DNA of 31,044 nucleotides from the IMG/VR virus record IMGVR_UViG_3300020727_000009, positions 62,001 to 93,044 of that record. One strand, 5' to 3'. Source of the stretch: an uncultured virus (IMG/VR IMGVR_UViG_3300020727_000009) (lineage: Duplodnaviria; Heunggongvirae; Uroviricota; Caudoviricetes). The position numbers were made by a program, and so were the translations under genes. This document shows positions 1-31,044 of the stretch, piece by piece (within the stretch, counting starts at the first letter, position 1; each line of letters opens with the position of its first letter). The notes beneath the pieces were generated by a model that had not been told where the DNA came from, did no database searches, and was given only the letters and a program-made list of their open reading frames with translations.

Positions 1-34
1 GCATACGCCGGCTTTATCTATTAGAGGAGACTCT

Positions 35-301
35 GTGAGCAACAATACTATTAATATTTTGCAGGGTATCTCTGCTGCTTTGGCTATTATTGGTGCTTTT
101 GGTTTCTCATTCCGTTGGGTTATCAAGCACTACCTATCAGAATTACGCCCAAACCACGGCTCATCCCTTAATGACAAGATCAACCTAGAGATTATTCCTC
201 TTCTTAAAGAGCTTAGGGCACATCAAGAAAAGATCGGACTAAAGGTTGCTAAATTAGAGGGTCGTTTCGAACAACACGTAGACGACGTAGAGGCAGAATA
301 A
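35..301 (+). CDS. small single-TM membrane protein with C-terminal coiled coil (holin-like / lysis-associated)
   Basis: GTG start after GAGGAG; hydrophobic N-terminal helix ILQGISAALAIIGAFGFSF; first gene of the overlapping lysis cluster. Confidence 0.6.
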   Translation: MSNNTINILQGISAALAIIGAFGFSFRWVIKHYLSELRPNHGSSLNDKINLEIIPLLKELRAHQEKIGLKVAKLEGRFEQHVDDVEAE

Positions 302-783
302 TGTCGTACACGCCTCGTCCTGGTGACTACGGCGTAGTAAAGACTAACGGCTTTATTGGCAGACTCATCAGATTAACCACAACAAGTAGGTGGAATCACG
401 CCGTAATCTACATTGGCGATGGAGCACTTATTGAGGCTAGACCTACTGGCGTTACTTTTGGCAAAGTAGATGAATATCCGGTAATAGCTTGGAATCAACA
501 TGAGTACAGCCTTACTGACGAACAGCGCAAGATCATCGTAGATTACGCTGTAGATCAAATTGGTAATCCGTATGGCTACCTAGATATCTTTGTAATCTTC
601 CTACGTGCTTTTGGTTTAAAATTACCTCCAACTAAGCTATGGGTATCCCTAGCTAGGAGACAAGGCTTTATCTGTTCAGAGCTTGTATCTGAAGCCTATG
701 AGCATGCAAACTATTCACTAAGTAAAAAACCCGATGCCCTTGTAACACCGGGTGATCTAGCAGAGAGGTTAATCTACCAGTGA
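301..783 (+). CDS. permuted papain-like NlpC/P60 amidase (YiiX/YebB, peptidase C92-like)
   Basis: PGD motif; His in WNHAVIY precedes Cys in FICSELVSEAY (permuted order); G.PY and VTPGDL motifs. Confidence 0.85.
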   Translation: MSYTPRPGDYGVVKTNGFIGRLIRLTTTSRWNHAVIYIGDGALIEARPTGVTFGKVDEYPVIAWNQHEYSLTDEQRKIIVDYAVDQIGNPYGYLDIFVIFLRAFGLKLPPTKLWVSLARRQGFICSELVSEAYEHANYSLSKKPDALVTPGDLAERLIYQ

Positions 784-1211
784 CAGACGCACATAAGCAA
801 GCAATGAATCTTCACCTTGCTGTCTCTATCCCTGCCCATGAGCCTCGTGAGACAGATCCGCACTACCACTTGTTCAATCAGGCTAAGGCTAGGATTAAAA
901 AGCAAGGCCTATGGAAGTGCATAATTGACGATGACCTGTGTTCTGGCGGCCCCGAGCTACATCACAGCCACATAGAGTTTAGCCAAATCAACAATATGGA
1001 CATGCATAAGGTTGAGAAGGCTTTTGGCCTACATTTTGAAACTGATGAGGAATTCCAGGAGTGGATCGAATCCCCAGGAAATCTTGAGGTTTTGTGTGAG
1101 GCTCATCATCGTACACGTTTTGGTATCCACGAGATCCCAGCCCCACTCTGGGAAACATTTAGGTATCGTAAGACAGGAACAGATCCTGCAGCGGAGGTAA
1201 CACATGAGTAG
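780..1211 (+). CDS. HNH-like (beta-beta-alpha-metal) protein
   Basis: C..C, ELHH and NLEVLCEAHHR motifs resemble HNH nucleases. Confidence 0.6.
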   Translation: MTDAHKQAMNLHLAVSIPAHEPRETDPHYHLFNQAKARIKKQGLWKCIIDDDLCSGGPELHHSHIEFSQINNMDMHKVEKAFGLHFETDEEFQEWIESPGNLEVLCEAHHRTRFGIHEIPAPLWETFRYRKTGTDPAAEVTHE

Positions 1212-2073
1212 TGGATTGGATATTGTAAATATTGCCCAAACTCAAATAGGTTTTATAGAAGGTCCAAACAACGAGAATCCTTATGGAACTTGGTACGGTA
1301 TTCCTAATGAGAGCTACTGCGCTATGGGTGTTAGTTGGGTCTTTGCTCAAGCAGGCCTATCTGCATTGGTAGCTGCACAGACTGAAAAAGGTTTCTCCTA
1401 TTGCCCAGCCGGTTTAACATGGTTTCAGAAGAAGGGCCGTGTTGTAGGAAAGTATGAAGGGCAACCTGGAGACCTAGTATTTTATTCCTGGTCCGGTAAT
1501 GGTGTTGCAGACCACGTAGAGATTATTGAGAACGCTTCTCGTGATGGAATCACTTGCATCGGATTTAACACAGGCCCAGATAAATCAACTGGTAACCCTG
1601 CTAATGGTGATGGTTGTTTTCGTGTCCATCGCCCATATCTTTATGTATTAGCTATTGTTCGCCCAGAATATCCTGGAGCAGTTAAGCCTACAACAAGCAA
1701 GGCTGTTAATAACAAAGCTTTAGCTACAGGCGTTGCCGGAGTTACAGCTCTAGGAGGTGCCGGTGCTGCAGGTATTACTCATACTACAACCTCTACACCA
1801 ACAACTAAGACCACCGTTATTGTTGCGCCACCCTTCCCAGGATCTAGCGCCTTTAAAGTTGGGGCTAAGGGAACATCTGAGTTGATAGTAGCTAGGGCTT
1901 TAGCTAACGCTGGTTTACTCCCAATGAACTTAGTATCCAATGTTCTTACACAAGAAGAGATAGCTTTGATTCCTGTGTATCAGTCTAAGTACCCAGGTTT
2001 GACCGCAGAGAAAAAAGCTGGGGTCGTTGGTAAAAATACATACCTATCCATGGCAGCAAAGGCAGGCTATTAA
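1204..2073 (+). CDS. endolysin: N-terminal CHAP domain, Ala/Gly/Thr-rich linker, probable C-terminal peptidoglycan-binding domain
   Basis: IAQTQIG.E, YCAMGVSWV (catalytic Cys), PGDLVFY and DHVEII (His); C-terminal FPG...YQ...GVVGKNTY. Confidence 0.85.
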   Translation: MSSGLDIVNIAQTQIGFIEGPNNENPYGTWYGIPNESYCAMGVSWVFAQAGLSALVAAQTEKGFSYCPAGLTWFQKKGRVVGKYEGQPGDLVFYSWSGNGVADHVEIIENASRDGITCIGFNTGPDKSTGNPANGDGCFRVHRPYLYVLAIVRPEYPGAVKPTTSKAVNNKALATGVAGVTALGGAGAAGITHTTTSTPTTKTTVIVAPPFPGSSAFKVGAKGTSELIVARALANAGLLPMNLVSNVLTQEEIALIPVYQSKYPGLTAEKKAGVVGKNTYLSMAAKAGY

Positions 2074-2402
2074 TGAAGTTGTTTCAGAAGCTATCTGACT
2101 GGGCTGCAATATCTTTTGGTTCCCCTTGGTTCTTTATCTTTCACCTGCTTTGGTGGGGAAGCTGGGTAGTCTTTGCCATAGAGCCGTTCCCGTACGGACT
2201 CTTAACTCTCATAGTTTCTTTGGAGTCTATTCTTTTATCCGGGTTGATCTTGAACGCTACTAACCGTTCAGGTGAGGAAGATAGGCGCATTATTAGTAAG
2301 GATCTAAAGCTAGATCAGGCAACCCATAATCATATTGAGGAAATGCGCAGGCATATCAACCTGATTATGGATCATATGGGCGTAGACGATACCCGTCCAT
2401 AA
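2073..2402 (+). CDS. DUF1003-like membrane protein
   Basis: SD..A..FGS.WF, PFPYGLLTLIVSLESI.L...IL..NR motifs; two TM helices. Confidence 0.8.
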   Translation: MKLFQKLSDWAAISFGSPWFFIFHLLWWGSWVVFAIEPFPYGLLTLIVSLESILLSGLILNATNRSGEEDRRIISKDLKLDQATHNHIEEMRRHINLIMDHMGVDDTRP

Positions 2403-2403
2403 T

Positions 2404-2432
2404 TTGCAAGTACTTGTATTACCTTGTATACT
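2404..2432 (+). promoter_or_regulatory. sigmaA/sigma70-like promoter
   Basis: TTGCAA (2404-2409), 17 bp spacer, TATACT (2427-2432), upstream of AAGGAG RBS. Confidence 0.65.
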
Positions 2433-2452
2433 ATTAGTAGAAGGAGATAAAG

Positions 2453-2689
2453 ATGATTAAGTTCAACTTTAAGAGTCCTGTGTCAATGGGAATTGCCAGT
2501 TCAGCCGGGTTTAGCGCCTGGGCCGCATCTGGCTTTGCACCGGATATCAAGCATATTGGCCTTGCAGCATCGGCAGCATTAGCAGGTACGGCTCAGCCAA
2601 GCTTCTCGTCTTCACAGCCTAATGTTCAGGCTGAGTCCCATATTGTTACGCCTTACGTAAACAATGTAACTACTACAGAGGGAAAATAA
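2453..2689 (+). CDS. small hydrophobic protein (possible holin component)
   Basis: AAGGAG RBS; Ala/Ser-rich hydrophobic segments; lysis context. Confidence 0.55.
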   Translation: MIKFNFKSPVSMGIASSAGFSAWAASGFAPDIKHIGLAASAALAGTAQPSFSSSQPNVQAESHIVTPYVNNVTTTEGK

Positions 2690-2989
2690 ATGCATCTACC
2701 ACAATCAGAAAAGGCTCTTGTTGAGCACTACGTTTACGCAACTGCAGCAGCAGCTGTGGCTATCTATCAGACAGGTAATCACCACTGGCGCCACATTGCA
2801 TTTGCAGCCGTAGTCGGTGTAGTTGGCCCACTTGTCGCTAAGTTTAATCCAAAGGGTACAATCAACGAGCTTGCTAAGAAGGAGCATCTTGATGCAGTTA
2901 CTACCGCAGCCATCAGCTCTGTAGCAACTGCTGCAGTAGCAGATGCTCAAAAGGCCGTTGCTAAGGCAGCTGTAGAAGCAGCCAAGTAA
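2690..2989 (+). CDS. putative holin
   Basis: two hydrophobic helices followed by NP.. motif; last gene before the terminator in the lysis cassette. Confidence 0.55.
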   Translation: MHLPQSEKALVEHYVYATAAAAVAIYQTGNHHWRHIAFAAVVGVVGPLVAKFNPKGTINELAKKEHLDAVTTAAISSVATAAVADAQKAVAKAAVEAAK

Positions 2990-3004
2990 TTACTCTAGGT
3001 AATT

Positions 3005-3031
3005 GGCCGGGGAATTACACCCCGGCCTTTT
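3005..3031 (+). terminator. intrinsic terminator
   Basis: GGCCGGGG-AATTACA-CCCCGGCC followed by TTTT. Confidence 0.85.
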
Positions 3032-3069
3032 GCTTTTACGGGTATACTGGAACCGTCTAAGGAGTAAAC

Positions 3070-3612
3070 ATGGCTGAGTCGCATCAAAACTGGCAGTACC
3101 TAGGTGCTAGCGGTTTCATTGGAGCGTACACCACTACAGGTGGTGGCGGTACTCCTGTCGTCCCACGAAGCGAGATGGACTTCCTCCGCATCGGTATTGG
3201 CCGTGCCCCTCAAGCAGAGTATCCAGACGGTTACCTAGGATCTATTCGCTCACGTCGAGATGATAAGGGCAAGCCTTATGCAGTCTCAGATGTAGTTCTT
3301 GACTCTCTTAAGAATCGTCAGAACCAACGTGCATACCAACGTGGCGTGCACCGTGGAGAGCGCATTGATCCGGCTCAGTACTTGTGGCCACAGAACATGC
3401 AGCCAGATCGTAGAGTTATGGCACGTCCACAGCTTGTAGATAACGACGGCTCTATTACTATGGACATGAAGAGGAACTCTCCTCTAACTCAGCTAGCCCC
3501 AGCACCGCATCTTGTTAACGATGGTAAGTCTAATATTTCAGCTAATGTCCCTGCCGAGTTCAATCCTCGCACAGCAGATACCTTCTCCCATCTAAAGCCT
3601 AGGTGGCAATAG
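3070..3612 (+). CDS. hypothetical phage protein
   Basis: TATACT at 3043-3048, AAGGAG RBS, 180 aa ORF. Confidence 0.75.
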   Translation: MAESHQNWQYLGASGFIGAYTTTGGGGTPVVPRSEMDFLRIGIGRAPQAEYPDGYLGSIRSRRDDKGKPYAVSDVVLDSLKNRQNQRAYQRGVHRGERIDPAQYLWPQNMQPDRRVMARPQLVDNDGSITMDMKRNSPLTQLAPAPHLVNDGKSNISANVPAEFNPRTADTFSHLKPRWQ

Positions 3613-4358
3613 TGGATGACTCTTTAAAAGCACAGTTACTATCAGGTAAGGATGAGGCCAATACCTATGATGGTAGCGCTTGGAATCCTACACCTGAAGA
3701 ACGTGCTGCTAAAGGTGTGCGGCCAGGTGCAGTCTTTCCTGGAGTTCCCCTTGTTGATTCACAAGCTAAAGATGTTCCTGTTGATGATGACGGCATCCCA
3801 TTTATGTCTCATGGTAAATTAGGTGAGATTCTAGGTAGAAAAGATAGTGCACGTCTTGCTTGGGAAACCGGCATCAACCAGCACATTGAATTTCAAGGAC
3901 AAGGTGGGGGAACAAACCAAGGTGTACTAGGTAAGCACCGTGTGTGGTTCAGTACCAGAGATGTTGCAGATCATATGGCCTCCCTACGCTACGGCACACA
4001 CCCAGCTACTAAAGGTGAGGACCAACAAGCTCGAGAGCTTCGTTGGGGTCATATCCATGAGGACCTTAAGAATCGCTTGCTTAACGCTGATATGGCTAAT
4101 AACAACATGCGTAGAAATGGTCAGACACCTTACGATACACATAATCAACCAGATCGCCGCAATGCTGGATTTGAAAACAGAACTTTCCGTGGACCTCGTA
4201 TAGCTACAGACAGACTTACCGGAGCCACGTATAATACCAATGATCTTAAGTCAGCTTTTAGAGAAAATCGCTTTAAGCCTATCAAGAGAATCACACCCGT
4301 TGAGATTGACCGTAGGTACGGTTCGCCTCGTAACATTGACTGGAAGGCCCCAGAATGA
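3603..4358 (+). CDS. hypothetical protein
   Basis: 251 aa ORF overlapping its neighbours. Confidence 0.7.
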   Translation: MAIVDDSLKAQLLSGKDEANTYDGSAWNPTPEERAAKGVRPGAVFPGVPLVDSQAKDVPVDDDGIPFMSHGKLGEILGRKDSARLAWETGINQHIEFQGQGGGTNQGVLGKHRVWFSTRDVADHMASLRYGTHPATKGEDQQARELRWGHIHEDLKNRLLNADMANNNMRRNGQTPYDTHNQPDRRNAGFENRTFRGPRIATDRLTGATYNTNDLKSAFRENRFKPIKRITPVEIDRRYGSPRNIDWKAPE

Positions 4359-4711
4359 ACCAAGATGGTGTTTATGATCATAGCAAGGGTCGTCCTATTG
4401 TTAACGACGAGCCTGAACCAAGCCTTCTTCGCTATGACTACATGGGTCCCTTCAGCTCTATGCAAGAAGGTTTAATGACTCGTGCCCTTTACTCATTAAC
4501 TATGCCTGCAGCTTTATTGCAAGATATCGTACGTCCACCGCTACCTCAGGTAAACCTATTCCCACCACGTTTTGGGTATCGCACACGTGAGCTGGGGATT
4601 ATGGATGTAATGGACGTCAACGAGGCTTATGATGAGCCACAGCGTGTTGATTACACAAAGAGTAACGCCGGTTATGAAGGCACCTCACGTAATAATTTGG
4701 GGAACATGTAA
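4355..4711 (+). CDS. hypothetical protein
   Basis: ATGA overlap with the upstream stop. Confidence 0.7.
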   Translation: MNQDGVYDHSKGRPIVNDEPEPSLLRYDYMGPFSSMQEGLMTRALYSLTMPAALLQDIVRPPLPQVNLFPPRFGYRTRELGIMDVMDVNEAYDEPQRVDYTKSNAGYEGTSRNNLGNM

Positions 4712-4854
4712 TGGCTAGCCAACCTATTTACCAAAGAGTTATTGATACCCAGCAAGGTTCTATAAGCGGCATCGTATTTGAATACCGTGACACCTCTAAA
4801 AAGCCGGAGTCTGAAGGCCGTAATGATAGCTTTGAAAAAGGTCAAGATGACTGA
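4711..4854 (+). CDS. small hypothetical protein (47 aa, not in ORF track)
   Basis: TAATG overlap; MASQPIYQRVIDTQ...GQDD. Confidence 0.5.
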   Translation: MASQPIYQRVIDTQQGSISGIVFEYRDTSKKPESEGRNDSFEKGQDD

Positions 4855-5020
4855 CAGCGATATCTACACCGAGACTATTTATGGCGGAAGTAAAGAGTGC
4901 CGCTCATGCGGCAACATTATGGGTCCCTACGAAGCTATGCAAGTTCATAAGGGCGTTTGCGGTAACTGCCGAAGCTCTAAGATGGAACAGCTTGTCAGAC
5001 AAGGAATGAGTGAGAAATGA
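4847..5020 (+). CDS. small zinc-finger protein (CxxC...CxxC)
   Basis: ATG at 4847 preferred over TTG at 4778; CRSC and CGNC motifs. Confidence 0.6.
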   Translation: MTDSDIYTETIYGGSKECRSCGNIMGPYEAMQVHKGVCGNCRSSKMEQLVRQGMSEK

Positions 5021-5196
5021 CAAAAAAGAAGTCAGAAGGAAAGATCAAGAACCCTAACGGGGAGCACATGAAGGGCTACAAGGTCAAGAACCTGAAGGTC
5101 CTTACCCCAGCAGACGCTGCCAAGGCAAAGATGGCTGAGCAAGCTCTTAAAGATAAGAAAGCTGCCCCAACCAAGAAGAAGGCTCACGGTAAGTGA
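5017..5196 (+). CDS. small Lys-rich protein (59 aa, not in ORF track)
   Basis: ATGA and GTGA overlaps on both sides; MTKKKSEGKIKNP...KKKAHGK. Confidence 0.6.
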   Translation: MTKKKSEGKIKNPNGEHMKGYKVKNLKVLTPADAAKAKMAEQALKDKKAAPTKKKAHGK

Positions 5197-5405
5197 ACCC
5201 TATTCCCTCTTTTCATAAGGTGGCCATGACAGCCGCCCTGGGAAAAGATATGCAGCTGGTTGGAAACCCTAACTTTCCTAACCCTAGAGGGGCTAATCCG
5301 GCCACTACAGTTGCTCCACCTACGGAGCTCTCAAGAAATGTAATGATTGAGGACCCAGCGTTACACGGAAATGGTAATATTCCTACTAGATATCTAACAA
5401 ATTAG
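5193..5405 (+). CDS. hypothetical protein
   Basis: GTGA overlap; fills the operon. Confidence 0.55.
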   Translation: MNPIPSFHKVAMTAALGKDMQLVGNPNFPNPRGANPATTVAPPTELSRNVMIEDPALHGNGNIPTRYLTN

Positions 5406-5414
5406 GAGCACCCT

Positions 5415-5603
5415 ATGATTCGTCCGATTCGCAACCGTAAGAAGGTTGTAGCGGCACGTGCCACCGAGCGAGGCATTGCCGGCCACCAAGCTGCAATGAA
5501 GGCTTTAGGCATTGCCTCAGGTATACATTTTTCTGAAGATGGTAAGCCCTGGACTCAAGCTAAGATATCTAACTATATGAAAAATGAAAAAGAGGATTAC
5601 TAA
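5415..5603 (+). CDS. hypothetical basic protein
   Basis: AGGAG RBS. Confidence 0.6.
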   Translation: MIRPIRNRKKVVAARATERGIAGHQAAMKALGIASGIHFSEDGKPWTQAKISNYMKNEKEDY

Positions 5604-5884
5604 TGGCAGTTAACAACTCACGTTCACTCAATGGTGGACTAGAAGAAGGATCAACAGACGGTAAGTACCGTAAGGTCCGTCCTAACACAGAGGTTGCTGT
5701 AGGCACCGGTGACGATATCACTTTGGCCAACCGCCGTGGTCTCCATCCTTACTGGAACTATGATTTCATTGATCAAGAGGCATCTTCAATGGTTGCCCCA
5801 ACAGATATTAAGAGCTCAGTAAAGCCACGCTCTCCAATGCCAGTAGCTGATGTATCTAATAATCAAATGGGTGCGAACTACTAA
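5603..5884 (+). CDS. hypothetical phage protein
   Basis: TAATG overlap, GAGG RBS. Confidence 0.7.
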   Translation: MAVNNSRSLNGGLEEGSTDGKYRKVRPNTEVAVGTGDDITLANRRGLHPYWNYDFIDQEASSMVAPTDIKSSVKPRSPMPVADVSNNQMGANY

Positions 5885-5904
5885 GATCATAGGTAGGAGC
5901 TCTA

Positions 5905-6171
5905 ATGGAGCGTGTATATAACGACGACTGCACCTCTAAGTCGTGTGAACATAAAGGTACTGCACATACCCACAGCGATGGGGACACGGCAGGATCTCCC
6001 ATAACTCCTTGGGAAGATTATCACGATACGCCTGAATCCACCTTAGATGCTGTAGATAGTGGTCTAAAAAATCGCTCCCCAAACCATCCCGTATTTGGTC
6101 GCAACAATGCAGACTTAACTACAGGTATGCAAGAAGCTAAGATTATTCCATTCAAACCTAGGGGCAAATAA
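5905..6171 (+). CDS. hypothetical protein
   Basis: AGGAG RBS. Confidence 0.6.
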   Translation: MERVYNDDCTSKSCEHKGTAHTHSDGDTAGSPITPWEDYHDTPESTLDAVDSGLKNRSPNHPVFGRNNADLTTGMQEAKIIPFKPRGK

Positions 6172-6875
6172 TGGCAGAAGAAAGAAAAAAATCTGGTAAG
6201 CGTACCCAAGGCATCACCACCTCTACTGGCCAACAGGTCGGTGCCGAGGAGCTTTTCGACAATGAAGGCACTGGTGCTACCAGTGGCATGTCCATTGAGA
6301 AAAAGCCTATTCTCAAGGCCACCAGCGGCGTAGATGATCGTAATAGGTTCATACCTTTGGATGCAAGTGACGAGGCTAAAACACCTCGTGTTAATCGTGC
6401 TTCCCGCCCTAAGTGCGAGTACACCAAGCGCAATCACTTGCCTGCCACACGCAACCTAATGTTTGACGGCCACTCAAAGTACGGTAACTCAACAGTCGCT
6501 ATGTGCGATGTGCATGCATTGCAGTTTCTTCACGACCCAACCCTGGTTGGAACTCAAGACTTGTCCCTAAGTGCAGAGGGAAATAAGGCGGCCAATCGTC
6601 GTAGCTACCTAAGAAGGGTGGGCTTGCGTAACTCTGCTGCTGATGCAACATTTAGAGCTATGGGAGTAGCACCATTACTTCAGACTTCAGGTCGCCCAAC
6701 AGGCAGCCAAACAACTGTAAACGAAGACCTTATGAAAGATTACGGAAAACAAGGCTTGACTATTGACCATGTAACTCCGGTTATTGACCAAGCTGAACAA
6801 AATGGTGGCAGGGCTGTAACCCCTTACGATGATGAGACTCCTGGCCCACAGAGAGATAACTTCTGGGAAGACTAG
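6171..6875 (+). CDS. hypothetical protein
   Basis: TAATG overlap; 234 aa; possible metal ligands C..H..CxxH. Confidence 0.65.
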   Translation: MAEERKKSGKRTQGITTSTGQQVGAEELFDNEGTGATSGMSIEKKPILKATSGVDDRNRFIPLDASDEAKTPRVNRASRPKCEYTKRNHLPATRNLMFDGHSKYGNSTVAMCDVHALQFLHDPTLVGTQDLSLSAEGNKAANRRSYLRRVGLRNSAADATFRAMGVAPLLQTSGRPTGSQTTVNEDLMKDYGKQGLTIDHVTPVIDQAEQNGGRAVTPYDDETPGPQRDNFWED

Positions 6876-6878
6876 GAT

Positions 6879-6907
6879 TTGGCGTATCCTAATTTATCGG
6901 ATATACT
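6879..6907 (+). promoter_or_regulatory. sigmaA-like promoter
   Basis: TTGGCG (6879-6884), 17 bp spacer, TATACT (6902-6907). Confidence 0.55.
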
Positions 6908-6923
6908 ATAAACACAAGGGGGC

Positions 6924-7511
6924 ATGATGTCACTACCAATTTTAGGCGGGGGAGCTAATCCCGCTGATGAAGGCAAGACCTGGACAAATATCAAGGACGA
7001 AGGTCCTTATATTCGCCTGCTCTATTGCTATAACTGTAAGACTATCGAAGAACTGCCAGATTACGAAGGCCACCCAGATGATGACGTCTTACTGCAGGTG
7101 ATGATTGATAAGCACGAGTCTGCTGGTATTCCGCACTCAGGTTTCCTATCAAAGATCGGAATCAAAACCTATTCACGCCCAGAGGTACGCAAGCAAGTAA
7201 TTAAGAATTTGCGTAACAAAGTTGGCGGCGGACTTGCAGATATTGATCCTGACTACTATACTACTAAGGCAACCTTCTATGAAGATGCAATGAAGTGTTT
7301 TAACCTTCATTTGCGCCCAGTAGAAGGGTGCTATGATTGGAAAAATAAGAACAAGCGTCTAGTTCCTAAAGGTACAGACGAGCTTCGCAAAGATCTTGGT
7401 CTTGAAAGTGCAGCAAAATCTGCAAGTACAACGGTGTACTTGTGTGATTTCTGCCCTGCTAAGACTTTTGTAGTTGAACAAAACCGTAAAAAAGCCGGAC
7501 TATACGAATAG
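6924..7511 (+). CDS. conserved-looking Cys-rich hypothetical protein
   Basis: CYNC, C..H...C and CDFC motifs; 195 aa. Confidence 0.75.
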   Translation: MMSLPILGGGANPADEGKTWTNIKDEGPYIRLLYCYNCKTIEELPDYEGHPDDDVLLQVMIDKHESAGIPHSGFLSKIGIKTYSRPEVRKQVIKNLRNKVGGGLADIDPDYYTTKATFYEDAMKCFNLHLRPVEGCYDWKNKNKRLVPKGTDELRKDLGLESAAKSASTTVYLCDFCPAKTFVVEQNRKKAGLYE

Positions 7512-7519
7512 GATATGAC

Positions 7520-7807
7520 ATGTCAGAAGAGACCACAGACCACACACACGACGTTGCTGAAGCAACGGGACCAACTATTACTTTTGGTTATGCAGTATTA
7601 GTTACTGAAGATGGTAACGTATATGTAGAACGAAATCCCGGTATCTTAACCGTTCCGGTTCAGCGTGAAGCAAGCCTCATCGAGGTTCGCCGTTATACCT
7701 CAGAAATCCTTATGGATCTACAGGCTCAGTCAGCCGCAGAATACGTATCTCTACGCCTTGCTGCAGCACAGCAGCCACCAGTCGAGGACGCAACTCCTTC
7801 AGCGTAA
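7520..7807 (+). CDS. hypothetical protein
   Basis: AGGA RBS; 95 aa. Confidence 0.7.
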   Translation: MSEETTDHTHDVAEATGPTITFGYAVLVTEDGNVYVERNPGILTVPVQREASLIEVRRYTSEILMDLQAQSAAEYVSLRLAAAQQPPVEDATPSA

Positions 7808-7849
7808 TCTGCTCTATGCCGTGACGTAACGACGATTAGGGTAGAGAAT

Positions 7850-8776
7850 ATGCTTATGGATTATGGAGACTTTTCAGATGTAGCCCCGGTGATTACACCG
7901 GGGTCTACTTCCTATTTCAGCGCTCCTTCTCGAGAGCTAGATCCCAACCTATTTCAGGGTGAAGAGCTAAAGCATTGGGTCCGTATGGGTATCCTATCTA
8001 TGCTCTTTGATTACCTTGGCACTCAGTACAACGCTCCCGGTTCTTGGACACATGTCTGGTTAGCCGGATCCGGCGTATCTTACCAATGGGAAGCTGCACG
8101 TCAACCCGGTGATTTAGATTGTCTAGTGGGCATCAACTACGTTAACTTCCGTAGAAGTAATCCAGAGTTCTCAGGCTTCTCTGATGAAGAGATTGCAAAA
8201 GAATTCAATGAGGGATTCAATAGAGAGTTGATGCCTAAGACTTCTAATTGGGAAGGCTATGAGCTTACCTATTATGTTAATCCTCAGTCAGACATACGTG
8301 ATATCAACCCGTATGCTGCCTACGATCTAACCACAGATACTTGGACTGTAAAGCCAGATCTAAATCCACAACCTCCGTACAGCAGGGCTTGGGAACAACG
8401 AACACAGCGTGACCACGATAACGCTACCGAAATGGTAAAGCGTTACACTGATGCGTTGAATGAGGTTCGCAACTCCACTAACCCTGCGTACAAAGTTAAC
8501 GCAGAGCGTAAGCTAAAGCTTGCTATGGAACAGGCTATTGCCTTCTATGATGATATTCATAAGAGCAGGCATGTTGCCTTTAGCAAGGTTGGAGAAGGTT
8601 ACGCCGACTACAACAACTATCGTTGGCAGGCAGGCAAACGCTCCGGTGCTATCCAGGCGTTACGCTCCATCAAGGATAGCCAAACTGCATTTAATGCCGG
8701 TAAACAGAAAGAGCTCTATGGCATGGAGCTACCCGATACAAATACACTAGTTAGGAGAGCACTTCGTGGCCAATAA
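7850..8776 (+). CDS. Pol-beta superfamily nucleotidyltransferase (true start possibly ATG 7856)
   Basis: hxGS...DxD signature LAGSGVSYQW...GDLDCLV; third acidic residue in YELTYY; AAYDL motif; helical C-terminus. Confidence 0.8.
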   Translation: MLMDYGDFSDVAPVITPGSTSYFSAPSRELDPNLFQGEELKHWVRMGILSMLFDYLGTQYNAPGSWTHVWLAGSGVSYQWEAARQPGDLDCLVGINYVNFRRSNPEFSGFSDEEIAKEFNEGFNRELMPKTSNWEGYELTYYVNPQSDIRDINPYAAYDLTTDTWTVKPDLNPQPPYSRAWEQRTQRDHDNATEMVKRYTDALNEVRNSTNPAYKVNAERKLKLAMEQAIAFYDDIHKSRHVAFSKVGEGYADYNNYRWQAGKRSGAIQALRSIKDSQTAFNAGKQKELYGMELPDTNTLVRRALRGQ

Positions 8777-8876
8777 AGAACAAAAAGGTAACGCAAACGA
8801 TAAAAAAGAGGCAAAGATGAGCCTTAAAGAGAAGCGTGAGCAGAAGAAGTTGAAGAGCGAAAACAAGTATAAGTAA
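8766..8876 (+). CDS. small Lys-rich peptide (36 aa, not in ORF track)
   Basis: AGGAG RBS, GTG start; MANKEQKGNANDKKEAKMSLKEKREQKK... Confidence 0.5.
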   Translation: MANKEQKGNANDKKEAKMSLKEKREQKKLKSENKYK

Positions 8877-8889
8877 CTATACTTAGGCC

Positions 8890-9057
8890 ATGGCTAATCC
8901 GTGGCAATGCGCACTGTGTGACAAGGTATACGTGGTCGCTTCTCTAGCAAGACATTGCGAGCAGAAGCATTTGGACGAAGATGAGGATATAAATGGCAAC
9001 AGCACTGGTCTCCCTAGAGGGAGTGCTAATGACGGAAGTAGGGGATCCAATCCCTGA
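8890..9057 (+). CDS. small zinc-finger protein (55 aa, not in ORF track), probably leaderless
   Basis: TATACT at 8878-8883 plus 6 nt to ATG; WQCALCDKVYVVASLARHCEQKH. Confidence 0.55.
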   Translation: MANPWQCALCDKVYVVASLARHCEQKHLDEDEDINGNSTGLPRGSANDGSRGSNP

Positions 9058-9457
9058 TGGCGTACGCCTCTTCCGTATTTTAGCTGAGCACTACCGTGTT
9101 GTCATTACCTCTGACATGACACAGGCAAAGACTGAGCACTGGCTTCGTAGTAATATGATCTTTGGTTACGGCGATGTCTATGATGATAGGTACTTCTTTG
9201 AGGGCCAAGAACTAAGGATGCGCCAGCTCGATTATGCTATGAGCAAGGGCAGGGTAGAGCTATTCGTAGATGCGGATGCTGACTACTGTGCTGAAGCTCT
9301 GGCTAAAGGCGTCCCATCCATAATGTTTGCATCTCCCAAGTTCGTGCGCTCAAAGCGCCAAGTAAAACAATGGGATGCCCTCCGTGACGAGGTAGAGCGG
9401 CAAAGACTAGCGTTGCTAGATGCCCACCTCGGGAGTAGGACTAGTAGGTTCGAATGA
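8993..9457 (+). CDS. HAD-fold protein, apparently degenerate motif I
   Basis: ALVSLEGVL (normally hhhDxDGVL), PIPDG..L, VVITS, T.HWL and LFVD motifs as in phage PNKP-phosphatase-like HADs. Confidence 0.6.
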   Translation: MATALVSLEGVLMTEVGDPIPDGVRLFRILAEHYRVVITSDMTQAKTEHWLRSNMIFGYGDVYDDRYFFEGQELRMRQLDYAMSKGRVELFVDADADYCAEALAKGVPSIMFASPKFVRSKRQVKQWDALRDEVERQRLALLDAHLGSRTSRFE

Positions 9458-10923
9458 ACATAGTCTTCATGGGCGGAGAAGTACCCAGTCATAGAACTCT
9501 CCTTACTTCTGTAGGGGCTAAACACATAAGCATCAACTACTGGCGTCTAGTCAAGCGTGGCTTGCCAAAGACCAAAGACTATATTCTGGCTGATCGCTTC
9601 CCAGATGATGTAAAGATCTATCTGGACGGTGGCGGCCATAACGTCAACGACCTGAACATGACGGAGCGAGAGCTAGAGGACTATGCGGCTGATTACCAGG
9701 ACTTCCTGGCTATCAATGCCGATAGGATCACTATGGCTACCGAGTTGGATGCCAAAGCTCTTGGATCTACCTGGATCAACTACCAGAGGAAAACCTTTGG
9801 CGAGGAGTTCGGGCTAGACAAGTATGCTGTGGTATGGCACCAGGAAACGGGCCACAATGGCCTCTACGCCTTGGCATCCCAGTATCCCAACGTCGCACTG
9901 CTTGGAGAGTCCTTAGAGGACGACACCAGCCTGTCAGCACGTTCTAGGGCATTTCTGGCTCAGTTCCCAGATCTAGAATTTCACGGGGTTGCCTGTGCTA
10001 AACCAGATAATCTACGACAAGTCCCGTTGGCAACCGCCAGCACTCTCTCATGGCTTAGCCCAATGATGAGAGGTGAGACTATTGTCTGGGACGGCACTAG
10101 ACTTGTCCGGTATCAGAAGAAGCAGAAAGACCAAGCTCGTCCTCGCTACAAGGCGATCATCGAGAAGGCCGGACTCGACTTCGATAAGATTATGAATGAT
10201 GATAGTAACGAGGTAACCCGCCTCGCTATTTGGTCCTACCTGCAGTTGGAGAAGTCCTTGAATAGTAAGAAGTTATCTGATAACAGTGGTGCAATGGATG
10301 ATCCAGGTTTAGCGGAAACCAGGGGTGTGGAACCTGATAACAGGGGGGTTGAGGTGCGGAAAGAATTCACGCCTAGAGACCCAAATGAGACCATGACGCT
10401 GCCTGTTTTTGGCGTTTCAAACAAGACCATCATGGAAAAAGATGACCTAGGAAGGGATGTAATCAGTGATGTACCGGTCCTTAAAAGTACGACCTCATCG
10501 TTCAGGCAATGCAATACTTGCTTCGTTGCGGCGAATTGTCCGGCGTTCAAACCTAACAACAGTTGTGCGTTTAACCTCCCAGTCGAAGTAAAGACTAAAG
10601 AACAGCTGAAGGGTTTGCTCAACGCAGTTATCGAAATGCAGGGCGCTAGGGTTGCTTTTGCACGTTTTGCTGAAGAATTGAACGGTGGATACCCAGATCC
10701 TAACACCGGTCAGGAAATTGACCGCCTATTTAAATTGGTAAGCGAAGTCAAGAAGTTAGAGGAAAACAAGGAGTTCATCCAGATCACAGCTCAGCGGCAA
10801 TCCTCAGGTGGTATGCTTTCCGCTCTCTTCGGAGACCGGGCAAATACACTGCGGGAGATCCCCAACGGTGGGCTCAATGAGAGTGAAGTCAGCAAGATCA
10901 TAGATGACAATCTAAATAAGTAA
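9454..10923 (+). CDS. TGT/queuine tRNA-ribosyltransferase-like TIM-barrel domain fused to a Cys-rich and helical C-terminal region
   Basis: IYLDGGG (cf. DSG), ELD, VVWH, FHGV and S..SW motifs; CNTC-x4-CP-x7-C cluster. Confidence 0.5.
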   Translation: MNIVFMGGEVPSHRTLLTSVGAKHISINYWRLVKRGLPKTKDYILADRFPDDVKIYLDGGGHNVNDLNMTERELEDYAADYQDFLAINADRITMATELDAKALGSTWINYQRKTFGEEFGLDKYAVVWHQETGHNGLYALASQYPNVALLGESLEDDTSLSARSRAFLAQFPDLEFHGVACAKPDNLRQVPLATASTLSWLSPMMRGETIVWDGTRLVRYQKKQKDQARPRYKAIIEKAGLDFDKIMNDDSNEVTRLAIWSYLQLEKSLNSKKLSDNSGAMDDPGLAETRGVEPDNRGVEVRKEFTPRDPNETMTLPVFGVSNKTIMEKDDLGRDVISDVPVLKSTTSSFRQCNTCFVAANCPAFKPNNSCAFNLPVEVKTKEQLKGLLNAVIEMQGARVAFARFAEELNGGYPDPNTGQEIDRLFKLVSEVKKLEENKEFIQITAQRQSSGGMLSALFGDRANTLREIPNGGLNESEVSKIIDDNLNK

Positions 10924-10963
10924 TACCTGATAACAAGCCAAAAACTATAGAAATGGGTGATGT

Positions 10964-12994
10964 GTGTTTTCGTTTAAACTCGCAGAAGATTTTGTAACTC
11001 CGTACCGGTCAAAGAAGGTCCCGTGGGGTTATCAGGATGCTGCTGGCAACTCTCTTGGGGAAATTACTTTCTTGCGTACCTACTCTCGTCTTAAAGAGGA
11101 CGGTACCAAAGAGACTTGGACAGATGTATGTGAGCGTGTCATCAACGGCATGTACTCTCTCCAAAAAGACCATGCCAAGCAGAACCGCCTGCCTTGGTCT
11201 GATATCAAGGCTGCTACTTCAGCCAAAGAAGCTTTCGACCGACTATTTAACCTGAAGTGGACCCCACCTGGCCGAGGCCTATGGATGATGGGAACTCCTC
11301 AGGTTAATGAACAGAAAAACTCTGCAGCGTTGCAGAACTGCAGCTTTGTATCTACAAATGCTATGACTAAGAACGATCCGGCTAAGCCTTTCTCTTTCTT
11401 GATGGAGGCATCAATGCTGGGCGTAGGCGTAGGATTCGATGACAAGGGTGCAGACAAGGACTTCACTATCTATGCACCTACAGAAGGAGACACCTATGTC
11501 ATCCCCGACACCAGAGAAGGCTGGTACGAATCTACGGCTGCCCTCATCAATAGCCACCTTAAGCCAGATACGAAGAAGCCTATATTTGACTACTCGGCAA
11601 TCCGACCATACGGAACTCCAATCAAGACCTTCGGAGGTACTGCGGCTGGACCCGATCCGCTCATCAAACTCCACGACCAACTAGCTAAGATCTTTGATAA
11701 CAGAGCTGGCCAAAAGCTGACTCGCCGTGACATCGCAGACATCGGTAACCTAATCGGCGTGTGTGTAGTCTCCGGTAACGTCCGCCGCTCAGCTGAGCTC
11801 CTAATTGGCCGTTTGGATGACGAAGAGTTTATTAATCTTAAGAACGCCGAGATGTTCCCAGAGCGTAACTCCTATGATCCCGCCAATCCTGGTTGGGGTT
11901 GGATGTCCAACAACTCCGTTGAGGTAGAGGTTGGCCAAGACCTATCAAAGATCATTGAAGGTATTGCCCGCAATGGTGAGCCTGGCGTGATCTGGATGGA
12001 CACCACCCGTAAGTACGGGCGTCTAGCTGATCCGATCAACAACAAGGACTGGAGAGCGGCCGGGTACAACCCATGTGCTGAACAATCATTGGAATCAATG
12101 GAGTGCTGTACATTGGTAGAGACCTACATTGGGCGCCACGACAGCCTGGAAGATTTTAAGCGCACGCTCAAGTTCGCCTATCTCTATGCCAAGACTGTAA
12201 CTCTCATCCCTACCCACTGGGAAGAGACAAACGCCATCATGCAGCGCAACCGCCGCATCGGTACTTCAATCTCCGGTATCGCAAACTTTGCAGATACGAA
12301 GGGTCTTCCCTTGCTTCGTACCTGGATGGACGACGGCTATGCAGTCATCCAAGGCTATGATAAGAGTTACTCCGAATGGCTTGGTATCCGTGAGTCAATC
12401 AAGATGACCACAGTAAAGCCATCCGGCACAGTCTCAATCCTAGCGGGAGAATCCCCAGGAGTTCACTGGACTCCAGGCGGTAAGTTCTTTATGCGCACAA
12501 TTAGGTTCTCTAATAGCGACCCTATGCTCCCATTGTTCAAGATGGCTAACTACAAGGTTGAGCCATCAGCTTCAGATCCGGACGGAACATCTGTTGTATA
12601 CTTCCCAGTGAAGTCAGATGCTATGCGTTCTGAGAAGGAAGTCTCTATCTATGAGAAGATGGCAATCGCTGCCACTGCTCAGAGGTACTGGTCAGATAAC
12701 TCTGTTTCTGTTACCGTATCGTTTGACCCAAAGACCGAGTCTGATGCAATCGGAACCGTATTGCATATGTATGATGGTCAACTAAAGACCGTATCGTTCC
12801 TTGCAATGGATGATACGCTATATCCTCAGATGCCTTACACCCAGAGTAATGCTGAAGAGTACGAAGAAGCCCGCATGACCCACTTCCCAATTGATTTGAG
12901 CGGTGTGTATGCAGGCATGGCATTTGATGCAATCGGTGAGGCCTATTGCACTACAGATGCGTGTGAAGTAAAACTAATCAAAGATAACGCCTAA
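10964..12994 (+). CDS. nrdJ: class II (adenosylcobalamin-dependent, monomeric RTPR-type) ribonucleotide reductase
   Basis: RTYSR, PPGRGLW, NC, GNVRRSA, NPCAE (thiyl Cys), TTVKPSGTVS, DNSVS and C-terminal CxxxxC. Confidence 0.95.
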   Translation: MFSFKLAEDFVTPYRSKKVPWGYQDAAGNSLGEITFLRTYSRLKEDGTKETWTDVCERVINGMYSLQKDHAKQNRLPWSDIKAATSAKEAFDRLFNLKWTPPGRGLWMMGTPQVNEQKNSAALQNCSFVSTNAMTKNDPAKPFSFLMEASMLGVGVGFDDKGADKDFTIYAPTEGDTYVIPDTREGWYESTAALINSHLKPDTKKPIFDYSAIRPYGTPIKTFGGTAAGPDPLIKLHDQLAKIFDNRAGQKLTRRDIADIGNLIGVCVVSGNVRRSAELLIGRLDDEEFINLKNAEMFPERNSYDPANPGWGWMSNNSVEVEVGQDLSKIIEGIARNGEPGVIWMDTTRKYGRLADPINNKDWRAAGYNPCAEQSLESMECCTLVETYIGRHDSLEDFKRTLKFAYLYAKTVTLIPTHWEETNAIMQRNRRIGTSISGIANFADTKGLPLLRTWMDDGYAVIQGYDKSYSEWLGIRESIKMTTVKPSGTVSILAGESPGVHWTPGGKFFMRTIRFSNSDPMLPLFKMANYKVEPSASDPDGTSVVYFPVKSDAMRSEKEVSIYEKMAIAATAQRYWSDNSVSVTVSFDPKTESDAIGTVLHMYDGQLKTVSFLAMDDTLYPQMPYTQSNAEEYEEARMTHFPIDLSGVYAGMAFDAIGEAYCTTDACEVKLIKDNA

Positions 12995-13002
12995 GGAGAA
13001 AC

Positions 13003-13137
13003 ATGTCAGACGAGATTAACCCAGACCTATACGACGAAGACTTCGAAGATGACTTCGAAGATGGTTTTGATGACTTCGACTTCGATGAGGATGACCTTGA
13101 CGAGTTAGAAAACGACATTACTGACCCTATCGAGTAG
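13003..13137 (+). CDS. highly acidic 44-aa protein (not in ORF track)
   Basis: AAGGAG RBS; MSDEINPDLYDEDFEDDFEDGFDDFDFDEDDLDELENDITDPIE. Confidence 0.7.
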   Translation: MSDEINPDLYDEDFEDDFEDGFDDFDFDEDDLDELENDITDPIE

Positions 13138-13161
13138 GCCAAAAAAGGCCAACACAAACAT

Positions 13162-13197
13162 AAAGCCCCCGACTCAATTAAGAGCCGGGGGCTTTTT
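13162..13197. terminator. terminator at the convergent junction (probably bidirectional)
   Basis: AAAGCCCCCG...CGGGGGCTTTTT between convergent gene blocks. Confidence 0.8.
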
Positions 13198-13206
13198 GGT
13201 TATCTA

Positions 13207-13416
13207 TTAGTCAGCTATGTGCTTACCTGAGTTATCGGTTAGCTCATAGTATGTGCTGTCTGATACCTCTGTATCCTCATAGCCATCAATTTGATCGGGG
13301 TATGTCGTACCCTCGACTAGGCCGGTATATATTTCTATTGCGTGGTCCTTATCTTCAGCATCAAAGATAAATGTACCTTGGCGGGTTGTATCAAACTGTA
13401 CACGGAACTTAGGCAC
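13207..13416 (-). CDS. small acidic hypothetical protein (DpnD/PcfM-like pattern)
   Basis: AAGGAG RBS, GTG start; K(F/Y)RV......F.AE...A pattern. Confidence 0.6.
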   Translation of the reverse strand: MPKFRVQFDTTRQGTFIFDAEDKDHAIEIYTGLVEGTTYPDQIDGYEDTEVSDSTYYELTDNSGKHIAD

Positions 13417-13543
13417 TTGTTTCTCCTTTGTATTGGCACTCGCATTGTTCTACATCAAAGTCGTCATCTGATTCCCAGTAAACGACCCCCGTACCATGAC
13501 ACATATTGCAGGTACGGGGTAGTACAGTCTCCATGTCCATCAT
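13409..13543 (-). CDS. small zinc-finger protein (44 aa, not in ORF track)
   Basis: ATGA overlap; CNMCHGTGVVYWESDDDFDVEQCEC. Confidence 0.6.
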   Translation of the reverse strand: MMDMETVLPRTCNMCHGTGVVYWESDDDFDVEQCECQYKGETSA

Positions 13544-13815
13544 GCATCAGCCTTCCATGTTAGCTCACCTGATAGATGGGTTGGCTTACCTAGGTCATTT
13601 GTGGCCCCAACTACCATCTTGATTGACTTGCGTGGTGTGTTCTCAATAATCCACTGCTTCAAGAAACGCTTTGCAGCAGATGGGTTGGCCCATGCAGAAT
13701 GTGTAGGCCTATCAGATAGATGACTCTCAGTGATGGTGAGAAGCCATGCCCCACCCTTCTCTACTGACAAGTTCTTGGTTAGTGTTGCCTTTAGTGTTTT
13801 AGTTACCTTGGCCAT
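13540..13815 (-). CDS. hypothetical basic protein
   Basis: AAGGAGG RBS; 91 aa. Confidence 0.7.
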   Translation of the reverse strand: MAKVTKTLKATLTKNLSVEKGGAWLLTITESHLSDRPTHSAWANPSAAKRFLKQWIIENTPRKSIKMVVGATNDLGKPTHLSGELTWKADA

Positions 13816-13825
13816 GAGGCCCTCC

Positions 13826-14062
13826 TTATAGTTTTATTTGTTGATTGAATCCGACCATCTTCAGGTCCCTTAGTATGTTCTTACCAGCTCTGGGGTCGCC
13901 CAGAGATTGCGGTCCAAAGAAGACTACTTTCTTAGTCCCTGGATTGACTACCTTTACATGGTGTTTGCCGTTGGTCATGCTGACCTCTAATCCGGCTGTC
14001 TCTAAGGCGTCTACCAGTTTCTTTATCTCCTTGGTTTTGATTGTAAACTGTGCAAATTGCAT
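13826..14062 (-). CDS. HicA-like (dsRBD-fold) protein
   Basis: KKLV.ALE..G.EV....G.HH.K...P.....V......D.RA.KNI..DL...GF pattern; ATG 14062 after GGGAGG preferred over 14125. Confidence 0.65.
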   Translation of the reverse strand: MQFAQFTIKTKEIKKLVDALETAGLEVSMTNGKHHVKVVNPGTKKVVFFGPQSLGDPRAGKNILRDLKMVGFNQQIKL

Positions 14063-14069
14063 TACATGC

Positions 14070-14297
14070 TCACCCTCCCTTTTTATTAGTAATGATTTGT
14101 ATGCTTTCGATATATCCCTGCTCACCTGGCCTATTTAGATCCGACTCGTTAGCGATCTTCCACTCCTCTAGGTTTCTATCCCAGAATCTTAGAGACCACT
14201 CTTGATTGTTACGGTCATGCTGGTCGTCTACACGCCATTTCTTTAGTTTAACCCTAAAGGTAAGGCGCAGGTCATATAGGTCACTGTCATCGCTCAT
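14070..14297 (-). CDS. hypothetical protein
   Basis: downstream of the 14317-14345 promoter; AAGGGA RBS. Confidence 0.6.
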   Translation of the reverse strand: MSDDSDLYDLRLTFRVKLKKWRVDDQHDRNNQEWSLRFWDRNLEEWKIANESDLNRPGEQGYIESIQIITNKKGG

Positions 14298-14316
14298 TTA
14301 CTTCCCTTCTGTATAT

Positions 14317-14345
14317 AGTATAACTGGGTTGTTTGTGTTGGTCAA
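14317..14345 (-). promoter_or_regulatory. sigmaA-like promoter containing a copy of the 12-bp motif
   Basis: minus strand TTGACC (14345-14340), 17 bp spacer, TATACT (14322-14317); motif at 14341-14330 overlaps the -35 and spacer. Confidence 0.7.
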
Positions 14346-14518
14346 ACTTCCTCGATGTCACCGGTCTCGATCCAACCGGCCATCTCATCCACAACCCATC
14401 CGTTGAAGCCTTCGCTGATGTGCTCCTCGGCTATGTCTCTGGCATCACTTTGGCTGTCTGCTTCCACCCAAAGATCACTGATAATGTGCTCATGGATAGT
14501 TACTCTGTATTTAGTCAC
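14342..14518 (-). CDS. small acidic protein (DpnD/PcfM-like pattern)
   Basis: GTG 14518 after GGGAG, overlapping the upstream stop; KYRVTIHE....WVEADS..DA. Confidence 0.6.
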   Translation of the reverse strand: MTKYRVTIHEHIISDLWVEADSQSDARDIAEEHISEGFNGWVVDEMAGWIETGDIEEV

Positions 14519-14651
14519 GTAGCTCCCAATCTTCATAGGTTGATTTAACTGCGTCATCTAGGTCAGCTATGAGCATTTCAATCTCATCCCCTGTCCAGTC
14601 TTCTACCATATCTGCTGTTATTGCTGCTTGCCATATGATTTTGTCTGACAT
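14511..14651 (-). CDS. small acidic protein (46 aa, not in ORF track)
   Basis: TAATG overlap; MSDKIIWQAAITADMVEDW... Confidence 0.6.
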   Translation of the reverse strand: MSDKIIWQAAITADMVEDWTGDEIEMLIADLDDAVKSTYEDWELRD

Positions 14652-15106
14652 TAGTTGTCTTCCTCTCTGATTGGTTCTTCATTGCATTCCGCCATTACTT
14701 TGGCGTCCAGATCTTGACGCATTTGGGCAAACATTTCTGGTGCCCAACCTGCATCAAAAATCCTGGTGATTAGCTTAGCCAATGGGTAGTTATTATTAAC
14801 CGCATTGACATAGTCAATCATTAACAGAGCCTTGTCTGAATTGCCACGCTCATACTCAAACACGGCATTGATTGTGATGAACGGCACACTATCCAATGCT
14901 GTGGTGTGCACGGCCATATAACGTACAAAGTCAATAGACTCTTCAAGGGTAAACCTATTAGGCATACCCAAGACCCAGTCCCTGACTGCGAGGTCATTGT
15001 TAACTGCGTAAATGACCTTCTCAAGCCTGTCATCTTGCAGAGGGATAACATTGTTGATGCTCTCCTCAATCAAGGTGATTGCTTCTTTGCGGGTTGTAGT
15101 TATCAT
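14651..15106 (-). CDS. DUF4192-like helical protein
   Basis: L.VRD..LG; YE.G....A; Y.LA.L......G..PE pattern. Confidence 0.6.
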   Translation of the reverse strand: MITTTRKEAITLIEESINNVIPLQDDRLEKVIYAVNNDLAVRDWVLGMPNRFTLEESIDFVRYMAVHTTALDSVPFITINAVFEYERGNSDKALLMIDYVNAVNNNYPLAKLITRIFDAGWAPEMFAQMRQDLDAKVMAECNEEPIREEDN

Positions 15107-15555
15107 TCTTTCTCCTTTTTAGTTGTTCGGAACGTACCTTCCGGGGTTGGCCATTGGTATGGCATGTCGTCAGCTACATCAAAGTCGTAATGCTCTGGAA
15201 GCTTACGCTTGAGGTTAGACTGATGACTCTCATGAAAAGTGCTGGCCCCAAGCCACCAAGGCTTCTTGATTGGCTTTAGGTTGTACTGCTTCATGAGTTC
15301 GATCACTTGCTGCTTGGTATTGTCTACATAGCCACGCTTAGTCCACTCATTACAGATTGTTATGGTGTATTTGGCTAGTAGACCTTCATGCCCCCGCCAC
15401 ATTACAGCGGCCGGATGATTGCGCCATCCCACAGTTAGACCCAGGTTAGCCCTCAGAATCTGCAACGCCTCTACACGTTGCTTGCCGAGTCTCCTATCGT
15501 CTAGAGATTGCGCCACTTGCTTGAAGTCTGCATATGGCAGGAATGTATTTACCAT
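15103..15555 (-). CDS. pyrimidine-dimer DNA glycosylase-like protein (T4 endonuclease V fold, MSMEG_6728-like)
   Basis: NTFLPY, LD.RRLGKQRVEA.QIL, W.NHPA..MWRG, EW..RG and PWWLG...HESH.SNL.RK motifs; start at ATG 15555. Confidence 0.85.
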   Translation of the reverse strand: MVNTFLPYADFKQVAQSLDDRRLGKQRVEALQILRANLGLTVGWRNHPAAVMWRGHEGLLAKYTITICNEWTKRGYVDNTKQQVIELMKQYNLKPIKKPWWLGASTFHESHQSNLKRKLPEHYDFDVADDMPYQWPTPEGTFRTTKKEKE

Positions 15556-15668
15556 CGTTCTCCCGTGTCTTCTCCGAAGTAACAGTCCCAGCACGTTGCT
15601 GTCTGACTGTGAACTACGTACGAGTCGTCTTGGCCCAATACGTTCTTACATAGGTTGCATTTGATCAT
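15549..15668 (-). CDS. small C4 zinc-finger protein (39 aa, not in ORF track)
   Basis: GGAGG RBS, TAATG overlap; CNLC...CWDC. Confidence 0.6.
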   Translation of the reverse strand: MIKCNLCKNVLGQDDSYVVHSQTATCWDCYFGEDTGERW

Positions 15669-15820
15669 TAGTCCTCCAACAGCATAGGGATAAGATCTTC
15701 AGCCCCATGCTTGACTAGTAGGTTGCGTACGATGGCTTTGTTTGTGTTGAGCAGGTCAAGTTCTCTCTGCCTCAACATCTCACTGAGCCATGCTGCCGGA
15801 TCTTCTTGACGAGTGGTCAT
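15668..15820 (-). CDS. small hypothetical protein (50 aa, not in ORF track)
   Basis: ATGA overlap; MTTRQEDPAAWLSEMLRQRELDLLNTNK... Confidence 0.6.
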   Translation of the reverse strand: MTTRQEDPAAWLSEMLRQRELDLLNTNKAIVRNLLVKHGAEDLIPMLLED

Positions 15821-16008
15821 GCTAATGATGCCAACATGATGCCATTATCTTGAGCCCACTCGTGTGCTGGAGTGATAGCTTCGATAGACAGGTTAGCCCC
15901 ACCATCTGCTACCTCGTCTGAGATATGAAGCAGAAACATCTGTGCTGATTCATAGTCATTGAATACCTCGATTAAGGTTTCCGTCAAACTGTCATATATT
16001 GTGTACAT
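15817..16008 (-). CDS. small acidic hypothetical protein
   Basis: TAATG overlap with the VWA gene. Confidence 0.65.
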   Translation of the reverse strand: MYTIYDSLTETLIEVFNDYESAQMFLLHISDEVADGGANLSIEAITPAHEWAQDNGIMLASLA

Positions 16009-17837
16009 TATCTTCCTCTCTTTCTGATTGCTCCGGTGACTACTGATTTAGCAAATGGCAGAAGATCACGGGCCGTAGTGATACGGGCAAAGATCTCCAC
16101 ACCATGTTTAAATGTAGCCTCAGTATAGTTATACCGTTCTCGGTAGAACTCCATGTCTTTGTCACCCATGATTAAGGACATAGCAGTAAGAATGCCACGC
16201 TTACTCATACGTTCGATAACCTCGTCACTTTTAGTGCCAAAGGCGCCGTCAGTGACAATGAACAACATCTTGTTCTTCTTACGAGATGATAGAAGAACTT
16301 GCTCTGCAGCAAGCAAGGCACTATAAGGCTCTGTGCCACCACTGCCGTAGATGAACTTGTAATATGTTTTGTTGGCTAGTTCTGTTCGATTGTAAGCCAA
16401 CTCCGTCTCGTCATCAAACGAGTACACGGTCACCGGAGCGCCGATGCCTTCTAGTGCACGCTTGATAGTCCAAGACGCAATGGATGCGTCACGGTCATTG
16501 CCACCGGACATAGAGCCTGAACGATCCACGAGGATCACAGCCTCCACATCAGTGCCATCCGTGCCTTCATCCCAGCGGTCAAAGGCTTCATCAATCTCAC
16601 ATCCACGAATAACACGCTGGACATTGAGCTTGCCACTAGCCTCTTCCTTGTGCCAAGCAGGCTCGCATTCATCACGTAAGCGTTCTAGTTCACGTGCGAA
16701 CTTACGATAGGTAACCATTGCGTCTGATGGAACAGGCGCTGTGTCATAACGACCACGCTTGATGGTATCGGTATGCTTACCGTCACCACCTACGATTACC
16801 TTTTGCTTGGTTTTTAGATCTTGAAGCACTTCCTTGCTAGACATAACGGTGTCAATAACATCCGTTAGCATGTCGTGCACACTATCTGGTATACCACCTA
16901 GGCTTTCATGATGGCCTGTACCAGGAGTGATTGATGGGGGCGATGCTTCACCATTTTTTGGCTTAGCATTTGCCATATCAAGTGCTTCTTGCTGTGTTGT
17001 TGGTGCAGGTGCTGTGGGTTTGTTTGTGTTGGGCGTAGTTGATTCCGCCTTACCCATACCCTTGGCACGTTCAGCGTCTTTCTCCTGGGCTTTGCCAGGT
17101 TCAGGACGACCTTTACCTACGGCATCACGATCAGTACAGCCGGTCATACCCTTAGGAAGATTCTGTGGGTTAGGCAACTGGCCGATTACCTCATCGTTCC
17201 AACGTTGGATGAGTTCGATTGCTTTGTCGTAATCACGGGGGAATACAAGCAACCTATACTGGTCTACGATGTCAGCAATTACAGGGATGAGCTTAGGCTC
17301 ATAGAACAAGTCCCTGAATGCTTCACGTATCTGAATAGGTAGATACCTGCGACCACGTAGGAGCATATAAGCACCTTCCGCTTCCTCAGGGGTACTACCT
17401 AGATAACGAGCGCACGTTGCAGTTAAGAACGGCGCTACTGATGGATAGCGGGCTACAAGCAACGTCTCGATACGCTGGTCCTCCAGCATATTGGCCGCTC
17501 GCATTAGTCCACGATTGATAACTTCCTTCATGAATACTGTTCCCTTGCGGGGAGTATACAGATGGTGAGCTAGCTCGTGGAAGTTCAGGCCATTGACCTG
17601 AGATAACGCTTCAAGATCAATGTCTTCGATCTCACTAGCGTTGATGTAGATAGCCTGGCCATCAGACCAAGCAGGCGCAGGACCATCAGGCACCACGTGG
17701 ACTAGAACCGGATCACCGGTAATAACCCTGTCAGCTTGTTCGTAGACACGGCATAGAGCGTTTAGTCTGATAGAGCGTAATTGAGATTCCTCATCACGCT
17801 GTTCCATATAACGCTCATTTAGATTGTCGTCAAACAT
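16008..17837 (-). CDS. VWA-domain protein with N-terminal HExxH metallopeptidase-like domain (CobT/NorD-like partner)
   Basis: FHELAH, N.LED.RIE, Pro-rich linker, G.L motif, MIDAS DRSGSM, GGT and VTDG. Confidence 0.9.
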   Translation of the reverse strand: MFDDNLNERYMEQRDEESQLRSIRLNALCRVYEQADRVITGDPVLVHVVPDGPAPAWSDGQAIYINASEIEDIDLEALSQVNGLNFHELAHHLYTPRKGTVFMKEVINRGLMRAANMLEDQRIETLLVARYPSVAPFLTATCARYLGSTPEEAEGAYMLLRGRRYLPIQIREAFRDLFYEPKLIPVIADIVDQYRLLVFPRDYDKAIELIQRWNDEVIGQLPNPQNLPKGMTGCTDRDAVGKGRPEPGKAQEKDAERAKGMGKAESTTPNTNKPTAPAPTTQQEALDMANAKPKNGEASPPSITPGTGHHESLGGIPDSVHDMLTDVIDTVMSSKEVLQDLKTKQKVIVGGDGKHTDTIKRGRYDTAPVPSDAMVTYRKFARELERLRDECEPAWHKEEASGKLNVQRVIRGCEIDEAFDRWDEGTDGTDVEAVILVDRSGSMSGGNDRDASIASWTIKRALEGIGAPVTVYSFDDETELAYNRTELANKTYYKFIYGSGGTEPYSALLAAEQVLLSSRKKNKMLFIVTDGAFGTKSDEVIERMSKRGILTAMSLIMGDKDMEFYRERYNYTEATFKHGVEIFARITTARDLLPFAKSVVTGAIRKRGR

Positions 17838-17848
17838 TTACCACCTCC

Positions 17849-19237
17849 TTAGACCGTCATTGAATTGGCTGTTGCGACCCATGCTTTTAAACGATCAGAT
17901 TGTGTTTGTGTTGATTCTGACTCATCGTTCTTGATCTCCGGTGCAATACCGAAGTCAGATTGGATGTTGTACTGATGTGTCTGGAAGACCAGACGCACAG
18001 ACGCTTGCTCGTCAGAGCCGAAGTGAGCGATAAAGTTCTCAACTGCGAAGTCATAACCAAGCTTGGTTACAAAGTCACTGAACTCGATCAGCATGTTAGT
18101 AGATATTGGAGTATCGTACTGACCCTTAGCTGCTTCAGTACGAAGAGACTTGACTAGTGTACGAAGAGCCTTGCTACTAACAAGCTTCTCCTCGACAGCA
18201 TCGTCGTAATCCCACAGCAACTGAATATCAAAGCGGTTACGCATTGCATAGTTTAGAGGTGTTGTACCTACGTAGTCAGGATTCATAGTCGCAAAGATCG
18301 TAAGATCAGGATGCGCTGTGATTGTCTCGCCCATATGGTCGAGCAGAGTGATAGTACGACGACCATCGGTTAGTGGATAGAGTGTGGTGTAGATTTTAGG
18401 ACTGATGAAGTTCATCTCGTCCAGTAGTAGAACACCACCGTTACGGACAACGTCAGTTACTGGACCGTCAATCCAGCCATAACTACCATTGCCGTCAGGA
18501 ATGAAGCCACCGAACAACTGGCGTGACTCCATAGATGCATTGCCAGATACTGTAGCCATACGCAAGCCACGATCAGCGGCCCACGCTTCTACAGCTGTTG
18601 TCTTACCAGGGCCGGTTGGGCCGTAGATAAGCACGTTGATACCATCAGCACGAGCGGTATCAAAGATAGCAAAGTCTTCAACGTTGTAGACCTTGCGATG
18701 CACATAGCGTTGTGCTAGATGCAATGGTGGAACTGTGGCCAACGACACATTGAATGCAGGAGCGGCTTGTTGGGCCGGAGCATCGAGTGTTTGTGTTGGC
18801 ACGGGAACGACTAGCGGGCTAGTTGTTGCTCGGTTATCTATCACGTATTCCTCCAGTTGGTCATCTCCTACCTCGATTTGAGAGTAGAAGCTTGTTACGA
18901 TATCCATTACATCGGATTTAACTTCTGCAATGGACTTGTTATGTGCGCCTACTGCCTTGGTAGTTAGGACTGGAGAATAGCCCTTGCTATCAATGGCACG
19001 CACATCAGCAGATGTTACGTACACACCTACCGGACGACGAGTTGTTTGCTCGTTATCTTTAACCTCACTTGTTAGTGTGTCTAGGGTTGTTGGCTCCCAC
19101 TTATTGTGAGTGCCCTTAGTACCATCAGTCACACGAGAGTAGAGATTGATGCCGTCCTTGTATGGGACCACCAATATCTGACGACGGTGGTTGCCCATAG
19201 TAGGCTCGTACGATTCAACGAACATTGAGATGTCCAT
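17849..19237 (-). CDS. MoxR-family (CbbQ/NirQ/NorQ/CobS-like) AAA+ ATPase
   Basis: Walker A GPTGPGKT, W.DGP, Walker B LLLDE, ATMNP.Y.GT..LN.A..NRF. Confidence 0.9.
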   Translation of the reverse strand: MDISMFVESYEPTMGNHRRQILVVPYKDGINLYSRVTDGTKGTHNKWEPTTLDTLTSEVKDNEQTTRRPVGVYVTSADVRAIDSKGYSPVLTTKAVGAHNKSIAEVKSDVMDIVTSFYSQIEVGDDQLEEYVIDNRATTSPLVVPVPTQTLDAPAQQAAPAFNVSLATVPPLHLAQRYVHRKVYNVEDFAIFDTARADGINVLIYGPTGPGKTTAVEAWAADRGLRMATVSGNASMESRQLFGGFIPDGNGSYGWIDGPVTDVVRNGGVLLLDEMNFISPKIYTTLYPLTDGRRTITLLDHMGETITAHPDLTIFATMNPDYVGTTPLNYAMRNRFDIQLLWDYDDAVEEKLVSSKALRTLVKSLRTEAAKGQYDTPISTNMLIEFSDFVTKLGYDFAVENFIAHFGSDEQASVRLVFQTHQYNIQSDFGIAPEIKNDESESTQTQSDRLKAWVATANSMTV

Positions 19238-19477
19238 TTATTCCCCTTCTTCTTGCCAGGACGAGTTTAGTCGTTCCTCTAGTATCGTAGCAAGAGCGAA
19301 TGCCGCTTGCCTTTCCCTTGGCCACTCAGTAATGAGTTGGTAAAGGAATCCTTTATCTTCTGCTTTATCTATTACTTTAGATACTTGCAGACATGCGAAG
19401 TCAATGAACTTTTCCATCTCTTCAGGTGGAATCTGATTCATATCTCCGTAGTCTTCATCGCCACATTCGTGACACAT
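19238..19477 (-). CDS. hypothetical protein
   Basis: AAGGAG RBS; N-terminal CHEC. Confidence 0.65.
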   Translation of the reverse strand: MCHECGDEDYGDMNQIPPEEMEKFIDFACLQVSKVIDKAEDKGFLYQLITEWPRERQAAFALATILEERLNSSWQEEGE

Positions 19478-19489
19478 ATGCTCTCCTTA

Positions 19490-19650
19490 GTAAGGGGTTG
19501 TTGGTTGGCTTACCTCCAATGCGTGACAGTGACTAATTGCATGCCGCTCAGAGCCTGTCAAATTACCAACGTGCGTAATTTTCATCTCGATTATTGCGGG
19601 AGCGAACAGTCTATTTTGCGGTGGGTTTAGCCAACCAACAACGGTGTTAC
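19490..19650 (-). ncRNA. candidate structured RNA element closed by a perfect 14-bp inverted repeat
   Basis: GTTGTTGGTTGGCT (19497-19510) / AGCCAACCAACAAC (19629-19642), with internal hairpins. Confidence 0.45.
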
Positions 19651-19962
19651 TTATTCGATAAGATCATCAACCTTATCGGCATAGCTGTCTCCCTCGCCAC
19701 CATCTCCGCCATACATCAGCTCGCTGATGATGCCTTTGCGGTAACGATTGAGCACTATACGTGGGCGGCTATTCTTGAGTTGAGTAGCTGCAGAACAACC
19801 CAGATGGTCGGCATGGAAATACTGATTTGCACGATATCTAAGGTTGTAGATTTGTGTGAATGCTTGAGTCTTACCGATACCATGACCGCAACTATCACAA
19901 CGTATATAGTCTTGGGCGGGCATTTGGTCTGACCAAGGATTAACTGGTCCATTTATTGCCAT
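19651..19962 (-). CDS. hypothetical protein with CxxC...H..C motif
   Basis: AGAAAGGG RBS; CDSC...FH...GC. Confidence 0.6.
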   Translation of the reverse strand: MAINGPVNPWSDQMPAQDYIRCDSCGHGIGKTQAFTQIYNLRYRANQYFHADHLGCSAATQLKNSRPRIVLNRYRKGIISELMYGGDGGEGDSYADKVDDLIE

Positions 19963-20004
19963 TGAACGGTTCCCTTTCTCAGGCTGTTGGTTTGTTTGTG
20001 TTGG

Positions 20005-20469
20005 CTACGCATTAGCAAGCAGCTGGGCTGCCTGTGTTGTGCTAGCACGTAGTAACTCTTTGAAGGTGTCAGAGCTGACGCCTACTGATAGTGACTCTGC
20101 AATGCTCTTGAGCAGAGGACTATTTGTTGATGGATCATTGCGGAGAATAATCTCTCCGGCCAGTTCCGTATCACCTGCAACATAGGACAGAGCGGCTGCA
20201 TACTCGCTAAAGATACGCAGGTTGTCTGTATTGTTTTTATATGACCTAACACCTGCAAGCATTAGTTGCAATGCATACACAGGTGATTCAATCAAGCGAT
20301 TGAGGATTGCATCTCGATAACTGCTGTTGTTACTCGTGTAATTTAGAAAATTACCCGGTAACTGCATGCTGTTGAGAGCAATTACGTGGTCTAGCATATT
20401 CCCAGCAACAGAATGGTCTATCATTCCGTTGATTGGTTCTGCCATGTCATACGCTACTCGATTGGACAT
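20005..20469 (-). CDS. DUF4192-like helical protein (distant paralogue of 14651-15106)
   Basis: YRDAIL, AALSY..GD..LA, P....LL......G pattern. Confidence 0.5.
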   Translation of the reverse strand: MSNRVAYDMAEPINGMIDHSVAGNMLDHVIALNSMQLPGNFLNYTSNNSSYRDAILNRLIESPVYALQLMLAGVRSYKNNTDNLRIFSEYAAALSYVAGDTELAGEIILRNDPSTNSPLLKSIAESLSVGVSSDTFKELLRASTTQAAQLLANA

Positions 20470-21202
20470 GATTGGCTAGTATCCTTTCTAGTTCGGTTAG
20501 TGGTTTCTTTACTATCTTTTTATCCTTTACCCTAAGCGGGGAACCATCCCAGGGTAAAGAAATCTGTTTGTTGCCATAGTCACGCTTGCCTGAACCCTTA
20601 CAGTAATAACACTCTTGGCTTCGTGGTAGTGTGTGGCCTTTCATTTGTCCGTGGGTGCACGCCATAAGGTGAAACCTGTGCCACGATCCATGTGGTGATT
20701 GGGCATCAGGATGTTCGGGGCATGCATACACAGAATCTCCATTAGGTGTGTCATAGAAGTCGCCATCAAAACAAGTAGATGGACTACACCAACTATCTAC
20801 TTTACCTGTTTGTTTACACAGGCGACAACCCTGTATTTTGGATGGGGTACGCCCTGCGTTTTCATCTATAACTTTTATTTGATAGTTACGTTGAAAGACG
20901 TTTACGCCTGTGTACTTCCACATGCGATAGCGAACACCCTGTGACTTCAGTATGTTAAAGCTTCCGCCCCAATAAGTATTGATAACACCACCTTGTAGGG
21001 TGAATGAATCATCACTATGAACAATAATGAACGGGTAATTACCGGCCCAATTAGCCTTGATGTGTAGGTCACCACCGGGAAGCTGAAACTTGTTTGCTTT
21101 CTCGATGGTCATGCCATACTCATAAAGTGGGCGTATATATTTCTTACGCCCGCCCTCTAGATAATCACACCAGTATTGGTATGAACGTAATTTATAACTC
21201 AT
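20447..21202 (-). CDS. Cys-rich protein with DnaJ-like CxxCxGxG zinc-finger motifs
   Basis: CRLCKQTG and CYYCKGSG plus additional Cys/His. Confidence 0.65.
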   Translation of the reverse strand: MSYKLRSYQYWCDYLEGGRKKYIRPLYEYGMTIEKANKFQLPGGDLHIKANWAGNYPFIIVHSDDSFTLQGGVINTYWGGSFNILKSQGVRYRMWKYTGVNVFQRNYQIKVIDENAGRTPSKIQGCRLCKQTGKVDSWCSPSTCFDGDFYDTPNGDSVYACPEHPDAQSPHGSWHRFHLMACTHGQMKGHTLPRSQECYYCKGSGKRDYGNKQISLPWDGSPLRVKDKKIVKKPLTELERILANHVQSSSV

Positions 21203-21510
21203 GGTGCCTCCACTGTTTCAAACAACCCTACAGGAATAGGATCTGTGATGTCAACATATTGAATTTCGATGAGTTGTTCACGCTGGCGCTCGGATGTTTG
21301 TGTTGGTTCCTCATCGAACCACACGGATGTGAGGGGAAGCACAGTTGAATCAGGCTTGAGTAACTTGAGGGCAAACCCCAAGCCATCCATAAGCCCGCTG
21401 TGATATGCACGACTATGCTGATGGTCATCCCAATGCAGGTCATCGTGCTCCTCGAGTATCTGTTGCTCAAGTGTGGCAACAATGTGCTTGCGCTTTATCT
21501 TCTTGCTCAC
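21199..21510 (-). CDS. hypothetical protein
   Basis: GTGA and ATGA overlaps; Y..G..DGL..AL motif. Confidence 0.6.
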   Translation of the reverse strand: MSKKIKRKHIVATLEQQILEEHDDLHWDDHQHSRAYHSGLMDGLGFALKLLKPDSTVLPLTSVWFDEEPTQTSERQREQLIEIQYVDITDPIPVGLFETVEAP

Positions 21511-21779
21511 ACTAGTGCCTTAGCAAATACTGAATAGACCGGTGCCTTGTACACCTTGCCGGTCTTCCAGTGAGGGATTGACTCGTGGTTTGCACGACCA
21601 CCGGCAGCCTTCCAAGCTTCACGCTTGGCATTGCTTGCAGCTGTACGACCATTCACGTGTGTGAAGTTGGTCTTCTCTGGCTGTGCTGGTCCTGGGTTTT
21701 TCTTGCGGGCTTTGCCGTTCTGGCGTTCGCCTGCTGTGTTTGCTTTAGGAGCTGGTGCTCCGCCTTTACCTTTTGCCAT
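21507..21779 (-). CDS. small basic protein
   Basis: Lys/Ala/Gly-rich; AAAGGGG RBS. Confidence 0.65.
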   Translation of the reverse strand: MAKGKGGAPAPKANTAGERQNGKARKKNPGPAQPEKTNFTHVNGRTAASNAKREAWKAAGGRANHESIPHWKTGKVYKAPVYSVFAKALV

Positions 21780-21800
21780 TTTATAGGCCCCTTTCGGAGG

Positions 21801-22019
21801 TTAGTTGATTGTCTCTACACTGCTGTGTAAAGTTGTGGTGCCATCCTCATCCCATAAGAATGAGGCTTCCTTGTAGGTGAGTCCCTTGTGGGCAACTGCA
21901 TCTACAATGAATTCTAATCGTTTGGCCGATTCAAGTAGGGAATCATCAATGAATACGACGTTGCCTCGGCTTGCGGCTTCGGCTTTTATCTGTGAGAGGG
22001 TTGTTTGTGTTGGTTGCAT
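21801..22019 (-). CDS. hypothetical protein
   Basis: TAATG overlap. Confidence 0.6.
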   Translation of the reverse strand: MQPTQTTLSQIKAEAASRGNVVFIDDSLLESAKRLEFIVDAVAHKGLTYKEASFLWDEDGTTTLHSSVETIN

Positions 22020-22285
22020 TATTTATGCCAATCTACTAGATAGGTTGTGCCCCACTTATCGTAGGGAATGTTGATGATGGCCCAAATCTTCCACCATCTA
22101 TATCCTGCTCGTGATAGTTCAGTGCCGTTGTAATAGGCAAAGTCTTCATGATCTAATGCTCGCTCTATCGCAAAACTTGATAGATGATTGCAAGCATTGG
22201 CAAACCACCTGAGTGGCAAGATGTTGGTCTTGTGCTCTGGTGTGGCTGAATACTCAAACTTACCGTGCAAGTCTTCCGGTTCCAT
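22019..22285 (-). CDS. hypothetical protein
   Basis: AGAAAGGAGG RBS. Confidence 0.7.
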   Translation of the reverse strand: MEPEDLHGKFEYSATPEHKTNILPLRWFANACNHLSSFAIERALDHEDFAYYNGTELSRAGYRWWKIWAIINIPYDKWGTTYLVDWHK

Positions 22286-22307
22286 AGTTCCTCCTTTCTA
22301 TTAGTAA

Positions 22308-22335
22308 TGAGCAGTTTATAGAGATGCTCAGCTCT
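22308..22335 (-). other. H-type pseudoknot motif, copy 2
   Basis: AGAG-C-TGAGCA-T-CTCT-ATAAAC-TGCTCA. Confidence 0.6.
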
Positions 22336-22382
22336 TGGCGAAGGAGGTTTTCTGACTACAAGTCATCCCGCACTCCGTGCCG

Positions 22383-22455
22383 TGCCCTCAGCCAGAATCG
22401 AACTGGCAACACTCACCTTAGGACGATGATGTTCTATCCATTGAACTATGAGGGC
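22383..22455 (-). tRNA. tRNA-Arg (anticodon CCU), no encoded CCA
   Basis: acceptor GCCCTCA/TGAGGGC, D arm GTTC/GAAC, anticodon arm TCATC-GTCCTAA-GGTGA, T arm GCCAG-TTCGATT-CTGGC. Confidence 0.9.
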
Positions 22456-22456
22456 G

Positions 22457-22487
22457 TAAGCAGTTTAGCCTTGTCATGCTTAGGACA
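22457..22487 (-). other. H-type pseudoknot motif, copy 1 (1 nt upstream of the tRNA)
   Basis: TGTC-C-TAAGCA-T-GACA-AGGCTAAAC-TGCTTA. Confidence 0.6.
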
Positions 22488-22539
22488 GGAGTTCTTTTAC
22501 CTCAGGAAGAACTTTAGAAACCAACCGGCGTTACCCGTA

Positions 22540-22809
22540 TTAAGGTACTTCGATATCTAACTGGTCAATCAAAGTATCCATAGACATATTGCAATCGGCT
22601 ACAAGGTATGCATACGATGCAATGTTGTGGTCAACAATAGGCCTAATCTCTAAGCCTGCAATTGACAGTGCGTCACGAATCTCACCCGGGTCAATGTCAT
22701 AACCCGCTGTGTTTAGTTCACCACCCAAGCGAGTGGTGTATTCGATTTGGTCTTCAATACGTTGTTTTATTTCAACGTATTTAGGATCAAGTGCAGTTGT
22801 GGACATCAT
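22540..22809 (-). CDS. hypothetical protein
   Basis: ATG 22809 after AAGGGG preferred over 22866. Confidence 0.65.
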   Translation of the reverse strand: MMSTTALDPKYVEIKQRIEDQIEYTTRLGGELNTAGYDIDPGEIRDALSIAGLEIRPIVDHNIASYAYLVADCNMSMDTLIDQLDIEVP

Positions 22810-22816
22810 TGCCCCC

Positions 22817-23269
22817 TTACTTGATGTACTTGAAAAGGTCGTTCTTGATTGAGACCTTGATCTCATCCTCTTCAGCAGCCTTTAATGCAGCGATGTTAGC
22901 CTCTAGTTCAGCAATAGGGCTAACATTTGTGCGGAACTCGGGACGATCCCAAGTAGGACGTGAGTCCTGCGTTGGATAGTCACCAATTGCATCAAACAGC
23001 GCCTTATCTGCTTCGAGGGTAAACCTAACTGTCTCTCCGTGATAATTGCTGTTATGGTATACAGATGTATCCTCATTTACCAATGAGGCTGCATTTTTCT
23101 TAACCCAAGCACGGGCTTTTTTCTCCCACGCTTGACGTCTAGCCTTGAGAGTTGCATCTTGCTTCTCCCAGTCGGCTATCTCTTTTTGCATCTCGTTAAC
23201 CCCAGCCTCTAGTTTCTTTAAGATAACTGAGCGCTTAAACGTTAACGCGGTGGTTGTTGTACTAGCCAT
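22817..23269 (-). CDS. coiled-coil hypothetical protein
   Basis: ATG 23269 after AAAGGAGG. Confidence 0.7.
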   Translation of the reverse strand: MASTTTTALTFKRSVILKKLEAGVNEMQKEIADWEKQDATLKARRQAWEKKARAWVKKNAASLVNEDTSVYHNSNYHGETVRFTLEADKALFDAIGDYPTQDSRPTWDRPEFRTNVSPIAELEANIAALKAAEEDEIKVSIKNDLFKYIK

Positions 23270-23310
23270 TGCTGGCCCTCCTTTGTTGTGTGGTTGTTTA
23301 TGTTGGTGCA

Positions 23311-23605
23311 TACACGGTTTATACTCTCCGTGCGTTGTGAGTTCATTTGCATACTATGCCGCAGTACTCGATAGCAGCACAATGCCGTGTAAGCCCACGA
23401 AGTCTTACGAGGACAAGGGGATCGGCCCGTTGGGTTCAGCCTTAGTAGAGATAGCCGGAACTATTTCGTTCGGAGCCTTAGCTCAACGCCTACCACGCTC
23501 TTTCTTTTGTGCGGATGTGTATGACCCTGGATTACCTATGTAATCCGAAGCCAGCACAGCACAGAGATTTTCATCGGGTGTGCTGTGGAGGCATCGCATT
23601 ACACA
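23311..23605 (-). ncRNA. candidate ~300-nt structured noncoding RNA or leader
   Basis: no minus-strand ORF of note in an otherwise densely packed block; multiple hairpins and a long-range closing helix. Confidence 0.45.
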
Positions 23606-23650
23606 GAGAAACAGGCGGGGGAGCGTACCCTCACACGCTCAACCCCGCCT
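23605..23650 (-). terminator. GC-rich hairpin with weak U tail (terminator-like or processing site)
   Basis: minus strand AGGCGGGG-TT-GAGCGT...ACGCTC-CCCCGCCT-GTTTCTCT. Confidence 0.5.
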
Positions 23651-23662
23651 CCTCACATAAGA

Positions 23663-23806
23663 CTAGTATTCGATGGAGAAGTAGAAGCATCCAATATCAA
23701 TGCCTGCGAATAACTCGTTGATATAGATACTGATAGCAAACTGCTTGCTTATACCAACAGATATCCAGAACTTATTAAACTGCCAGGTCTTGTCTCTAGC
23801 CTTCAT
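23663..23806 (-). CDS. small aromatic/hydrophobic protein (47 aa, not in ORF track)
   Basis: AAGGAGG RBS; MKARDKTWQFNKFWISVG... Confidence 0.6.
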   Translation of the reverse strand: MKARDKTWQFNKFWISVGISKQFAISIYINELFAGIDIGCFYFSIEY

Positions 23807-24044
23807 TGTCCCCTCCTTCCAGTAGGTCTATGTCCACAACGGGTGTTGTGGTACGAATTGTGCGTACGCCTGCAAGTGACCACTCTATGGTCATAGGTTG
23901 GCCAATGAATGGGTGTTTAATGTTGATATATGGTGTCCACTCTAAATCCCTAACTAGGCCAGGGCCTTTGTCTGGGATACGGCGAAATGTGTGGTTGTTT
24001 GTGTTGACCTCATATGTACTATTCTTAGTTATTACTTGGTACAT
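23796..24044 (-). CDS. hypothetical phage protein
   Basis: AAGGAG RBS; T.NS.YE...RR and TTPV motifs. Confidence 0.7.
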   Translation of the reverse strand: MYQVITKNSTYEVNTNNHTFRRIPDKGPGLVRDLEWTPYINIKHPFIGQPMTIEWSLAGVRTIRTTTPVVDIDLLEGGDNEG

Positions 24045-24165
24045 GCCAGTCTCCTTGAGTGATGGCTTGCTGAGTCTTGAGTATATGTACCTCTAGCTGA
24101 AGCCTTGCCAGTACAGCATTCAAGGCATCGTATTTAATCTGTAGAGTAGCTAGGCGTTGCTCCAT
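24025..24165 (-). CDS. small coiled-coil protein (46 aa, not in ORF track)
   Basis: MEQRLATLQIKYDALNAVLARLQLEV; fills the gap after whiB. Confidence 0.5.
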   Translation of the reverse strand: MEQRLATLQIKYDALNAVLARLQLEVHILKTQQAITQGDWHVPSNN

Positions 24166-24175
24166 CTCTTTGCTC

Positions 24176-24520
24176 TTACGCACTTGCTTTACCTCTCATC
24201 TCTCGTTGGTGTTGTAGAACCTTATCTAGGCTCCAATTAGGAGTTCCCCAAGCGGTAACTCCTCTATCTTCTGGGCTAGTACCGCCTTGGATAGCGTGTC
24301 TATCATCTCTGGCGACAACATCCTCAAGGCACCGCATTTTGACAGGGCAATCCGCACAGATTGCTTTTGCACGGTCTGCGTATGCCCTCCGCTCTGAACC
24401 TCGGATAAGGAATGGGTAATAGAATAATTCAGTATCCATCCCGTTGCACTTGGCATCATCTTGCCAAGATAAATCTTCCCACTCTGGGAATGTATGTATG
24501 ACTGTGCTAACACTTGTCAT
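24176..24520 (-). CDS. whiB: WhiB-family Fe-S transcription factor
   Basis: W...A.C...D.ELFY, AKAIC..CPV...CL, IQGGT (variant of GVWGG); ATG 24520 after AAGGAG. Confidence 0.9.
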   Translation of the reverse strand: MTSVSTVIHTFPEWEDLSWQDDAKCNGMDTELFYYPFLIRGSERRAYADRAKAICADCPVKMRCLEDVVARDDRHAIQGGTSPEDRGVTAWGTPNWSLDKVLQHQREMRGKASA

Positions 24521-24630
24521 TCTCCTTCCTCTCTGAAGTCCCAATCTTCTTGGTCAATCTTGTACTGACGCTCGATCAGGATAGCAGCGAACGACAGTAC
24601 GATCAACAGTACGATAACTAATCCAAACAT
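24517..24630 (-). CDS. small membrane protein (37 aa, not in ORF track)
   Basis: AGAAAGGA RBS; MFGLVIVLLIVLSFAAILI; ATGA overlap with whiB. Confidence 0.6.
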   Translation of the reverse strand: MFGLVIVLLIVLSFAAILIERQYKIDQEDWDFREEGE

Positions 24631-24826
24631 AGTGCTTCCTTTCTGTAGAGGGTAAGAGACACACAGGAATACCTTTACGCCAGCACGTGGCGACCTGTGT
24701 ATCTCTCAAAGACTACAGCCTGGAAAAATGGGCGGGGAATGTTTATGTTGGGAGCACTAGCAAGCGGTGTGCCATACATAGATAGTGTCACGCTCAATAT
24801 CTGTATCACGTGGATCAATAGCCATC

Positions 24827-24979
24827 TTACAAGTACCAATACAGATATCTACGCAATTCGTTACGCATCCGGCATCGGGTACAGAACATAGTGCCGGTGT
24901 TGCCATCCAACTCAATGAAGTTGTGTCCTTGGTAATCCTCCATACATTCGTATGGTTCAATCCAGTTCTCTGTGCTCAT
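24827..24979 (-). CDS. small zinc-binding protein (50 aa, not in ORF track)
   Basis: ATGA overlap; C....GH.F...FCTRC. Confidence 0.55.
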   Translation of the reverse strand: MSTENWIEPYECMEDYQGHNFIELDGNTGTMFCTRCRMRNELRRYLYWYL

Positions 24980-25182
24980 CGTCCGGAACTCCTTCCATTG
25001 AGTAAGTCAGGGCTATTTGCCGTGACTATGCCAAAGCCTTGCTTAGGCATAAGGACAAGGTTGTAATTGGATCTAATCTGGTGGTTGGCTTGCGCACTAC
25101 CACAGGGTGGACAGGTGTCCTTACCTATCGCCCATCTCTCAGGGTCAACAGGTGTACCGCACTCAGTGCAGTCCATAGTCAT
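24976..25182 (-). CDS. small C4 zinc-finger protein (DksA/TraR-type spacing)
   Basis: CTECG..V..ER...G...CPPC; AGAAAGGA RBS. Confidence 0.65.
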   Translation of the reverse strand: MTMDCTECGTPVDPERWAIGKDTCPPCGSAQANHQIRSNYNLVLMPKQGFGIVTANSPDLLNGRSSGR

Positions 25183-25218
25183 ATCCTTTCTGAAAAAATC
25201 GGCGGGGACTTTCCCAAC

Positions 25219-25320
25219 CTACTTATTCCTTGTGAACCAGGCATAGAGGAAGAAAGAGGTACTACCCAACCACAAGATAGTGATAGGTAGACCTGATTGC
25301 ATAGGGTCTAAAAGGCTCAT
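25219..25320 (-). CDS. small membrane peptide (33 aa, not in ORF track)
   Basis: AGAAAGGAG RBS; single hydrophobic helix. Confidence 0.5.
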   Translation of the reverse strand: MSLLDPMQSGLPITILWLGSTSFFLYAWFTRNK

Positions 25321-25341
25321 AGTTTGCTCCTTTCTAGAGCG

Positions 25342-25599
25342 TTAGTTGTAGTCCTCATCATCATAAGGACCGCATTCACAAGAGAGAGCATTACGCCCAC
25401 ACTCTTGGTGATACCAGCCATCACGAGACCAGCCATTAGGCCACTCGTATGCCGTACATCTAGCACAAGGCTCAATCTGCGCATAGTATGTATCGCCCCA
25501 CTCATCTGTAATGATGAGCGAGTCAATAGCATAGAAGGCATCTCTACGCCGTGCTGAGCACTTCTTATAGTGCTTCTTCTCCGTACGATTACTTGCCAT
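25342..25599 (-). CDS. Cys-rich hypothetical protein
   Basis: GAGGAGG RBS; CARC, H..C and CEC. Confidence 0.6.
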   Translation of the reverse strand: MASNRTEKKHYKKCSARRRDAFYAIDSLIITDEWGDTYYAQIEPCARCTAYEWPNGWSRDGWYHQECGRNALSCECGPYDDEDYN

Positions 25600-25905
25600 T
25601 CTTTACCTCCTCAGGTAGATAGTTGGTTCTTGTGAACTACCTGATAATAGAGAAGCCACCAGCCGTATAGCCTGGTCTTACGCCTACGCAGCGGAAGGGC
25701 TATACGGCCAGTGGCCTATTCGTTGAATAAAGGACTAGAGACTCTCTCTGGGGCGTGCTAACGTTCCATAGCACTGTGTGGCAGACATACGTCACCAGGT
25801 TATAGGCAATAAAGCCATCTGATTCCCCCACCTATGCTCATAGATAGCAATTACCTATGAACATAGGAAGGGTATGGGGCGTTACACCCCATACTCTCCT
25901 AGAGA

Positions 25906-26421
25906 CTAAGCGAGAGTAAGGGCTTTAGCCTCAACAGCGAACACCTTTGGAAGTAATTCCAAGATGTCAAGGCGGAGTTGAGCCACTTTCGCTGGGTCTT
26001 TCGTAACGGTCTCGTCAAGAGCCTTGACAAGAGCGTTCTTGATAGTGCTCAACTGGCGGTCAAGCACTACATCTGCCTCAATCACTTGGGCATCCCAAGT
26101 GATGAGTTCAGCAATCATCATCACGCTTGAATCGTGAATGGTGATTTTTGAGCGGAACTGCCTAATCGCCTCGAGATAAGGCTTAACCTCTGTAAATGAG
26201 AGGTGCTTAATCTCGCCGTCAATGACGGAAGAAGCCTTAGAGCAGATGTAACCTGCCCAGACTAGGTCAACGGCTGCCTTGGTCTTGAATAGACCAGCGA
26301 CATCTCCGACATTAGCAAGCGGGTAAGCCCGAAATGCATCAGCGGACATTGACACGATAGTCTCCTCATACGAGTTGGCTATCTTGGCGATAGGCTGAAA
26401 CGCCTCTAGAATTGTAGACAT
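25906..26421 (-). CDS. hypothetical protein; first gene of the leftward block
   Basis: AGAAAGG RBS; 171 aa. Confidence 0.75.
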   Translation of the reverse strand: MSTILEAFQPIAKIANSYEETIVSMSADAFRAYPLANVGDVAGLFKTKAAVDLVWAGYICSKASSVIDGEIKHLSFTEVKPYLEAIRQFRSKITIHDSSVMMIAELITWDAQVIEADVVLDRQLSTIKNALVKALDETVTKDPAKVAQLRLDILELLPKVFAVEAKALTLA

Positions 26422-26774
26422 AGGTCTACCTTTCTGGATAAGGTACTACACTTCCCTTATTCCGCCCCTAGTACCGATTCGAACGGCTAACACCACCTGA
26501 TGCTAGGGAGCGAGAGAGTCTCTTTCCTTTCCTTCTGCCCCTTATGGGATACCCCTATGGTTAAACTTCGTCGCCTAGTGCTCTTGGCAGACCAGACGGA
26601 GGGTTGAGACTATATACAGGTGGGCAGTGGCCGAAGTGACGCATGTTACATTTTAAAAAATTGGCGGGGGATTCCAAGCGTCCTATGATCATAGGGAGGC
26701 GTTTTAGAGGTGCTAGGTTTTATAATTCTCAGGAAACTATAACTTCAGGCAGTGGCCTGTGGTAGAGTTACACC

Positions 26775-27326
26775 ATGGCAGAAGATAACATTCCAGAGGG
26801 TTACTATCGAGGTAAGAATGGTAGGCTCTATCCAGCTAAGCGTGAGTCACTCCTAGATCGCACAGCTCGTGAGCGTGCTGAACGGGAAGCTCAAGCAGCT
26901 GAATCAGATGCTGATAACAGTTCTGACGTCCTCGGTGGGTACAACGCTAACTACAGCACCTATCAAGGCAGCTACTTCTGGCCATCCTCCTTTGAGGTCA
27001 TTGATGCTCCTACCAGCGATAAGTCAAAGAAAGCTGATAAGAGAAATCGTGCTATCGAGTGTGCATACAATGCAGCTGCGGAGTTACTAGTCATAGTCTT
27101 CAGAGCATCTACTCTAGTCATCAAAGATGGGCTAGGTAATAGAATTTCGTCAAATGCCGGGGAGCCGCCATTCATTAGGTATGCTGGGGTGAGCAAGGAT
27201 GATTGGGAGGACCTAAAGGTGGCTGAGTCTACCGGTAGGTGGCTCATTGACTCTGGTGTCACTGATCTGGCAACCAAGAACGATAGAACCAGTATTGAGG
27301 CTTTAGTTAGCGAATTTGGTGAATAA
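26775..27326 (+). CDS. KTSC-domain-like protein
   Basis: R....AY......L.IVFR...Y.GV....WE.L..A.S.GRW pattern. Confidence 0.7.
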   Translation: MAEDNIPEGYYRGKNGRLYPAKRESLLDRTARERAEREAQAAESDADNSSDVLGGYNANYSTYQGSYFWPSSFEVIDAPTSDKSKKADKRNRAIECAYNAAAELLVIVFRASTLVIKDGLGNRISSNAGEPPFIRYAGVSKDDWEDLKVAESTGRWLIDSGVTDLATKNDRTSIEALVSEFGE

Positions 27327-27331
27327 TCGGC

Positions 27332-27397
27332 TATACTATATACAGGTAGGCCGAATGGCTACCTATCTTAATTAATTTCGTCTAAGGAGAAATTATC
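27332..27397 (+). promoter_or_regulatory. -10 box and two-hairpin 5' leader of hsp20 (ROSE-like)
   Basis: TATACT 27332-27337; hairpins 27344-27364 and 27373-27395, the latter containing the RBS. Confidence 0.5.
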
Positions 27398-27931
27398 ATG
27401 GCACACCCATATCAAAACCCAGGCTATCAAAACCCAGGCAAAGACCCACATGCAGATCGTTTTCCAGATCCGTGGAGTCCTAAGCAATATCCAAAGGTAA
27501 CTACAAATCCAACTCAGACAGAAGTAACCATTACTTCGCTATTTCCACAGTTCAACCGGTGGGCAATCGGGTTTGATCCACTATTTGACACATTCTCTCG
27601 TGTCTCTAGTGCAAAATCTAGCGGGTATCCTCCATACAACATCTTCAAATATAAGGACAATTACGTCCTAGAGATCGCTGTAGCAGGATTTGCTAAGGAA
27701 GATATCAAGATCTCTGTACAAGAGCTCACACTGACCGTAGAAGGCGTTAAATTGCCATCTGTGGACGAGTATGTGCACAAGGGAATTGCTAACCGTGACT
27801 TCAAGCAGGACTTCGTATTAGCGGAGTATGTAGTAGTCAAGGGAGCAGAGCTTAAGGACGGTCTGCTTCGTATTAACCTAGAGCAGGAGCTCCCCGAGGA
27901 GTTGCAGCCGAAGGTAATCAAAATCAAGTAA
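27398..27931 (+). CDS. hsp20: small heat-shock protein (Hsp20/IbpA-like)
   Basis: IGFD..F, YPPYNI, LEIAVAGF, Y.HKGIA.R.F...F.L and A.L.DGLL.I.L motifs. Confidence 0.95.
   Translation: MAHPYQNPGYQNPGKDPHADRFPDPWSPKQYPKVTTNPTQTEVTITSLFPQFNRWAIGFDPLFDTFSRVSSAKSSGYPPYNIFKYKDNYVLEIAVAGFAKEDIKISVQELTLTVEGVKLPSVDEYVHKGIANRDFKQDFVLAEYVVVKGAELKDGLLRINLEQELPEELQPKVIKIK
27410..27439 (+). repeat. 15-bp in-frame tandem duplication
   Basis: TATCAAAACCCAGGC x2, encoding YQNPG twice. Confidence 0.9.
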
Positions 27932-28032
27932 TATACGCTATACTATTAGCAGAGCCCCTAGTTTCTACGGCGAATACGTGGCTAGGGGCTTCTGTAAAGA
28001 GACTAGCATTGGGTTTTACTGGAGCATTTTAA

Positions 28033-28104
28033 TGGTCGTTAGCTCATTGGTAGAGCGCCCTACTCATAATCGGGAGGCGCCTGGTTCGATTCCAGGATGA
28101 CCAA
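28033..28104 (+). tRNA. tRNA with CAU anticodon (elongator Met or Ile2), no encoded CCA
   Basis: acceptor TGGTCGT/ATGACCA, D arm GCTC/GAGC, loop CTCATAA, T arm CCTGG-TTCGATT-CCAGG; one mismatch in the anticodon stem. Confidence 0.85.
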
Positions 28105-28180
28105 CGTTGTCAAGCTCAATTCCGTATGAAAGATTGCGATTGGCTAGGCAACCCTTTTATGGAGGCAAGGAAGAAGAGTT

Positions 28181-28345
28181 ATGGATAACGAAGAAGCAAA
28201 AGAAGCTATTGATAACGCACGTAGGGATAAGAAGTTAGCAGAATCTATCCGTAGAACTATGGAAGAGCATGCAGAACTCCTAGAGAAGCTAGGCGACTAC
28301 GATGAGAATGGAATCCCTTACTGGGATCAGCAGATACACGATTAG
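28181..28345 (+). CDS. small hypothetical protein (54 aa, not in ORF track)
   Basis: purine-rich RBS; MDNEEAKEAIDNARRDKK...LLEKLGDYDENGIPYW. Confidence 0.55.
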   Translation: MDNEEAKEAIDNARRDKKLAESIRRTMEEHAELLEKLGDYDENGIPYWDQQIHD

Positions 28346-28387
28346 TACTGACACCGGTCCGGCGTCCGAAAAAAGACGGAGAACTAC

Positions 28388-28588
28388 ATGTATACATTGG
28401 GTGTGATTAGTGGGATGTTGTTGGCTTGGGGGTGGCTTGTGTTTGCTTCGCCTCATGCAAGAAAGACTTACAAGGAAGAGGTTGAACAGCGTGGTACTGT
28501 AGAAGTCCGCTGCAACCATTGTGGTCAGATGAGTTGGGTAAACTACGGAGAAGTCCGTGTTGATACGAAATGCATGAAGTGCCGCTAA
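28388..28588 (+). CDS. membrane-anchored zinc-ribbon protein
   Basis: N-terminal TM helix; CNHC...CMKC. Confidence 0.65.
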   Translation: MYTLGVISGMLLAWGWLVFASPHARKTYKEEVEQRGTVEVRCNHCGQMSWVNYGEVRVDTKCMKCR

Positions 28589-28749
28589 TGCCAAACTACG
28601 ACTATAAGTGCAACGTCTGTGGAGGCGTACAAGAAATCTACCAACAGTTCGGTGATAGCACCGTCCCTGTCTGCTGCCAGCAATCTATGAGTAAAATTTT
28701 TCAAGCGACCCCCGCCGTTTTTAAAGGCGGCGGTTGGGGTGGACAGTAA
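28588..28749 (+). CDS. FmdB-family zinc-ribbon protein (53 aa, not in ORF track)
   Basis: MPNYDYKCNVCG...CC...M.K....P.VFKGGGW. Confidence 0.85.
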   Translation: MPNYDYKCNVCGGVQEIYQQFGDSTVPVCCQQSMSKIFQATPAVFKGGGWGGQ

Positions 28750-28763
28750 GGTAAACTGTCCCT

Positions 28764-29156
28764 ATGGATAGATATAGAAGCAGCCGGTATAAACCAGCAA
28801 GCTATGAGGACTACGCTGCGACTATATCCGCTATTGATCGTGATGCGAATCGTAGTCGGGTCTTTGGGCCCGGCTATGAGGAGATATACGCCCCTACCTC
28901 TGGTGGTCCACGTCCTAGAGCTATGAAAGCTGGGTATAACCCAAACAACGAAACTTTAGTGATCATCATGCGGGATAACTACACCTGGATCCAATACGAC
29001 CAGGTCACCCCCGATATGTGGTCAATCCTAGTAAACTCCGTGTCTACCAACGACTACGTAGATACAGTTCTAGCTAATTGGCCATGGCAAGTAGTCAATT
29101 ACGGCAATCTCCCACGTACCCGCAGCCAAAACTTTGAGTTGGGTTTTGAAGAGTAG
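28764..29156 (+). CDS. KTSC-domain-like protein
   Basis: PTS...PRA..AGY......L.I.MRD....QY..V....W..L..S.ST..Y pattern. Confidence 0.7.
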   Translation: MDRYRSSRYKPASYEDYAATISAIDRDANRSRVFGPGYEEIYAPTSGGPRPRAMKAGYNPNNETLVIIMRDNYTWIQYDQVTPDMWSILVNSVSTNDYVDTVLANWPWQVVNYGNLPRTRSQNFELGFEE

Positions 29157-29191
29157 CCTGCTACCATTAGGTACTACGACGAGAGGGAACT

Positions 29192-29758
29192 ATGACTACG
29201 CTTGCCGCAATCCAAGGTGATGGTTGGTCCGTTATAGGCTGTGACTCACGTGCATCCGATGAGGGTGGACGTTTTATGGATCTTGCTACTCATAAGATCG
29301 TAGAGAACAATGGTGCCCTTATTGCAGTATCCGGCGCATCTCGTGGTGGCAACATTGCACAATTCGGTTGGAAAGCCCCAAAACCCCGTGTCAATGAGAA
29401 CCTAGACTTATTTATGACAAATAAGTTCATACCTTCACTACGCAAAGCTTTTCAGGATGCAGGCTATGAAGGTAAGGATGACGGAGCGGCTGCAGAGCAT
29501 GACTCTCAGTTAATCGTATCTATCTGTGGCGTCATCTACCCTATCTTCAATGACTACAGCTGGGACCGTGAAGCTCGTAACGTCTACTACTCAGGTAGCG
29601 GCGGAGACCTAGCACTGGGTGCTTTGGAAGCTTTGAACTATACAAGAGCTACAACTCCTGAGGCTGCCGAGAAGATTTTAAAGAAAGCAATTGAAATTGC
29701 CATCAAACATGACATTTATTCGGGCGGAGAAATTCACACTTACGTACAAGAAGGCTAG
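29192..29758 (+). CDS. proteasome-beta/HslV-like Ntn threonine protease
   Basis: N-terminal (M)TT, D17-S-R19, K34, GSG...ALGAL and D.YSGG. Confidence 0.85.
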   Translation: MTTLAAIQGDGWSVIGCDSRASDEGGRFMDLATHKIVENNGALIAVSGASRGGNIAQFGWKAPKPRVNENLDLFMTNKFIPSLRKAFQDAGYEGKDDGAAAEHDSQLIVSICGVIYPIFNDYSWDREARNVYYSGSGGDLALGALEALNYTRATTPEAAEKILKKAIEIAIKHDIYSGGEIHTYVQEG

Positions 29759-29828
29759 TCTCTCTGTTACTATTCTCTAGTCCCAAGCGCATGGGACTTT
29801 AACCCTCTCTAGAGAAAAAGGTAACATA

Positions 29829-30797
29829 ATGGCAACAAGCCTCGAAGGTAATAACCTCGATTCTGCCGGTAACGTAGCAGTTGACTTTGTATGGGGTCCA
29901 TTCCCTCTACAGCCAAATGATGCACGTACAGCAGGAACACCCTCAGCAACTGTAACAGTTGGCGGTTCACAGAACGTCGGTTGGACAAACACATCTACAG
30001 TCGCTTCAGCTCTTCTTAATTACGCCTATGATAGCCATGCTATTGCAGAAGCTAACTGGTCAGGTCACCCAGGATTTATTGCTGCAGACCCTGTTCTTCG
30101 TGTAACAGCTATCTCAGGAAACGGAACAACCGTTTCATTCACCGCTCAACTTGGTGGAATTAACCCAGCTTCATTGATTGGAACAAACGTAACCGTAACA
30201 GGCTCAACAGTTTCAGCATTCAACCTCACAAACGCAACAATCGCTTCCGCTACTGCTCTTGGCTTCACAGTCACAAGCGCAGCTGGTTCAGGTGTCTCAG
30301 TAACCGGTCAAACTGCTACTGCAACCCTTGGTGCTGGTGCATCTGATTCAGATGGTTCATATATCGGAACAACCGGATATGTAAACGTTTCAAGCGTTAT
30401 CGGACAAACCACTGCAAACGCTACATCTATCTTGACTGCTCTTGAATTAGTACCAACAACTGGTTCTGCAGTAACTAATACAGCTAAGACCGTTACAGCA
30501 GCTTCACGTACAGCTGGTTCTGCAGTAACAACAATCACCGCTTCAGGCCACGGCTTTGTAACAGGTGACAAGGTTGTATTGACTAGCGTTGATGCTTCAG
30601 TTAATGGAACATACACAGCTACATACATCTCAGCTACACAGTTCTCAGTATCTACCACAGCAACCACAGTCTTGGCTCTTACCGGACTTTCTGGTTCTGT
30701 ATCAGGTGTTTCTGGAACAGTTCACACCCAATCAATTGCAGCTGGAACAGCTTCAGTTGCCGCAGGTGCAGCTATCACAATCGCTTCATGGGCTTAA
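29829..30797 (+). CDS. probable virion structural protein with repeated beta-rich modules and a PASTA-like segment
   Basis: Thr/Ala/Ser/Gly-rich; biased high-expression-type codons; HGF.TGD.V...NGTY module; V..VIG.T...A...L and G.V..QS.AAG. Confidence 0.7.
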   Translation: MATSLEGNNLDSAGNVAVDFVWGPFPLQPNDARTAGTPSATVTVGGSQNVGWTNTSTVASALLNYAYDSHAIAEANWSGHPGFIAADPVLRVTAISGNGTTVSFTAQLGGINPASLIGTNVTVTGSTVSAFNLTNATIASATALGFTVTSAAGSGVSVTGQTATATLGAGASDSDGSYIGTTGYVNVSSVIGQTTANATSILTALELVPTTGSAVTNTAKTVTAASRTAGSAVTTITASGHGFVTGDKVVLTSVDASVNGTYTATYISATQFSVSTTATTVLALTGLSGSVSGVSGTVHTQSIAAGTASVAAGAAITIASWA

Positions 30798-30813
30798 TCG
30801 CCTAACAGTAATT

Positions 30814-30841
30814 AGCCGGGAGTTAACGCTCCCGGCTTTTT
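30814..30841 (+). terminator. intrinsic terminator
   Basis: AGCCGGGAG-TTAACG-CTCCCGGCT followed by TTTT. Confidence 0.85.
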
Positions 30842-30863
30842 GCTTTAGTGGGAGAATATACCC

Positions 30864-31044
30864 ATGACTCACCCTAAAAAAGAGCACAGACAGTTTAGAG
30901 TGCCGCTTAAAGACCCAGCAACAGTTGGCAGGCTGGGTGACGCCAGATTCCCCCTTCCAAATTCCGTAGTAGACTACGACCAGCTCTATTATGGCTTAGG
31001 GCCAGATTCAGACATAGATATGGATCAACGACAAGGAACGGATG
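30864..31044 (+). CDS. hypothetical protein, truncated by the window end
   Basis: ATG 6 nt after GAGAAT; frame open to the end (MTHPKKEHRQFRVP...). Confidence 0.55.
   Translation, partial: MTHPKKEHRQFRVPLKDPATVGRLGDARFPLPNSVVDYDQLYYGLGPDSDIDMDQRQGTD

Follow-up and report, generated by a model that had tools for sequence, protein, structure and literature searches.

The window, the whole stretch of 31,044 nucleotides analyzed here, covers bases 62001–93044 of the 93,044-bp record of an uncultured lake phage of actinobacteria. Its leftward gene block (13207–26421, minus strand) holds ~33 ORFs and a tRNA-Arg gene; the named genes encode WhiB, a MoxR-type ATPase, a VWA protein, a DenV-like glycosylase and a HicA-like protein. 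In a scan of 12500–27500 we found one strong terminator-like site, at the convergent junction where the block ends, so a single long operon may span the 12.5-kb block. A palindromic operator lies at the start of the block in the phage and its relatives, and is lineage-specific in the same genomes.

A first-pass annotation had described 12 oriented copies of a 12-bp word in this block. We recovered all of them: YCAACAYAAACA has 12 exact matches in the window, each where that annotation had placed it, 11 on the minus strand (14330 to 24740) and one on the plus strand (13149). Shuffled windows contained a mean of 0.01 matches, and 0 of 100 shuffles reached 12. As claimed, there is no copy beyond 13149–24751: neither a further 12-mer nor any match to a reversed control pattern of the word occurs in the whole 93,044-bp record. 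The 11-mer CAACACAAACA, the commonest k-mer of the phage genome for k = 9–12, has one extra copy, at genome position 7707 (plus strand) within a rightward ORF. Neighboring copies in the window are 701–1409 bp apart, in agreement with the gaps first reported, and the median spacing of the word is 1,250 bp. The first ~1.7 kb of the block (24757–26421) contains no copy. The copies and the junction hairpin are as follows, with placement in ORFs according to our own gene calls.

24740–24751, minus strand: copy 1 (CCAACATAAACA), intergenic, 5 nt past the stop of ORF 24757–24960 and 30 nt ahead of a TTG start at 24709.
23996–24007, minus strand: copy 2 (TCAACACAAACA), 17 nt past the stop of ORF 24025–24183; codons 13–16 of ORF 23796–24044, frame NTN.
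23295–23306, minus strand: copy 3 (CCAACATAAACA), in a leader ~25 nt upstream of a start codon that follows AAGGAGG; it reads QHKQ under a longer ORF call from 23311.
22002–22013, minus strand: copy 4, 5 nt past the stop of ORF 22019–22285; codons 3–6 (PTQT) of ORF 21801–22019.
21295–21306, minus strand: copy 5, within ORF 21199–21510 (EEPTQTSE).
19993–20004, minus strand: copy 6, intergenic, 0 nt past the TAG stop of ORF 20005–20469 and 30 nt ahead of a start at 19962.
18788–18799, minus strand: copy 7, codons 147–150 (PTQT) of the MoxR/CobS-like AAA+ ATPase gene, in a variable linker.
17903–17914, minus strand: copy 8 (TCAACACAAACA), codons 442–445 of the ATPase gene, 66 nt ahead of the VWA gene start.
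17021–17032, minus strand: copy 9, in a low-complexity linker near codon 270 of the VWA (CobT-like) gene, frame NTN.
15739–15750, minus strand: copy 10 (TCAACACAAACA), within the 50-codon ORF 15668–15820, frame NTN.
14330–14341, minus strand: copy 11, intergenic, 0 nt past the TGA stop of ORF 14342–14557 and 32 nt ahead of a start at 14297.
13149–13160, plus strand: copy 12, in the opposite orientation, 11 nt past the stop of the last rightward ORF (13003–13137).
13162–13195: terminator hairpin at the convergent junction, GC-rich, with 14 pairs and a T-run on the plus-strand side.

Seven copies had been placed inside ORFs. Five clearly are (21295, 18788, 17903, 17021 and 15739), but those at 22002 and 23996 sit at extreme ORF 5′ ends; the copies at 24740, 23295, 19993 and 14330 are intergenic. 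The inverted copy does follow the last rightward ORF, as stated, but that ORF has only 44 codons and lies behind the ribonucleotide reductase gene.

We examined 57 related viral contigs, reaching down to ~50% ATPase identity, and each has the identical word and arrangement. Only two block genes, those for the ATPase and the VWA protein, are universal among these loci, and the copy at 18788, in the ATPase gene, is the best-conserved site of the family; the copy at 14330 is the second most conserved sense site. Most relatives retain the site orthologous to 21295, which in some of them falls between genes and has a hairpin, while 17903 is lineage-specific, other lineages having a nearby copy in a different frame. 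Strict periodicity is weakened by some relatives, which have only 2–3 sense copies and gaps of >4 kb.

In the ATPase gene, the word's third codon positions are all invariant among relatives, and neighboring invariant residues vary freely at synonymous sites. The word is read in three frames across relatives, not two as first thought; at the 17021 position, for example, relative L020 uses a different frame at the same place. Judged by these comparisons, the word is kept by selection on nucleotides rather than peptide, as had been proposed. Among ~350 distinct contexts, eight of its 12 positions never vary or nearly so: single-mismatch variants are absent at positions 2, 4, 6, 8, 9 and 11 and number one or two at positions 5 and 10. 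No conserved partner element accompanies it on either side. The suggested k-mer count in hosts showed that the word is not abundant there: it matched in 120 of 401 Actinomycetota genomes, never in more than 6 copies and at a level similar to that of the reversed control, and we rejected a host genome-wide word.

All classes of copy are oriented with transcription. The block contains 230 exact contexts on the sense strand and 39 on the other strand, and these 39 follow genes running the other way, which bears out the idea of a region-wide cis-acting signal oriented with transcription. Placement is also patterned. The word starts 0–2 nt past an ORF-closing stop in 66 of 314 sense contexts compared to 168 of 11,400 random positions, a 14-fold enrichment, and 39 of the 46 opposite-strand contexts lie 0–22 nt past a stop. 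Overall, 109 of 169 copies are inside ORFs, and 45 of 168 are ≤40 nt upstream of the next start codon.

Terminator hairpins mark the opposite-strand copies. A strong hairpin begins within 0–8 nt downstream (16 nt in L058-type contexts) in 43 of the 46 distinct contexts, and the 45 nt that follow have a median folding energy of −23 kcal/mol compared to −6 kcal/mol for the 314 sense contexts. Among the contexts with word and hairpin are strays lying beyond the block (L058, L059, L072 and L073), and in L068 the word-plus-hairpin unit is duplicated. In our phage, the copy at 13149 is 1–4 nt ahead of the junction hairpin, whose stem shows compensatory substitutions among relatives while the adjoining word stays exact. 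About 10 sense copies in the block are arranged as stop, word, hairpin and ribosome-binding site. The converse association is limited, with a word upstream of only 32 of 397 hairpin candidates in these loci, as called by a permissive finder. Selected RNA accessibility of the word was rejected: real sites (n = 168) and implanted controls (n = 338) had median unpaired probabilities of 0.046 and 0.047, respectively (p = 0.20). New here are the reversed copies directly before terminators, the enrichment of sense copies past stops and the eight near-frozen positions. The word is a genuine control signal, confined to one block and to operon ends.

Our best guess, which we hold tentatively, is that the word controls termination and is read while transcription proceeds, like nut or ops, both of which are sense-oriented transcription signals. 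Untranslated gaps are the usual place of RNA signals such as lambda nutR. The 12–13-nt word, YCAACAYAAACA(A), would act in cis on the transcribed (sense) strand and be read as RNA polymerase passes, in the nascent RNA or the displaced non-template DNA strand, setting the response of the polymerase to termination signals. Copies every 0.5–1.8 kb along the leftward operon would let transcription continue past internal hairpins and factor-dependent stops, and those a few nucleotides upstream of the hairpins closing neighboring rightward operons would make those terminators conditional. At what level the word is read, what reads it and which way the effect goes (toward read-through, not termination) are our inferences. 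The reader may be a family-wide factor, either a host elongation/termination factor of the NusA/NusG kind or an unrecognized core phage protein: the word is undiverged to 50% ATPase identity while the palindromic operator is lineage-specific, which points to a host or core phage factor. As a proposal, RNA-level antitermination or protection, one of the options first listed, best fits the placement past stops and before terminator hairpins. Against termination control, copies begin only ~1.7 kb from the start of the block and number as many as 12, where the nut, ops and boxA systems known so far use one or two sites near the promoter. Pfam and PHROGs searches found no N-, Q-, NusG/RfaH-like, KH, S1 or cold-shock proteins in the phage. 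A mimic of rRNA boxA was rejected, the word bearing no likeness to the rrn boxA regions of five actinobacterial operons; in 0 of 401 genomes did the 3′ part of the word come after a boxA. Other observations that sit poorly with termination control are that the word shows no selection for RNA accessibility, that read-through at the junction would carry polymerase into the opposite operon in antisense, with no obvious use, that some relatives keep so few sense copies and that most hairpin candidates lack the word.

Of the two main rivals, the first, possible but doubtful, is an RNA cleavage or decay tag: a sequence-specific endoribonuclease of phage or host origin would recognize the word in the transcript. 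A cut past the stop and before a protective hairpin would open the upstream message to 3′ exonucleases. This would either time the shut-off of the early block and its flanking operons or split polycistronic RNA into units of differing stability. The placement suits this, since a cut past a stop and directly 5′ of a hairpin strips the upstream cistron of its 3′ protection and leaves the downstream one a 5′ hairpin. Eight near-invariant positions are typical of enzyme recognition sites, and the tRNA gene means that the block transcript needs processing anyway. The block also encodes a conserved HicA-like protein (13829–14062, minus strand) with an invariant histidine; 12 of 18 family members match Pfam HicA_toxin (best E-value 3.2e-6). 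However, its match is under the Pfam cut-off (20.3 compared to 27 bits), the PDB HicA3 match has E = 0.83, and the gene was found in only 40 of 57 loci. Cutting at the best-conserved copy, in the middle of the universal ATPase gene, or at that in the VWA gene would destroy those messages, there is no excess RNA accessibility, and a 12-nt single-stranded site exceeds those of known interferases.

The other main rival, which we consider unlikely, is a polar roadblock: a monomeric DNA-binding protein on the asymmetric double-stranded word would halt RNA polymerase or the replisome coming from one direction, which would silence the block or insulate it from antisense transcription and head-on forks. 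Asymmetric 12–13 bp sites in many copies, oriented with transcription, are what PMC6550527 describes for Cluster A stoperators, and the reversed copy at the junction terminator is as an insulator would be. The stoperator analogy first drawn nevertheless fails on several counts: the sites are restricted to one block rather than genome-wide, and the family keeps the word unchanged, whereas the motifs of stoperators drift apart along with their repressors (PMC6550527). No repressor, integrase or partition gene was found in the phage, which so looks virulent. Of 169 copies, 109 lie inside ORFs, a DNA site is not expected so close to stop codons and the 5′ foot of hairpins, and a palindromic operator is already present at the start of the block.

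A DNA-transaction site, whether a programmed single-strand nick of the T5/LUZ24-like type, a strong priming site or a Chi-like recombination signal, is very improbable. The word is exact and strand-specific, its median spacing falls within the range spanned by Okazaki fragment sizes, and the phage encodes a primase, a DnaB-like helicase, a UvsX-like recombinase and a Cas4-like exonuclease. But it is not a genome-wide host word, only 2–3 copies are left in some relatives, and even isolated copies reverse when gene direction does; the tie to stop codons and terminators would be unexplained, which speaks against the nick sites first suggested. A recombination linker was likewise rejected as a reading of the word. 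Least probable of all is a start signal of an unrecognized polymerase or sigma factor (the junction copy would then make a small hairpin RNA), or a re-initiation enhancer upstream of start codons. The 45 start-proximal copies favor such roles, which are opposed by the lack of a partner element, by the 43 opposite-strand contexts that precede a terminator and not a gene, and by a best-kept copy ~950 nt from the next start codon. A phage RNA polymerase promoter was rejected: no such polymerase was found, the DxDGD motif is absent from all phage ORFs above 150 codons, and a 1,097-residue protein without an assigned family resembles a fibre. Pairing with 16S rRNA was rejected too, complementarity being ≤6 contiguous nt.

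Several known systems resemble this one in part. Cluster K mycobacteriophage start-associated sequences likewise consist of a 13-bp oriented word that recurs within an actinobacteriophage genome; they lie a few bases upstream of start codons, resemble ribosome-binding sites and are of unproven function. In contrast, only 45 of 168 copies here are near a start, and terminators come after many copies. T5/LUZ24-like nick sites are, like our word, conserved and strand-specific in virulent phages, and occupy one strand of the genome. The strand of our word instead follows gene direction, and the word is tied to stops and terminators. T7 RNase III sites and T4 RegB sites set message stability and early-gene shut-off and, like the word, are repeated sense-oriented signals between cistrons of early polycistronic RNA. 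The former are hairpins and the latter a 4-nt motif in ribosome-binding sites, whereas the word has 12 nt, no structure and no G, and two long genes retain it as well.

Cluster A mycobacteriophage stoperators (L5 gp71 type) share the asymmetric 12–13 bp, multi-copy, transcription-oriented form and lie mostly outside promoters (PMC6550527); they occur throughout temperate phage genomes and are bound by the immunity repressor, with which the motif diverges. The word instead occupies a ~12-kb block and operon ends, is identical to 50% ATPase identity, has two thirds of its copies in ORFs and adjoins stop codons and terminator hairpins. Lambda nut, rrn boxA (described with its NusA-bound spacer in PMC2724277) and the ops of RfaH differ in having one or two promoter-proximal sites, where here up to 12 run along the operon with none in the first ~1.7 kb. 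The word also bears no likeness to actinobacterial boxA regions, and no N-, Q- or RfaH-like protein was found in the phage. Like our word, they are short, near-invariant, sense-only words upstream of terminators and in untranslated stretches, and they are read by host factors during transcription.

The 12-nt word YCAACAYAAACA matched the window exactly 12 times, 11 times on the minus strand (14330–24751) and once on the plus strand (13149), in each case where the first-pass annotation had placed a copy. Dinucleotide-preserving shuffles of the window gave a mean of 0.01 copies, and 0 of 100 attained 12; allowing one mismatch in the 11-mer brought no extra copies in the window. All 12 copies fall within 11.6 kb of the 93-kb record (93,044 bp, an IMG/VR virus record judged 95% complete), the 12-mer occurs nowhere else in it, and a reversed control pattern has 0 matches in the whole record. 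At each k from 9 to 12, the word is the commonest k-mer of the phage genome. This count over the whole phage agreed with the earlier observation of a motif tiling one gene block: the word is confined to that block and its junction and oriented with the local genes. A near-copy that matches the 11-mer, GCAACACAAACA, lies outside the window at genome 7706–7717 (+), sense-oriented within a rightward ORF downstream of the major head protein gene and its terminator.

This genome belongs to a tailed phage of the contractile kind, with genes for terminase, portal, major head protein, sheath, tube and baseplate; for replication it has a DnaB-like helicase, a loader, a primase, a family A polymerase, a UvsX-like recombinase and resolvases. 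Two WhiB-like proteins point to an actinobacterial host; ribonucleotide reductase was discarded as a host marker, its matches being spread across unrelated taxa. The phage genome gave no recognisable integrase, repressor, RNA polymerase or sliding clamp, and searches with Pfam and/or PHROGs found 0 repressor, integrase or partition genes among 138 ORFs, where unnamed small proteins could conceal one. Transcription is rightward over ~81 kb, the sole exception being the leftward block at window 13207–26421. A terminator scan gave this 12.5-kb block one strong terminator, at its end, where it faces rightward DpdA-like and ribonucleotide reductase genes across a convergent junction with one strong hairpin terminator (13162–13195). 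Sigma-70-like sites were fewer than chance in a consensus scan (12 vs 23 in shuffles). Besides many small unknown ORFs, the block holds the first six of these features:

24176–24544, minus strand, leftward block: WhiB
22382–22455, minus strand, within the leftward block: tRNA-Arg(CCU)
17849–19237, minus strand, leftward block: MoxR/CobS-like AAA+ ATPase
16008–17837, minus strand, leftward block: VWA/CobT-like protein
15103–15594, minus strand, leftward block: DenV-like glycosylase
13829–14062, minus strand, leftward block: HicA-like protein
28033–28105, plus strand, rightward genes past the block: tRNA-Met
16008–19237, 20447–21202 and 13409–13543 (minus strand), 27398–27931 and 29192–29758 (plus strand): protein-quality-control genes

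A tRNA search of the other 62 kb of the genome found none. The load of protein-quality-control genes is unusual, comprising the MoxR-type ATPase and its VWA partner, Hsp20, an HslV-like peptidase and two proteins bearing DnaJ-type CxxCxGxG zinc-finger motifs. Among the rightward genes, one for a DpdA-type queuine tRNA-ribosyltransferase-like protein (9454–10923, +) adjoins a class II ribonucleotide reductase gene (10964–12994, +), and this pairing is a hint of possible 7-deazaguanine modification in the phage DNA.

A search with the ATPase recovered 24 viral contigs at 63–100% identity, and a profile search added 34 more, to about 50% identity. One of these 58 contigs (L009) is identical to the window, leaving 57 relatives. 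In every contig the block has 1 to 12 sense-strand copies of the same 11-mer, and the loci that reach the junction usually have one copy on the other strand. The word is unchanged in 57 of 57 relatives, even where ATPase identity falls to about 50%. In the whole genomes of five relatives, three of which are ~100 kb long with terminal repeats, it is restricted to one 10–13-kb stretch, outside which each genome has the opposite-strand copy of the junction and at most one or two strays. The genome of the window's closest relative (G001) has one stray copy outside the block, at 27212. Gene content in the promoter-proximal half of the block is hypervariable and the word is kept there in every lineage; across the 57 loci, the only universal block genes are those for the ATPase and the VWA protein. 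A megablast comparison of the block with a phage collection gave no match. The stretch, whole or in part, occurs in 20 sequencing runs, all of them DNA runs represented by assembled contigs.

Within the ATPase gene, codons 147–150 read CCA ACA CAA ACA in 21–22 of 22 genes, and a codon alignment shows all their third positions to be invariant. At the neighbouring invariant residues N135, R136, T139, P141, L142 and V146, third-position identity is just 0.32–0.68 in the 22 genes, and the word is followed by residues of a variable linker. Within the VWA gene, the copy occupies the same linker throughout, with NTN as its reading in most relatives but PTQT in L020. The family uses all three reading frames (61:32:16), one more than had been seen in the window. 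Because these third positions are invariant amid synonymous variation and the frame changes, selection is on nucleotides, including synonymous sites; the first-pass annotation had argued for nucleotide rather than peptide selection, and the ATPase genes bear it out.

The sequence of the word is rigid. Among ~350 distinct contexts, single-mismatch variants are nearly limited to four positions: C to T at position 1 (47 sense contexts), A to G at position 3 (6 contexts and 3 on the other strand), C to T at position 7 (16 sense contexts) and A to C at position 12 (10 contexts). Positions 2, 4, 6, 8, 9 and 11 have zero variants, and positions 5 and 10 one or two. A sequence logo shows sharp edges: the upstream flank is uninformative, the 13th position is an A and the downstream stretch is mildly T-poor; the flanks contain no −10 or −35 partner element. 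The position 3 variant, CCGACACAAACA, predominates in one lineage, where the locus L064 has it at 3276, 4679 and 6143 and as the junction copy at 12339 (opposite strand). It occurs as single copies in L012, L046, L060, L062 and L069, and could be used to find a co-varying reader protein.

Exact contexts number 230 on the sense strand and 39 on the opposite strand. Wherever examined, the word is co-oriented with the local genes; where gene direction reverses, at the junction and among stray copies, the strand of the word reverses too. A strong hairpin follows the word almost directly in 43 of 46 distinct opposite-strand contexts. Over the next 45 nt, folding energy has a median of −23 kcal/mol there versus −6 in 314 sense contexts, and 93% versus 11% fold at −12 or below. 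The stems of the junction terminator show compensatory substitutions among relatives, and the adjacent word is exact. Outside the block, strays in L058, L059, L072 and L073 lie where a 351-codon gene heading away from it ends in TAA followed directly by TCAACACAAACA, with a terminator 16 nt past the word; L068 has two word-plus-hairpin units in succession. About ten sense copies within the block have a comparable layout of stop codon, word, 1–6 nt, GC-rich hairpin and ribosome-binding site (for example L025 7935, L028 7920, L032 7912, L043 7917, L074 15802 and L076 8554). Conversely, the word stands upstream of 32 of 397 hairpin candidates, a set produced by a finder that is too permissive.

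Two further features of these hairpins were seen. The top of the junction terminator, CTCAATTAAGAG (13168–13189), is conserved in sequence in many relatives though the lower stem varies by compensatory substitutions, and tops of this type recur in the junction hairpins of L010, L014, L016–L023 and L027; a plain terminator would not need such conservation. In L013, L014, L015 and L017, a second GC-rich, T-tailed hairpin with no word upstream lies within the block on the opposite strand, ~1 kb from the junction. It is turned towards rightward read-through transcripts, for which it may serve as a back-up terminator.

The word is also enriched after stop codons, counted here as those closing an open frame of at least 40 codons. 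It begins 0–2 nt after such a stop in 66 of 314 sense contexts, compared with 168 of 11,400 random positions, a 14-fold difference, and 0–22 nt after one in 39 of 46 opposite-strand contexts. In the window, the copies at 19993 and 14330 follow a stop at 0 nt and those at 24740 and 22002 at 5 nt. Gaps between copies in the first 23 relatives (n = 146) have a minimum of 502 nt and a median of 1,250 nt, and only seven exceed 2,059 nt; the two long genes, for the ATPase and the VWA protein, have one internal copy each. All that several lineages retain is the ATPase copy, the opposite copy and one lying ~4.2–4.8 kb downstream from where the ATPase gene starts. With so few copies in these lineages, regular spacing is not obligatory.

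Any model must cover sense orientation throughout, a rigid sequence, the preference for untranslated nucleotides just after stops and the place at the 5' foot of terminator hairpins. It must also account for tolerance in ORFs, restriction to one long operon plus the ends of the adjoining ones, and a reader common to the family. We infer, rather than demonstrate, that reader and its effect. Our leading interpretation, held tentatively and at less than even confidence, is that the word would be a signal read during transcription and governing termination, working like nut, boxA or ops. That it instead tags the RNA for cleavage or decay by a sequence-specific endoribonuclease seems to us rather unlikely. 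The two differ chiefly in the event that follows recognition, both act on the side of the transcript, and jointly they hold most of our belief. A selected single-stranded RNA context was rejected (median unpaired probability 0.046 at 168 sites versus 0.047 in 338 implants, p = 0.20), a null result that is no argument against nascent RNA, or the non-template strand, being captured.

A reader encoded in the block was rejected because no small block gene is universal, only those for the ATPase and the VWA protein. The HicA-like protein, a basic, conserved protein of 78 residues with one invariant histidine, may be a candidate RNA-binding protein or RNase. Matches to Pfam HicA_toxin, scoring under the cut-off, were obtained for 12 of 18 members of its family. 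The gene is present in 40 of 57 loci, with no obvious HicB partner. A protein atlas gave no lead for two conserved basic block proteins, and Pfam and PHROGs searches of the phage found no NGN or KOW protein (a NusG paralogue).

A polar DNA roadblock, stoperator-like in action, is unlikely. In the excerpted text of PMC6550527, Cluster A stoperators are 13-bp asymmetric sites, up to about 30 of them genome-wide, oriented with transcription and bound by the immunity repressor, and their motifs vary between phages in step with that repressor. Set against this description, the word is similar in being 12–13 nt long, asymmetric, sharp-edged and transcription-oriented, and to that extent the stoperator analogy of the first-pass annotation stands. 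Unlike genome-wide stoperators, however, it is confined to one block in the window phage and in 5 of 5 whole relatives. Stoperators are bound by repressors of temperate phages, whereas repressor, integrase and partition genes were not found among the 138 ORFs here; and they co-diverge with the repressor, whereas the word is frozen, with four varying positions, in a family with core proteins as little as 50% identical. Membership of the stoperator class thus fails on distribution, lifestyle and, most tellingly, co-divergence.

The phage does have a second repeated element, the palindromic 12-mer CTATGATCATAG, with 7 copies in the window (at most one mismatch; 0.07 expected) and 11 in the genome:

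4372, 5881, 9178, 23885, 25832, 25855 and 26683 (12 bp each): copies of the CTATGATCATAG palindrome

The copies at 25832 and 25855 stand side by side upstream of a leftward ORF (25700–25831), and that at 26683 lies in a divergent intergenic region. Loci of 34 of the 57 relatives contain the palindrome, and the most distant ones lack it. This is how a phage-specific operator is expected to behave, and the palindrome probably serves as one for a lineage-specific dimeric regulator acting on early promoters. That the palindrome is lineage-limited while the word is family-wide argues that the asymmetric word has a reader far more conserved than a phage repressor, which would be a host factor or a core function.

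We consider a nick, priming or recombination site very unlikely. Nick sites of the T5/LUZ24 type lie on one strand, whereas the strand of the word follows gene direction, flipping at the junction and at strays, and the nick analogy suggested on first reading fails on this point. A recombination linker or cassette boundary was rejected, since identity breakpoints between the window and L010, its closest relative, are not at word edges. A promoter or translation-linked element is the least probable of all: no polymerase for a phage promoter was found, the flanks are unconserved and 43 of 46 opposite-strand copies lead into a terminator. Pairing with 16S rRNA extends to at most 6 contiguous nt. 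The start-associated sequences of Cluster K phages stand a few bases upstream of start codons; in contrast, the next start lies within 40 nt for 45 of 168 copies of the word and within 10 nt for 4 only.

The transcription-signal interpretation can be taken one step further, though this step is doubtful: the word, an exact 12-nt sequence free of G, might be recognised in nascent RNA or on the non-template strand and so serve as the handle of a transcript-marking system not yet described. The reader would then be a freshwater-actinobacterial host factor or a core phage protein without a known fold family, and read-through, release or cleavage of the polymerase or message would be decided at each marked point. 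If so, a single frozen word would programme a whole operon and the ends of neighbouring operons. To our knowledge, almost nothing has been described of how virulent phages of uncultured freshwater actinobacteria control their genes, and here one exact word is common to a family of ~100-kb phages, kept even at synonymous sites and in hypervariable neighbourhoods. As RNA, single strand or duplex, it offers a direct bait for its reader, with mutants at invariant positions as controls. A host factor would mean a new specificity of the actinobacterial transcription or RNA-decay machinery and a phage protein a new type of regulator; either way, the word would be a compact, portable control element.

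Unlike Chi, KOPS and uptake sequences, the word is not over-represented in Actinomycetota genomes. It has matches in 120 of 401, with a maximum of 6 per genome, about as for the reversed control, so that the host count suggested on first reading revealed no genome-wide host word in this sample, from which the true host may be absent. The sample includes two unpublished genomes, G009 and G056 (one match each), and the outcome is independent of both. As a mimic of rrn boxA or boxC the word was rejected, five actinobacterial rrn operons (leaders and spacers) matching at best 8–10 of its 12 positions. The same operons contain a boxA-like YTTGARAAC, and boxA followed by ACAYAAACA, the 3' part of the word, occurs in 0 of 401 genomes, many of them without rRNA operons. 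A full-text literature search with the letters of the word and its complement gave nothing relevant among the matches listed, which were primers or unrelated sequences. We know of no antitermination, stoperator or processing system with such a grammar. The comparison with nut and boxA sites, which stand in untranslated RNA ahead of terminators, is mixed: the word in its sense orientation precedes terminators in 43 of 46 opposite-strand and about 10 sense contexts and is enriched after stops, but 109 of 169 copies lie in ORFs. Like the ops site of RfaH, it is a nearly invariant 12-nt word, eight of its positions almost without variants, in a long operon (12.5 kb); unlike that single promoter-proximal site, it recurs in 2–12 copies per block, the first ~1.7 kb in.

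Follow-up and report, generated by a model that had tools for sequence, protein, structure and literature searches.

A compact, covarying pseudoknot of phage operon spacers, found beside a tRNA-Arg gene, shares its core with coremin RNAs

Genomic setting of the cassette

The window, that is, the whole stretch of 31,044 nt that was analysed, forms the final 31 kb of a 93,044-nt virus record. Its gene products include a WhiB-like regulator, a ribonucleotide reductase, an Hsp20 protein and an endolysin, and the WhiB-like regulator suggests an actinobacterial host. The cassette described here sits within a long series of small minus-strand genes, and no minus-strand terminator was called from 24476 to 19000, a span that covers it. 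Megablast of window positions 15000-31000 against cultured phages gave no match; among the 25 matches listed of the 49 records retrieved with the cassette by a more distant blastn search, all corresponded to the tRNA part only. The features of the cassette are as follows.

22540..22809, minus strand: upstream gene of 89 aa, without PHROG family
22490..22526, minus strand: upstream module, conserved in relatives (GGUUGG, a variable stem and the apical element CCUGAGGUAA)
22457..22489, minus strand: PK1, an H-type pseudoknot, including the extension of stem 1 (core 22487-22457); pair counts from 16 relatives
22382..22455, minus strand: tRNA-Arg(CCU), called by ARAGORN and matching Rfam RF00005 with 59.7 bits
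22336..22381, minus strand: 3' trailer of the tRNA, which can form an interrupted hairpin (RNAfold)
22308..22335, minus strand: PK2, the second pseudoknot copy (pattern and structure descriptor)
22286..22299, minus strand: Shine-Dalgarno-like run and spacer, read from the sequence (the run, 22299-22290, precedes the ATG at 22285)
22019..22285, minus strand: downstream gene of 88 aa, without PHROG family

The stop codon of the upstream gene is separated by 13 nt from the module and by 52 nt from PK1. No homologue of it was seen at the syntenic site in nine relatives, and a search with it returned one near-identical contig. The tRNA gene has no encoded CCA and follows PK1 after a single unpaired leader base; its trailer folds in RNAfold with -13.8 kcal/mol, at a z-score of -1.06 that is not significant. 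AGG accounts for 103 of the 709 arginine codons in the long ORFs of the genome.

Elsewhere in the window, an AAA ATPase gene (phrog_249) and a 609-aa partner, a predicted product without assigned role, follow each other on the minus strand at 19237-16008, and a queuine tRNA-ribosyltransferase-like gene at 9454-10923 on the plus strand may serve DNA base modification. Two long non-coding spacers on the minus strand (about 23700-23310 and about 25900-25600) contain several stretches that resemble inverted repeats by eye and are possibly structured RNAs.

Two pseudoknots and a larger RNA around PK1

The initial annotation had placed two H-type pseudoknots on the minus strand, one on either side of the tRNA, and both lie where it put them. 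PK1 (22487-22457) ends 1 nt before the 5' end of tRNA-Arg(CCU), whereas PK2 (22335-22308) begins 46 nt past the tRNA 3' end given by ARAGORN and stands 8 nt before the Shine-Dalgarno-like run. Both exist as stated and exceed what chance would give. A loop pattern matched twice in the window and never in 100 shuffles; a structure descriptor, composed post hoc after the copies had been seen, matched twice in the 93-kb genome against a shuffle mean of 0.005 (200 shuffles, none with two matches). A generic scan for pseudoknots of 4 + 6 bp gave 16 matches in the genome, and the signature of C and AAAC occurs only in PK1 and PK2. Thermodynamic folding, a model that leaves pseudoknots out, gave no significant z-scores for the knots, and Rfam 15 returned no family over either of them, at the gathering score or with E up to 10.

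PK1 is composed of a stem 1 of 4 bp, a loop 1 that is a single C, a stem 2 of 6 bp, a loop 2 that is a single U, and a loop 3 ending in AAAC. Stem 1 can be extended past a bulged A by two C-G pairs (22489-22488 with 22471-22470); 99% of cells are paired in 16 relatives, but a two-sided change was seen in neither of the two pairs. The pair closing the loop is C-G in PK1 and in 206 of 227 family copies, and G-C in PK2 and in 10 of the 227. Some nucleotides had been described as invariant, which is correct between PK1 and PK2 but not across the family, where the end of loop 3 varies: in 126 distinct copies obtained with loop 3 left free it reads TAAAC in 59, AAAAC in 50, CAAAC in 10, GAAAC in two and otherwise in five.

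PK1 also belongs to a larger RNA specific to its lineage, of which it makes up the 3' half. A scan with the upstream module returned 30 stretches, and 18 of the 22 distinct matches have a knot at most 79 nt downstream. The module is found at the syntenic site in nine of nine relatives, which were picked by its presence. Three stem types around the invariant CCUGAGGUAA can be told apart among 27 distinct module sequences; a compensatory change occurs in one stem type, several members of which pair weakly. When the scan was loosened, its matches were mostly due to chance, a full knot accompanying 38 of 101 distinct ones. No Rfam family matched the module (22526-22490). It contains a GAGGU that looks like a Shine-Dalgarno sequence, although no called gene follows. 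Related phages carry the module at our loci L555-L584 and L607-L658.

A pseudoknot family in many unrelated phages

The family element measures 27-31 nt. Two scans of IMG/VR, in which stem 2 and the loops were fixed and stem 1 was free, gave 124 and 116 stretches, corresponding to estimated totals of about 900 and about 230. The initial annotation had proposed to search phage genomes with a pattern of this kind, and a single pattern with loop 3 left free retrieved about 2,000 IMG/VR stretches, AAAC standing at the end of loop 3 in 121 of the 126 distinct copies.

Its claim of a compact covarying H-type pseudoknot is borne out by these homologues. Although the patterns left stem 1 free, its pairs 1 to 4 are Watson-Crick in 220, 221, 212 and 156 of 227 distinct copies, against permutation means of 192, 100, 97 and 64 and maxima of 200, 125, 122 and 88. 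With the copies collapsed to 71 distinct stems, the corresponding counts are 64, 65, 59 and 33, compared with means of 48, 27, 28 and 19. In pairs 1 to 3, G-U is commoner than A-C (10 versus 2). Compensatory changes in stem 2 are present in neighbouring copies that were found with stem 2 unfixed; this search gave 25 non-standard matches, two of which look like chance, and two shuffles gave 2 and 4. A scan for copies with a first base of stem 2 other than U produced 63 stretches (42 distinct), and 28 of these keep both scored pairs of stem 1. Since only three of the 28 retain both end pairs of stem 2 as Watson-Crick pairs, an end pair of this stem can be lost. Of 268 distinct sequences, 263 have C as loop 1, although the search patterns bias this count.

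The family is spread over many unrelated phages, whose hosts belong to several phyla. Two 32-nt copies used as BLAST queries against cultured phages matched 43 and 100 records, which include phages of Roseobacter, Lentibacter, Synechococcus, Mycobacterium, Escherichia, Vibrio, Clostridium, Lactobacillus and Bacillus as well as crAss-like phages, and the full knot is present in four of the four cultured-phage records whose sequence was read. Contigs of prokaryotic genomes, archaeal records included, contributed about 140 stretches, with both scored stem 1 pairs kept in 112 of 119 distinct copies. Saccharibacteria are frequent among the genome-contig matches, with 13 of the 80 listed (L432, L441, L444, L452, L453, L455, L466, L470, L473, L475, L479, L482 and L504).

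The initial annotation could not assign the motif to a named family. This still holds for Rfam, in which no family covers the knot at 40 family loci (two sets of 20); however, stem 1 and the linker match the published core of coremin, or xrRNA-C, to which we return below.

Placement relative to stop codons and downstream starts

According to crude gene calls, both neighbouring genes lie on the strand of the knot in 154 of 204 non-redundant copies. Stops located 0-4 nt before a 3-bp core never end an ORF of at least 240 nt (0 of 67), whereas 27 of the 52 located at 6 nt do so. When the distance from the stop is taken to the actual first base of stem 1, seven of 124 copies have 2-4 nt, 25 have 5 nt, 17 have 6 nt and 10 have 7 nt, and a long tail follows. 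Genome contigs repeat this floor (19 of 59 at 6 nt, none below 4 nt), with 60 of 119 copies having no such stop within 40 nt. We infer from the floor that the knot has to keep its fold next to a ribosome that is terminating.

A spacer of 5-6 nt is the geometry of recoding pseudoknots. Its prominence here would be consistent with a knot that abuts the mRNA entry channel of the ribosome while the stop codon occupies the A site, pauses termination or stops the scanning that follows it, and so insulates translation of the next gene. The ribosome is the only target common to all the hosts found, and in vitro coremin brings scanning ribosomes to a stall and promotes frameshifting (PMC10520033, PMC10321173). 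Neither knot of the window, however, is close behind a stop codon, PK1 lying at 52 nt and PK2 after the tRNA, and the long tail of spacers is expected of steric exclusion combined with genome compaction. Recoding itself is disfavoured: among the 124 copies, the frames downstream of the knot are distributed 26/26/24 (48 without a call), and the preceding stop is TAA in 89, TAG in 25 and TGA in 10, so that a stimulator of readthrough or frameshifting was rejected. An action on the ribosome seems to us rather improbable.

Downstream of the knot, start codons cluster at about 19-28 nt, and the 8 nt that directly follow it are poor in G. Both features, together with a stem 2 whose sequence is far better conserved than that of stem 1 (partly an effect of the search patterns), could point to a widespread protein, such as ribosomal protein bS1 or a phage factor, that binds the loops and stem 2 and either promotes initiation at the gene that follows or labels a site of processing. 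Protein binding and processing had been among the roles considered in the initial annotation. Yet the phages and genomes that carry the knot come from very different phyla, archaeal records among them, and it also precedes tRNAs and other RNAs that have no start codon; we regard a protein site as improbable.

The gene neighbourhood as a whole is symmetric. By crude gene calls, 43 of 204 copies have a gene upstream only, 43 downstream only, 61 on both sides and 51 on neither, and six have a tRNA; the context therefore does not give the direction of protection. Promoter-proximal copies are not enriched, a promoter lying upstream in 15 of 375 copies and downstream in 17, which led us to reject a promoter-proximal 5' cap as the rule. 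An intrinsic terminator was likewise rejected: at least five U occur in the next 7 nt in 73 of 386 copies, and near the cassette the minus strand has no called terminator.

The halves of stem 2 are inverted repeats separated by 11 bp in 193 of 227 copies, as might be expected of a site acting in DNA, either a dyad operator or a recombination site; the shared 3' end of the knots may also offer crossover homology for insertion of the tRNA. Against such a site, and against a chance pattern, stand the covariation of a second, overlapping stem, the strand-specific wobble pairs, a loop 3 that can be up to 6 nt longer, an orientation that follows the genes and a position that tracks the stop codons. 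We give this explanation hardly any weight.

Spread across hosts and intergenic placement would also suit a very small self-cleaving RNA that cuts operon transcripts between genes. Catalytic RNAs do lie nearby in two cases, a RAGATH-1 hammerhead at locus L025 and a candidate hammerhead-like core directly after the knot of L450. But no ribozyme family of Rfam matches the knot, it shares its conserved bases with the core of coremin, which is not catalytic, and its position next to a hammerhead suggests a different job, which makes self-cleavage very improbable.

The tRNA and a proposed tRNA-PK2 insertion

Bracketing of a tRNA, the feature by which the motif had originally been presented, does not define the family. 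Within 100 nt of the knot, 492 contexts (many with only about 200 nt of downstream sequence) contained 27 distinct tRNAs; the knot is upstream of 23 of these, downstream of six and on both sides of two. Moreover, eight of nine syntenic relatives have PK1 without the tRNA. A defining role in tRNA processing was rejected, as a tRNA begins at most 20 nt downstream in only six of 204 non-redundant copies.

Where the knot precedes a tRNA it is often very close, within 1-13 nt in 20 cases and mostly at 3-4 nt; tRNA-Asp makes up 14 of these 20, probably in related phages. Such spacing would be expected if the knot were a cap for the 3' end of the upstream message. In the manner of a terminator hairpin, it would shield this end from PNPase, RNase II and RNase R after a cut just downstream by an endonuclease such as RNase P, almost no 3' tail being left in the 20 of 27 knot-adjacent tRNAs that start 1-13 nt after it. 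The sharp coupling of the knot to the upstream stop codon and the 43 of 204 copies with an upstream gene and no called start nearby are in line with this. Other observations speak against it: as many copies (43 of 204) have no upstream gene within 40 nt, the 3'-terminal helix has just 6 bp and ends in U-A, the predominance of tRNA-Asp reduces the weight of the tRNA cases, and coremin, a known element with the same core, blocks from the 5' side (PMC10520033, PMC6546385). In addition, both in the relatives and for PK2, the knot stays about 20-30 nt before a start codon. This last observation fits a role for the downstream message, without proving it. On balance we consider a 3' cap unlikely, though worth keeping in mind.

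The nine relatives, chosen by the upstream module, also suggest how the cassette may have arisen. PK1 is present at the syntenic site in all nine, and the tRNA and PK2 are shared only by one of them (G009). Two others (G001 and G005) have PK1 running directly into the homologue of the gene that starts at 22285, and in G008 a second knot follows 56 nt after PK1, the tRNA being absent. The simplest reading is that a piece made up of tRNA, hairpin and PK2 was inserted behind PK1, a direction and order of events that we propose from the presence and absence of the piece. It possibly entered by crossover within the 3' end that the knots have in common.

A possible block to 5'-to-3' decay

We propose, at a probability of roughly 0.45, that the knot is a protein-free block to 5'-to-3' decay that protects the RNA downstream of it. 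Each knot would be a constitutively folded H-type pseudoknot of the coremin type, whose loop 3 most likely contacts the minor groove of stem 1 through its AAAC and is locked there by stem 2, so that a machine arriving from the 5' side could not easily unwind it. Phages would position the knot between the genes of long operons, where it just clears the footprint of a ribosome terminating upstream and precedes the following ribosome-binding site or tRNA. From this position it may stop RNase J in hosts that have this enzyme, and linear scanning by RNase E elsewhere, and the RNA downstream of the block would live longer. In the present cassette, PK1 would be the ancestral copy in front of the gene at 22285, behind which tRNA, hairpin and PK2 were inserted; after excision of the tRNA, the downstream message would again start with a knot, PK2. 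The initial annotation had thought of a similar protection of mRNA ends created by tRNA excision.

A flaviviral xrRNA stops bacterial RNase J1 (PMC5760640), and H-type pseudoknots impede scanning by RNase E in Escherichia coli in proportion to their length (PMC9943677). Together these reports make a block from the 5' side workable in the hosts seen. Several points count against it. Four ordinary frameshift pseudoknots did not stall Xrn1 (PMC10321173), and a pseudoknot of 11 bp was only a modest obstacle to RNase E (PMC9943677), the phage knot having 10 bp. PK2 carries the G-C closure, the type that fails in BNYVV, and the 20 knots that end 1-13 nt before a tRNA are explained equally well by a 3' cap.

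If the knot does block 5'-to-3' decay, phages of many host phyla would possess a host-independent stabiliser of 27 nt for chosen genes inside long operons, and phage gene control would be linked to an element known from eukaryotic RNA viruses. The function is directly testable, with copies available in cultured phages of laboratory hosts. The knot could moreover serve as a compact mRNA stabiliser for bacterial expression, and as a clear covarying pseudoknot it is small enough for NMR or crystallography. In the open-licence literature we found no description of the knot motif or of coremins in phages; nor did we find the knot in passages of PMC5737381, whose supplements may hold it, as may motif catalogues other than Rfam.

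Comparison with coremin and other known systems

The pseudoknots used as obstacles to RNase E are, like the phage knot, coaxial, and they too were placed in untranslated bacterial mRNA upstream of coding RNA. They differ in being viral and telomerase knots in reporters, and with its 10 bp the phage knot would be a modest obstacle unless its tertiary core strengthens it (PMC9943677). A second comparison is with the luteoviral frameshift pseudoknots of the BWYV type, with a 1-nt loop 1 of C and an A-rich loop across stem 1 (PMC10321173). The phage knot shares both traits and the spacer of 5-6 nt from the ribosomal A site, but it follows stop codons, mostly TAA, and shows no frame bias. BWYV did not stall Xrn1 (PMC10321173).

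A third known element is xrRNA-WCC, which has a 4-nt loop, a G as loop 1 and a 3-bp stem 2 that includes C18, and which needs the second hairpin, hp2, for resistance to Xrn1 (PMC10321173). First stem and linker are the same in the phage knot, whose loop also pairs by Watson-Crick pairs with the 3' end of the linker to give an H-type fold with a 1-nt loop 1. In contrast, loop 1 of the phage knot is C (263 of 268), its stem 2 is 6 bp long and leaves C18 unpaired, and only two of 268 sequences have G as loop 2. Identity with xrRNA-WCC was rejected on account of the C in loop 1 and the lack of both a G8-C18 pair and a second hairpin.

The remaining comparison is with coremin, known from BNYVV, cucumoviruses and other eukaryotic RNA viruses (PMC6546385, PMC10520033). 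Coremin requires a hairpin of 3-4 bp with C-G closure, a YG(NN)AD loop, a linker of minimal length with the bases A16-A20 (AACUA), and a second hairpin (PMC10520033, PMC6546385). In its first hairpin structure matters over sequence and the fourth pair is dispensable; C-G or U-A closure is needed, G-C having abolished resistance in the BNYVV context (PMC6546385). The phage knot has the same first stem of 3-4 bp with a dispensable fourth pair and, in PK1 and most copies though not in PK2, the same C-G closure, and its linker is of the same length and carries the essential AAACU. Three of the four loop rules also apply to it, as its loop starts with Y, has A as the penultimate base and ends mostly in U or A. 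Both elements are placed in untranslated and intergenic regions.

Nevertheless, the phage knot is not itself a coremin, since it departs from coremin at loop position 2, at A20 and in the second hairpin. Its loop has 8 nt, with U instead of G at position 2 (in PK1, in PK2 and in 257 of 268 family sequences), and linker position 20 is G in PK1, PK2 and most of the family, A being found in rare copies (L450, L640). A second hairpin is not enriched after the knot (41 of 204 copies against a shuffle mean of 47.9), and a tRNA acceptor stem stands 1 nt downstream only at PK1 of the two knots in the window. The phage knot further differs in its 6-bp Watson-Crick stem 2 and in its occurrence in DNA phages and prokaryotic genomes.

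The connection nonetheless goes beyond likeness. Canonical hexaloop coremin cores share a contig with the knots: L138, from a 227-kb contig, contains three of them among its knots, in shared spacers. A scan for hexaloop coremins gave about 820 IMG/VR stretches, against a rough chance estimate of 35-60 that is based on an inferred collection size. The first 80 of 117 loci yielded 32 distinct copies in contigs of at least 15 kb and 41 in smaller ones. This form, unlike the Watson-Crick knot, follows the YG(NN)AD rule, and its commonest loops in phages include CGAAAU, CGCAAU and CGAGAU, all three of which are Xrn1-resistant (Dilweg et al., PMC10520033). A second hairpin follows 11 of the 32 copies, a count without shuffle control. 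Among 20 hexaloop loci scanned, 16 have phage protein families and five lie just upstream of a head-scaffolding gene; no Rfam family covers the hexaloop form at 20 loci with E up to 5.

Hexaloop cores occur in spacers of tailed phages at L138, L796 and L756-L872, some of them adjoining GP20-b RNAs (L791, L807) or a skipping-rope RNA (L762). The hexaloop UGCUAG (L756, L774, L790, L795, L824) could pair with the end of the linker, C18 included, and would then be a third, Watson-Crick form.

It is tempting to suggest that a minimal fold resistant to exoribonucleases is widespread among the viruses of bacteria and archaea, and that coremin represents one of its branches. Phages would use hexaloop and Watson-Crick forms of it, the latter with a 6-bp stem 2 in place of the second hairpin, to tune the stability of genes in operons. 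We hold this view tentatively, as a proposal with somewhat worse than even odds. No coremin structure had been solved as of PMC10520033 (2023). If the proposal is true, the phage elements would form a class of xrRNA of which we found no description, and their covariation would supply the structural model that coremin has lacked.
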